Shown: positions 1-58,169 of the stretch, in pieces
Layout of the letters: each line of letters starts with the position of its first letter
Position numbering within the stretch: position 1 is the first letter of the stretch
From: a virus
IMG/VR virus record: IMGVR_UViG_3300002461_000235
Coordinates: 1-58,169 of that record
DNA: 58,169 nt
Direction: 5' to 3' (one strand)
Notes under the pieces: model-generated
What the model was told of the DNA's origin: nothing
Database searches by the model: none
Seen by the model: only the letters and a program-made list of their open reading frames with translations
Position numbers and translations under genes: made by a program

Positions 1-7457: not shown

Positions 7458-7862
7458 ATGCCTTTACCAGCTTTTGCTGATTTAGCTCAGCGATTTATTA
7501 GTAGCCGTCAATTACTTCCGGGTAGTTGGGCTAATGCTATTACAGATAGTCTGACTTCTTATCAGTCTGTTACTGCTACTCCTGCCGGTACTCAGGCTAC
7601 GTCACTTTTATTAAACGCAGCTAATGTAAGTATTGCTGTAGTCGCTACTGCTGCTGATGGTGTCAAACTTCCTCCTGCTAAAGCAGGCATGGAGATTAGT
7701 ATTGTCAACAATGATGCTGCTGACGCTGCTCAAATCTTTGCCAGTGGTTCTGATACTATTAATGCTACTGCTGGTAATGTTGGTGTTTCATTGGCCGCTG
7801 GTGCAGCGATCATCTTACGTTGCCTTAGAGATGGTAATTGGCGTAGGTTTGTATCTGCATAA
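7458..7862 (+). CDS. hypothetical beta-rich protein related to the C-terminus of 6801-7424; no signal peptide
   Basis: ORF-track ORF. Shares the pattern V.LP.A..G..I.I...L..G...C...W.R. Confidence 0.55.
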   Translation: MPLPAFADLAQRFISSRQLLPGSWANAITDSLTSYQSVTATPAGTQATSLLLNAANVSIAVVATAADGVKLPPAKAGMEISIVNNDAADAAQIFASGSDTINATAGNVGVSLAAGAAIILRCLRDGNWRRFVSA

Positions 7863-7876
7863 TTTCTCTGAAACTA

Positions 7877-7908
7877 GCCAGCTCCCAAAAGGGGCTGGCA
7901 CCTTTTTT
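7877..7908 (+). terminator. rho-independent terminator inside the TerS-TerL interval
   Basis: GCCAGCTCC / GGGGCTGGC stem, CAAAA loop, TTTTTT run. Confidence 0.75.
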
Positions 7909-7958
7909 AGTCCTTCTATTTTAAATTTTATTACTCACGATTGGGGCTTGGTCATAAG

Positions 7959-8333
7959 ATGAAAAAGATTTTAATTCTTTTAGCTCTGTTGCTTTTGCCT
8001 CAATTTGCTGAAGCTCAGACTACAGTAGTTACTAAGCCATTACAGTTAACAGCAGTAGATAATCAAAGCTCTACTATAGCTGTTACAAATACATTTCAGC
8101 AAGTTTTTGCGGCTTCCACTTCCATTTCTGGTAGAGTAGCTTGTACTATTCAAAATACAGGCACTAATCCTATGTATGTTTTCTTTGGTACTACGGCTGC
8201 TGCTACTATTGCTAAATCAGTTAAACTTATCTCAGGTCAAGCTGTTACTTGTGACTATAACAATACTGTTTTAAAGCTTGCTGTTCAAATCACTGGTACA
8301 GCTACGGAGGCTTATTATGCGTCACAGCAGTAA
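7959..8333 (+). CDS. secreted beta-rich protein (Sec signal peptide)
   Basis: N-terminus MKKILILLALLLLPQFAEA/Q. Confidence 0.6.
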   Translation: MKKILILLALLLLPQFAEAQTTVVTKPLQLTAVDNQSSTIAVTNTFQQVFAASTSISGRVACTIQNTGTNPMYVFFGTTAAATIAKSVKLISGQAVTCDYNNTVLKLAVQITGTATEAYYASQQ

Positions 8334-8982
8334 GATTTTAAGTTTAATTTTTAGCTTATTTGTCAGCTCAGCTAATGCTCAAGGTATAACGCCTAGCGGT
8401 GGAGGCTCTCCTACTGGAGTTGCAGGAGGTAGTCTTGGAGGAACTTATCCAAATCCTACCGTAACAACAAATGCTAATCTTACTGGTGATGTTACTTCAG
8501 TAGGAAATGCTACTACATATAACAATGTAGTGCCAGCAAATAAAGGTGGTGCCGCTGCTGGTAATTTACCAGCTACCGTTAGTGGTGCTATACCTTGTAC
8601 TACATGTGTTGGTTTTCAGGTAACTGCAAGCGTTGCTGTTGTTTCCATTATTACAGCAACTCCTACCAACTTAACTAGCATTACTCTTCCGGCTGGAAAT
8701 TGGTCAATTAGTGCAGGTTATTCTTGTTCTGGTACTGGAGCTACTACATTAACTGACATTTGGTTATCTATTAATACAGTTATTAATACTAATGTTAATA
8801 CTCGCGGTCAAGTTTCTCGTTATAGAGGAGCTACGCTAACTGATCCAGCTTGGTCACAGAGCATTGGTCCTTTATCTGTTTATAATTCTAGTTCACAGCA
8901 ATATTTCCTTAATGCTCAGGCTACTATAGGAGCATCAACTTTAACTTGTGATGGTATCATAACAGGTACTCGCATTAATTAA
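8317..8982 (+). CDS. secreted tail-fibre-like protein (Sec signal peptide)
   Basis: GGAGG RBS. N-terminus MRHSSKILSLIFSLFVSSANA/Q, followed by the fibre-type repeat GGSLGGTYPNPTV...LTGDVTSVGNATT. Confidence 0.6.
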   Translation: MRHSSKILSLIFSLFVSSANAQGITPSGGGSPTGVAGGSLGGTYPNPTVTTNANLTGDVTSVGNATTYNNVVPANKGGAAAGNLPATVSGAIPCTTCVGFQVTASVAVVSIITATPTNLTSITLPAGNWSISAGYSCSGTGATTLTDIWLSINTVINTNVNTRGQVSRYRGATLTDPAWSQSIGPLSVYNSSSQQYFLNAQATIGASTLTCDGIITGTRIN

Positions 8983-8983
8983 A

Positions 8984-10441
8984 ATGGAATTAGAATTTAA
9001 CGAAAAGCTCGCATTTCTATTCAAACCAGCTCGATTAAAGATTGCTTATGGTGGTCGTGGTGCTGGCAAGTCTGACGGATATGCAATTGCATTAATCATC
9101 TTTGCTATGAAGATGAAACTACGTATTCTTTGTTTGCGTGAAATCCAAAATTCTCTGGAAGAGAGCGTTAAGAGTACAATTGAAGGATATATAGAGCAAT
9201 ATGAATTAGGTTGGGCTTTTGATATTAAAGATAAGTCCATTACTTGTACTCTTACTGGCACTCGTTTTATTTTTTCAGGACTTCGCTATAAAATCAATTC
9301 TATTAAATCATTAGCTAAGATTGATATAGCTTGGATTGATGAAGCAAACAATACTTCTAAAAATTCTCTTGATAAGCTCATGCCCACAATTCGTGGTAAG
9401 CATGAAAGCTCTAAGGAAGGAATGGGAGGGCCATTTAAATTAGGTCCTGAAGTTTGGATTAGCTTTAATCCTGAATTAGATGATGATGAAGTTTATGATA
9501 GGTATGTCATTAAGCAGAATATGTATGCTCCTGACTTCACTGAAGAAGTGCCAGTAGAGCAGCAGACTTGGTTTAGGGCCGTTGAAGAAAAATTAAAAAA
9601 TAGTGAGATTGTTTTACCTGAAGCAGATCAAGCTAAGTTTGATGAATTAGAGCGAAAACGTTACGCCTATGTAGTTAAAGTAAACTGGTATGATAACAAG
9701 TGGTTCCCCCCTGATCTTAGAAGGGAAATGACACTTTTAAAAACCCACAATGAAAACAAATATCTTGAAGTGTGGGAAGGCTTTACTAAGCAAACATTAG
9801 ATGGAGCTATTTACGCTGATGAATTAAGACAGACGTTGCTAGACGGTCGCAGGAAGAAGATTCCTTATGACCCTACCAAGCCTGTCTATACATTTTGGGA
9901 TTTAGGTCATTCCGATATGACTGCCATCTGGTTTATCCAGAGAGTAGGAATGGAATACAATGTTATAAATTACTATCAGAATAGACTTAAGAAGCTCCCG
10001 CATTATTTAGCTCATATGCAGAGCTTAGGTTATAACTATGGTACAGTCTATCAGCCTCATGATGCTGACAATGAAACATTAGCGTCTAGGTCTATTGCTA
10101 ATCTTACCAGAGCTGCTGGTTATAAAGTTATAGTTGTCAATAGACCTGCTAAGAAAGCAGTTGGCATCAACGCAGCTCGGACTATTTTTGAACTTTGTAA
10201 TTTTGATGAAGAAAACACTAAAGACGGCTGGCAATGTCTTTCCCGTTATGCCTATAAAGTAAACGAGGAGACAGGTAATTTTAGTAAAGAGCCTGATCAC
10301 GATACGCCTTGGTCGCACGGTGCAGACGGTTGGCAGACTTTCGCTTTATCGTTAAAGACTGAGGATGATACTAAGAAGCCTAAGAAGAAAGTAGTTTTGC
10401 CTTTATCGCAGCAACCTAGGGCTTGGATGGGGAATGTTTAG
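8984..10441 (+). CDS. terL: terminase large subunit (PBSX/Terminase_3-like)
   Basis: Walker A YGGRGAGKS near the N-terminus, 485 aa, located just before the portal. Confidence 0.85.
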   Translation: MELEFNEKLAFLFKPARLKIAYGGRGAGKSDGYAIALIIFAMKMKLRILCLREIQNSLEESVKSTIEGYIEQYELGWAFDIKDKSITCTLTGTRFIFSGLRYKINSIKSLAKIDIAWIDEANNTSKNSLDKLMPTIRGKHESSKEGMGGPFKLGPEVWISFNPELDDDEVYDRYVIKQNMYAPDFTEEVPVEQQTWFRAVEEKLKNSEIVLPEADQAKFDELERKRYAYVVKVNWYDNKWFPPDLRREMTLLKTHNENKYLEVWEGFTKQTLDGAIYADELRQTLLDGRRKKIPYDPTKPVYTFWDLGHSDMTAIWFIQRVGMEYNVINYYQNRLKKLPHYLAHMQSLGYNYGTVYQPHDADNETLASRSIANLTRAAGYKVIVVNRPAKKAVGINAARTIFELCNFDEENTKDGWQCLSRYAYKVNEETGNFSKEPDHDTPWSHGADGWQTFALSLKTEDDTKKPKKKVVLPLSQQPRAWMGNV

Positions 10442-10443
10442 TG

Positions 10444-10602
10444 ATGGATGCTTGGAAGTTAAATTATAAATCAATGTCGGCTGATCAAATATCCGTTGAG
10501 TATCAGAGATTGATTTGTATAAAAGGCCCTAAGAAAACTGCTGATTTTAGCGATAGACTTAAATTTTTAAAAGATGAATATTTACTTAAGGCTTTAAAAT
10601 AA
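10444..10602 (+). CDS. possible 52-aa protein
   Basis: Own translation MDAWKLNYKSMSADQISVEYQR...; TAATG overlap with the portal start. Confidence 0.4.
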   Translation: MDAWKLNYKSMSADQISVEYQRLICIKGPKKTADFSDRLKFLKDEYLLKALK

Positions 10603-12971
10603 TGGCTTGGTCTACATCATTTACTCCTAAGTCCGCTGCTTCACAAATTAGCGATGAAGAAAATGAAATTCTTTTAGAAGCTAAGAAGCGTTTTAAGGCT
10701 TGTGAAGCATGGGAAAGCCAAGCTAGGACTTGGTTTAATTACGATTATAAATTTGCTAATGCTGATAGCAATAATATGTATCAGTGGGATAGTTGGGTAG
10801 TTGGCGACAGGCAGACTGCCGGTAGACCATGCTTAACTATCAACAAAACTCAACAGCATAATCTGCAAATTATTAATGATGGAAAACAAAATAAACCGGG
10901 AGTAACAATTAGGCCAGTAGGCGATGAAGCCAGCTTTGAGGCTGCTCAAGTATTTCAGGAAGTAGTTAGGCATATTGAATATATTTCAAGTGCTGAAAAT
11001 GTTTATGACAATGCCGCTACTTTCCAAGTTAATGCAGGATGGGGATACTGGAGAGTTACTGTAGAAAAAATTAATGGCACATTCGACAAAGAACTTTTTA
11101 TTAGGCGCATTAAAGACCCTCGTAATGTCTATCTTGATTTTAATATCAACGAGGTTGACGGTTCTGATGCTTGGTATGGTTTTGTTTTCGATGATATGCC
11201 GAAAGATTTATATGAAGCGAAGCATCCTAAATTTAAAGATGTTGGTAATGTAGCGTTTAGCTCTAATGATTTTCCCGGTTGGCTACAGGGAGAGACTGTT
11301 AGAGTTGCTGAGTATTTTAGGAAGTCTCAAAAGGATGATAAGTTAGTTTATTTTATCTTGCCTGAAACTCAAGAAGAAATAGGTCCTATTAAATGGAGTA
11401 AGTTACCTAAAGAAGGAAAAGAAGCTTTTAATGAGATTAAAGCTAGGGAAGATAACCTTCCTGATGAAGAGAAAACTTATCGTGAGCAAGAAGAATTAAG
11501 CGAAGAGATTTGGTGTTATAAAATTGCTGGCAATCGCATTATTGATAAGAAGCAATGGTTAGGCAAATATATTCCTATTGTACGTCTACCCGGTACTGAA
11601 ACTGTCATTGATGGTGTTTGGGATTGCAAAGGCCATACTAGAGCCTTGCTTGATCCTCAGAGAATTTATAATATTAATTCATCTGCAAATGTGGAATTTG
11701 GAGCATTACAGTCTAAGTCTCCTTTAACTGCTTCTCCTGCTGCCATTGAAGGGCATGAGGAGCTGTATGCTAGAGCTAATATCGATAATGCTTCTGTCAT
11801 GCTCTATAATGAATATGATGAAGAAGGAAGGAAGCTCAGCCCTCCTCAAAGAATGACCGCTCCTCAGGCTTCTCCTGCTTATGTACAACAGATGCAGATT
11901 GCACAAAATGAAATGATGATGGTATCTGGACAGTATCAGGCACAAATGGGAGAGAATGAAAATGCTAAGTCTGGTGTTGCTATCAATGCTAGACAGCGCC
12001 AAGGAGATAGGGCCACTTATCATTTTATTGATAATCAGGCCATTGCCATTCGTTTCACAGGAAAAATCTTAATTGATCTAATTCCTAAAATTTATGATAC
12101 TAAGAGAGTGCTTAGGATTGAAGCAAAAGATAACAGTATTATGAATGTTACTATTGATCCAAAAGCAGAGAAACCTTATGAGAAAAAAGAAGCTGAAGGG
12201 GTTCCTCATGCTGACAACCATCAGCAAATTGTAGATGTTATTTTTAATCCTAGTGTGGGCATCTATGACGTTCAAGCTGATACTGGACCTAGCTTTGCTA
12301 CTCGCAGGCAGGAAGCCTTTAATGCCTTAACTCAGATTGCAGCTCAGAATAAGGAGTTTATGGGTATTGCTGGTGATATCCTTTGGAAGGTTGCTGATTT
12401 TCCTGAAGCTCAGGTATTGGCTCAGCGCTGGAGGAAAATCATTCCCAAGAATATTACAGGGGATGCTATGGACCCTGCGATTGAGGAGACAATGAACCAA
12501 GCTGCTCAGCAGATTGAAGCTCAGCTTGCTCAAATCACTAAATTAACTCAAGATTTAGAAGATAAGAATAGAGAAATTTACGTTAAGGAAAGCAAAGCTG
12601 AGCTTGATTGGACTAGGGCTGCTGTTCAAGAAATGCGAGAAGATTTTAAAGCTATGACTGATAGATTAACGGCTGTTGGTAATGCAGGACCGGGAATTTC
12701 GGTGGAGCAGTTAGGGCCTATCATCAAGCAAACCTTGCTGGAGATTTTAGAGGCTGGAGGACCGGGAGCGGACATGCCTGAGGAGGTTTTGCTTGCTCCC
12801 GGCATGAATGAGGCTGGCACTCCTCAGGGCCTTCCTGAAGGCGCTCAGGCTGAAGTGGACGCTATTCCAGAAATCCCCGGTTCTCGTCAAGCCGCCGATG
12901 GCAAAATCTATGTGCAGAATGAAAAAGGCTGGAATGAAGTGATAAAGCCTGAGGCTCAGCCTAATGCCTAA
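10602..12971 (+). CDS. portal protein
   Basis: 789 aa, immediately downstream of TerL, with an acidic coiled C-terminal region. Confidence 0.75.
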   Translation: MAWSTSFTPKSAASQISDEENEILLEAKKRFKACEAWESQARTWFNYDYKFANADSNNMYQWDSWVVGDRQTAGRPCLTINKTQQHNLQIINDGKQNKPGVTIRPVGDEASFEAAQVFQEVVRHIEYISSAENVYDNAATFQVNAGWGYWRVTVEKINGTFDKELFIRRIKDPRNVYLDFNINEVDGSDAWYGFVFDDMPKDLYEAKHPKFKDVGNVAFSSNDFPGWLQGETVRVAEYFRKSQKDDKLVYFILPETQEEIGPIKWSKLPKEGKEAFNEIKAREDNLPDEEKTYREQEELSEEIWCYKIAGNRIIDKKQWLGKYIPIVRLPGTETVIDGVWDCKGHTRALLDPQRIYNINSSANVEFGALQSKSPLTASPAAIEGHEELYARANIDNASVMLYNEYDEEGRKLSPPQRMTAPQASPAYVQQMQIAQNEMMMVSGQYQAQMGENENAKSGVAINARQRQGDRATYHFIDNQAIAIRFTGKILIDLIPKIYDTKRVLRIEAKDNSIMNVTIDPKAEKPYEKKEAEGVPHADNHQQIVDVIFNPSVGIYDVQADTGPSFATRRQEAFNALTQIAAQNKEFMGIAGDILWKVADFPEAQVLAQRWRKIIPKNITGDAMDPAIEETMNQAAQQIEAQLAQITKLTQDLEDKNREIYVKESKAELDWTRAAVQEMREDFKAMTDRLTAVGNAGPGISVEQLGPIIKQTLLEILEAGGPGADMPEEVLLAPGMNEAGTPQGLPEGAQAEVDAIPEIPGSRQAADGKIYVQNEKGWNEVIKPEAQPNA

Positions 12972-15900
12972 TCTATATCAAATGACTGATGCCTATGAGG
13001 AGCCTGTATCAGCAGCTTTGCCGGTAGAGCAGCCTTATCTAGGTGTTCCTGCTGATGCTGATGGTATTAGGCGAGTATATATTAATAAGCCAGATGAAAT
13101 AGTACAGCCTAAGCCAAATGAAATCATTACTGCTAATCGTCCTGAACCTAGGCCAGAGCCGGGAATATTTGATAATTTAGGTATGGCTGGAGTACAGGAT
13201 AAGTCCGGTAAATCAGAAAGTGAACTTTTAAAGAAACTGTTTGGTTTAGGTGGTAAAGAAAGACATCAGCTTTGGCCTGAGAAAATTGTTAGAGAAGGCT
13301 TAAAAGCCGCTGGCGAAGTCATGTCAACTGATACTTTATCGCAATTGGGCTTGCGCAGAGAGGATTTAACTGATATACCTGCCCCTTCAGGCCCAACTAA
13401 GGATAGCACTTGGCTAGGTAAAATCCTAGGTGCTGCTCCTGTTGCGGCGCAACCGGGAGATGATTTGATAGAAAAAGCTCAGGCCATATCAGCATTAGCG
13501 GGTAGTGGCGGTATTGCTGGAACTGGCGCTGAGGCTGGAGTAGCTTTGGGAGCCGGGCCTTCTTTGCGTCCTGCTTTAAAATATAAAGAGAAGCTGTATA
13601 AAGGTAAAGAAGGCCAGCAGCATATGGATGTGATTCCTAATGAATTATACCCTGAGTTTCAAAAAATGGCTATGTCTGGTGAAGATATTAGTCATTACAA
13701 CTTTGGCTTTGTTAATGATAAAGGTCAATTCTTAACTAGAGATAAAGCATTAGAGTATGCTATTAATACTGGCTTGATTGATCCTCAAGCTGGCAAATAT
13801 GGAGCTTTGACTAGTACTCTTATGGCTGATAGTTCTAAGCCGGGTACGGCTATTGAGGCTATGGCGCAAGCTGGAAAAGCCAATTTAGATAACGCTTGGT
13901 GGCATGGCTCAGCTAGTGGAGATTTGCGCGGTGGTTCAAGCGGCTTGCATTTGGGAACTAAGAAAGCAGCTACTCAAGCATTAGAAGCAAGGATAGGTAT
14001 CCCTGCTGACGGTAAAGGGTGGACCGGAAATAGAGAATATGGAAAAACTCTATTGGCTGGACAAGATACTTTAAAGAAAATGGACCCTAAAGGTTATAAT
14101 TTAACGGGTCATAATGTAAACGTACCAAAAGAAGATTATTATCCTACTGAAATTAAAAAATATCCAGACGGCACAGAAATGCCGATGACAGTTAAACCGG
14201 AAGTAGCTCCTTATAAATTAAAAGGTAGCATGACGAATACTACCAATAATCCTTATGACGATTTTAAAGCTAATGGTTATATGAGAGGACAATTAAAAAG
14301 AGGGATTGCTAAAAACGGCTACTATTACAAAAATGTAGGAGAAGATAGCGGCTCTATATCAATGACTGTCCCTAATGGCAATCACATTGAAAAAATTTTG
14401 CTAGCTGACAGCTCAAAAGAAGGAGCAGCTTTGCAGTCTAATAAGCCTACCTTCTATTCAGCAGTAGAGCATAATCTATCAGCTATCCCACAATCTAAAA
14501 TGACTGGTGATCAGTGGCTAGGCACTCTGGCAAATAAGCCGGGAGTAAAGGGAGAAGAATTAGACTGGACAGGGTTGAAGGGCTTCCTTGAGGAGAATAA
14601 AGGTAAACCTGTTACTAAGGCTCAGATTGAGGAGCATTTGGCTAATAATAAGGTGGAGTTGAAGGAGGTTACAAAAGATAAAACTTTTAAAAGTGAGCCT
14701 GAGTTTGGAGAGCCTAAAATAAATGGTGAAACTAAATATCATTCCTACCAGCTTCCCGGTGGTGAAAACTATAGGGAAATGCTGTTGACGTTGCCTAATA
14801 AGCCTTTACCTGTAGATCAATTTGCTAAACAATTATATGACCAGTGGGGCAAAAAAGGTGGCGGTACAGAATGGGAAAAATTAAGTGCTGCTGAGAGGCA
14901 GCCTTATTTAGATAATGCTCAAAAGAACGGTTATCTAAATACTGGTGAAAATAATTACAAATCCTCTCATTGGGATGAGCCAAACATTCTAGCTCATGTT
15001 AGAATGAATGATAGGAATATTGACGGTAAGAAGTCTCTGCATCTGGAGGAGATACAGAGTGACTGGCATCAGCAGGGGAGGGATAAGGGATATCGTCCTG
15101 AGCAAGAAAAGCAAATGGCTAATCTTGTAAAACAACGCGATGAATTGCAAAAGGAAGCTTCAACATTAGCTCCTAGCGATGCTCGCTATAAGGAAATTTA
15201 TAAAGAGTTGCCTACAATTCAAACTAAAATTAATGAAATTGGTTCTGGTGGAGTTGGCGTTCCAGACGCACCATTTAAAAAATCATGGCATGAGCTAGCT
15301 TTAAAGCGTATGCTTAGGGAAGCGGCTGAGAAGGGTTATGATAGATTAAGCTGGACGCCCGGTGAAGCTCAGGCTGCTAGGTATGATTTGAGTAAGAGTG
15401 TGGATAAGATTGCTGTTCCCATGGTCAATCCTAATGGCACTCGCTCAGTTAGGATTGATGCTAAGAATGATACTCCATTCAAACTCATGATTAATAAGGA
15501 TGGTAAAGTAGACGGAATGGGATCAGCCAACCAATTTAGCGGAAAACCTCTTAGTGATGTTGTGGGCAAGGAGATGGCTGAAAAAATTATGAAGCTTGAG
15601 AAGCCTCATGAGTTTTCAGGAGAAGGTTTAAAAATTGGCGGTGAAGGCATGAAAGGCTTCTATGACCAAATCATTCCTAAGGCGTTAGAGAAGCTTGGTA
15701 AGGAGCATGGAGTTAAGGTAAAAGTTGCTAATTTAAAAGCAGCTCCTAAATACGAAACTAAAAATCCTTTACTTAATAAAAAAGGTAAGGAAATAGTTAG
15801 CGTTTATAAAGATGGTACATTTATGGCCGATATGGAGAAGTCTGAAGCAGCTCATTACATTAAAACTAAATCGGTTTCTGATAAACCTGAAATAGCTTTC

Positions 15901-16020
15901 TACATTGACATTCCACAATCTTTAAAAGATACAGCCATGCATAAAGGCTTTCCGCTTTTCTCAAATGGCTACATGCTGGTGCCAGTGCAAGGCAATCCGT
16001 TTCAACAGGACCAAAAATGA
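12964..16020 (+). CDS. large (1018 aa) virion-associated multidomain protein, possibly polyvalent or injected type
   Basis: Translationally coupled to the portal (8-nt overlap). No domain firmly recognised; notable motifs are WWHGSASGDLRG and LHLEEIQSDWHQQG. Confidence 0.55.
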   Translation: MPNLYQMTDAYEEPVSAALPVEQPYLGVPADADGIRRVYINKPDEIVQPKPNEIITANRPEPRPEPGIFDNLGMAGVQDKSGKSESELLKKLFGLGGKERHQLWPEKIVREGLKAAGEVMSTDTLSQLGLRREDLTDIPAPSGPTKDSTWLGKILGAAPVAAQPGDDLIEKAQAISALAGSGGIAGTGAEAGVALGAGPSLRPALKYKEKLYKGKEGQQHMDVIPNELYPEFQKMAMSGEDISHYNFGFVNDKGQFLTRDKALEYAINTGLIDPQAGKYGALTSTLMADSSKPGTAIEAMAQAGKANLDNAWWHGSASGDLRGGSSGLHLGTKKAATQALEARIGIPADGKGWTGNREYGKTLLAGQDTLKKMDPKGYNLTGHNVNVPKEDYYPTEIKKYPDGTEMPMTVKPEVAPYKLKGSMTNTTNNPYDDFKANGYMRGQLKRGIAKNGYYYKNVGEDSGSISMTVPNGNHIEKILLADSSKEGAALQSNKPTFYSAVEHNLSAIPQSKMTGDQWLGTLANKPGVKGEELDWTGLKGFLEENKGKPVTKAQIEEHLANNKVELKEVTKDKTFKSEPEFGEPKINGETKYHSYQLPGGENYREMLLTLPNKPLPVDQFAKQLYDQWGKKGGGTEWEKLSAAERQPYLDNAQKNGYLNTGENNYKSSHWDEPNILAHVRMNDRNIDGKKSLHLEEIQSDWHQQGRDKGYRPEQEKQMANLVKQRDELQKEASTLAPSDARYKEIYKELPTIQTKINEIGSGGVGVPDAPFKKSWHELALKRMLREAAEKGYDRLSWTPGEAQAARYDLSKSVDKIAVPMVNPNGTRSVRIDAKNDTPFKLMINKDGKVDGMGSANQFSGKPLSDVVGKEMAEKIMKLEKPHEFSGEGLKIGGEGMKGFYDQIIPKALEKLGKEHGVKVKVANLKAAPKYETKNPLLNKKGKEIVSVYKDGTFMADMEKSEAAHYIKTKSVSDKPEIAFYIDIPQSLKDTAMHKGFPLFSNGYMLVPVQGNPFQQDQK

Positions 16021-16451
16021 AAGTAATTGATCCGTCTACAGTAATTGTAGAAAAGACTGCTGGTGAATTTGCTGGTGTCTTTTATGATGCAGCTCGCTCC
16101 AGTGGTATGAAAGTAATTCAGCTACAGGGCAAAACTATTAATTTGCTTCGCTACAAGTCTCCTCGCGATTTTGCTAGGCGTCATATTGAAGCGTTCATTC
16201 CTGCTGCTGTTAAAGCTCTTAACGATATCATGTGCAATCCTAAAACTCCTGAGGATCAGCGACAATTAATTTATAATGCGTTGATGGAGCGCGTAAATGA
16301 TCCTCAGTTAGATATGATGGCTAAAACTGCTGGAGATTTGCCGGAATTTGAACAGACTGTTTTATACAAAGATGATACTGAAAAACCCAAACCAATTATT
16401 TTAAATACTCCAAAGATTGATTTCAACTTTGATAGCAAGAGAGTTACATGA
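16017..16451 (+). CDS. hypothetical head-module protein
   Basis: ORF-track ORF, 4-nt overlap. Confidence 0.6.
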   Translation: MKVIDPSTVIVEKTAGEFAGVFYDAARSSGMKVIQLQGKTINLLRYKSPRDFARRHIEAFIPAAVKALNDIMCNPKTPEDQRQLIYNALMERVNDPQLDMMAKTAGDLPEFEQTVLYKDDTEKPKPIILNTPKIDFNFDSKRVT

Positions 16452-16687
16452 ACGCATATTCTATTATGTATCCTTGGGCTGTGATGATACTAGCTGTTTT
16501 AGCTGCTATTATTTGTGTTATTGGTGGAAGCATTACAGCTTACTTAATTTGTTTAATGCCAGTAAAAGAGCAAACTGGAGACAGTAGAGTTGGCAACATA
16601 TTTTTTGGATTTTTTGTATTTGTTATATCGTGTTTAGGTTCCCAACTTTGTTTATATATTGGTGGTAAAGCAATAGGAGCATTTTAA
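16448..16687 (+). CDS. small membrane protein with two predicted TM helices
   Basis: Two hydrophobic stretches (WAVMILAVLAAIICVIGGSITAYLICL and IFFGFFVFVISCLGSQLCLYIGG). Confidence 0.55.
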   Translation: MNAYSIMYPWAVMILAVLAAIICVIGGSITAYLICLMPVKEQTGDSRVGNIFFGFFVFVISCLGSQLCLYIGGKAIGAF

Positions 16688-16894
16688 ATGGCTAAGAAAA
16701 AAATCAAATCTCGTATGCCGGTTGAAAGTTGTACGGCTCCTGCTATGGACAGACAGCGCGAAAGGCAGTATCAGATTGAGGACGCTGCTAGAGCGCTTCA
16801 ACGCGCTGGAGAAATTGCTGCTGACCCTAAACTTTTAAAGGAAGCAAAGGCTTTTGCTAAGAAGCAAGTTTCTCAGATTGATCGTATCAAATGA
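16688..16894 (+). CDS. hypothetical head-module protein
   Basis: ORF-track ORF. Confidence 0.55.
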   Translation: MAKKKIKSRMPVESCTAPAMDRQRERQYQIEDAARALQRAGEIAADPKLLKEAKAFAKKQVSQIDRIK

Positions 16895-17136
16895 GTGAAG
16901 ATATCGACATTGAAGTATATCAAGATCAGCCTATAGCCTCCTATTCACTATGGGATTTGGGTATGGTTTATAAGTCTTTGGTTGAAGCTGAGAAGAGACG
17001 AGAGATTGCGAGTAGACATCATAAATTTGACAAAAAGAATAACAAGAAAGCTATGGACTTCCCTCCTCCTAATCCAAATTTTTTAAAATTAAAGAATGCT
17101 ATAGAATTAGAAATTAGAAAGAAACAAAATGGCTAA
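16891..17136 (+). CDS. hypothetical head-module protein
   Basis: ORF-track ORF, 4-nt overlap. Confidence 0.55.
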   Translation: MSEDIDIEVYQDQPIASYSLWDLGMVYKSLVEAEKRREIASRHHKFDKKNNKKAMDFPPPNPNFLKLKNAIELEIRKKQNG

Positions 17137-17335
17137 ATATAAAGATATGAATAATCATCCTGCTCCAGCTAATATAGACGATTTTGTAGCTGCCGGTTAC
17201 GTTGATGGTGAATTTACATTAGCTGTAGGTCCAATTAGAATTAACTTATCTAAAGAAGAAAAAGAAAGAACTTTAGATACTTGGGATAAGTTAGAAGCTG
17301 GAATTGATCCTTCTAAGGAAATTGAAAATGCTTAA
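17129..17335 (+). CDS. hypothetical head-module protein
   Basis: ORF-track ORF. Confidence 0.55.
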   Translation: MAKYKDMNNHPAPANIDDFVAAGYVDGEFTLAVGPIRINLSKEEKERTLDTWDKLEAGIDPSKEIENA

Positions 17336-18278
17336 ACATTTAATGAATGGCAATTCTCTGCTCTCCTACGCGCTCTATGATAAAGAGAATGATGACAGGG
17401 CTGCTTTGCGCGCTCAGATTGCTAAGGATACCAACGTAACAGCTCGCTCTGAGCATGAGCCTAAACAGGAAGAAGAAAAAGATGAGCAAGACGCTGACGA
17501 TAAATCAAATAACGAAGGGGACGATGAAGGGGACGGAAAAGAAGAAAAAGATGAAGAAGAAGGCGATGACGGTGAAAAAGTAGAAGAAACTGTTGAAGAA
17601 AAAGAAGCCCGTGAAGCTTCAGAAAAAGAAGCTGCTAAGGCTCAGCGTAAACAGGATAGAATGCAGCGGCGTATTGATGAAGCCATCTCTGCTAAGAAAG
17701 CTGCTGAGGATAAGGTTGCTGCTTTAGAAGCTCAACTTGCTGCTGATCCTGATAAGACTTTGACTGCTGAAGAAATTAAAAAGCAGGCTAAAGCTCTTGC
17801 TGATGAACAGATTAAAGCTAAGGAGCTGGAAACTCTACAAGCTAATTTTCAAAAGAGTTGTGATGATTTGCAGAGCGCAGCCAAGAAAATTGATAAAGAA
17901 TTTGATGACAAGATTGAAGATGTATGTGCTCAGTTTGGTCCTATCCCCTCATTCATGATTGGTGTTCTAGCTGATATGGATAATGGGGGAGAAGTCTTAG
18001 CCTATCTTGCTGACAAGGAAGATGAAGCAGAAAGCATTTGGAGAAAGTCTCCAGCAACCATGACAAGAAAATTGGTTGAAATTTCTAACAAGCTTGTTGA
18101 AGCTAAGAAAAAGCCTAAGAAGCAAATTTCTAAAGTGCCTGATCCTATTGAACCTGTTAAGGGAAGCAGGCAAGTATCATCTGCTATTACTGAGTCAGAT
18201 ACTAAAGATATGGATGTTTATGCAGCTAAGCGACGACAGCAGATAATTGAACGGCGTAAAGCTCAGGGATATAGTTAG
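17328..18278 (+). CDS. scaffolding protein
   Basis: Highly acidic, K/E/A-rich coiled-coil sequence located upstream of the capsid gene. Confidence 0.6.
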   Translation: MLKHLMNGNSLLSYALYDKENDDRAALRAQIAKDTNVTARSEHEPKQEEEKDEQDADDKSNNEGDDEGDGKEEKDEEEGDDGEKVEETVEEKEAREASEKEAAKAQRKQDRMQRRIDEAISAKKAAEDKVAALEAQLAADPDKTLTAEEIKKQAKALADEQIKAKELETLQANFQKSCDDLQSAAKKIDKEFDDKIEDVCAQFGPIPSFMIGVLADMDNGGEVLAYLADKEDEAESIWRKSPATMTRKLVEISNKLVEAKKKPKKQISKVPDPIEPVKGSRQVSSAITESDTKDMDVYAAKRRQQIIERRKAQGYS

Positions 18279-18317
18279 GCTCCTCTACCTGACGCCTCAG
18301 GAATGGAGCTTTAGAGA

Positions 18318-18351
18318 AGTGTGGGCATTCCTCCAAGTGTCCACACTTTTT
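18318..18351 (+). terminator. terminator-like hairpin after the scaffold gene
   Basis: AGTGTGG / CCACACT stem plus TTTTT. Confidence 0.5.
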
Positions 18352-18393
18352 CTATTGACGATATAAAATTTTTAAAATACGAATATTTACATA

Positions 18394-18930
18394 ATGATTA
18401 ATTCTGGCATATATTTAATTTTGAATGCTGATACTAAAAAGTATTACATAGGCTCTGCTATAAATTTTAAAACTAGATTAGAAAATCACTTAAGAAGCTT
18501 AAGAGCTGGATATCATCCTAATAAATATCTTCAAGCATCTTGGAATAAACATGGAGAGGAAGCTTTTACTTTTCATATTTTAGAAAGAGTTGTTGATAAG
18601 GATGCGCTAATTGAACGTGAGCAATATTGGATGGACCTAACCAATTGTTGTAAGACTGGATATAATTTAGCTCCGAAAGCAGGTAATAATTTAGGTTTTA
18701 AATTTAGTGAAGAAAGCATAGCTAGGTTATCTAAAGCTATGACTGGAAAGAAATATAAAAAATACCCCAAAAGAAAATCGAGAGTTTTGACTATAGAAGC
18801 TAGAGCTGAATTATCAGCTAGCATATCTAGACGGCAGTTGGGAAAGAAGCTCCCTGAGAGCCATAAGAAAAATATAGCGGAAGGTATGAAAAAGTCCCAC
18901 GCTTTTAGAAAATCCCTCTTGACGACTTGA
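18394..18930 (+). CDS. free-standing GIY-YIG homing endonuclease
   Basis: GIYLILN...YYIGSA...R...H motifs plus NUMOD3-like repeats (GFKFSEESIARLSKAMTGKK). Confidence 0.85.
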   Translation: MINSGIYLILNADTKKYYIGSAINFKTRLENHLRSLRAGYHPNKYLQASWNKHGEEAFTFHILERVVDKDALIEREQYWMDLTNCCKTGYNLAPKAGNNLGFKFSEESIARLSKAMTGKKYKKYPKRKSRVLTIEARAELSASISRRQLGKKLPESHKKNIAEGMKKSHAFRKSLLTT

Positions 18931-19092
18931 TAATTTTAAAGAATATAGTCGCAAAACGTTTCTTGGTTTCGTATAAACCCTGATTTTTAAACAGCCTTAG
19001 TCCTGTCTGGCTATTGATTGCTTGTTAAAATTGCAGCCTCAAGCATCTGCTATTTCATCATCAATCAATAATTCATTCCATTGAGGGCTAAC

Positions 19093-20337
19093 ATGGCTAA
19101 TTCTTATCTCACTATCGATATGATTACTGCTGAAGCAGTAATGTTGTTTAAGAATAGTAACCTGTTCATTATGAACATGGATACGCAGTATGACAAATCT
19201 TTCGCCATTGATGGCGCAAAGATTGGTGATACTCTTCGCATTCGTCTGCCGTCTGACTTTGTTGTTACTGATGGTCCTGCGATGCAGCTTCAGGACAATA
19301 CTCAGCAGTACACCAGCCTCACTGTTTCTTCTCAGAAAAACGTTGCTACGCCGTATAGCACGGCTGAGCGTACCATGAGCATTGATAACTATTCTGAGCT
19401 GGTAGTAGCTCCGATGGTTAGCGCTCTTTGCGGTAAGGTTGCCTCCACCATTATGCGCGGCTCTGAAGGTGGCGTTTGCAACCTTGTTAGCAATGTTGAT
19501 GGCGCTGGTACTATCATCTCTCCGACTATGGATCAGTTTACGGGAGCTAACGCTGTTCTTGATGATCAGGGAGCTTCTATGCTTGATCGTCGCTGCGTTA
19601 ATGATCCTACTACTGATGCACGTACAGTTAGCTCTCTTGCTGGCTTACTTAACCCGGCTACTGAAATCTCAGCTCAGTTTCGCTCAGGTATGATGAAGTC
19701 TGGTTTAGGTTTTGATCGTTTCTTCCGCGATCAAACTGTGATTAAGCATACTACTGGTACTTTCTCTGCTGGCGGTACTATTAATGGTGGTGGTCAGACT
19801 ACCGGAACTGGTGGCGGTAACATTACCGTTAATGCTATCACTGGCACCTTTAAGAAGGGTGACATTATTGCGATTGCTGGCGTTAATGCCGTCAATCGCG
19901 TTACCAAGGACAGCCTTGGTACATTGCGTCAGTTCGTTATTACTGCTGATGTTGCTACCGCTGCTACCGTCCTGCCGATTTACCCCGGCTTGATTGGTCC
20001 TGTTGGTGGTGTTGCTGGTGGTGCGGATCAGCAGTATCAGACTGTTGATGCTCTGCCCCTAAATGGCGCGGCTGTTGCTTTAGTTACTCCTGCTTCTTCT
20101 GTGTATCGCAAGTCTCTTGCCTACACTCAGAAGGCTGTTACTATGGCTTCTGCTGACTTAGTTATGCCTAAGAAGGCAGTTGAGGAAGCGGCTCGCACCA
20201 GCTTTGATGGTGTCTCTATGCGTATGTTAACTGACTATCTCCCGCTGACGGATCAGTTAGCTACCCGTTTGGATGTGTTATTCGGGTTCAAATATATCCG
20301 CCCCGAGTGGCTCTGCGTTATCGCAGATAAAGTATAA
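19093..20337 (+). CDS. major capsid protein, P22-coat-like
   Basis: GAGGG RBS before the ATG at 19093. The segment TFKKGDIIAIAGVNAV...FVITADV parallels P22 gp5 GMKRGDKISFAGVKFL...FSVVRVV. Confidence 0.8.
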   Translation: MANSYLTIDMITAEAVMLFKNSNLFIMNMDTQYDKSFAIDGAKIGDTLRIRLPSDFVVTDGPAMQLQDNTQQYTSLTVSSQKNVATPYSTAERTMSIDNYSELVVAPMVSALCGKVASTIMRGSEGGVCNLVSNVDGAGTIISPTMDQFTGANAVLDDQGASMLDRRCVNDPTTDARTVSSLAGLLNPATEISAQFRSGMMKSGLGFDRFFRDQTVIKHTTGTFSAGGTINGGGQTTGTGGGNITVNAITGTFKKGDIIAIAGVNAVNRVTKDSLGTLRQFVITADVATAATVLPIYPGLIGPVGGVAGGADQQYQTVDALPLNGAAVALVTPASSVYRKSLAYTQKAVTMASADLVMPKKAVEEAARTSFDGVSMRMLTDYLPLTDQLATRLDVLFGFKYIRPEWLCVIADKV

Positions 20338-20380
20338 TTGACTAATTACCAGCAATTATATTTCAAAAAGTAAAGGTTGC

Positions 20381-20435
20381 TTTCATCCATTCAGGACTTT
20401 AGAATTTATTTTTCTTTAGACCTGAATGGATGAAA
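20381..20435 (+). promoter_or_regulatory. perfect 15-bp hairpin (TTTCATCCATTCAGG / CCTGAATGGATGAAA) ending 4 nt before the endonuclease ATG
   Basis: Inverted repeat read directly, followed by TTTT; covers the RBS region. Confidence 0.7.
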
Positions 20436-20439
20436 TTTT

Positions 20440-20898
20440 ATGAAATGCAAAGTAGACGGTTGCGAGCGGCAAGCTTACGGTAAAGGTTGGTGCCGTCCTC
20501 ATTGGTGGAGGATGCATAAATACGGTAGACTAGAAAAAGTCATAGGACTAATAAAAGGAAATTGTACAGTAGAAGGCTGTAACGAAAAAATCAAAGGTTT
20601 GGGACTTTGTAAAAATCACTATCAGTCTTTTAAATTATATGGTGTGCATCCTAATGAATATAATGAAAAATTAAAGAAACAGAACTATGTTTGCGCTATT
20701 TGTGAGGAGCCTGAGACTGCACTATTTAGAAATATAGAAGGCAAAGTTAAGAAATTATCTCAGGATCATTGCCATACTACTGGAAAAATAAGAGACTTGC
20801 TTTGCACCAGATGTAATCATTTTATTGGTAGAGTTAATGAAAGTGTGGAGCTTTTAGAAAAAATGAAACAATATTTAATTAGACACAAGGAAAATTAA
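20440..20898 (+). CDS. endonuclease VII / HNH-type homing endonuclease
   Basis: CAICEEP...LSQDHCHTTGKIRDLLCTRCNHFIG matches the Endonuclease_7 pattern; N-terminal CxxH-type repeats. Confidence 0.8.
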   Translation: MKCKVDGCERQAYGKGWCRPHWWRMHKYGRLEKVIGLIKGNCTVEGCNEKIKGLGLCKNHYQSFKLYGVHPNEYNEKLKKQNYVCAICEEPETALFRNIEGKVKKLSQDHCHTTGKIRDLLCTRCNHFIGRVNESVELLEKMKQYLIRHKEN

Positions 20899-20900
20899 AA

Positions 20901-21188
20901 ATGGCTATCGTCGCGTTTCCTGAGCCTCAAGATTTGAAATTAGAATTTAAAGATATGGTATTAGATGGAAGGAATATTGACTTGAACCCTTATTCTGTTG
21001 CAAACCCGCATCCCGGCTTTGGCACTGATCCTAATATTTTAAATGAATTTGGACATACCAAGTATCCTATGTGGGTAAATGGTCAGATTGCCAATAATGA
21101 AGCTGAAGAGAAAGCGCTTAAGGGAGAGCCTTCTGTACCTGCGGCTCCAGCTCCAGCTACTACCTCTAATCCTTGGCCTACTAAATAA
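20901..21188 (+). CDS. hypothetical virion protein
   Basis: ORF-track ORF. Confidence 0.55.
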   Translation: MAIVAFPEPQDLKLEFKDMVLDGRNIDLNPYSVANPHPGFGTDPNILNEFGHTKYPMWVNGQIANNEAEEKALKGEPSVPAAPAPATTSNPWPTK

Positions 21189-22160
21189 ATGACAACAGCC
21201 CGCGAATTTATCGAATTTGCGCTAAGAGAAGCTGGAGTAGTTGGCTTAGGTCAAACTGCCAATCCTCAAGATATCAATGGAGGGTTTAGGCTTCTTCATA
21301 TGATGTTGGCTGGCTGGCAGAAACAGCGTTGGTTGGTTCCTAATCTTATTGATACTGCTGCAATTGGTAATGGTTCAATTTCCAATCGTATTGGGCCGGG
21401 ACAATATTATAACGCGCAACGTCCTGATAAAATTCAATCTGCTTATTTTAAACAAATAGCAGCCAGTAATGAAGTCAGCTATCCTTTAATTCCAATTTGG
21501 AGTTATGAGGATTACGTTAAAATCCAAATGAAGAATTTGGAGAGCTGGCCTAGCTATTACTTTTACGACGCTGCGTTTCCTTATGGTAATGTTTTTATTT
21601 GGCCTATCCCCACATCTGATTATGAAATTCATTTAATTACCAAAGGTCCTATTAATTTTACTATGCAATTGCAAGCTGGTGAAATCATTTCTGGTGGAGC
21701 TGGCTATACTAGTGGTTTATATCCTGCTGTTCCGTTTATCAATGTGAGCAGCTTAGGCGGTGATGGTACAGCAGACGTTACTGTAGTTGGTGGAATAGTG
21801 ACAGCAGTTACTATTGCTGCTGGAGGAGATGGTTATAAAATCAATGACATTTTATCGTTTGATACAACCATTATTGGCGCTGGTGCTGGTATATTGTGGC
21901 GAGTGAATAACGTAACTGACAGCCTTGATGCTGTGTTTAATATGCCTCCTGAATATGAGGAAGCTATTCATTATAATTTATGCGTTAGGCTTGTAGCTCA
22001 CTACCAGTATGCTCCTAATCCAGTTCAAGGAAAGCTTGCTGTGCTCGCTCTAAATCGTCTTAAAAATTCCAATTCTCAAATCTCTAAGCTTCAAATGCCG
22101 GGAAGCTTACGATTTGGAAAAGGTAACAGCTTTTACATTTATAACGCTGATGCATACTAA
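21189..22160 (+). CDS. P22 gp4-like head-to-tail adaptor with an inserted Gly-rich domain
   Basis: N-terminus (ALREAGVVG...MMLAGW) and C-terminus (MPGSLRFGKGNSF) parallel P22 gp4 (ALRKLGV...MMAEW, RMPTGSGNSF). Confidence 0.55.
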   Translation: MTTAREFIEFALREAGVVGLGQTANPQDINGGFRLLHMMLAGWQKQRWLVPNLIDTAAIGNGSISNRIGPGQYYNAQRPDKIQSAYFKQIAASNEVSYPLIPIWSYEDYVKIQMKNLESWPSYYFYDAAFPYGNVFIWPIPTSDYEIHLITKGPINFTMQLQAGEIISGGAGYTSGLYPAVPFINVSSLGGDGTADVTVVGGIVTAVTIAAGGDGYKINDILSFDTTIIGAGAGILWRVNNVTDSLDAVFNMPPEYEEAIHYNLCVRLVAHYQYAPNPVQGKLAVLALNRLKNSNSQISKLQMPGSLRFGKGNSFYIYNADAY

Positions 22161-23624
22161 ATGGTTAAATCTAGTACATCAAGAATAGAGCTAATAAGTT
22201 CTGCTTACGATGGCAAAAGTATAATTGCGTCTGGACAGGAATGCGTTAATTTATATCCTGAAATAAATCAGCGCGATCCTCAAGCTCCAGCTAAAGTGAC
22301 TTATTATCCTACTCCCGGTACAGTGCTGTACGCTACACCTACTGTAGCTGATAACTCTAGAGGCTGCTACCGTACTAGTTTAGGTACTGCATTTTATGTA
22401 GTTAGACAAAATGTTTATTTTCTCAGCTCTACTGGAGTTTTAATTCTTATTGGGGCTATAGCAGATAGACAGAGCCAGATTAAATTTGCTGATAATGGTA
22501 TTGTCTGCGTAATGGTAGATGGTTTAAATGGATATGTGATAGACCTAGCTACTAATGCTTTGGGTATTATAACTGATCCTAATTTCTATGGAGCTGATTA
22601 TGTAGCTTTATTGGATACGTTTTTTATTTTTAATAATCCTGGGACAAATCAATTTTATATTAGTACGTCAAATGCTAGCTATTTATTGCTTACTACAGTT
22701 GGCGCGTTTGATCCATTAGACATTGCGGCCAAATCAGGCTTCAGTGACCCTATTGTGGGCATTGTTGCTGTACATCGTGAGCTTCAATTAATTGGAGCGT
22801 TGACTACTGAAACTTGGATTGGTACTGGAGCTGCTGATTTTTACTTTCAACAGCAGCAAGGCGCTTATATCAATCATGGTTGCGCAGCTCAATTTTCTAT
22901 AGCAACTCTAGATGTTTTAGCATTCTTCATTATGCAGGATCAGCAAGGAAGTGGAATTGTAGTACAATTACAAGGATACGATGTATCTGAAATTTCCACT
23001 CCTCGTATTGTCAATATGATTAGAAGCTATGCTAGTTTTGAAGATGCTATTGGCTTCTGTTTTCAACTCGATGGGCACGCTTTTTATGCGTTAGTATTTC
23101 CTACTGCTAGTAAAGGCTTGGTATATGATATTGGATTTAAACAATGGTTAGAGTGGAATTGGAATGACGAAAATGGAAATTTCTTAAGACCTAGGCTCAA
23201 TTGCGCTATGTTTGTTAATGGTAAGAATGTTGGTGGTGATTGGGAGAATGGAAAACTTTTAGAATTAGATATTAATGCTTATACTGATGAAGGTACTCCT
23301 ATTGTTAGAGTTAGAACTTTTCCTCATATGACTGCTGATGGTAAAAAGATTAGCTATCTTAATTTTCAAGCTGATATTGAGCCGGGAACGATCACTGATC
23401 AAGAGGAGGACCCTCAAATAAGTTTAAGTTGGTCGGATGATAAAGGAAGGACTTACGGCAATCCAATTATGCAGAGTATGGGAAAAACTGGAGAATATAC
23501 CATAGTTCCTTCTTGGAATAATCTAGGACAAGCCAGAGATAGGGTATTTAAATTATCTTGGTCTATTGATGCTGAGACAGCATTAAACGGTGGATTTATG
23601 ACCGCTAAGGCTTCTGCTAAATGA
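22161..23624 (+). CDS. P22 gp10-like tail hub / DNA stabilisation protein
   Basis: Size and the segment TPRIVNMIRSYASFEDAIGFCFQLDGHAFYALVFP parallel P22 gp10 IEKIIRSYTAEEMATGVMETLRFDSHELLIIHLP. Confidence 0.6.
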   Translation: MVKSSTSRIELISSAYDGKSIIASGQECVNLYPEINQRDPQAPAKVTYYPTPGTVLYATPTVADNSRGCYRTSLGTAFYVVRQNVYFLSSTGVLILIGAIADRQSQIKFADNGIVCVMVDGLNGYVIDLATNALGIITDPNFYGADYVALLDTFFIFNNPGTNQFYISTSNASYLLLTTVGAFDPLDIAAKSGFSDPIVGIVAVHRELQLIGALTTETWIGTGAADFYFQQQQGAYINHGCAAQFSIATLDVLAFFIMQDQQGSGIVVQLQGYDVSEISTPRIVNMIRSYASFEDAIGFCFQLDGHAFYALVFPTASKGLVYDIGFKQWLEWNWNDENGNFLRPRLNCAMFVNGKNVGGDWENGKLLELDINAYTDEGTPIVRVRTFPHMTADGKKISYLNFQADIEPGTITDQEEDPQISLSWSDDKGRTYGNPIMQSMGKTGEYTIVPSWNNLGQARDRVFKLSWSIDAETALNGGFMTAKASAK

Positions 23625-23947
23625 CTTTACCTGTAGCTAATTTAAATTCACCAATAGTAGAAATTAAAAAGGATGCTAAGGGGCTTCTTAAAGGATATCT
23701 TCTTGCTCCTTGGAATAGCTTCTTTCAACAATTCGTTGAGCCTGCCCCTTCTATTGCTGATTTCAGTTCTACTAATCCACTTACTGTTAATGCCAATGGT
23801 AATGTTATTTTGACTGGAGCTGTTACTGTTAATTTGACTAGAGGGCCAGTCACTATAAACTTAAATGGCGAACGCATCATTCCTGTTTCTGTTGGGGATA
23901 CTGTTAGCTGGACTGGACCTGCTACAGTTCAATTCTTGGGGAATTAA
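23621..23947 (+). CDS. hypothetical tail protein
   Basis: ORF-track ORF, 4-nt overlap. Confidence 0.55.
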   Translation: MTLPVANLNSPIVEIKKDAKGLLKGYLLAPWNSFFQQFVEPAPSIADFSSTNPLTVNANGNVILTGAVTVNLTRGPVTINLNGERIIPVSVGDTVSWTGPATVQFLGN

Positions 23948-23949
23948 AA

Positions 23950-24381
23950 ATGGATTTGCAAACTAAAGATTTTTTAAGAACTAAAGTTCTTAATCTTGAA
24001 GCTGCGATGCTTCGGTATCCACAATTAGAATTAAAAGTCATTCACCACTTCTCTAAAGGAGTTTATGCTAGAGAGCTTCATATTCCTGCTGGCGTCACTT
24101 TAGTCGGAGAAATCCACAAGTTTGAAAATTTAAATATTTTGTCAGCCGGAACTATGCTAGTTACAACTGAGGAAGGGATGAAAGAAGTTTCGGCTCCATT
24201 TACTGTAGTGTCTCCTCCCGGTACTAAGCGAGCTGCCCACACTATTACCGAATGTGTTTGGACTACTATTCACGGTACTGAAGAACGCGATGTTAATTTA
24301 ATCAAAGATCATTTCCTTGCTACAAGCGAACAAGAGTGGTTAGAGTTTTGCAACACTAATCAATTGGAATTTAAATTATGA
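23950..24381 (+). CDS. hypothetical protein, cupin-like pattern
   Basis: ORF-track ORF; HHFSKGVYARELHIPAGVTLVGEIHK pattern. Confidence 0.5.
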   Translation: MDLQTKDFLRTKVLNLEAAMLRYPQLELKVIHHFSKGVYARELHIPAGVTLVGEIHKFENLNILSAGTMLVTTEEGMKEVSAPFTVVSPPGTKRAAHTITECVWTTIHGTEERDVNLIKDHFLATSEQEWLEFCNTNQLEFKL

Positions 24382-24443
24382 TGCTATTTATTTTTATGAA
24401 TGTTATGTACGCAGAATATTTAAAACTTATTGGATTTAAATAA

Positions 24444-25205
24444 ATGATTATGAGCAGGGTCAAATTTGAATTTGAGTTTATAGACCCTTGCTTGTGCAAT
24501 GCTTGGGTAGCAACGGCAGTTATAGGATCAGCGGTTATTGGGGCTGGTGCTACAATATGGGGAGCTGATAAAGCCGCTGATGCTCAAAAAGACGCAGCAG
24601 CGCAATCTGCTGGCATATCGCGCGAAATGTATGAAAAGACTAGAGGGGATTTAACCCCTTACCGCGTTGTTGGTGAAGATGCTAGCGCTAGAATGGGAGT
24701 TAGGCTTAGTGAATTAACTGATCCTATTAGCGTAAACCCTGATGATTTTTTAGGTAGTGATTATTACAAATTCTTAGAAAAAGAAGGCAATAGAGCTGTA
24801 ACTAATTCGGCTGCTGCTAGAGGCTTGGCTAGCTCTGGAGCAGCATTAAAAGGTGCTGCTGCATTTGCTAAAGGACTAAACAGTCAAGAATGGAAATCTA
24901 ATTTTGAAATGCAGCGAGCTAATAAAGGAGATGCGTATACTAGATTAAAAGGACTAATCGATACTGGACATACGGCCGCTGCTGGTACGGGTACGGCTGG
25001 CACTGCTTCTGCCGCTCAACAAGGTAGCGCTGCTATTGGAGCTGGTAATGCTGGAGCCGCAGCAGCCAATGCTACTGGTGGAGCTTTGAGCACTATGGCC
25101 GGTAATATTGGTGGATATGCGATGTATCAAGGAATGTACGGTAATTCTGGTAGTGGTGGAATTACTTATGGTGGACCTAGCGGTCCTACTGCGTTTAGAG
25201 CTTAG
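24444..25205 (+). CDS. internal virion / ejection-type protein with an N-terminal TM helix and an A/G-rich tail
   Basis: Position between the tail hub and fibre, plus composition. Confidence 0.5.
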   Translation: MIMSRVKFEFEFIDPCLCNAWVATAVIGSAVIGAGATIWGADKAADAQKDAAAQSAGISREMYEKTRGDLTPYRVVGEDASARMGVRLSELTDPISVNPDDFLGSDYYKFLEKEGNRAVTNSAAARGLASSGAALKGAAAFAKGLNSQEWKSNFEMQRANKGDAYTRLKGLIDTGHTAAAGTGTAGTASAAQQGSAAIGAGNAGAAAANATGGALSTMAGNIGGYAMYQGMYGNSGSGGITYGGPSGPTAFRA

Positions 25206-25216
25206 GATATTTTTAA

Positions 25217-26593
25217 ATGGCTGAAATTGATGTTTCTTCATATCCTAAAGCAGGAATGCCAGTATCTCCTTTAGATACTGCGGCTAAAGTTGGCGCATTG
25301 CAGCAGCAAAAGTTACAAATCGATGCTGCTAAGATGGACCAAGCTAACAAAGCTTTAGGGTTTATGACTAGAGCTATGGGCAGTCTTGGTCCTAATGCGA
25401 CCAAAGAGGAATATGCTGCTGTAGCACAAAACGCAGTACAGCAAGGCTTAGTGCCTCAGCAACAATTAAATTCTTATATGGATAGGCTTCAAAAAGCTCC
25501 TACTCCTCAGGCTTTCTATAATGAATTTATTACTGCTGCTTCTGAAACTCAAAAGCAGATGGACTATCATTTAGGACAAAGGCAAGATGTTGGAGATGGT
25601 CAGACTGTCACTCCTGCTGTAACCAGCGTTAAGCCGGGATTTGGTGTTAGACCTGTAGGATTGCCAGTGCAGCAGCAGGCTCCTCCGACTACGCCAACAA
25701 TGGACCCTGTTTCAGGACAGCCGCGATTATTAGGCCCTCAGCCAGCAGCTATTCCTGAAGGGGCTGCTCCTGCCAATACCGGCTTCCCCGGTCAGTTTAA
25801 ACCGGCTGGCGCGCGTCCTATGCCTGTTGAGCCTATGGCTCCTCCAGCTCGCACAACCGGCCCTACAGGGCCTACCGTGAGAACGGATAGCGGGCCTGAT
25901 ACTTTTGATGGTCGCTTTGCAGCATCGTTTCCTAAGCCTGCTGGCCCTGCTACTGGACCTACGCCGCTATTCGAGGAAGGCAAAAAAGCGTATACTGAAG
26001 ATCAGAGAAATGCAGGACAACGAGCTTTTGCAATCAAGCCTGCTATTCAGGCTTTAAAATTAATGCCGGGACTAGCTACAGGTCCGGGTACTGATCAATT
26101 CACCAATTTAGTTGCTGCTGCTAAAGCTTGGGGTATTGTCGATACCAAAGCTGAAAATGACCCTACAGTGTTAAGGCAGGAATTAAACAAAAAACTTGCT
26201 CAGTATGTGGGCAGCAGTCCTATTGGACAACGCTCAGATGCAGCTCAGACGTTAGCTGAAGCAGGTTCTCCTAATCCTAAGGTGCAAGTTACTCAAGCTT
26301 TACAGAATTTAACTAGAGATGCCATTGCTCTAGATAGGGTTCAAATTTTAAAGCCTCAAGCTTTTAAAACTCAGAAGTTTGATGATTATATTAAGCATGG
26401 TGGCACTTTTCCAACATCAGTAGACGAGAAAGCTCTAACTTTAGATTTAATGGATGAAAAAGAAAGAGATAAATTAGTAGCTAAAATGAAGTTAGATTAT
26501 CGCAATGGTGATAATGTTGCTAAGAAAAAAGCAACTCGTTTCTTTGAAACTGTTGATTTAGCTAAAAATGCAAAAATTTATGACGTGGATTAA
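25217..26593 (+). CDS. internal virion / ejection-type protein with a Pro-rich centre
   Basis: Position and composition. Confidence 0.5.
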   Translation: MAEIDVSSYPKAGMPVSPLDTAAKVGALQQQKLQIDAAKMDQANKALGFMTRAMGSLGPNATKEEYAAVAQNAVQQGLVPQQQLNSYMDRLQKAPTPQAFYNEFITAASETQKQMDYHLGQRQDVGDGQTVTPAVTSVKPGFGVRPVGLPVQQQAPPTTPTMDPVSGQPRLLGPQPAAIPEGAAPANTGFPGQFKPAGARPMPVEPMAPPARTTGPTGPTVRTDSGPDTFDGRFAASFPKPAGPATGPTPLFEEGKKAYTEDQRNAGQRAFAIKPAIQALKLMPGLATGPGTDQFTNLVAAAKAWGIVDTKAENDPTVLRQELNKKLAQYVGSSPIGQRSDAAQTLAEAGSPNPKVQVTQALQNLTRDAIALDRVQILKPQAFKTQKFDDYIKHGGTFPTSVDEKALTLDLMDEKERDKLVAKMKLDYRNGDNVAKKKATRFFETVDLAKNAKIYDVD

Positions 26594-26595
26594 AA

Positions 26596-28542
26596 ATGGA
26601 TTTAGATAGCATTCTTTCTGAATATAAAGGTACTGCCAAGTCTAAGCCTTCTGGTTTGGATATTGATGCTATTTTGTCTGATTTTAAAGCATCACCAGCA
26701 GAAGCTTTACCAAAAAATATTAAAAAGGTAATCATAAATACTGATCCTAGACCACCTATCTCTGGAATTTCTAAAGACGCTTCTGATGAATTAAATCAGA
26801 CTAGAACTGAGCGTTTTGGTGTAGAAAATCCTAGGCGCAGTCTGCCTACAACTAATATTCAAGAAAGCATTATCAAAGATTATACTGCTGGAAAGGAAAT
26901 GGCGTCTAGTGGCATAAGCGATATAGCTAGCAGTAATCCTGCTAGTGGTGTAGGTAAAACAGCATTAGGTGTTTTCCAAATGGGTACTGCTCCTATTACT
27001 GGAGCAGTAGAAGGAGGTATTGTAACTCCTATTGCTGATATCACTGGTAGCAAATCTATTGGTGATAAAGCCGGCATGGTCGTTAGTACAGCTATTCCTG
27101 TTGTTCCCGGTGGAGCAGCAATTGTTAAAACTATGCCTAAGAACAAAGCTTTCCGTAACCTTGTAGAAAATATTGGTCCTGAAAATCTTCCTGCTACTGT
27201 AGCGGCGATGAAAGCTAATCCTCGCTTAGGCCCTGCTGATTTATCTCCTAGAGTGCTACAGGATGCTCAGCATTTGTTTACAAGTGATGGTCCTCAGATA
27301 GATTACCTTGCTAAAACATCAGCAGCTCGAATGGCTAGCGCTAAAGATAGCGTCAATACAGCATTTGATGCTTCCATGGGAGCTACTGTTAACGCAGCTC
27401 AGAAGATTGATGAATTAAAGAAAGCTGCTCAGGAAATTGGAAAGAAGAATATTGAGCCTGTTTTAGCTGCTAAGCCTCATACAGATATTACTAGCCTAAT
27501 TAAAGACATTGATACTGCTATTGGTCATCCTGCTATGAAAGCAATCAAAGAAGGTAAAGCTCCTCCTTTGCCCTTAACTCCTTATCAGCGTGAATTGCTG
27601 GACGTTAGAAATAAGCTGCGTAGTACAGATTGGCCTGACCGTTCTCAAATGTTTGCCTACACTGATCAGCTACACGATGCTCAAATAGCATTGCGGGAAA
27701 GCGCAAGCGCTCTGTCTAAAAGTGCTACCGGCTCTGAGCGTCACACAGGAAAGCAGTTGTTAGAGTTTCGCGAGAAGATGAAAGATGCTGTTGGTAAAGA
27801 ATACAAAGAAGCATTAGCTAAATATGCAGGTCAAAAGAAAGTTGAAGAAGCCTTTCATTATGGGCATGACAAGATTTTAAAAAACAGTGTGAATGATTTA
27901 GAAAATGATCCGTCATTTTTTAAGAAGTGGGTTGATAGCTCTTCGCGTAAACCGGGAGAATTAGAAGCTGCGAGAGAAGGAGCTAGGCTTAGAATTAATG
28001 CTGAGATTAATGGTACTCGCTCTGCTGCAACTAATCCGGCTAGTCGCGGTACTGCTATTGGGCAAAATGATTTTAATGCTCAGCGTTTAGAAATTTTGCT
28101 TGGTAAGGATGAAGCTGAAAAGCTTTTAACCAAGCTTGAGCATACCCGCATGGAAGCTAATACGCATAATAAGATTGTTGAGGGTAGTCAAACGGCTATG
28201 CGAAGTGCATCTAAATCACAGTTTACTTTACCATACAAAACTCAAGTCATGAAAAGCACTCCTGCCGTCGCTGCTGCTGAAGCGTCTAGTTATTTTATGG
28301 GAGGTATGCCGGGAGCTGGCGCAGCGATGCTTGGCGTAGCTAAAGCTGGTGCGATGGTAAAGGACGCAATTAGCCTGAAGCTGGCTAAGGAGCATAACGC
28401 TCAGTATGCAAAGCTCGCATTACCAACTGAAGGCCCTAGCCGTGACGCTCTAATCGTGGCTCTTGAGGCTCAAATCCCCGGTCCCAAGCAATCCTTGTTG
28501 ACTAGAGGGGCTGGCACTCTTTCTAGGCTTGTAGGACCATAA
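26596..28542 (+). CDS. internal virion / ejection-type protein (648 aa)
   Basis: Position and size. Confidence 0.5.
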   Translation: MDLDSILSEYKGTAKSKPSGLDIDAILSDFKASPAEALPKNIKKVIINTDPRPPISGISKDASDELNQTRTERFGVENPRRSLPTTNIQESIIKDYTAGKEMASSGISDIASSNPASGVGKTALGVFQMGTAPITGAVEGGIVTPIADITGSKSIGDKAGMVVSTAIPVVPGGAAIVKTMPKNKAFRNLVENIGPENLPATVAAMKANPRLGPADLSPRVLQDAQHLFTSDGPQIDYLAKTSAARMASAKDSVNTAFDASMGATVNAAQKIDELKKAAQEIGKKNIEPVLAAKPHTDITSLIKDIDTAIGHPAMKAIKEGKAPPLPLTPYQRELLDVRNKLRSTDWPDRSQMFAYTDQLHDAQIALRESASALSKSATGSERHTGKQLLEFREKMKDAVGKEYKEALAKYAGQKKVEEAFHYGHDKILKNSVNDLENDPSFFKKWVDSSSRKPGELEAAREGARLRINAEINGTRSAATNPASRGTAIGQNDFNAQRLEILLGKDEAEKLLTKLEHTRMEANTHNKIVEGSQTAMRSASKSQFTLPYKTQVMKSTPAVAAAEASSYFMGGMPGAGAAMLGVAKAGAMVKDAISLKLAKEHNAQYAKLALPTEGPSRDALIVALEAQIPGPKQSLLTRGAGTLSRLVGP

Positions 28543-28663
28543 TTTAAATTGTAGAACGATAGGGTCTAAGCAGGTCCATTTTACGTAAGCTAAAATTATC
28601 AGTAGTGTGGGCATCCAAATAAGTCTGCGAAATTTAAAAATTATAGTTAGCAGGAAAAGCAAA

Positions 28664-31384
28664 ATGAATAATTCCATTTTTAAAACTTTCTTATTATCTT
28701 TGTGCATTATTGCTAACACAAATTTAGCTTACGCGCAAACAGCAAGTATTTTGCCTCCTGCTAAAACTCAGTTTCTTGATAATTCAGCAAAGCCTTTAAC
28801 CTCAGGAACGGTAGATTTTTATATTCCGTCTACTACCACTCGTAAAACTACATGGCAAGATGCAGCTAAAACTACGCCTAATGCAAATCCTGTTGTTTTG
28901 GATGCTGGTGGTAGAGGTATAATTTTAGGAGATGGTGCTTATCGCCAAGTTGTTAAAGATAGGCTTGGCAATATAATTTGGGATGCAGTTACTTCTTCTA
29001 CAGGCTCAAGTGGTGGAGGAGGGCCTACCGCTACAGGTGATGGTGATTTAGTTGGAACAATTAAACCTTGGGCTGGAATGTCAGCCCCAAATCAATATGC
29101 GTTCACTTATGGGCAAGAGCTTAATAGAACTACTTATGCAGTTCTGTTTGCTGCCATTACTTCTTCTCAGCCTGTTTTTTGTAATTCAGCATCTCCAATT
29201 TTAAGTGGTTTAACTAGCACTGATAATTTTTGGATTGGTATGAGCGTTGAGGTATCTTGTGTAGCTGCTGGTTTTTCTACAGTAATTTCTAAAACATCAA
29301 CCTCAGTAACATTAGCAACTAATGCTAATGTTACGACTAATACTAATGCTATATTTTTTCCTTGGGGTAGGGGTAATGGCTCTACTACTTTTAATTTACC
29401 AGATTTTAGAGGTTTTGCTATTGCTGGTAATAACATGATGGGAGGAGTAGCTAGCTCTATTTTGACTACTACTTATTTTGGAGCTACTAATCCAAATTCA
29501 TCTGGTGCGGCTGGTGGTTCGCAATCAAATAGTGTCATACTAACTCATACTCACGGTATAACTGATCCGGGGCATACTCATGTTGAAACTGCGTCTGCTG
29601 CCGGAGGAGCATCTAATTACATAGTACATACCAATAATAGTGCTAGTGGTGTTGTCACTAATATGACGCATTCTACTGCTTCTGCTACAACTGGTATAAT
29701 TGTTAGTAATGCTGGTAGCGCTGCTGCACATAGTATTGTTCAACCTACCAAAACTTCAAATTATATTATTAAAATTACTCCAGATGCTAATTCCGCTACT
29801 GCTTCTGGTGTTACTAGTATTCAGGGAATGACAGGTGATATTACTTGTGGTGCTAACATCACTTGTACTGGAAACGTCATTTCAATATCAATTCCTCCCG
29901 GTGGAGTAACTTCTTTAGATGGCGCAACGGGAGCAATTGCTGTTGGTGTTGGTTCTGCTAAAGTCGTAAGTGGTGTTTTAACTACTAATGTTTTAGCATC
30001 TAGAGCTTACGCAGCTACTTTAGATTTATCTAGCTATACTTCAATAAAAACATTAGGCTACGCAACTCCCGGTGATGGTGGGGGAGCTACTTTTGTTAAA
30101 GTGTCTGGAGTTCCGTTTAAAGATACTTACATTCTAACTGGTACTATTGCTGCTGGAGCAGGTTATACTAACGGCACTTATTTAGGTGTCCCAATGGGAG
30201 GCGGAGTAGGTATAGGATGTATTGGAAAAGTAACAGTAGCAGGAGGAGTTGTAACTGCGGTTGATCTTACTGGAGGATTTTGTAATGGTTATGCAGTAGG
30301 CAACGTTTTAACTCCTCTCAATTCCGCTGTAGGTGGTACTGGTGGTGGTGCAACGTACACTGTTAGTACTATCAGCTCTCCAACAGGTTCTTTTACTGAT
30401 GCTGTTGGCGCTCTATGGCAATATGTAGTCGATGAAGGTGGCGCTCCTAATGGGCGTCAATTTGGCATCAAAGCGGATTGGGCTGGTACTGATGGGACAG
30501 CTACAAATGATTTAGCTTCATTTAAGTCAGCCATGGCGTTTATGTCTACTACAAATGGTTCTGCTTCTGCTATCATTAATGGTGGCACATTCTTAATGCC
30601 TAAAGGAGCAGCCTACTTTTGTGCTAGCCCTTCTCAATTCGCTACATTACAAATTCCTAATGGTGTTATTATTAAAGGTGCTGGGGTATATGGCGGTACA
30701 ACACTTAAGCAATGCACTGTAGCTGATAGCGCTGAGCATTTTGTATCTCTCTGCGATCCTAATTCGCAGTTTGGGCAATTCGGTTGTCGTCTGGAAGATG
30801 TTGCCTTAATTATGACAGGTAGTTCTGCATCCGGTACATCAGCTATTTACTCAAATAGTGGACAGCAGTTTCCTTTAATTACCAATGTGTATATTCAGCC
30901 AGTAGGACGCCAATGTATAAAATATGAAATAGGTAAAGGAGGAGCATCTAACGCTATTTTTGAAAAATTTGATTGTGAGGTTGCTGACACTACTACTAAT
31001 GTTAATTTTTCAGGAAACTCGTCAGGAACTCAAATTATAATTCGTGATGCTGTATTTGGTTGTGCTCCTAGCCTTTGTGCTCTTGGTATTTATGCTGTAA
31101 ATATGCAAGCTGGAAACTTTATTATTCAAAATACGCATATTGAGCAACACAGAGATGGGATTAATGTAGCTACTAGTTCAGCAAGCCAACTTTCAAAATT
31201 AAGCAATTTGACTATTGTTAGCGGTTGTGTCAATGGGATAACTTTACAATCTACTAACCCAAACAACACTGTGTTGGTTGAAAATGTAGAAAGTAGTTGT
31301 TCTACTGCTACAGTTTTAAATGGTCATACCGCTGGTTCAAATGTGACTGGTAATATTTTAGCGCAACGTGTATTTAACCCATAG
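28664..31384 (+). CDS. tail fibre/spike: signal-peptide-like N-terminus, fibre N-domain, tail-collar domain, HxH-rich region, C-terminal beta-helix-like domain
   Basis: Collar motif FNLPDFRGFAIAG, HTHGITDPGHTHVE, and N-domain FLDNSAKPLTSGTVDFYIPSTTTRKTTW..NPVVLDAGGRG. Confidence 0.8.
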   Translation: MNNSIFKTFLLSLCIIANTNLAYAQTASILPPAKTQFLDNSAKPLTSGTVDFYIPSTTTRKTTWQDAAKTTPNANPVVLDAGGRGIILGDGAYRQVVKDRLGNIIWDAVTSSTGSSGGGGPTATGDGDLVGTIKPWAGMSAPNQYAFTYGQELNRTTYAVLFAAITSSQPVFCNSASPILSGLTSTDNFWIGMSVEVSCVAAGFSTVISKTSTSVTLATNANVTTNTNAIFFPWGRGNGSTTFNLPDFRGFAIAGNNMMGGVASSILTTTYFGATNPNSSGAAGGSQSNSVILTHTHGITDPGHTHVETASAAGGASNYIVHTNNSASGVVTNMTHSTASATTGIIVSNAGSAAAHSIVQPTKTSNYIIKITPDANSATASGVTSIQGMTGDITCGANITCTGNVISISIPPGGVTSLDGATGAIAVGVGSAKVVSGVLTTNVLASRAYAATLDLSSYTSIKTLGYATPGDGGGATFVKVSGVPFKDTYILTGTIAAGAGYTNGTYLGVPMGGGVGIGCIGKVTVAGGVVTAVDLTGGFCNGYAVGNVLTPLNSAVGGTGGGATYTVSTISSPTGSFTDAVGALWQYVVDEGGAPNGRQFGIKADWAGTDGTATNDLASFKSAMAFMSTTNGSASAIINGGTFLMPKGAAYFCASPSQFATLQIPNGVIIKGAGVYGGTTLKQCTVADSAEHFVSLCDPNSQFGQFGCRLEDVALIMTGSSASGTSAIYSNSGQQFPLITNVYIQPVGRQCIKYEIGKGGASNAIFEKFDCEVADTTTNVNFSGNSSGTQIIIRDAVFGCAPSLCALGIYAVNMQAGNFIIQNTHIEQHRDGINVATSSASQLSKLSNLTIVSGCVNGITLQSTNPNNTVLVENVESSCSTATVLNGHTAGSNVTGNILAQRVFNP

Positions 31385-31393
31385 AGGTATCAA

Positions 31394-32002
31394 ATGATTG
31401 ACCGTAAGAAATTTTTTGATGGCGTTAAACAGCAACCTTTTTCTGGTAAGCTAGCTAAAGGCCAAGTCCAAGGAATGTCAGCAATACTAGATGAATGGGA
31501 GCGACGCAAGCTTACTGACTTGCGATGGTTAGCATATATGTTGGGTACTACCAAATGGGAGACTGCCCACACTATGACTCCAAACAAAGAAGCTGGAGGC
31601 AATGCATATTATACTCGTATGTATGACCCTCTTGGTTCTCGATCTGCACTAGCCAAACGAAACGGCAATACAACTCCCGGTGATGGAGCTAGATATTGTG
31701 GACGCGGCTTTGTGCAATTAACTTGGAAGAATAACTACGCTGCGATGACTAAACTTTTAAAGGCTGCTGGAATTGATGCTGATTTGGTTAAAAATCCAGA
31801 CTTAGCTATGCAGGTGGATATTGCTTCTTTTGTGATGTTTGAGGGAATGATTAGAGGAACGTTTACTGGAAAGAAATTATTAAATTATTTTAACGGGAGC
31901 ATTACCGATTGGCTTAACGCTCGCAGGATTATCAACGGAACTGATAAAATGGTAGAAATTGCCGGAATATCTAAGCAATTCTACGCTGATTTAATAAATT
32001 AA
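31394..32002 (+). CDS. endolysin, glycoside hydrolase family 19-like
   Basis: Motif YCGRGFVQLTWKNNY (GH19 GRGxxQLTxxxNY). Confidence 0.75.
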   Translation: MIDRKKFFDGVKQQPFSGKLAKGQVQGMSAILDEWERRKLTDLRWLAYMLGTTKWETAHTMTPNKEAGGNAYYTRMYDPLGSRSALAKRNGNTTPGDGARYCGRGFVQLTWKNNYAAMTKLLKAAGIDADLVKNPDLAMQVDIASFVMFEGMIRGTFTGKKLLNYFNGSITDWLNARRIINGTDKMVEIAGISKQFYADLIN

Positions 32003-32060
32003 ACCTTGTAGTTCCATTTAAAATATTTTACAGCTTCTTTGGATAGAGGGGATTTTACTA

Positions 32061-32504
32061 ATGGCTTTTTCTACTGAAACTGTTGGCAGATTATTAGCTT
32101 CAGGCCGTAACTATATCAGCACGGCAGTTGGATTTATTGGTGGTGTGGGCATTGTCTCTGCTGCTAATTCTAAAGGTATGATAGACGCCATTAATGAAAT
32201 CTTCACTGGATTAGGTATGGTGTTCAGTGGAGCTACTTCATTGTGGAATGTTTTACTTGTAGCATTTCCTATTATTGGTGGTATCATGGCTCGCTACGCT
32301 AGCAAGTCAGCTAAGGTTGACAGTCAAGCTGCTTCTATTGTGGAAGCTCTTAAAGACCCCAATACGCCAGTTTCTTTAGAAGCAAAAGCATCAGTATTAG
32401 AAGCTGTAGTAAATATTGATGAAGTTAAAACTCCTGCTATAAAAGTTGCTGATCCTGTTTTAGCTAATATGGTTCCTTCTGATAAAGTGGTAGCAGTTAA
32501 ATGA
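32061..32504 (+). CDS. holin-like membrane protein
   Basis: Two hydrophobic helices; adjacent to the endolysin. Confidence 0.4.
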   Translation: MAFSTETVGRLLASGRNYISTAVGFIGGVGIVSAANSKGMIDAINEIFTGLGMVFSGATSLWNVLLVAFPIIGGIMARYASKSAKVDSQAASIVEALKDPNTPVSLEAKASVLEAVVNIDEVKTPAIKVADPVLANMVPSDKVVAVK

Positions 32505-32929
32505 AAAAAATTATAGCAATATCATTTACAGCATTAGCTCTTGCAGGTTGCGTAGGAGAATTTGGTAGCCGTGTTGCTGCCGTAAAGGAAACTATTGCTG
32601 CTGTATCCAATTTCACTGTCACTCAAGGCCAAGTTGATACAGCTCGCACGGCTTACAATGGAGCTGTGTTAGCCCCATTGCGTCGCTATGCCCTTCTGCC
32701 TCGTTGCAAGACAGGACAAACCATCAGCATTAACGTTCCTTGCCATGATAGGCTTATGCTCGTAAAGCTTAGAGATGCTGATAAAGTTGTAGAAAAAGGA
32801 TTTAAAGAAACTCAACGCAAAATTGACACTGGTGATAATTCTGGTGCATCTTTAGCTTATGATACTCTCATGATTGCTATTGATACAGCCAAAGCTCTTA
32901 TTGCTAAAACTGGAGTTGAAGTATTATGA
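32501..32929 (+). CDS. lipoprotein (possible outer-membrane spanin component)
   Basis: Lipobox MKKIIAISFTALALAGC. Confidence 0.6.
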   Translation: MKKIIAISFTALALAGCVGEFGSRVAAVKETIAAVSNFTVTQGQVDTARTAYNGAVLAPLRRYALLPRCKTGQTISINVPCHDRLMLVKLRDADKVVEKGFKETQRKIDTGDNSGASLAYDTLMIAIDTAKALIAKTGVEVL

Positions 32930-33144
32930 TTGATGTTAACACGATCAAGCTTGCTTTGGCTTTAGCTACTACCGCCTATCAATTAGGTAAGGATGCAGCT
33001 CCTTACATTAGATTGGCTTATGAAATTCAGTTTAAAAATAAAATTTTGACGATTGAGGAACGAAAAGCGATGGAAGCGCAGGAACAATCTTGGCGTGAGG
33101 AGATTGACGCTATCATAGCGGCTGATGAAACTGCGACCGATTAA
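32926..33144 (+). CDS. hypothetical lysis-cassette protein
   Basis: ORF-track ORF, overlapping its neighbours. Confidence 0.5.
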   Translation: MIDVNTIKLALALATTAYQLGKDAAPYIRLAYEIQFKNKILTIEERKAMEAQEQSWREEIDAIIAADETATD

Positions 33145-33410
33145 TGGACCAAGAATTACTTAAGCTAGGAATAGCTGGTCTTATTTGTGTAGTCCTTTGG
33201 ATTATGCTTATGAAATCTGAAAAACGCGAAGAAAAAAAAGACATTCGTATTCAAATGCTAGAAAATCAATTGATTGAAAGCTATGATGAAAGAATACAAG
33301 CTGCTGATAGAATAGCTGGAGCTATTCATGATAGTGCTTCTGCTGCTAATAATGCCGCTAAAGCTTTAGAAATATTAACAACTGAGGTTAAGGCTAATAG
33401 TAATGGATAA
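33144..33410 (+). CDS. N-terminal TM plus coiled-coil protein (i-spanin-like)
   Basis: LLKLGIAGLICVVLWIMLM followed by charged helical sequence. Confidence 0.4.
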   Translation: MDQELLKLGIAGLICVVLWIMLMKSEKREEKKDIRIQMLENQLIESYDERIQAADRIAGAIHDSASAANNAAKALEILTTEVKANSNG

Positions 33411-33600
33411 AGTCTTAAAGCAGTTTCGTCGCATATATTCCGATAATGGTAGCGGTGATGTTGATTTCACAAAGCAGGAAGAAGATTTGCGGGTATCTAG
33501 AGATAAATTGAACCAAGCTACTCAAGATTTGGTCAGAGCATCAGAGCGGCTCAATGACGCGGCTTTAGGAGCTACCTTCAAGACTAGGCAGTATCATTAG
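33403..33600 (+). CDS. hypothetical protein; last gene of the rightward late block
   Basis: ORF-track ORF. Confidence 0.5.
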   Translation: MDKVLKQFRRIYSDNGSGDVDFTKQEEDLRVSRDKLNQATQDLVRASERLNDAALGATFKTRQYH

Positions 33601-33828
33601 ATCGATATTCCGGCTCAGCCATTCGTTATTTCAGCTCCCGGCTCCCTGAGCAGCGGCAAAAAGGAAAGGCCCCCAGGAGAGCCTTATTCCTCGAATATAT
33701 GCCAGTCTGGACAGGGCCGGGACAGCTCAGAACGCAGCCAAGCGGAGGCACGTTCGCTCAATGGCGGAAACTCAACAAAGAGCCATGCCAATAACCTACG
33801 CATTTACGCAAAATAACACAAATCTAAA

Positions 33829-34005
33829 TCAAGAAATGATCAATTTTGACCGTTCTAGTCTTTTAAAATACTCAGCGGTTTTTCTCAGCTTATTGCATGG
33901 CTTACAGTGTAGCTTAACCATTAATGTTCGCATATAGCTAAATTCATTCCCACACTTGAGACAAGTGCTGATTTGTGGGACTGGCTTACGGGTTATGCGG
34001 GACAT
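33829..34005 (-). CDS. possible 58-aa zinc-ribbon protein
   Basis: Own translation MSRITRKPVPQISTCLKCGNEF...LHCKPCNKL...; starts 3 nt after the upstream stop. Confidence 0.45.
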   Translation of the reverse strand: MSRITRKPVPQISTCLKCGNEFSYMRTLMVKLHCKPCNKLRKTAEYFKRLERSKLIIS

Positions 34006-34008
34006 TAC

Positions 34009-34275
34009 TCACTCAAACAAGTGAGTAACAGGAGCTAAACCTTTTGCCTTACGTTGACGATTCTTCATTTCCAAACCCATATCCATGCAATGAACACAAC
34101 GATCATCAGCAGGAACATTCTTAAATTCAGCAAACTTAACAATCTCTGAAGCCATAAATTGATACTTGGAACGATTATTGCGGTTTACCTTACCATTACC
34201 AATTGGCTTAGCTGAGCAGATGGAAAAAGGAGCCTGAGTATTTCCAGCGTTTCCTTGAAGGTGAACTTTAGCCAT
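34009..34275 (-). CDS. hypothetical basic protein
   Basis: ORF-track ORF. Confidence 0.55.
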   Translation of the reverse strand: MAKVHLQGNAGNTQAPFSICSAKPIGNGKVNRNNRSKYQFMASEIVKFAEFKNVPADDRCVHCMDMGLEMKNRQRKAKGLAPVTHLFE

Positions 34276-34336
34276 TGTGTTGCTCCATCTGTTATTGATA
34301 GAGTATCAGGATTGAAAATTAAGTCAACTGCTATTT

Positions 34337-36268
34337 TTAAAAGAACTCAATCTGCTTAGGCTTAGGACTATATCCAATATCTTCTAATATTTCTTTAGCA
34401 TATCGAATGTACCAGCTATAATCTATATCATCAGGGAAGCTCTCTGGCAGCTCCATACAGGGCTTTGCTCCATCAGTGTCAGCTACCTTATTTCCTGTCT
34501 GTACCGTCTGTATGCAACCTAATTCACCCTTGGCGTAGTACCAGCGAATTACCTTCCCCAAATATTCCCTGTTTTTGTGGGCACCGGGAGCCTTGGCTTG
34601 CCGCACTGCAATAAATCTTGTGAAATCAGAACAACCTTTAATTGTTTCTTCAATTGGTACGCCATGAGCCAATAGCTTCTCTACAGCATCAGAGCAAATT
34701 AGAACAAATGGATTGGTATCAAGTTTGGTTCCTGACTGAGAGCCTACTTCCGAATATGGACCTTTCTTCTTAATTCCTTTATCAAGCTTTACAGCAAAAT
34801 AAGCGTTAACATCTCTAGCGTAGTAAGCTGAGTATTCGGTTTCCTCAGTATCAAATCTGGTTTGCTGCTCCCAAGCTTTAATAATGGCATCTAGCTTTTC
34901 TTGATCAACTCTATCGTGATAAATAACAATGCCGTCTGTATTAGCCGATACTACATCAAATCCAGCAGTAACCAGCATTTCTATTAGCATTAAAATACTA
35001 AGTTGACAAGTCAAATTCATTTGCATTGTTAAATGTGGCGAGCGCAACTTAGACCACAGATCGCTGAATTTTCCAGATGTACCATTAAGGAAAATCTTTA
35101 ATCCTTTATCCTTAGTGAAGTTCTTAGCTCGCTTTGCTTCTACACGGCTATCTTTAAATCCCCTGAATACAGTTAGGAAGTTTTCTCCAGCTCCAATAGG
35201 GCACAAGCCTAAATTTAAAATGCAGTTTGGATAGAAGCTGGTAACATCTCTATCAGTGAGCTTCTTAGTCTCAGTAGCCTTATATGCTACATTCTTTTCT
35301 TTAGAGTGCAACCCTCCAATACCAAAGCTGTATTCCATATTGGCTATTCTAATGGTCGCATCTACTCCTTCAGGAGTATCTAGATAACCATTAGGACCAA
35401 TCATGAATTTAGCTTTTTTACAAACCTCCAGAAAGTTTTGCAATACTGGTGTAGTAAAATTTAAAAAGCTTGGAGCTTGATAGTAGTACGGTCCTGATTT
35501 GATATCAGGACGCTCAATCTGCTTTCCATTTAAGCGGCTGATTTCTTTTGATAGCACAATCTCAGCCATTTGAGCATCAGACTTGCTTCTTAAATCTTCC
35601 CGATATTCATTTCCTATGACTTCGCGCAACTCAATGCGCTCTTTCATAAAGTCAAAAAGCTCCTCAGTAATGTCTAGCTGATTACAGTTAAACTTTTTAA
35701 TTTCTCCAATTTCAAATTCAGTTAAATCAGCGTTAATATCAAATGGCTGATCCTGAATAGACCTAGTGTGAAGCCTAGCGCCATAAAGTCTGAGACTTCC
35801 TTTGAGCGGTGCAACCTCAATTAAATCTATATGATTGGTTTTAAAAACTTGAAAACCATAGTTACGCTTTAGTTCCCATTCGCGCATTCCATTAACGATT
35901 AAGTCATTAGTGGCGTCTTTTAAAAGGTTTGCATCTTGATAATGATATGCCAGCCACAATATAGGCAAATCAAAGCTAAGAGAATTAAATCCAACTGTCC
36001 GATAGCTGTGCATTATCCAAGACAAAAATTGAGGATTGAAGCTCCTGCCTTCTCCACACTCCAGCTCAACAAACTTTCCTGTAGTGTGGAGCTTAAATGT
36101 GATCAGGAAATAATTTGGATATACTTCAGCGTTGAGGAAAAGTGTTCCTCCAGCATTAGCTGTTAACTCAGCATCAGTCAGGTATTCACGCTGAATGAAT
36201 GGACGCGGCTTGTAAGGTAGCAGCTCTGTGCGCTTATCTAGGACTATTAAACCTTCATCGTTTAACAT
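34337..36268 (-). CDS. DNA polymerase with family-B-type motifs and an N-terminal exonuclease-like region
   Basis: RDVTSFYPNCIL (DxxSLYPS-like), KIFLNGTSGKF (KxxxNSxYG-like), SANTDGIVI (DTDS-like), GFNSLSFDLPIL (ExoII-like). Confidence 0.75.
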   Translation of the reverse strand: MLNDEGLIVLDKRTELLPYKPRPFIQREYLTDAELTANAGGTLFLNAEVYPNYFLITFKLHTTGKFVELECGEGRSFNPQFLSWIMHSYRTVGFNSLSFDLPILWLAYHYQDANLLKDATNDLIVNGMREWELKRNYGFQVFKTNHIDLIEVAPLKGSLRLYGARLHTRSIQDQPFDINADLTEFEIGEIKKFNCNQLDITEELFDFMKERIELREVIGNEYREDLRSKSDAQMAEIVLSKEISRLNGKQIERPDIKSGPYYYQAPSFLNFTTPVLQNFLEVCKKAKFMIGPNGYLDTPEGVDATIRIANMEYSFGIGGLHSKEKNVAYKATETKKLTDRDVTSFYPNCILNLGLCPIGAGENFLTVFRGFKDSRVEAKRAKNFTKDKGLKIFLNGTSGKFSDLWSKLRSPHLTMQMNLTCQLSILMLIEMLVTAGFDVVSANTDGIVIYHDRVDQEKLDAIIKAWEQQTRFDTEETEYSAYYARDVNAYFAVKLDKGIKKKGPYSEVGSQSGTKLDTNPFVLICSDAVEKLLAHGVPIEETIKGCSDFTRFIAVRQAKAPGAHKNREYLGKVIRWYYAKGELGCIQTVQTGNKVADTDGAKPCMELPESFPDDIDYSWYIRYAKEILEDIGYSPKPKQIEFF

Positions 36269-36422
36269 TTAAAATCTTCTTAAGCTCCTCAGCCGCACTT
36301 TCTATATATTTGTATTCTTTAGATAAGCGCTCAGCTAAAGCAATTTCAACCTCAGAAGCTTTCCAAGGCTGAATACCAACTGTCATTAAAACGTAAGCTG
36401 CTTTTTGACTAGGTTCTGGCAT
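36255..36422 (-). CDS. possible 55-aa protein
   Basis: Own translation MPEPSQKAAYVLMTVGIQPW...; overlapping stop/start with neighbours. Confidence 0.4.
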   Translation of the reverse strand: MPEPSQKAAYVLMTVGIQPWKASEVEIALAERLSKEYKYIESAAEELKKILNVKR

Positions 36423-36577
36423 TAACCTACCTTAGTTTTAATTCTACGCTCAAAGAAAATATAGCCATTATACATAGCTGCCACATACCAGCCAACAGCC
36501 CCATACTCTTTTAGAATTTCCATATGCTCAGCTAAAGTAGCTGGGATAGGGACGTTTAAATATTCATAGATTATCAT
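36422..36577 (-). CDS. possible 51-aa protein
   Basis: Own translation MIIYEYLNVPIPATLAEHMEILKEYG...; ATGA overlap with the upstream gene. Confidence 0.4.
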   Translation of the reverse strand: MIIYEYLNVPIPATLAEHMEILKEYGAVGWYVAAMYNGYIFFERRIKTKVG

Positions 36578-37587
36578 GTTCTCTGCCTTCCTGAAATGAC
36601 ACCCCTGCTTACATCACCTTGAAAGACTAAGCAATAGGTACTGTCTGCAATTCCGCTAGCCATCCAATCTATTTTTTTTACAAACGGTTTAATAATTTTT
36701 AACTGTTTAATAGGATAGACAAAGCCTTTTGGAATACCAGCACATTCATAACTAGCTCCTACTCCTTCATCAGCATGAGAGCGCAATAAATTTAATTCTG
36801 AATAAACATTACCATCTTCTGAGAATGGCTCAATGGCATCTAAAGCTTTAAAGAAGCCAGTGTCTATAGTCCATAGATTAGCCTCACGATTTAAAATACT
36901 AGATACATCAGGCCATTCATCATTGTAGAGCTGAGTTCTAAGCCAGCATCCATCATCAAAATAAAATGTAGCTGAGCAATTACTGTAGCCAAATCCAGTT
37001 AAATTCTTTTTCTGCTTAGCCAAAGCTGCAACAAACTGCTTAGGTAATGGCACATTCGGAGGAAGGTCTAAACCATGCCAAAACTCCATAATCATAACGC
37101 GATTTGTAGATATGACAGAAGGCCCATTCATGAGGACAGACGCGGTTAAAATGTGTTGTGCATTCTCGCTAGCCAAAACCCCTACAGCCTCTACAGCCTC
37201 TTTAAAAGCGTTTGTAATGCCTACAATCTGAGGATCAGGAAGCGCGGTCTGCATCAGAGCCGGATCAAGGCAAGGTACTACAGCTTTAAATTTACCTGAT
37301 TTGATCGAAAGCCTACCGTTATCTAATTGCGTGAGTGAGAAACTATCGTCACATTTTGACAAGGCTTCAGCCAGCAGCATAGTGTGGGCATAGCAGGTAA
37401 TGTCCTCAGAGATAGGACTACCAGCAGCGACAATGCCATTAAAAGCGATAGCCCAATTATTCCGCAATCCGATATGCGTTTCATAAGGCGCTCCTAACTT
37501 CTCACTCACTACACTACAAAATTCTATCGCAGTCAAAAGACTGGATTTATTTGGTTCTGATTTGGAGCCGGGAGATTTACGAGGCAT
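36574..37587 (-). CDS. putative sliding-clamp (DnaN-like) protein
   Basis: Size about 340 aa, position next to the polymerase, and a repetitive beta-strand pattern such as LSIKSGKFKAVVPCLDP; weak. Confidence 0.35.
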   Translation of the reverse strand: MPRKSPGSKSEPNKSSLLTAIEFCSVVSEKLGAPYETHIGLRNNWAIAFNGIVAAGSPISEDITCYAHTMLLAEALSKCDDSFSLTQLDNGRLSIKSGKFKAVVPCLDPALMQTALPDPQIVGITNAFKEAVEAVGVLASENAQHILTASVLMNGPSVISTNRVMIMEFWHGLDLPPNVPLPKQFVAALAKQKKNLTGFGYSNCSATFYFDDGCWLRTQLYNDEWPDVSSILNREANLWTIDTGFFKALDAIEPFSEDGNVYSELNLLRSHADEGVGASYECAGIPKGFVYPIKQLKIIKPFVKKIDWMASGIADSTYCLVFQGDVSRGVISGRQRT

Positions 37588-37596
37588 ACATTAATC

Positions 37597-37854
37597 CTAA
37601 AACGGTATATCCATATCTGGATTATCACTCTCTTTAAACTTCTCACAGCCAAAAACTATAATCCTAGCTGGTGGTCTGACATTAAACATTTTGCAGCTCT
37701 CAGTATCAGTTTCAAAATGTTCACATACTAAACAGCTTTCAAACATCATATTTTTAGGAGTGACTTCTTTTAAAACTTCCATAACTGAAGCAAAGAGCTT
37801 GCCTTGTAGCTCATACTTGCCTATTAGACGGAATTTTAATTTAGTGTCGCTCAT
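37597..37854 (-). CDS. Cys-rich 85-aa protein ending in an SSB-like acidic tip DMDIPF
   Basis: C-terminus verified codon by codon (E S D N P D M D I P F stop); contains CLVCEH...C...C. Confidence 0.6.
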   Translation of the reverse strand: MSDTKLKFRLIGKYELQGKLFASVMEVLKEVTPKNMMFESCLVCEHFETDTESCKMFNVRPPARIIVFGCEKFKESDNPDMDIPF

Positions 37855-38033
37855 GATGTTATTGCATAACTGATAATTCTATCTTGTTCGCGCAAAATTG
37901 GATATTTACATCTTTGTTTCCAACAAAGCCAATCCAAAATATGCCAATAGTAAGAAGGGTTTTCTTTTCTCCAGCACATTTCTCCAGTATCTATTATCAA
38001 TTCTAATTCTCTAGTTTGTTCTAAAGACATCAA
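37851..38033 (-). CDS. hypothetical protein
   Basis: ORF-track ORF, 4-nt overlaps. Confidence 0.5.
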   Translation of the reverse strand: MMSLEQTRELELIIDTGEMCWRKENPSYYWHILDWLCWKQRCKYPILREQDRIISYAITS

Positions 38034-39622
38034 AACTCAGCTCCCAATATCTCCGGATGTAACTTATTAGTATGCACTCGAATAAATCTAGGACAGCGCA
38101 ACTCACTAATTTTTAAAAGTGCTGCATCTACTGTTGCTGGTGGTTCTTCTCTATGCCGTCTCCTCCACCAATCTCTAGCAATTTTACCAGCCATGCCTGA
38201 GTGCTGCAAGCAAATATATTCGCTGTAAGGTTCTCTGCCTAAAACTAGATAGGTAGCTTTAATTGTTGGCGGCTTGCCTAATTTGCCGGGATGTTTTTGG
38301 TAGACTGCTCCAGTCACATTAAACGTTTCTACTATTGGTGTCTGCTCAACAGCAGCAGCTCGAATTAATTCATCTGTGCCAGACTTTGAAACTAATTTGA
38401 CTTGAAAGCTAAATTCAGCGCCACACTGAATACAAAATCTGACCCTAGGGTGATTGTAACAGCCGCACTCCTCGCAGATTTTAATAGGTAGCTCTCCTCC
38501 ACTTTCACCTTTCTTATTTGGTATCCTAGGATCATTGATAGGACCAAGCCTAGGAGTATTGCGAGCGAAGTCCAAGACAAGGCAATCTTTTTTAGCTGGC
38601 CTAGTGCCTCTCCCAAGCATCTGTACCCATAGAGGAACGCTCAAGGTTGGTCGCAGCATTCCAATCAAATCTATTTCTGGATGGTTGAAGCCTGTTGTAA
38701 GCTTTCCGTAATTAACAATAGCTTTGAGTTTATTTGATTTAAACGCTCTGATAGCTGCATCATTATATTCTGAAGGACGCTTAGAATGAACAGGGGCACA
38801 ATCAACACCAAAGGCTCCCAACTGCTCAGCGATATGCTCAGCATGCTCAATGCCGCTAGCAAAAATAAGCCACGATTTACGATTAGCTCCAGCATGACAC
38901 AACTCCTGTAGCGCTTTAAATGTTATCTCTGCTTTGTCTACTGCTCCTTGTAACTGAGTAGCAACAAATTCACCTTTTTGAATGCTCACATCAGATACAT
39001 CAAGCTCAGTTTTGGTACGCAACGGAATGAGAGGAGCCATATAGCCAGCAGCTAGCAGCTCGTTAAAGCCTTCTAAGTCTGTCTTGTCATAAACTACATC
39101 AGTGAACAATCCATTTTCTGTGATCATGCCCATACCCATACGATACAGGGTAGCTGACATGCCGATGATTTTTAAATTCGGATTGATCAGTTTTAAAAAT
39201 GCAAACAAGGTTTGGTATTGGCTGCTCTCTTCAGCAGAAACCAAATGAGCTTCATCTACAAACGCAATATCACGATGACCAAACCAGTCAGGATGTTTGA
39301 TCATTGACTGCACTCCACCAAAAATAATTGGCTGAGCCGTCTGCTTCAGCTTTAAACCACTCGAATAAATACCAAGAGGGGCTTCAGGCCAAAGTTTTAA
39401 AAGTTCATCTGCATTTTGTTGGATCAGCTCTTTAACGTGAGTGATCATGAGGAAACGCTGATTAGGCCAGCGCTTCATGATACCTTGAATGAATGCAGCA
39501 GGGAGGACAGATTTTCCAGTGCCAGTAGGAAGCCCGATTAAGGGATTGCCGGTTTCGTGAGTGAGGAAATAATTATAGAGAGCGTCTAGCGCTTCCTGCT
39601 GGTAGTAGCGAAGTTGGATCAT
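38030..39622 (-). CDS. SF2 DEAH-box DNA helicase with a C-terminal zinc ribbon
   Basis: GLPTGTGKS, FVDEAH, MSAT, QMLGRGTR, CEECG...CIQCG. Confidence 0.85.
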   Translation of the reverse strand: MIQLRYYQQEALDALYNYFLTHETGNPLIGLPTGTGKSVLPAAFIQGIMKRWPNQRFLMITHVKELIQQNADELLKLWPEAPLGIYSSGLKLKQTAQPIIFGGVQSMIKHPDWFGHRDIAFVDEAHLVSAEESSQYQTLFAFLKLINPNLKIIGMSATLYRMGMGMITENGLFTDVVYDKTDLEGFNELLAAGYMAPLIPLRTKTELDVSDVSIQKGEFVATQLQGAVDKAEITFKALQELCHAGANRKSWLIFASGIEHAEHIAEQLGAFGVDCAPVHSKRPSEYNDAAIRAFKSNKLKAIVNYGKLTTGFNHPEIDLIGMLRPTLSVPLWVQMLGRGTRPAKKDCLVLDFARNTPRLGPINDPRIPNKKGESGGELPIKICEECGCYNHPRVRFCIQCGAEFSFQVKLVSKSGTDELIRAAAVEQTPIVETFNVTGAVYQKHPGKLGKPPTIKATYLVLGREPYSEYICLQHSGMAGKIARDWWRRRHREEPPATVDAALLKISELRCPRFIRVHTNKLHPEILGAEF

Positions 39623-39624
39623 TT

Positions 39625-39900
39625 TTAAAATTTTACATTCTTATCGGCATGATGCTGATCTAGCTTTTCAATTGCCTGCTGTAGAATTTCGCGCAATTTG
39701 CCGCGAGACCAAAAAGTTACAGCCGCGCTATCATCGTCTCCTTCGCGATGTATAAATGGACCTTGAACATTTTCACCACTAGGTAGAGTTGTGGGCAAAT
39801 AAAGATAGAAACGACAAGCCTCGAATACATTACCATCAATTTCTTTTTCAATAATTTCAATTCGATTGGTCATTTCTTCAGCATAGATATTTACTCGCAT
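39625..39900 (-). CDS. hypothetical protein
   Basis: ORF-track ORF. Confidence 0.55.
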   Translation of the reverse strand: MRVNIYAEEMTNRIEIIEKEIDGNVFEACRFYLYLPTTLPSGENVQGPFIHREGDDDSAAVTFWSRGKLREILQQAIEKLDQHHADKNVKF

Positions 39901-39943
39901 TTTAATTTATCCTTCTATATTCTTTATGATATTGTTTCCAGCG

Positions 39944-40807
39944 CTAAATTGGTAACCATTGGTCACATCCTTTTTTAATCCAGTCACTAGGAATATTTGA
40001 ATTATGAAGTCCGCAATGCCATTGCGCGGCCTCTACTGGCGTAGCGTTGCGGCATGAACGGCAATTCTTTTCAGGCTGTACTCCTTTGTGGCAGATGTCA
40101 GTTAAATGACACCACTTACATTCATACGCAGATGGATTTTCAGATATCCTAGGAGGAGGCTCTTTAGAAAATATAATCTGCTCAGCCTTCTTTTCTAATT
40201 GCGCTCCATAATTCCAATCAAGCTCAATAACTTTAAAAGTTATATGACTGTCATTCTTATTCTCAATCATGTAAATACAGTATTTAATACCAGTCTTATA
40301 GCCATACTGACATTCTTGTGCCCAATGTTGAGGCTTAGATTTTTGCAAAGTCTCTTTACTTACTTTCTCGTATCCTGATCCAGTGTTATTAGTCTTAAAG
40401 CTGAGAGAAAGTATAATATCTCCAATAATTTCATATCTAGCTGGTGGAATGCACTTACCATCTAGCGAGCCGCCATAATGGCCCCAAGCTCCAGAGATAC
40501 GGAACTGTTTTCCATCTTCATCAAATTCTTTAACCTCAAAACCAATACCGCGAAGATAAGTCACAAATCTAGGCTCAGCAGAATGACCTACATTAAATAG
40601 ACGCATCATACGACCATCAAAATTTTCCTGTTTAACCCAACGGAATTGATACCAGAGCTTACGCCAGCAAGTATCACCTAGCGTTGAGGCTCCTAGATGA
40701 TTTCTATGACCTTGCTCATAGTAGCTAGCGCAGAATGCATCAATGTCAGCATCTAGCAATTCTTCTAGCTTTTCACGGTCTGAGGCTTTGGATAGATCAA
40801 GCATCAA
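39944..40807 (-). CDS. Cas4/RecB-like PD-(D/E)XK nuclease with Cys clusters
   Basis: N-terminal Cys (GDTCWRKLWY), GSLDG, QxxxY-like QECQYGY, C-terminal CKWCHLTDIC plus extra Cys. The expected ExK position reads SFK, so activity is uncertain. Confidence 0.55.
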   Translation of the reverse strand: MMLDLSKASDREKLEELLDADIDAFCASYYEQGHRNHLGASTLGDTCWRKLWYQFRWVKQENFDGRMMRLFNVGHSAEPRFVTYLRGIGFEVKEFDEDGKQFRISGAWGHYGGSLDGKCIPPARYEIIGDIILSLSFKTNNTGSGYEKVSKETLQKSKPQHWAQECQYGYKTGIKYCIYMIENKNDSHITFKVIELDWNYGAQLEKKAEQIIFSKEPPPRISENPSAYECKWCHLTDICHKGVQPEKNCRSCRNATPVEAAQWHCGLHNSNIPSDWIKKGCDQWLPI

Positions 40808-40994
40808 TCAATTCCATACTATCTACCATTTCCCATTTAGTGCAAGCTATACCATGCTCGCATTTGGCTACCCAATTGCTAGGGGCAAACCAACAAGTAC
40901 CGTCATGCAATCTACCAAATGAGGCTAATGAGCTACCACCATCAATCCAAAAAATTCTATAAACGCCATTTTTAAATTTTGAAGGATTATACAT
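40797..40994 (-). CDS. hypothetical protein
   Basis: ORF-track ORF. Confidence 0.5.
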   Translation of the reverse strand: MYNPSKFKNGVYRIFWIDGGSSLASFGRLHDGTCWFAPSNWVAKCEHGIACTKWEMVDSMELIDA

Positions 40995-41083
40995 TATCTA
41001 TTCTCCATTTAAAAACGGATTGCTAATAAGTGCGGCCTTACTAGCAATCCGTAAGTTTGTTTAACAGTTAATACGGCTTCTTA

Positions 41084-41758
41084 TTAGCGAGTTCCCCAAG
41101 GAGGAGCAGCGCCTCCAGCGGCGTTACCTCCCGGTTGCCAAGCTCCACCACCCTGAGGAGCTTGCTGCTGAGGCTGTTGCTGAGCGGGCTGCTGAGGCTG
41201 CTGATTAGGCTGACCCCAACCTCCTCCCGGCTGCTGTGTCATAGGCGCTGGCCCTGCCTGAGGCTGTTGTGGCTGACCTTGAGGCTGCTGTGCAAACCCT
41301 CCTCCGGCCTGTCCCTGCTGAGCCTGAGCAGGTTTGCTAGGATCATTGCCATTAATATCATAAACACGCTTCAATTCAGTATAACCCTTACCTTCAGGAT
41401 TAGTCGCAGGGTCCTCTCCCTTTTGATAGCCAACATCCATCAAGCCTTTACCGCCGCGCAATGCAGCACATTCGTTTTGACCATCAATATTATAGATACC
41501 AACAGCGCGGCAAAGTGCTGAGAGCTGCTGATAAGCAATTTCAACAGCTTTAGGGGAAGCATTGTTGATATTGTAGCGATGGGTGACAGCACCCTGAGGA
41601 GAAGTAAGCTCTACTACCAGCATTCCACCAGTCTTGTCTTTGGTTTCGACAATGGAAGTGCTAGTAATAGTAAACGGAATTTTAAGTGCTGGAGGATGGC
41701 CCTCCATACCCTGCTTAGGTTCATACTGATTTGCATTGAAACTCCATTGGACCTGCAT
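41084..41758 (-). CDS. single-stranded DNA-binding protein, DUF669-like, with a long Q/P/G-rich tail
   Basis: N-terminal pattern resembles the DUF669 phage SSB family. The tail lacks an acidic tip and ends PPWGTR. Confidence 0.55.
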   Translation of the reverse strand: MQVQWSFNANQYEPKQGMEGHPPALKIPFTITSTSIVETKDKTGGMLVVELTSPQGAVTHRYNINNASPKAVEIAYQQLSALCRAVGIYNIDGQNECAALRGGKGLMDVGYQKGEDPATNPEGKGYTELKRVYDINGNDPSKPAQAQQGQAGGGFAQQPQGQPQQPQAGPAPMTQQPGGGWGQPNQQPQQPAQQQPQQQAPQGGGAWQPGGNAAGGAAPPWGTR

Positions 41759-41773
41759 AATTTTGATATCCTT

Positions 41774-42337
41774 TTAAGTTAAGTTGTTCCATCTTGTATT
41801 TGCAGCTTTAGACATTTTAGCTCTATTTACATCCTTAGCTTCTCCATTAAATCTAGCCTTCATTGCTTTTGATATCTTAGCTTTAGTTTCATCAGAAGAA
41901 GCTTTTCTATTCTTAGGGTAGTTAGTTTTTCTTCCAGTCTGAATTAGACTTATTTTGCTTTTGGTTTCTTGTGTGTGTTTTCTTCCTAATTGCTTAATCC
42001 TCATTTTTTCTATAGTAGCTTCAGAATGCTTTCTGCCTGTCATTCCGCTACCAACTTCACATTTATTGTAGCCAAATTCTTCTTCAGTAGCTCTATGCTT
42101 GGCTATATAATATGCTTCTGTTTCGTACAATTTTTGAACGTCTACCAGCTCAATTATAATGAAGTCAAAAGCCTCAGCTCCATATAAATTGTAAGCTCGC
42201 TGAAGATGTTCATTATGATGAATATTTTTGGTAAGTCTAGTAAAATGTTCTGATCTACGCTTTAAAAGATAAACCGCGCTACCGATATATAATTTTAAAC
42301 TTATTTTATTAAGAATAAAATATATACCGGAGCGCAT
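41774..42337 (-). CDS. free-standing GIY-YIG homing endonuclease (paralog of 18394-18930)
   Basis: GIYFILN...LYIGSA...R..H motifs; NUMOD3-like repeats GRKHSEATIEKM and GRKHTQETKSKI. Confidence 0.85.
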   Translation of the reverse strand: MRSGIYFILNKISLKLYIGSAVYLLKRRSEHFTRLTKNIHHNEHLQRAYNLYGAEAFDFIIIELVDVQKLYETEAYYIAKHRATEEEFGYNKCEVGSGMTGRKHSEATIEKMRIKQLGRKHTQETKSKISLIQTGRKTNYPKNRKASSDETKAKISKAMKARFNGEAKDVNRAKMSKAANTRWNNLT

Positions 42338-42342
42338 TAGTT

Positions 42343-42534
42343 TTAATCCTTATAGATTGTAGAACGTACAGCGCAATCCTTAGCTTCTAAAAGCTTGCGT
42401 AATGCAACAGTGCGCTCAGGGTTTTGAGGAAAGTTGCCCACAATATAATGAGCTAACTCATGGAACACTTTACTAGCATTTTGAAGATGCTCAGGCAAGT
42501 GCTTATATTCAAAAAATTGAAGCATCCTATCCAT
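42343..42534 (-). CDS. hypothetical protein
   Basis: ORF-track ORF. Confidence 0.5.
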   Translation of the reverse strand: MDRMLQFFEYKHLPEHLQNASKVFHELAHYIVGNFPQNPERTVALRKLLEAKDCAVRSTIYKD

Positions 42535-42536
42535 TT

Positions 42537-42851
42537 TTAAACTTTTCCCATAAGCTCGTTTAAACGTCCAATAGAATTGCTAATCCTATTTTCAAAACGA
42601 GTGATAGTTTCCTCTAGCTGCTGACATAGTGAAAGTTTAACAGGGCCAACTTGGTTCTCAGAGACATTCCAGCCAGCTTCAACAGCTTGCTTGCGTGATA
42701 GAACTACAATTCCTGGACGCTTATAAGGCCCTCGCTTAGTTCCCGGTTTAACGCCACGTTTTTTAGTTGCGTTAGCTTTGCGAGTAATCCAAGCTTTTTT
42801 AGCTATAGCACTTCTAGATTTCTTAGCCATTATGTTGATGCTCCCGGCCAA
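42537..42851 (-). CDS. hypothetical protein with a strongly basic N-terminus
   Basis: ORF-track ORF; KKSRSAIAKKAWITRKANATKKRGVKPGTKRGPYKRPG. Confidence 0.5.
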   Translation of the reverse strand: MAGSINIMAKKSRSAIAKKAWITRKANATKKRGVKPGTKRGPYKRPGIVVLSRKQAVEAGWNVSENQVGPVKLSLCQQLEETITRFENRISNSIGRLNELMGKV

Positions 42852-43054
42852 ACAGGAGCAACAAAATTAGTTTCAGTAGCTTTCTTTTCTTCAACTTTCT
42901 CAGGCTCAGAGAAAGCTTTAAGACGCTTGTTGAGATAGTTCATACGCTCAAGACTATAATCAGTTTCATTAATAGTTTCTCTGGCGTGATACATAATCAA
43001 CGCTTTAATTTCATCTTCATTTAGATTGCAGGCTTTAGTTTTAGCTTCAGACAT
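42830..43054 (-). CDS. hypothetical protein
   Basis: ORF-track ORF. Confidence 0.5.
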   Translation of the reverse strand: MSEAKTKACNLNEDEIKALIMYHARETINETDYSLERMNYLNKRLKAFSEPEKVEEKKATETNFVAPVWPGAST

Positions 43055-43055
43055 T

Positions 43056-43262
43056 TTAAATAAACCCTTTTTCTAGTGCCAGCCATTCTGGCATTGTGAA
43101 AGTTTTATCATCGTTCATTTGGCATTGTGACTTAGGTATCCAAATGCGTAGTTCGCTAGGTTTTGTGTCTCCTTTTTTAATTTCTGATCTACCATCATAA
43201 ATAAGATAAGCTTTGTCTGTTTCATGACGTAACTCAGCAGCTATGTCTATAAGTTTAAGCAT
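43056..43262 (-). CDS. hypothetical protein
   Basis: ORF-track ORF. Confidence 0.5.
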   Translation of the reverse strand: MLKLIDIAAELRHETDKAYLIYDGRSEIKKGDTKPSELRIWIPKSQCQMNDDKTFTMPEWLALEKGFI

Positions 43263-43263
43263 T

Positions 43264-43983
43264 TTAATAATTGATCAGTGGTGGAGCTGACATTGCTTTT
43301 TCAATAAGTGCTCCAAAGTTAGGAGGCTCAAAGTCAGCTAGGTTGCCAGTCCTGTTGCGAGCCATGACATTCATATTTCCATTGCATTGAAAAGCTAGAT
43401 GTTCTCCCGGCATACCGGGAATAGCTTGTGTCTTAGCTAGCCTAATAATGAAATCATATAAATGAGGAACGTCAACAGGTAAAACTTTTCCGGGAAAGTA
43501 TGGTCTACGCAACGATTGATAATCTACGTCAGCTATTTCCTCCTTACAAATTAAATAAACATGCTTATAGCGAGTGTAAAACAATGTTCGCAAATGCTCC
43601 ATTGTGTTTCTCGCCATATCGCCATAAGCAGCTTGCCCATGAACCTTATTACCAGCTTTGCTGGTGCCTGTCAGAGCAGCATTTAAATAAATGTCTGCCA
43701 TCTGAGAGCCGCTATCAATTCCTAACGTATCAAAATTTTTGGTTTCAGTTGAATTAAAAAACCATTTAAAAAATTCGTCCACTCGCTGCGAAGTGTAAGC
43801 TTCATATGTGGGAATGGTTGAGCCTCGCATAGATAGCAAACCTGCTTCAGTAGCAAGCAATACTGGCCTAGGAGCGCTGTTCAAAATTGGGGTTTTTCCA
43901 GTACCAGCAGGCCCATATACAATAGCTTTGATACCAAAGTTATTAGCATGGTCGCCAGCAGCTTTTAAATCGCGAATATCCAT
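43264..43983 (-). CDS. RecA-fold AAA ATPase (Sak4-like recombination protein)
   Basis: Walker A VYGPAGTGKT; size and context match phage Sak4-type modules. Confidence 0.65.
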   Translation of the reverse strand: MDIRDLKAAGDHANNFGIKAIVYGPAGTGKTPILNSAPRPVLLATEAGLLSMRGSTIPTYEAYTSQRVDEFFKWFFNSTETKNFDTLGIDSGSQMADIYLNAALTGTSKAGNKVHGQAAYGDMARNTMEHLRTLFYTRYKHVYLICKEEIADVDYQSLRRPYFPGKVLPVDVPHLYDFIIRLAKTQAIPGMPGEHLAFQCNGNMNVMARNRTGNLADFEPPNFGALIEKAMSAPPLINY

Positions 43984-44145
43984 TTAATTTTTCTTATTTG
44001 CAATAATGTTAATACATTCAAGAAAATTTACAACTAAATCTATAGTAGCGTTAACAACTACTACGTCCTCAGGTTTAAATTTAACTCCTTTAGCGTAAGC
44101 ATTCACTATAGTATTTACCCTAGCTCTTATGTCATTATCTGTCAT
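43984..44145 (-). CDS. possible 53-aa protein
   Basis: Own translation MTDNDIRARVNTIVNAYAKG...; TAATG overlap upstream, and its stop abuts the ATPase start. Confidence 0.4.
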   Translation of the reverse strand: MTDNDIRARVNTIVNAYAKGVKFKPEDVVVVNATIDLVVNFLECINIIANKKN

Positions 44146-44333
44146 TATTTAGCTTTCCTATCATCTTTAAGTTCTACAGGGATCATTCCGTTTGTGGCAA
44201 TGCGAGCTGCACAAATGCCGTCAATATTAATCCAAATCATCAAGCCATCGTGGCGCACATTAATTTCTACACCAGCTTTAGCTGCAATATCTCCTAGATA
44301 ACGAGTTTCTTTAAATTCAGGAGGAGTGTTCAT
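44145..44333 (-). CDS. hypothetical protein
   Basis: ORF-track ORF. Confidence 0.5.
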   Translation of the reverse strand: MNTPPEFKETRYLGDIAAKAGVEINVRHDGLMIWINIDGICAARIATNGMIPVELKDDRKAK

Positions 44334-44519
44334 TTAAATCTCATAATACTTAGGAAAGAGCTTAAGCGTTCTTAGTGCCGTTTCAGCTTCTTCTAGTGTT
44401 GCAAAAGAAGTCAATTCTTCCCAATATTGTATCAAGCCAAAATACTTATAATCTTTTCTGTAAATACAATAAGTAATGGTTGTGTATTGCGGCCTATATT
44501 CAATTTTAAATTTTCTCAT
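44334..44519 (-). CDS. hypothetical protein
   Basis: ORF-track ORF. Confidence 0.5.
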   Translation of the reverse strand: MRKFKIEYRPQYTTITYCIYRKDYKYFGLIQYWEELTSFATLEEAETALRTLKLFPKYYEI

Positions 44520-45073
44520 TTTTTCCCCTTAGGCTCCTTTATTTCTAATGTCGGAGCAGCTTCAGTAATAGTTAGCATCTCGCCAATAACAGACAGCGCA
44601 GTCTGAGCAAACTGACTTCCCTTCTCTTTATCTTCCTGAAGCTGGCGATACTCCGTAAGCAAAAAATTTGGTTTCCAGCTTACAAGCCTATCGGCAATAG
44701 CTGAGCCTGCTGCTCCCATATTGGAAAGCTTTTCAAGGCAAGCCTCTACAGTGTCATTATCAGCAAGATTATAATTATATTTAACTCCAGCCTTAAGCTG
44801 ATATCCTTCACCAAGCTCCTTAGTGTTCATACCTTCCTTAGGCTTAGGAAATTCGCGCGTTACAATGTATTTGCGCAATTCCATTTCTTCAGCTTTAGCA
44901 GTCTCAATAGCGTCCTTCTTCTTCTGCCATTCGAGCAAAAGCTGATCATTAGTTAGTTTATCATAAGGAGAGGATGGTTTAGGGTCTGAAGGCCAAGGAT
45001 TTATATTAGCTGATGGCGCATCAATATTAGCATTAGGCCAATTATTCATTTTAAATTCCTTTAGCTTTGGCAA
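44516..45073 (-). CDS. hypothetical replication/recombination-module protein
   Basis: ORF-track ORF. Confidence 0.55.
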   Translation of the reverse strand: MPKLKEFKMNNWPNANIDAPSANINPWPSDPKPSSPYDKLTNDQLLLEWQKKKDAIETAKAEEMELRKYIVTREFPKPKEGMNTKELGEGYQLKAGVKYNYNLADNDTVEACLEKLSNMGAAGSAIADRLVSWKPNFLLTEYRQLQEDKEKGSQFAQTALSVIGEMLTITEAAPTLEIKEPKGKK

Positions 45074-45093
45074 TTAAAATTTTAAGCCAAGCA

Positions 45094-45471
45094 TCAAACA
45101 TCTGTTTTAGGCCATGCTGCATTATTATTTGAATTAGACTGAGCATCAAGCCTATTTAGCATTTTACTAGCTTCGCTCAGTTCTATTAAATTAGTTTCAA
45201 TTTCTTTACTATCAGCTTTATCCACTAATACCTTATCAAGCTGCTGTGTCATTCTGCCAGAGCGATCAAATAACAATGCCAACCTAATGTCAATTAGGTC
45301 TAGGAAAGCATCATCGTTTTCATCCCATTTTGTAATACCTAGTACGGTAGTGTGGGCAGATATAAAACTACGGCGCATTGCAGTGCGATGCTCAAGCCAC
45401 AAAGCCTTATCGTCAGCGTCTAAGGATTTTAGAATTTCACGAACATCAAGCATTTTCATTTTCCATTTCAA
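45094..45471 (-). CDS. hypothetical protein; first gene of the leftward operon
   Basis: ORF-track ORF. Confidence 0.55.
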   Translation of the reverse strand: MKWKMKMLDVREILKSLDADDKALWLEHRTAMRRSFISAHTTVLGITKWDENDDAFLDLIDIRLALLFDRSGRMTQQLDKVLVDKADSKEIETNLIELSEASKMLNRLDAQSNSNNNAAWPKTDV

Positions 45472-45672
45472 TTTTAATGATTAACGATTTGGGTATTCTG
45501 TTAGGCAAAGAAGTCCTCATTTAATATTTAATATGACAGGTATAGTTGGATAGTATATAGCCTCTCTTTTCAGAGCTACTTTTTAGGTAGACGGCTCATG
45601 AGCGCTCCTTTTGCACTGTTTAGACCCTCACGCAAGGGGTTTTGAGTGGTTTCAGCATACACGGCGATTTCC

Positions 45673-45696
45673 TTACGTCAAGAGGGTATTACGTCA
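45673..45696 (+). promoter_or_regulatory. two direct TTACGTCA repeats just upstream of a TTGACA box (45705-45710)
   Basis: Read directly; 16 bp start-to-start. Confidence 0.35.
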
Positions 45697-45740
45697 TTTT
45701 TTTCTTGACAGGGAAAACTTTTTAACTATGCGTAGAGAGC

Positions 45741-52350: not shown

Positions 52351-52623
52351 ATGATTAAATTTATTAAGCTGACTGAAGCAATGAGCAATAATAATACAAC
52401 TCCTATAATTCTAAATGCAGCCTCAATATCATCAATTAGAATATCTAGCAAAGGCATCGATACTCACATTTGCATTGATAATGGACCTATAATTAAATAT
52501 TATTTTGTTAAAGAGAGTGTTGAGCAGATTTGGGAAATGCTCAACACTGACTTTACCCGCGCTCCTGTTGTTATGAATGCCGATGAAGCTTTGAGATACT
52601 ATAAAAATAAGGATGGAGTGTGA
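52351..52623 (+). CDS. hypothetical early protein
   Basis: ORF-track ORF. Confidence 0.5.
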   Translation: MIKFIKLTEAMSNNNTTPIILNAASISSIRISSKGIDTHICIDNGPIIKYYFVKESVEQIWEMLNTDFTRAPVVMNADEALRYYKNKDGV

Positions 52624-52766
52624 CTTACATTATAGCAGCCATAGCTGTATTAATTTCAGGTTGGATCATAACACAAAGTAGGAGCGGCGAGGCCACTCCT
52701 GCTGTATTTGCATTAGGTATTGGGATTGGCATTATTATAGGGGGATTGTCAAGTGGTTTGGGATAA
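52620..52766 (+). CDS. possible 48-aa two-TM membrane peptide (GTG start)
   Basis: Own translation VTYIIAAIAVLISGWIITQ...FALGIGIGIIIGGLSSGLG. Confidence 0.35.
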   Translation: MTYIIAAIAVLISGWIITQSRSGEATPAVFALGIGIGIIIGGLSSGLG

Positions 52767-53187
52767 GGAATGGCCTAAATATAAAATTAAAAGCTTGGAT
52801 AGTCCTAAGCTTGAGGAAGAGATGGCTCAGATAAATAGCTATTTTGAAATGCCAAAACAGCCTCCTATTTGGACAGGACTTGATATAGCTATTGGCGAAA
52901 AGACAGTATTGACTACTGTAGTTGATGGGATTATCTGGCATGAAGAAATTAAAATTGAAAAGGTCTACAATAATTTGAAACCAACTCATGACCCATACAC
53001 TAACCCTAATGCCATTCTTTATCATGAGTGTGGTTGTGGAGCCATCCTTGATCCGGGTACAAAAAGTTTTGCAGCTCTGAATAATGCGGCAAGTAATGAA
53101 GGTTGGAAGATACGATGGAAAGCCAATGGTGATGGTTATAAAGCTTTTTGTGCTGAGTGTTCTCTCGCTAATAATATTGGAGATTGA
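52753..53187 (+). CDS. hypothetical early protein with a Cys-rich C-terminus; start uncertain (GTG)
   Basis: ORF-track ORF; HECGCG...CAECS. Confidence 0.5.
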   Translation: MVWDKEWPKYKIKSLDSPKLEEEMAQINSYFEMPKQPPIWTGLDIAIGEKTVLTTVVDGIIWHEEIKIEKVYNNLKPTHDPYTNPNAILYHECGCGAILDPGTKSFAALNNAASNEGWKIRWKANGDGYKAFCAECSLANNIGD

Positions 53188-53393
53188 TAGTGACTGATAC
53201 CGATATTATTGATTTTCTTGACAAATGGCATACTTTACATTATAAAATTGAAGCTTTGTATGTTGTAGATGGCTATATAGTTACGTTAACTCATGACGAT
53301 ATAGAAATTATGACTACTGAAGCTGAAACTCTCAGAGGAGCTTATTTGTCATTAATGAAAATGGATATGCCTCAACATCCGTCAGAGCGTTGA
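53184..53393 (+). CDS. hypothetical early protein
   Basis: ORF-track ORF. Confidence 0.5.
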   Translation: MIVTDTDIIDFLDKWHTLHYKIEALYVVDGYIVTLTHDDIEIMTTEAETLRGAYLSLMKMDMPQHPSER

Positions 53394-53411
53394 GTGTGGG
53401 AAGGATGTAGA

Positions 53412-53564
53412 ATGAAAGATGATATTACTAAAACAATAAGGCATCTAATTGAGACTAAACCTAATCCTAGCTTCAGCTTAGACACAACTAACCTGAGATG
53501 GATCATGGCAGCTCTAGAGCTTTTATTGCTAATTCAACTTTCAAAGAAAATTGGCGATGATTAA
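53412..53564 (+). CDS. possible 50-aa protein
   Basis: Own translation MKDDITKTIRHLIETKPNPSF...; AAGGA RBS. Confidence 0.4.
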   Translation: MKDDITKTIRHLIETKPNPSFSLDTTNLRWIMAALELLLLIQLSKKIGDD

Positions 53565-53888
53565 ACCTTGGCTAATCAGAGCTTGCATATCAATGCCTAT
53601 CCTGATAGGGTTGGCTTTAATTGTTAAATGGGAATTAATCAAATGATTTACTTTTATAAAGTAATTTGCCATCGCTCAAGCGGCGATGTTGAGAAAATTT
53701 TAATTAGAAAAACTCGTATGTCATTTCAGGACCAAATGTTTATGCATTATTCTATACTTGATGTTTATGAAATTGAAACTCTAGGAATGTAAAATGAGAA
53801 ACGATATCAATCGTCACTATAATGACATTCCTTGGTACTATGCTGTACCGTTTGGGGTGGCAATCTTTATTGTATGGTTGATGGTGAA

Positions 53889-54050
53889 ATGAGCGCAACC
53901 ATTCATATTTTAAACTATCCTGAGATGCTATCGGCTCGCTTCAAGCTTGAGCAATATAAAAAGCAATTTGCTGAGGAGCGTAAAGCGATTAGGCTTAGGC
54001 TTACGCTAGCGATTATTGAGGAGATATTAAATGAACCTCAAAGAATATAG
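53889..54050 (+). CDS. hypothetical early protein
   Basis: In-frame ATG (MSATIHILNYPEM...) within track ORF 53832-54050. Confidence 0.45.
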   Translation: MSATIHILNYPEMLSARFKLEQYKKQFAEERKAIRLRLTLAIIEEILNEPQRI

Positions 54051-54210
54051 TGAGCGAGTATTGCGGCCTATCGCGCTCAATGCTATTAAGTCAGGCTCTT
54101 GTGATCAAGCTATACAATTGCGCGATGTTTTAGATTTTTACAAAGATGATTTAGAAATGATGCAAGCTATTAATGATAGAATAAAGGTGATTAATGAAAG
54201 GTCCTTGTGA
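54031..54210 (+). CDS. possible 59-aa protein
   Basis: Own translation MNLKEYSERVLRPIALNAIKSGS...; GAGGAG RBS. Confidence 0.45.
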   Translation: MNLKEYSERVLRPIALNAIKSGSCDQAIQLRDVLDFYKDDLEMMQAINDRIKVINERSL

Positions 54211-54439
54211 GCATTGCGGTAATGCTGATAAAGCTAATTGGCTATCACAGTGCCTCTACAAAGGCAGCTTTCCTAGTCGTCGCGCTTTTATCTTATCTAC
54301 GTTTGATCCACCTTGCGCTAGCGATGCTTATGATGAAGGCCAAAGAGAGTTAGCTAAAGATAGAAAACGTCATTTTGTAATGCTTATTGTTGGTCCTATC
54401 CTATTAGTAATTTTTATAATCTTAATGGTAAAATCATGA
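54194..54439 (+). CDS. hypothetical protein with a C-terminal TM helix
   Basis: ORF-track ORF; FVMLIVGPILLVIFIILMV. Confidence 0.5.
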   Translation: MKGPCEHCGNADKANWLSQCLYKGSFPSRRAFILSTFDPPCASDAYDEGQRELAKDRKRHFVMLIVGPILLVIFIILMVKS

Positions 54440-54621
54440 AAAACCGTAAGCAGCTTCTAGCGGACTTTTATTTGGAATTGTTGGCTATACCTGTTAATAC
54501 TCCTACAAATAACTTTGCAAATTTAAGGGATGCTGTTTTAGTTGCTTTGTGCAATGAGCTTGATAGTGATATTATTACAGTACAGCGTATCTTTGAACGA
54601 ATGGCGCAAGAGGACAAATGA
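54436..54621 (+). CDS. hypothetical early protein
   Basis: ORF-track ORF. Confidence 0.5.
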   Translation: MKNRKQLLADFYLELLAIPVNTPTNNFANLRDAVLVALCNELDSDIITVQRIFERMAQEDK

Positions 54622-54743
54622 CAACCTATCCAGCTAAAAAGTTAAAGCGAGTGGAGAAAGCTAAACGCTGTATTGATTGCGGTAATCCGTCAGCTCCTCC
54701 TTCAATGCTTTGTCTAGAATGCCAAGCTGAGAATAAGCAATGA
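54618..54743 (+). CDS. possible 41-aa zinc-ribbon peptide
   Basis: Own translation MTTYPAKKLKRVEKAKRCIDCGNPSAPPSMLCLECQAENKQ. Confidence 0.35.
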   Translation: MTTYPAKKLKRVEKAKRCIDCGNPSAPPSMLCLECQAENKQ

Positions 54744-54979
54744 AATATTTTAAAAATTTAAAACTAACTGACCGTGACAAATATCTATTGACAGTAACAA
54801 TAGTTTGTTGTGTGTTAATAGTTTGGATGACAGGGAGCTTGATTATTCATGCGAGATAGCAAAAACGAGGTAAAATAATGTGTGTTGATGGTCCCGGATT
54901 TGCTGGTGGAATGCTCTGCTTATCCATCGCAGCTTATCACATAGCTAAGATGTATTTTGATTATAAGAAAATCAAGTAA

Positions 54980-55246
54980 ATGGCATTTGCTCTTAGGCCA
55001 ACTGAGCAAATAGTAGCTGATGCTAAGGAGCTGTTAAGGTTATTTCGGTTTAGCTTTGAAAAAGCTGAAATTACACTTGAGTATTTTCCATTAGAGCATC
55101 GATATGGCTTAGCTGCTAAAGGATCAGTATTCACTTTAAAAATTAAAATGAATGCTGACTGGAATGATAACTTAAAATATCAGAATAGACGTGGCTTTTA
55201 TCAACGCCTAGGGCTTATTCCGGTTTGGTCTGATCCTGTATGTTAA
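54980..55246 (+). CDS. hypothetical early protein
   Basis: ORF-track ORF. Confidence 0.5.
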   Translation: MAFALRPTEQIVADAKELLRLFRFSFEKAEITLEYFPLEHRYGLAAKGSVFTLKIKMNADWNDNLKYQNRRGFYQRLGLIPVWSDPVC

Positions 55247-55252
55247 TGGAGA

Positions 55253-55498
55253 ATGCTGATGGATAATGAAATGATTGAGAGATGTAAAACAGAACTAGAA
55301 CGCTGCTTCGCACCAGCTATAGATTTCAAAGCGCCATATGCTAAAGTAATGTCTGATATGGCAATCAAGGCCATAATTAAAGCTATGCGAGAGCCTACTG
55401 AGAAGATGCTTAGTGCTGATGAAGTGCATCCTTCTTGCCATATGTGCGGTGGACATAAAGAAGGATGGCAAAATATGATTGATGCTATAATCACATGA
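55253..55498 (+). CDS. hypothetical early protein
   Basis: ORF-track ORF. Confidence 0.5.
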   Translation: MLMDNEMIERCKTELERCFAPAIDFKAPYAKVMSDMAIKAIIKAMREPTEKMLSADEVHPSCHMCGGHKEGWQNMIDAIIT

Positions 55499-55728
55499 GC
55501 AATCCTTCTGTAGAAGATGCAATTAAGCAGCTCGTACTGGCTAATGCTGATAGTGAAATTAAGTCTCTTGTGTTTGTTATGATCAATAATGATGGAGAGC
55601 CTGAGATGCAAATAGCAATGGCTCCCGGTACAGCTTATGCTGTTGTGACAAGTCTGGAGATATTGAAAGTTAATATCATTAGCAAAATTATTAATGATGG
55701 TGGTATAGCACCAAAGGAGAGGGAATGA
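55495..55728 (+). CDS. hypothetical early protein
   Basis: ORF-track ORF, 4-nt overlap. Confidence 0.5.
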   Translation: MSNPSVEDAIKQLVLANADSEIKSLVFVMINNDGEPEMQIAMAPGTAYAVVTSLEILKVNIISKIINDGGIAPKERE

Positions 55729-55919
55729 TAAATTGGTATCTTGTGATGGCTAATTTGTACATAGGACCATTCACAGAAGATAGCTGTAAAAAAGCTGAGC
55801 TTTATATTCCTGCTATATGTAAGCAAGCTGACTATTTATATGCTTGTGCTATTGATGGTAGACATGGAGTATATACGACATGCCCACATTTTACTTATCC
55901 TGAGATTAAAATCAAATGA
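55725..55919 (+). CDS. hypothetical early protein
   Basis: ORF-track ORF, 4-nt overlap. Confidence 0.5.
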   Translation: MINWYLVMANLYIGPFTEDSCKKAELYIPAICKQADYLYACAIDGRHGVYTTCPHFTYPEIKIK

Positions 55920-56395
55920 CTTGGGGCAATCCGCCAAAATTCAAGCCTGATCCTCCTAAGAAGGGGAAGAAGATCACTCCTGAAGATTTAGCTGCTAGTG
56001 GCTCAGAGGATGGGCATCAGGCAGCTTTATTCTGTTGGGCTGCTGATGAAGTCATTGCTGGACGCTACCCACAATTGCAATGGATGTTTGCCATTCCAAA
56101 CGGCGGCTCCCGGCATATTGCTGAGGCAACTAAGTTTGTGGGTACTGGTACGAGGAGCGGCGTTCCTGATATATTTTTGCCTTGTGTATCTGGTAGAGCC
56201 ATTGGGCCTAAATATTATGGCTGCTTTATCGAAATGAAGCATGAAAAGTATAGACGGCATCATAACGGAGGAGCTAAGCTAGATCAAATTGAGTATATGG
56301 AGTATCTTGCTGGAGCTGGCTATTATTGTAAAGTCTGTTATAGCTGGACTGAAGCTAGGGATACGTTGATTACTTATTTGGAGGGGAAATTGTGA
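55916..56395 (+). CDS. VRR-NUC domain nuclease
   Basis: GVPDIFLP...YGCFIEMKHEK (PD...ExK in the VRR-NUC arrangement). Confidence 0.7.
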   Translation: MTWGNPPKFKPDPPKKGKKITPEDLAASGSEDGHQAALFCWAADEVIAGRYPQLQWMFAIPNGGSRHIAEATKFVGTGTRSGVPDIFLPCVSGRAIGPKYYGCFIEMKHEKYRRHHNGGAKLDQIEYMEYLAGAGYYCKVCYSWTEARDTLITYLEGKL

Positions 56396-56646
56396 CTGTA
56401 TTAATTAAAGATATGACGCGCCGTCAAGCTGCTGAAAAGCTTCATGGTATTGTACATCCTGAAACATTAGTACAAGCGTTAGAAGTTTTAGGAGTGATTA
56501 AATTTGAACAGCCTGAGCCTAAGCGACAAATTGAGCTTGTTTCTCATAGCACTCGATTTCAAGATACTTTTGGGACAATCAAAGTAGAGCTTTGGCCTGA
56601 TGGATTGGTGCTTTGGGTTGGTGGACAAATTAGATGGAAAAATTGA
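56392..56646 (+). CDS. hypothetical early protein
   Basis: ORF-track ORF. Confidence 0.5.
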   Translation: MTVLIKDMTRRQAAEKLHGIVHPETLVQALEVLGVIKFEQPEPKRQIELVSHSTRFQDTFGTIKVELWPDGLVLWVGGQIRWKN

Positions 56647-56656
56647 CAATAAGTAG

Positions 56657-56683
56657 TTGACTTTAATTTTTTAACCGTATAGA
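56657..56683 (+). promoter_or_regulatory. early promoter P5: TTGACT-N15-TATAGA (AACCG before the -10), with a second TTGACA 14 bp upstream
   Basis: Read directly. Confidence 0.5.
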
Positions 56684-56712
56684 TAGGCTGTATTCTAACT
56701 GGAGTACAGCCT

Positions 56713-56898
56713 ATGTGCATTCTTGATAGAGCTTCCCATATGTACGCTAAAGGCTTCAGAGATTGCCGCGACAATCGCCCAAAACTTCATGAAAATGATG
56801 GTACTTTTGTAGGTCATGATTATGATGAAGGCTGGTGGGCTTGCTGGAATGAGCAGTATTGGGATGCAATGACAGAAAATAAGAGAAGGAGCGCCTAA
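56713..56898 (+). CDS. hypothetical early protein
   Basis: ORF-track ORF. Confidence 0.5.
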   Translation: MCILDRASHMYAKGFRDCRDNRPKLHENDGTFVGHDYDEGWWACWNEQYWDAMTENKRRSA

Positions 56899-56900
56899 TT

Positions 56901-57554
56901 ATGACTTCATCAGCCCGCAAAAAAATGCTCGAAAAAGTCAGAGCCATGCTCAATACTGAGGGCAGGACTGAAGCAGAAATTATGGCCTTCCTAGCCAAGG
57001 CTAGGGAACTGATGGCGGCTTATGACATTGATGAAAGCGAGCTTAACGCCGCTGAAAAGGCTGAAGTTCATAAAACGGCTGTTTCTGACCCTTACGATAT
57101 TAAAAAGGGTTTAAGCGTCAATGTAGGTAAATTTACCAGCACAAAGGCCTTTAGGGACCGTGAGCAGACTATCTGCTTTGCTGGTAAACCTAGCGATATC
57201 ATTTTTGCAACATGGCTGCTAGATACGCTCCAGCGCTTTGTCATGCGTGCTTTGCGCCAGTATCAGAAGGATTTGATTAAGAATAAGGGAGCGTTTCATA
57301 GCAATAACCTGACTTCAGCTAGCTTTGTTGCAGGTTGTACTCATAGAATTAATGAGAAGCTTGCTGAGCTTGCTCCCAAGAATTGGGCTATAACCCAAGA
57401 CTTGATAGTAAAAGAGCTGAATATGTCTTTGGTGAAGTCTAGAGGGCCTTCCAAGCGGCTTAGTGAAAAAGATGCAGCAGCAGGTATTAAGGCTGGCAAT
57501 AGTGCTAGATTTGATAGGCCGGTTGAGGCTGGAGGAGGGAAATATTTGAAATGA
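56901..57554 (+). CDS. DUF2786-like protein
   Basis: N-terminal KKMLEKVRAMLNTEGRTEAEIMAFLAKARELMAAYDI matches my recollection of the DUF2786 consensus. Confidence 0.55.
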   Translation: MTSSARKKMLEKVRAMLNTEGRTEAEIMAFLAKARELMAAYDIDESELNAAEKAEVHKTAVSDPYDIKKGLSVNVGKFTSTKAFRDREQTICFAGKPSDIIFATWLLDTLQRFVMRALRQYQKDLIKNKGAFHSNNLTSASFVAGCTHRINEKLAELAPKNWAITQDLIVKELNMSLVKSRGPSKRLSEKDAAAGIKAGNSARFDRPVEAGGGKYLK

Positions 57555-57715
57555 CGTATGTTTGCCCATATTTGTCTGAATTAGACGAAAGTATTAAACA
57601 TGCTGAGCGAGTTATTAATGGTAGCTCTATGAATACAGAATGGTGGAAAGCCTATAGAGCTGACTTGCTTAGAAGAATGATTAGGCATCAATTGCTAGAA
57701 TTTGATAGAAATTAA
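57551..57715 (+). CDS. possible 54-aa protein
   Basis: Own translation MTYVCPYLSELDESIKHAERVINGSSMNTEWW...; ATGA overlap. Confidence 0.4.
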   Translation: MTYVCPYLSELDESIKHAERVINGSSMNTEWWKAYRADLLRRMIRHQLLEFDRN

Positions 57716-57737
57716 TTAAATAATTTAAAAATAGATG

Positions 57738-57766
57738 TTGACATGGATTGCTGATACGTTTATAAC
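57738..57766 (+). promoter_or_regulatory. early promoter P6: TTGACA-N17-TATAAC (ACGTT before the -10)
   Basis: Read directly. Confidence 0.6.
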
Positions 57767-57794
57767 TTAATTTATCAGCAACGGAGATAAACAA

Positions 57795-57998
57795 ATGTCT
57801 AAGACTTGGGATCAACGCCGCAATGCACAAGTGATTGAAATGCGCCGTGAGAATGCTCGGGATGCAATCAGGTCATTGCGGCGCTATCGCGCTGAAGGCA
57901 CTCTTTCTCATATCGAAATGCTCAGCGTTAAGTTTCGCGTTCAAGAGTTAGTTTCTCTGTATCGTCAAACTAACAAAGTTCTTTGCAAGAATATCTAA
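57795..57998 (+). CDS. hypothetical early protein
   Basis: ORF-track ORF with a GGAG RBS. Confidence 0.55.
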   Translation: MSKTWDQRRNAQVIEMRRENARDAIRSLRRYRAEGTLSHIEMLSVKFRVQELVSLYRQTNKVLCKNI

Positions 57999-58006
57999 AA
58001 TAATAG

Positions 58007-58036
58007 TTGACTTAAATAATTAAACCGTCCATAAAC
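58007..58036 (+). promoter_or_regulatory. early promoter P7: TTGACT-N18-ATAAAC (AACCGTCC before the -10), driving the ParB-like gene
   Basis: Read directly; followed by the conserved leader AATGGAGAATGTAAAATG. Confidence 0.55.
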
Positions 58037-58066
58037 AAATCACTCTCAACCAATGGAGAATGTAAA

Positions 58067-58169
58067 ATGGCTTCACTTAAGGAAATGGGTACTCGCAAGG
58101 AGTTCTACCAAATTGATCCGCGTAAGTTGCAGATTAAGGGTGACTGGAATAGCCGTGATTTCACTGATC
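58067..58169 (+). CDS. parB: 5' end of the ParB-like gene (MASLKEMGTRKEF...), continuing at base 95 of the circular map
   Basis: ATG at 58067 lies in frame with the repeat copy of ORF 10-822. Confidence 0.7.
   Translation, partial: MASLKEMGTRKEFYQIDPRKLQIKGDWNSRDFTD
58076..58169. repeat. Right copy of the 94-bp terminal direct repeat
   Basis: Identical to bases 1-94. Confidence 0.95.

Follow-up and report, generated by a model that had tools for sequence, protein, structure and literature searches.

A conserved, predicted signal peptide and paired cysteines in the tailspike of an uncultured P22-like phage suggest export and docking at lysis

The gene at positions 28664-31384 (+ strand) of the window, the complete 58,169-nt genome of an uncultured P22-like phage (IMG/VR record IMGVR_UViG_3300002461_000235), encodes a P22-type tailspike of 906 aa, the leader of which is part of the translated product, has been conserved and has the design of a signal peptide. 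Taken together, this conserved export signal and eight paired cysteines make folding in the periplasm, and joining to the particle only at lysis, the most likely course for the protein. Judging from sequence, it is rather probable that the tailspike is genuinely processed by Sec and signal peptidase I, and that it would be oxidised in the periplasm and join tailless heads upon holin opening of the inner membrane. In textbook accounts, tailed phages are assembled entirely in the cytoplasm.

The tailspike gene and its product

In the product of ORF 28664-31384, a P22-type tailspike, a particle-binding N-domain is followed by a tail-collar domain and then by a beta-helix at the C-terminus. The first ATG of the ORF, at 28664, is preceded by a Shine-Dalgarno-like AGGAAA (28652-28657, +), read from the sequence, the AGGA of which ends 8 nt upstream of the ATG. 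AGGA-type motifs are situated upstream of 18 of the 43 genes, compared with 12.5% of random positions. The signal peptide comprises 24 codons (28664-28735, +). It is followed by the mature N-terminus, Q25, and the particle-binding domain (approximately residues 25-125; 28736-29038, +), supported by tblastn and PDB 9vyg, by the tail-collar region (29054-29800, +), which includes the cysteine pair C173/C199, and by the right-handed beta-helix (residues 380-906, with the stop codon; 29801-31384, +), supported by AF2, Foldseek and the cysteine columns.

The N-domain matches those of the Ralstonia P4282, Pseudomonas PAE2 and Rhodoferax P26218 tailspikes in tblastn searches, with E values of 6e-13 to 2e-12 for P4282 and PAE2. 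Residue 13 of PDB 9vyg ('Tail spike protein') pairs with residue 37 of the query (E 0.0016). The invariant core of this domain family is retained in the alignment, the dN/dS of the domain (0.165) reveals strong purifying selection, and the genome contains a single copy. In the tail-collar region, Pfam PF07484 scored 47 bits against a gathering threshold of 24, PHROG 8763/523 were matched, and both the FNLPDFRGF motif and the HTHG...GHTH region with its HxH motifs are found in the translation. The C-terminal half was modelled as a right-handed beta-helix (AF2: pLDDT 80, pTM 0.79). Its Foldseek matches, which have a probability of 1.00 yet low TM-scores of 0.2-0.4, include the AlgE4 epimerase, GH87/GH55 glucanases and the Sf6, CBA120 and Depo32 tailspikes. 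The preliminary description of this DNA had proposed the same ATG and ribosome-binding site, the tail-collar motif, the HxH region, a beta-helix-like C-terminal domain and a role as receptor-binding protein, and was right in each of these respects, as the sequence, Pfam, the translation and AF2/Foldseek indicate.

The intergenic region upstream of the gene (121 nt; 28543-28663, +) contains clade-conserved blocks. A terminator-like hairpin is situated there, 5' of the gene, at 28562-28577, and a search upstream of the gene for a sigma-70-type promoter found none.

Properties of the leader

The leader/mature junction reads MNNSIFKTFLLSLCIIANTNLAYA/QTAS... in the translation. Sec/signal peptidase I substrates were taken to have a core of approximately 7-15 residues and no Pro from -3 to +1, and the sequence features of such substrates are all present: a basic n-region (M1-K7, carrying K7), an uninterrupted hydrophobic core (T8-A17, residues 8-17; mean Kyte-Doolittle 2.6) and a c-region, NTNLAYA (N18-A24), with small, uncharged residues, both Ala, at -3 and -1 (A22-Y23-A24/Q25). 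An automated cleavage-site picker, which often took a second site four residues downstream (T-A-S/I), was not used to set the exact position. The leader had been described earlier as a cleavable-looking Sec type, with the conserved fibre N-domain beginning right after the predicted cleavage site, and the sequence agrees on both points. It had also been given 25 aa and a mature end at Q26, which is corrected here to 24 aa and Q25; the interval proposed for it, 28664-28738, begins correctly at the ATG but extends through the Q25 codon, the leader ending at 28735.

Other types of N-terminal signal fit less well. The leader cysteine, C14, is preceded by L-S-L, so that Leu occupies -1 and the lipobox of signal peptidase II substrates, L-[ASTVI]-[GAS]-C, is lacking; this cysteine is found in 73 of 118 homologues and is hence not invariant. 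The leader contains no Arg, and thus no twin-arginine motif of a Tat signal. As for a SAR domain, which crosses the membrane uncleaved with some 20 weakly hydrophobic residues and is rich in Gly/Ala/Ser, the core here has some 10 residues, of the Leu/Ile/Phe type, and gives way to polar residues and A-x-A.

A crude leader scan was applied to all ORFs. The real genes flagged were those for the tailspike, three cassette proteins, one lipoprotein and a few membrane proteins. Since so few real genes were flagged, and since the leader is kept in every clade homologue, it is more than a chance resemblance. The three cassette proteins, which are situated between TerS and TerL and are predicted by the scan to be exported, share the A-x-A/Q type of leader end, as had been noted previously: SSA/Q in the protein at 6801-7424 (+; 4 Cys in the mature part), AEA/Q in that at 7959-8333 (+; 2 Cys) and ANA/Q in that at 8317-8982 (+; 4 Cys).

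Conservation of the leader

The leader is carried by all 118 full-length metagenomic homologues and by all 44 IMG/VR loci of the clade, in every one of which the ATG lies upstream of the hydrophobic core. Nearly every homologue leader has K/R near its very start, and the leader dN/dS of 0.27 denotes purifying selection. The preliminary description had suggested a comparison of orthologous fibres, on the view that orthologues without the leader, or translation beginning downstream of the hydrophobic segment, would speak against it. Orthologues keep the leader, and a downstream start is impossible in most relatives.

Leaders of unrelated sequence but the same design were found in at least 21 loci outside the clade (GC 0.39-0.66), and in prophages of Methylobacterium, Hyphomicrobiales and Acidobacteriota genomes. 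These divergent leaders, approximately 15-32 residues in total length, all begin with a basic n-region, continue with a hydrophobic core and have small residues at -3/-1, and are sited 2-5 residues before a conserved LLP motif; a -3/-1 site is present in 68 of 69 leader-bearing loci. The tailspikes of all nine cultured phages checked, by contrast, have no leader and begin where the predicted cleavage falls, as do those of leaderless uncultured relatives. In PAE2 a Met-led start runs directly into the LLP motif, the P26218 and P4282 tailspikes start one codon ahead of the match, and the six further cultured phages have the same leaderless start at the N-domain.

The codons for residues 4-9 of the leader are nearly invariant even at synonymous sites, which implies that part of the conservation is at the nucleotide level. 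Because of this conservation around the start codon an RNA switch was considered, and was rejected, the fold being no better than that of shuffled sequences (z +0.96). No near-identical DNA was found in the phage collection, and clade-specific patterns detected no clade member in 185,579 species genomes; a narrower alignment search of species genomes yielded distant relatives only. The DNA occurs in two sequencing runs, both from one activated-carbon metagenome study, with no RNA run listed.

Cysteine content and pairing

The mature tailspike contains 16 Cys, of which 14 lie in the C-terminal beta-helix and form 7 covarying pairs; C173 and C199 occur together in every one of the 118 homologues. 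Cysteine columns match two by two in where they are present or absent, and are gained and lost pairwise. The predicted pairs are 173-199, 395-401, 519-540, 653-684, 697-708, 751-771, 800-805 and 855-879. The count is even in 114 of 117 homologues (range 6-22; binomial p 3e-30, although domains are shared among many homologues and the counts are therefore not independent in the phylogenetic sense). Leaderless relatives, on the other hand, are poorer in Cys (median 0.65% vs 1.26%, p 2e-4) and have no even bias (6 even, 16 odd). Outside the clade this excess is modest (median 0.99% vs 0.65%, p 0.036). Of the 52 neighbouring ORFs, 39 lack Cys altogether. The paired columns thus appear to behave as disulfides do, and eight disulfide bonds are predicted for the tailspike. 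A Pfam scan of 20 further proteins of the phage identified no Dsb, thioredoxin or signal peptidase.

Genome context and host

The genome possesses a P22-like morphogenetic module, with portal, coat, Ad3, Hc3 and ejection-protein matches, and the tailspike gene occupies the canonical position after the ejection proteins. The tail hub, the docking site of a P22-type tailspike, is encoded at 21189-23624 (+) by a gp4-like adaptor (Ad3) and a gp10-like protein (Hc3), which match PHROG 637 and PHROG 578 (E 2.5e-91). Neither hub protein was flagged by the leader scan, and both are taken to lack a leader.

Immediately downstream of the tailspike gene lies that of a GH19-type endolysin (31394-32002, +; Pfam PF00182, PHROG 181). 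Its N-terminus is soluble, lacking both a signal and a SAR segment, and canonical lysis through a large-hole holin is therefore implied. The rest of the lysis cluster (32061-33410, +) was characterised from the sequences and the leader scan, and the roles suggested for its members derive from topology. It comprises a membrane protein that is a holin candidate (32061-32504, +), a lipoprotein with a LAGC lipobox (32501-32929, +) and a type II membrane coiled-coil protein that is i-spanin-like (33144-33410, +).

All four predicted exported proteins, i.e. the tailspike and the three cassette proteins, have Gln at +1. The Bacteroidetes Q-rule describes signal peptidase I substrates with Gln at this position (PMC5837995), and membership requires a Bacteroidota host with glutaminyl cyclase. 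A Bacteroidota host was considered on this basis and dropped: the closest cultured relatives, in both structural and replication genes, infect Pseudomonadota, and A/Q junctions are also found in Methylobacterium and Acidobacteriota prophages. Given the Methylobacterium case, Gln at +1 is no host marker here. The relatives and the lysis genes point to a diderm host envelope.

Proposed route and alternative explanations

It is proposed that the tailspike precursor, with its Sec-type signal peptide, would cross the inner membrane and be cut by signal peptidase I after A24. This would leave Q25, possibly cyclised to pyroglutamate, almost where leaderless tailspikes have their initiator Met. The spike would then fold and trimerise in the periplasm, where oxidising conditions would let its eight disulfide bonds form, while heads, portal, gp4/gp10-like hub and needle would be built in the cytoplasm. 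The two pools would be brought together only as infection ends and the holin breaches the inner membrane, and the spikes would dock onto the particles through the conserved N-domain. When mixed in vitro, P22 spikes and tailless heads reportedly join spontaneously (Israel, Anderson and Levine, 1967). A side benefit may be that the putatively active, glycan-cutting beta-helix could strip receptor from the infected cell while in the periplasm. A cost is also conceivable: if docking waited until lysis, both partners would be diluted and the burst might be less efficient. Export is a well-supported prediction, the cleavage site, disulfide formation and docking at lysis are putative, and on the evidence it would be the entire tailspike pool that is simply exported.

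Alternatively, the tailspike might be exported and yet form no part of the virion, the particle using another receptor-binding protein. It would then degrade glycans as a free enzyme, either periplasmic or secreted, with roles in receptor or matrix stripping, superinfection exclusion and progeny release. The beta-helix fold does resemble polysaccharide-modifying enzymes, and another P22-like phage has a stand-alone signal-peptide protein, 68% identical to the C-terminal half, downstream of a leaderless tailspike. Such a role is nonetheless unlikely for the present protein, which retains the particle-binding N-domain with its invariant core under purifying selection (dN/dS 0.165). This is the sole such domain in the genome, encoded at the canonical tailspike position, and no leaderless tailspike candidate was found there. 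A dual fate, which had been suggested earlier, would have some of the protein escape export or start internally and enter virions in the cytoplasm, with the exported share acting in the envelope. Export of an 880-residue protein may indeed be incomplete, and an in-frame start at codon 30 (L30; TTG at 28751) is present in the window and in 7 other loci. That start is missing, however, in 36 of the 44 clade loci, among which no conserved internal start codon was found, and in the window it has no ribosome-binding site. The internal start thus lends the idea no support, and a cytoplasmic form could not form the paired disulfides conserved in the family; we regard a dual fate as quite unlikely.

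Two further explanations concern the leader itself. It might stay uncleaved and serve as a signal anchor, keeping the spike at the periplasmic side of the inner membrane until the holin collapsed the membrane potential, in the manner of SAR endolysins. This would keep spikes near the site of head emergence, and SAR and signal-peptide endolysins demonstrate such use of Sec-dependent N-terminal segments by phages (PMC6116005). A core of approximately 10 residues followed by polar N-T-N and A-x-A is, however, typical of cleaved signals and too short for the bilayer, and the divergent leaders, with their small size (approximately 15-32 residues) and near-universal -3/-1 site (68/69), tell the same story. 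Anchoring, like the membrane tethering proposed in the preliminary description, is accordingly disfavoured, and the chances of it seem slim. Least credible is a leader that is not secretory at all, being either a hydrophobic N-terminal helix for cytoplasmic docking or chaperoning, as the earlier suggestion of a non-secretory docking signal had it, or the artefact of a mis-called start. Such a reading would accord with cytoplasmic virion assembly in all studied tailed phages and with the near-invariance, synonymous sites included, of codons 4-9. Against it, leaders of unrelated sequence in divergent relatives keep only the generic features of signal peptides, the basic n-region predicts translocation of the mature part, a reducing cytoplasm offers no ready explanation for paired cysteines, and the start codon is kept in all clade loci. 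It is very improbable.

Implications

Export followed by docking at lysis may extend beyond the present phage. There is about an even chance that a large and widespread set of tailed phages, drawn from the ~58-kb clade and from several unrelated lineages, including prophages of culturable Methylobacterium, build their particles in two compartments: heads and hub would be cytoplasmic, disulfide-bonded receptor-binding spikes periplasmic, and final assembly would follow the holin breach. As the leader pattern recurs in many uncultured phages, it is no curiosity of one genome. If the proposal is correct, docking after holin triggering would be a new assembly step, and SecYEG, LepB and DsbA/B would be host factors required for phage infectivity, and hence possible routes to resistance. 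It would also explain why many metagenomic receptor-binding proteins are rich in Cys, and why they would be expected to fold poorly on cytoplasmic expression, which bears on depolymerase and phage-engineering work. An active glycan-cutting enzyme in the periplasm of the infected cell would be relevant to superinfection exclusion and progeny release. The prophage of Methylobacterium persicinum NBRC 103628 offers a culturable test case.

Comparison with known systems

A literature search for a signal-peptide or disulfide-bearing tailspike or tail fibre in a tailed phage found no case, and the literature on Bcep781-type phages gave no lead. The receptor-binding virion protein pIII of the filamentous (Ff) phages has a Sec signal peptide and is stabilised by periplasmic disulfides. 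Ff virions, however, take shape at the envelope and leave by extrusion through it, whereas the present phage, a lytic, P22-like tailed phage that packages DNA, forms its heads in the cytoplasm. WceF of Pantoea stewartii (PDB 6tgf, PMC7949094), which is among the Foldseek fold matches of the present tailspike, is a secreted, tailspike-like beta-helix with an export signal, but is cellular and no virion part. The same is true of the Bdellovibrio fibre proteins (PMC10769870), in which phage-tailspike architecture is combined with export signals. Signal-peptide proteins of Porphyromonas gingivalis phages (PMC10367356) are substrates of signal peptidase I that carry Gln at +1, the residue also found here, but their function is unknown and they belong to Bacteroidota prophages, whereas the closest cultured relatives of the present phage infect Pseudomonadota.

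The signal-peptide and SAR endolysins and the spanins (fOg44 Lys44, P1 Lyz; PMC6116005) use Sec through an N-terminal signal, as is proposed for the tailspike. They are lysis proteins rather than virion parts, while the exported protein described here has a particle-docking domain. In layout the protein resembles the P22-type tailspikes (P22 gp9, Sf6, PDB 9vyg and those of Xanthomonas phage PBR31, Pseudomonas phage PAE2 and Rhodoferax phage P26218), which share the particle-binding N-domain, the gene position after the ejection proteins and a beta-helix C-terminal part. The tailspikes of the nine cultured relatives have no leader, and leaderless relatives have few cysteines, often in odd number; the present tailspike, in contrast, possesses a predicted signal peptide of 24 residues and eight cysteine pairs.

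Genomic setting and identity of the tailspike gene

The window constitutes a complete IMG/VR virus record: it is 58,169 bases long, its ends overlap by 94 nt and its G+C content is approximately 40 %. Its late region follows the gene order of P22. Genes for three small leader-bearing proteins (the cassette proteins) are situated between the small terminase (6083–6754) and the large terminase (8984–10441). These are followed by the portal (10602–12971), the scaffold, a P22-type coat (19081–20337), a gp4-like adaptor (Ad3) and a gp10-like protein (Hc3) at 21189–23624, three ejection-type proteins (24444–28542), the ORF of interest (28664–31384), a GH19 endolysin, and membrane and lipoprotein lysis genes. 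The lysis cluster includes a 142-aa lipoprotein (32501–32929; lipobox LAGC, two further Cys) that is longer than usual o-spanins and lacks a C-terminal membrane segment. Homing-endonuclease-type genes split the head module between scaffold and coat (GIY-YIG, 18394–18930) and lie within it 3′ of the coat (HNH/endonuclease VII, 20440–20898); a third (GIY-YIG/NUMOD3) is found at 41774–42337 on the minus strand.

The protein behind the leader is a tailspike. Residues ~27–110 match the N-domains by which known tailspikes bind the particle, with query residue 37 aligning with residue 13 of the solved 'Tail spike protein' (PDB 9vyg), and a Pfam Collar domain scores 47 bits. Residues 380–906 are predicted to form a right-handed beta-helix (model pLDDT 80), to which the closest structures are alginate epimerases, glucanases and phage depolymerase tailspikes.

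The leader and its start codon

The ATG at 28664 is preceded by AGGAAA (28652–28657), and the product begins MNNSIFKTFLLSLCIIANTNLAYA/QTAS. The leader has a basic n-region (K7), a hydrophobic core of 10 residues (mean hydropathy 2.6) and a polar c-region ending A-Y-A. It is thus Sec-like and of the A-x-A/Q type, as the preliminary description had it, but since it is 24 residues long the mature end would be Q25 and not Q26. The resemblance drawn there to the leaders of the three terminase-flanked proteins also holds (SSA/Q, AEA/Q and ANA/Q). Other classes of signal were considered and rejected: there is no lipobox (Cys14 follows a Leu and is retained by just 73 of 118 homologues), the twin-arginine motif of a Tat signal is absent, and the core is not long enough to serve as a membrane anchor.

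Among 5.8 billion proteins searched, 529 relatives were retrieved, and the first 70 residues were inspected in the best 120. Two of these (P0004 and P0005) match only the C-terminal half, each with its own signal peptide; the leader is found on every one of the 118 full-length homologues, contrary to the possibility, raised earlier, that orthologues might lack it. Many homologues reside on 57–60 kb contigs, which indicates a clade of phages resembling this one. Translation from 3′ of the hydrophobic segment had also been envisaged. It is apparent, however, that an ATG lies just 5′ of the basic and hydrophobic segments in 44/44 IMG/VR clade loci, whereas only eight of them could initiate in frame at the Leu of I-L-P (TTG 28751 in the window); thus none of the downstream starts is conserved. 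The dN/dS of the leader is 0.27, and that of the N-domain 0.165 (pooled Nei–Gojobori, 24 distinct sequences); the leader is thus coding and under purifying selection. The database gene calls for two homologues (P0102 and P0115) begin at internal Met or Ile codons within the leader; gene callers thus cut such leaders short at times, and signal peptides on these proteins could escape automated surveys.

Codons 4–9 (S-I-F-K-T-F; 28673–28690) are near-invariant, synonymous sites included, in 12 aligned clade loci. Its fold is not better than those of shuffled sequences (z +0.96), so the invariance may stem from selection for an initiation region that is A/U-rich and unstructured. Upstream, 28543–28663 is the late operon's only sizeable gap. 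Clade-conserved blocks lie in it, ATTGTGGGCATCCA and CGAAATTTAAAAA among them, together with a terminator-like hairpin (28562–28577), so the tailspike gene may be transcribed on its own and at its own time. The gap yielded no sigma-70-type promoter.

Divergent and leaderless relatives

N-terminal extensions of unrelated sequence were observed in at least 21 IMG/VR loci outside the clade (G+C 0.39–0.66) and in prophages of a Methylobacterium persicinum isolate, one Hyphomicrobiales MAG and three Acidobacteriota MAGs. All are built alike, with one to four basic residues ahead of a hydrophobic stretch and with small residues at −3/−1, and they end 2–5 residues ahead of a conserved L-L-P motif. 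Other relatives lack the extension and have Met exactly where the leaders end. In Pseudomonas phage PAE2 the Met start leads directly into the LLP motif; the leaderless tailspikes of P26218 and P4282 start one codon ahead of the match, and six more cultured phages (of Vibrio, Thalassomonas, Shewanella, Xanthomonas, Pseudoalteromonas and Pseudanabaena) likewise begin there without a leader. If cut at the predicted site, a leader-bearing protein would thus end up with the N-terminus of an ordinary tailspike. Mapped onto a tree of 100 N-domains, leader presence requires nine changes, at least two forced by well-supported branches; leaders have thus been repeatedly gained or lost. The divergent relatives provide the strongest argument for a signal peptide over a conserved docking helix.

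Cysteine content

The mature tailspike contains 16 Cys (173, 199, 395, 401, 519, 540, 653, 684, 697, 708, 751, 771, 800, 805, 855 and 879); a seventeenth, C14, lies within the leader. The mature count is even in 114 of 117 homologues (range 6–22; counts not phylogenetically independent), the C-terminal parts of which vary widely, and C173 and C199 are present in 118/118. When 21 C-terminal domains were aligned, identical presence/absence was observed for 395/401, 403/424, 519/540, 516/543, 602/619 and 653/684, and nearly identical for 751/771, while Cys 697, 800 and 855 have partners at 705/708, 805/807 and 879/880, respectively, varying by sequence.

Cys density is roughly halved in leaderless relatives, with a median of 0.65 % versus 1.26 % in leader-bearing ones (Mann–Whitney p 2e–4) and 0.99 % in leader-bearing proteins outside the clade (p 0.036). 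Leaderless relatives with any Cys have no even bias (6 even, 16 odd); 11 of 13 complete leader-bearing proteins outside the clade have even counts. The cassette proteins have 4, 2 and 4 Cys, and 39 of 52 neighbouring ORFs in clade loci have none. The tailspike, at 1.9 % Cys, differs from the Cys-free 1018-aa protein after the portal (12964–16020) and two large ejection-type proteins (25217–28542). Although the counts are not phylogenetically independent, exported proteins held by disulfide bonds show just such a pattern, which points, independently of the leader, to an oxidising destination.

Alternative readings and a proposed maturation route

The protein could possibly be a free, non-virion enzyme. 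Another P22-like phage (L006, 58 % G+C) encodes at 7966–11815, in order, a leaderless 476-aa tailspike, a 202-aa protein and a 604-aa protein with its own signal peptide (AEA/Q) and 68 % identity to the beta-helix half of the window tailspike; the module predicted to be exported moves among phages that differ greatly in G+C content. In the window, however, the N-domain is single-copy, retains the invariant residues of its family and is strongly constrained, which leads one to expect that it still docks on the gp4/gp10-like hub. For a dual fate by way of an internal start, the codon concerned is not conserved (8/44 clade loci). Neither a SAR-like anchor, given the short core, nor a non-secretory helix, given the unrelated leaders of common design and the paired Cys, fits the data.

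For the preferred reading, an exported tailspike, the following route is proposed. The precursor would be translocated through Sec and cut after A24, the +1 Gln may cyclise to pyroglutamate, and in the periplasm the host Dsb system would oxidise the mature part, which would form trimers there before docking through its N-domain on the hub, the proteins of which have no leader. Heads cannot enter the periplasm and folded spikes cannot return, so docking would have to follow inner-membrane permeabilisation. The ordinary, soluble N-terminus of the endolysin implies a canonical holin, a type that reportedly opens very large lesions (Dewey and colleagues, 2010). Tailspike addition is the spontaneous final step in P22, and is said to work in vitro on tailless heads (Israel and colleagues, 1967). 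We infer late docking after holin opening. A glycan-cutting spike in the periplasm might, as an added benefit, strip receptor from the infected cell.

Host and comparison with known systems

The nearest cultured phages (35–48 % identity in portal, hub, coat and DNA polymerase) infect Pseudomonas, Acetobacter, Rhodoferax, Xanthomonas and Acinetobacter, and among public sequencing runs the window sequence was found only in an activated-carbon metagenome. All four putatively exported proteins of the window (tailspike and cassette proteins) have Gln at +1. This resembles the Bacteroidetes Q-rule (PMC5837995), previously remarked on for Porphyromonas phage proteins (PMC10367356), but relatives of this phage infect Pseudomonadota instead, and the A/Q pattern also occurs in Acidobacteriota prophages and in a Methylobacterium prophage. 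The host is probably a diderm bacterium. The M. persicinum NBRC 103628 prophage (L089) encodes a signal-peptide-bearing tail-collar fibre (2941–4287; cleavage before Ala) 3′ of an ejection protein of the same family as here (PHROG 5880), followed by a 660-aa ORF (4232–6214) with an internal Met from which a second signal peptide (end AFA/Q) begins; it offers a culturable system in which export could be tested.

No tailed-phage tailspike with a signal peptide was described in the literature searched directly for one. The protein itself is best classed as an ordinary P22-type tailspike, the unusual part being its proposed maturation route. What that literature does describe is exported lysis proteins (spanins, and endolysins with a signal peptide or a SAR domain), tailspike-like proteins secreted by bacteria (WceF, Bdellovibrio fibres) and phage proteins that are exported but lack a known function.

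Follow-up and report, generated by a model that had tools for sequence, protein, structure and literature searches.

A small viral protein ending in a copy of the C-terminal tip of bacterial SSB was identified in a phage replication-recombination module, and in related phages the same peptide is found at the end of the helicase or of the sliding clamp, suggesting that the phage DNA-copying machinery uses it as a docking tag that can move from one protein to another. Our leading, though still tentative, interpretation is that the small protein (hereafter, the tip protein) serves this module as a trans-acting docking adaptor, with SSB-interacting proteins of the host as its most likely clients. 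The window, i.e., the whole stretch of DNA that was analyzed, is a complete virus record of 58,169 bp with direct terminal repeats and about 40% G+C; the genes of the replication-recombination module are all encoded on its minus strand (Table 1).

Table 1. Features of the replication-recombination module and of the tip protein in the window, from high to low coordinates
Feature	Coordinates	Strand	Matches and remarks
Sak4-like annealase (AAA_24)	43264..43983	-	Pfam AAA_24 1.3e-17; PHROG 124 2.5e-37
GIY-YIG/NUMOD3 homing endonuclease	41774..42337	-	Upstream of SSB gene
DUF669-like SSB	41084..41758	-	PHROG 6015 E 2.6e-36; long Q/P/G tail, ends P-P-W-G-T-R
Cas4-domain exonuclease	39944..40807	-	PHROG 1990 E 8.1e-94
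91-aa ORF	39625..39900	-	
RadD-like SF2 helicase with zinc ribbon	38030..39622	-	Pfam ResIII, Helicase_C
60-codon ORF between helicase and tip-protein gene	37851..38033	-	No family matches
Tip-protein gene	37597..37854	-	PHROG 23504; 85 codons plus TAG stop
N-terminal helix (predicted), residues 10-29	37768..37827	-	AF2 secondary structure
Four-Cys core, residues 40-73	37636..37737	-	C41, C44, C54, C70 and R-P-P-A-R-I-I motif
Variable linker and tip D-M-D-I-P-F, residues 76-85	37600..37629	-	TAG at 37597-37599
DnaN-like sliding clamp (processivity factor)	36574..37587	-	PHROG 947 E 6.6e-50
DNA polymerase	34337..36268	-	PHROG 1252 E 3.5e-169; ends K-Q-I-E-F-F

The initial annotation had described a Cys-rich 85-aa protein with an SSB-type tip, encoded between a clamp-like gene and an SF2 helicase gene. 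The ORF is real; its minus-strand translation ends in ...KESDNPDMDIPF*, which reads K-E-S-D-N-P-D-M-D-I-P-F, and the TAG stop directly follows the terminal Phe, placing the tip at the extreme C-terminus with a free carboxylate. The acidic residues ahead of I-P-F are D80 and D82. While the length of 85 aa was correct, "Cys-rich" was an overstatement, as the protein has exactly four cysteines, all of them invariant. The gene does lie between those encoding the helicase and the clamp, with a 60-codon ORF also intervening; the helicase gene is joined to this ORF through TGATG, the ORF to the tip-protein gene through ATGA, and 9 nt then precede the ATG of the clamp gene. Start/stop codon overlap is also frequent in the helicase-tip-clamp run of related phages, and the 60-codon ORF is missing in relatives whose tip-protein gene directly overlaps the helicase stop.

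The window has 505 stop-to-stop ORFs with 40 aa or more, and of these the tip protein alone has an [IVLMP]-P-[FY] end. It resembles bacterial SSB in having acidic residues followed by I/V-P-F at a free carboxyl end, a flexible tail and strong conservation of this end. By contrast, its carrier is not an SSB but an 85-aa, four-Cys protein predicted to bind metal; no OB fold was found in it (there is no Pfam match, and the model consists of a helix and a Cys-knot), and the canonical SSB family, PF00436, had no match anywhere in the phage genome.

The initial annotation had proposed comparing the C-terminal end among homologs, and in this comparison the tip proved to be the most conserved feature of a large viral family. 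The tip protein matches the PHROG 23504 profile (E 1.6e-12; residues 23-85 on profile positions 17-73 of 73), and an exhaustive profile-free search placed at least 374 representative clusters in the family at E values up to 0.001. All 32 close homologs (54-91% identity, BLASTP) end in D/E-[IV]-P-F and share the four Cys. An [IVLMP]P[FY] end was found in 133 of the 149 representatives listed, each from a separate 50%-identity cluster, with IPF in 99, VPF in 22, IPY in 4, LPF in 3, PPF in 3 and MPF in 2. Invariant throughout an alignment of 132 sequences are the four Cys, P61, P62 and P84; position 85 is F in 128 and Y in 4 sequences, I (105 sequences) and V (20) predominate at position 83, and positions 81-82 are mostly D or E. 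Linker columns 76-80 of this alignment are mostly gaps or variable, and its consensus has no conserved residues in the N-terminal helix, which is poorly conserved. Linkers range from 8 to 43 residues across the family, with tethers of mostly 8-15 residues, and the tip stays at the very end even in homologs with Pro-rich linkers of 30-43 aa. One long-linker homolog ends in F-D-D-F-D-D-D-I-P-F, in which the last seven residues are those of the E. coli SSB end (M-D-F-D-D-D-I-P-F, as quoted in PMC10238739). Judged from these alignments, the tip is not due to chance and is strongly selected.

The tip-protein family is viral. In a search of prokaryote genomes representing 185,579 species (one genome each), the single family match was on a 1.5-kb MAG contig, and cultured carriers include phages of Erwinia, Xanthomonas, Sphingomonas, Paracoccus, Rhizobium, Sulfitobacter, Variovorax and Pseudomonas. 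When the module was compared by Megablast with 50,697 phage records, nothing matched, and its relatives were found at the protein level only. Searches of the ESM Atlas and of BFVD returned only unnamed viral clusters and only uncharacterized phage proteins, respectively. No description of the small protein was found in literature searches on the SSB tip and its mimicry, on SSB-Ct in bacteriophages and on RadD/Sak4/Cas4. Some members of the family (P0116, with 166 aa, and also P0038 and P0110) have an extra N-terminal domain of about 50-100 residues before the four-Cys core and tip, suggesting that the core-plus-tip unit is itself modular.

An AF2 model of the tip protein built on the 132-sequence alignment had a mean pLDDT of 85.3, with values of 90-94 in the 10-residue blocks covering residues 41-70 (the Cys core) and values below 50 at residues 82-85, so that the tip is modeled as disordered; with only the 32 close homologs, the model was poor (pLDDT 55.5). 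As modeled, a disordered tip on a confident core is the pattern expected of a tethered docking peptide. The spacing C-x2-C-x9-C-x15-C is found in 111 of the 132 family members, and the four-Cys core is a predicted metal-binding domain, which would stay with the helicase.

Structural comparisons gave few leads on the nature of the metal. Foldseek against the PDB returned nothing below E 4 for the tip-protein model, and a profile search of PDB sequences returned one chance match (E 2.5). Of 48,161 PDB chains compared in an exhaustive VIA-align search, only eight reached a Z of 2 or more, all of them weakly (Z 2.1-3.7); four of these are HiPIPs and the other four come from glycyl-radical-enzyme complexes, being the small subunits in which HiPIP-like [4Fe-4S] modules reside. 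In a global alignment to 21 HiPIP domains by hhalign, the four Cys fell on the four cluster ligands, although weakly (P 0.011, probability 1.7-4%). Compared to HiPIP [4Fe-4S] modules (PF01355), the spacing between the second and third Cys is shorter in the tip protein, and no electron-transfer context is evident. PF03692, a CxxCxxCC family of putative zinc- or iron-chelating proteins, had weak matches in 33 of the 132 members (best E 1.6e-4) and no match in the tip protein of the window itself. Given the weak HiPIP resemblance of the model, the metal in the core could be Fe-S rather than zinc. An extended form of this idea, which we regard as improbable, is that the tip protein is a replisome subunit with a HiPIP-like [4Fe-4S] core instead of a zinc finger, that it brings in the host clamp loader (through chi) or some other partner of SSB by means of its SSB-type tail, and that a redox- or iron-sensitive cofactor could gate this docking; if true, it would represent a new class of viral Fe-S replisome adaptor.

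The order helicase, tip-protein gene, clamp, polymerase is kept in phages of Erwinia, Sphingomonas, Xanthomonas, Salmonella, Rhizobium, Vibrio and Microcystis, and the tip-protein gene directly follows a RadD-like helicase gene on the same strand in 47 of 50 IMG/VR loci. The Cas4-domain exonuclease is found in nearly all related gene clusters. Relatives of the clamp are annotated as DNA polymerase III beta; no clamp loader homolog was found in the complete phage genome, which has no PF13177 match and in which Sak4 alone gave a weak AAA match. The zinc ribbon of the helicase is seen in Pfam as a sub-threshold zf-ChsH2 match (17.7 bits vs. a cut-off of 23.2). Four small ORFs separate the homing endonuclease gene from the Sak4 gene, and in relatives HNH or other homing endonucleases are found at varying spots of the module.

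The claim of the initial annotation that the DUF669-like SSB lacks an acidic tip also held, as its tail ends in PPWGTR. This SSB is tied by phmmer to the DUF669 proteins of RHEph06 and PaMx25, which match PF05037. Behind their long P/Q/G tails, the DUF669 SSBs of these modules have conserved ends of their own (41087-41104, minus strand, in the window; also in loci L001-L025), for example P-P-W-G-x-R, A-P-W-G-Q-K/R, P-P-W-x-Q and P-A-W, and this conserved end may represent a second, phage-private C-terminal docking tip. The polymerase end (34340-34354, minus strand) is found as QIEFF, QLEFF, QLQFF, A-L-S-F-F or G-G-L-F in relatives, and K-Q-I-E-F-F looks like a beta-clamp-binding motif for the phage's own DnaN-like clamp. 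The SSB-type tip was itself considered as a clamp-binding motif and rejected on its sequence; D-M-D-I-P-F does not show the Gln/Leu pattern of the Q-L-[SD]-L-F type, and it is the Q-I-E-F-F of the polymerase that fits the beta-clamp-binding consensus instead.

Related modules from 14 cultured phages, reached by way of the helicase, and from IMG/VR loci, reached by way of the small protein, were annotated with the window's own proteins and the family HMM, yielding 62 related gene clusters with the helicase in view. Read as a pattern and not as an unbiased frequency, since loci L034-L083 were picked through the small protein, the tally places the tag on the small protein only in 39 of the 62 clusters, on the clamp only in 8 (e.g., Pseudomonas phage 73; five of the clamp-tag cases are near-identical contigs) and on an extended tail of the helicase only in 6 (PaMx25, VogelGryff, Moraxella Mcat18, Roseobacter CRP-902, RHph_X2_26 and L057). 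The tag is found on both the small protein and the clamp in 2 clusters and on both the small protein and Cas4 in 1. No tag was seen in the remaining 6 of the 62, indicating that the tag is not indispensable, and the DUF669 SSB was not found to carry the tag in any of the 62 gene clusters.

Where the small protein lacks the tip and the clamp is in view (L038 and L077-L082), the clamp always ends in D-D-[IV]-P-F, and in L057, where the small protein has no terminal tip, the helicase bears the tag instead. Loss of the tag from the small protein is thus compensated by a tagged clamp or helicase. The small protein of L038 (5355-5669) has an internal D-D-I-P-F followed by seven more residues, and the clamp in this locus ends in D-D-V-P-F. 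Gp56 of Burkholderia phage Bcep781 (L028:6478-6633), a 51-aa protein encoded just upstream of a distant RadD-like helicase, ends in I-D-E-F-E-P-F, which may be a divergent tip in a module that was otherwise scored as tag-less. In Mycobacterium and Gordonia phages with distant helicases, no tip-bearing ORFs were found in the region. Untagged RadD-like helicases, including that of the window (38030-38056, minus strand), share the end [YH]-P-E-[IV]-L-x-x-E-[FYW], in which an acidic residue is likewise followed by a terminal aromatic residue.

The small protein had initially been read as either an adaptor that recruits SSB-interacting factors or a decoy that competes for them. The first of these gained support in its general form, from the presence of the tip on the helicase or clamp of relatives, from the compensation described above and from the DUF669 SSB never being tagged in the 62 gene clusters; the second was weakened, as nothing would call for a decoy to be fused to subunits of the replisome. 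We propose that the tip protein is a small accessory subunit of the module formed by Sak4, the DUF669 SSB, the Cas4 nuclease, the RadD-like helicase, the DnaN-like clamp and the polymerase. Its four-Cys core would associate with the helicase, and its last residues, as a flexible copy of the bacterial SSB C-terminal tip, would provide the module in trans with the single SSB-type docking tag that it requires and that is missing from its own SSB. Through this tag, the helicase-clamp machinery would be plugged into proteins that recognize a free ...D-I-P-F carboxyl end. This proposal builds on what has been shown, namely the motif with its conservation and its modeled disorder, the order of the genes, and a tag that is portable and complementary between its carriers.

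Host SSB-interacting proteins would be the most likely clients of such an adaptor. A host client is favored by the residue-for-residue likeness of the tip to the bacterial hub peptide, by the presence of a beta-type clamp without a loader and by the finding that the clamp itself may bear the tag. Among clamp-loader subunits, chi is a classical SSB-Ct binder, and host chi would be the top candidate, given a phage that encodes a beta-type clamp and no loader of its own. Against this main reading, at least one phage of a cyanobacterium (Microcystis) also carries a tagged small protein, six of the 62 gene clusters show no tag, and RadD and HK620 Sak4, both of them tip-dependent, have homologs in the module.

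As E. coli RadD and HK620 Sak4 depend on an SSB-type tip, the client could be internal rather than a host protein. In this alternative, which we consider possible but rather unlikely, the tip has moved off the SSB and the tag is a ligand that activates the RadD-like helicase of the module and/or recruits Sak4. The upstream helicase is, by its match to E. coli RadD (PDB 6jde; E 1.8e-58, residues 3-390, into the zinc ribbon), a clear RadD homolog. E. coli RadD has been shown to bind SSB-Ct in a pocket of its first motor domain, formed by Arg21, Arg49, Arg145 and six hydrophobic residues, and this binding stimulates its ATPase (PMC10238739). In the helicase of the window, the hydrophobic positions and the Arg145 equivalent (K151) are kept, but the equivalents of Arg21 and Arg49 are not basic (L20 and N54, respectively) and are not conserved across the phage helicases, the Arg49 column being uncertain due to a 5-residue insertion in the alignment of RadD with the phage helicases. 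The helicase as a receptor through the RadD pocket is weakened by the loss of two of the three arginines. It was also rated a weaker receptor than Sak4 or a host protein because it can itself carry the tag, as it does in six lineages, which would be odd for a receptor. Compared to the E. coli RadD-SSB pair (PMC10238739; PDB 6jde and 7r7j), the phages similarly encode a RadD homolog immediately upstream of the tip-gene region, but in them the tip is donated by a dedicated small protein or by the tail of the helicase itself and not by SSB.

Sak4 fits every placement of the tag as a client, and the Sak4-like annealase of the window is a candidate internal client of the tip. In HK620, Sak4 depends for its function on the six C-terminal residues (N-D-Y-P-P-F) of the cognate SSB (PMC5928155). 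The module resembles this system and the "Healer" DUF669 and Sak4 module (PMC13687109) in having Sak4, a DUF669-type SSB, a Cas4 nuclease and a helicase; it differs in that the SSB of the window has a P-P-W-G-T-R end and the SSB-type tip is now found on another protein. The passages of these two papers that were searched contain no mention of the small protein. In a temperate Listeria phage encoding Sak4 and a short helicase, the DUF669 SSB itself ends in N-D-L-P-F, which is in keeping with an internal client and agrees with the remark that prophage DUF669 proteins carry D-D-D-I-P-F, whereas those of lytic phages have P/Q-rich tails (PMC13687109). On the other hand, the DUF669 SSB Gp63 already stimulates its Sak4-like partner Gp64, and the phage-encoded members of the Gp63 family have P/Q-rich C-termini, not the DDDIPF motif (PMC13687109).

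As a free small protein, the tip protein could alternatively titrate host SSB partners as a decoy and thereby halt host replication or repair, shield phage DNA ends or blunt defenses that use SSB-bound nucleases. The tip is of the same type as the host hub peptide, the protein is small and could be abundant, and phage proteins bearing the tip have been found to disturb the ssDNA metabolism of the host. One of these, the DRT10 trigger Bas52_0087, ends in F-D-D-D-I-P-F and has been suggested to contact SSB partners of the host such as ExoI (bioRxiv 10.64898/2026.04.29.721553); unlike the tip protein, which has no OB fold, it has a predicted SSB-like architecture with two OB folds. We nevertheless consider a decoy improbable. 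The tag swaps with helicase and clamp copies and is usually present once per module, which points to recruitment to a place rather than to titration, and a decoy would need neither a conserved metal-binding core nor a strict position after the helicase. Furthermore, versions of the protein without the tip have been retained.

In phage T7, the acidic, Phe-terminated C-terminal tails of gp2.5 (the SSB) and gp4 (the helicase-primase) bind the T7 DNA polymerase in a phage-specific manner, so that one kind of docking tail is present on several replisome subunits, including the helicase; in the window, by comparison, the tip copies the bacterial SSB hub peptide and is on a separate adaptor protein. 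A T7-like contact of the tail with the phage polymerase or clamp, with a convergent likeness to SSB, would suit this precedent and a tag found on the helicase, the clamp or a helicase-linked protein beside the polymerase gene, but is improbable given that, in many phage lineages, each residue of the motif agrees with the host type (D-D-I-P-F), that it is the polymerase end and not the tip that follows the beta-clamp-binding consensus, that the clamp itself can carry the tag, and that PaMx25 and VogelGryff, which have tagged helicases, do not have such a polymerase or clamp within 7 kb downstream.

In bacterial genome maintenance, the C-terminal tip of SSB serves as the central hub peptide, and it is found here detached from SSB and movable among a small predicted metal-binding protein, a RadD-like helicase and a sliding clamp, in a phage group that is very large and widespread. 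If the tip protein is a docking adaptor, it provides a handle on how phages that have a clamp, no loader and a tip-less SSB connect to host or internal partners. The swaps between carriers offer a natural experiment for learning where in the replisome the tag is needed, and the culturable phages of Escherichia, Salmonella, Pseudomonas, Erwinia and Xanthomonas would allow its deletion or relocation through changes of six codons. DUF669/Sak4 recombineering tools may require the tag for full activity, should it prove necessary. The present analysis contributes the identification of the helicase as a RadD homolog and the comparison of its pocket, the precedent from Sak4, the tally of complementarity, the lack of a clamp loader in a complete genome and the hint of a HiPIP-like metal site.

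In one IMG/VR lineage (L013:5257-7974 and L014:5257-7974), the RadD-like helicase has 905 aa, and its Walker A motif is split after P-T-G-C by a long insertion that looks like an intein.
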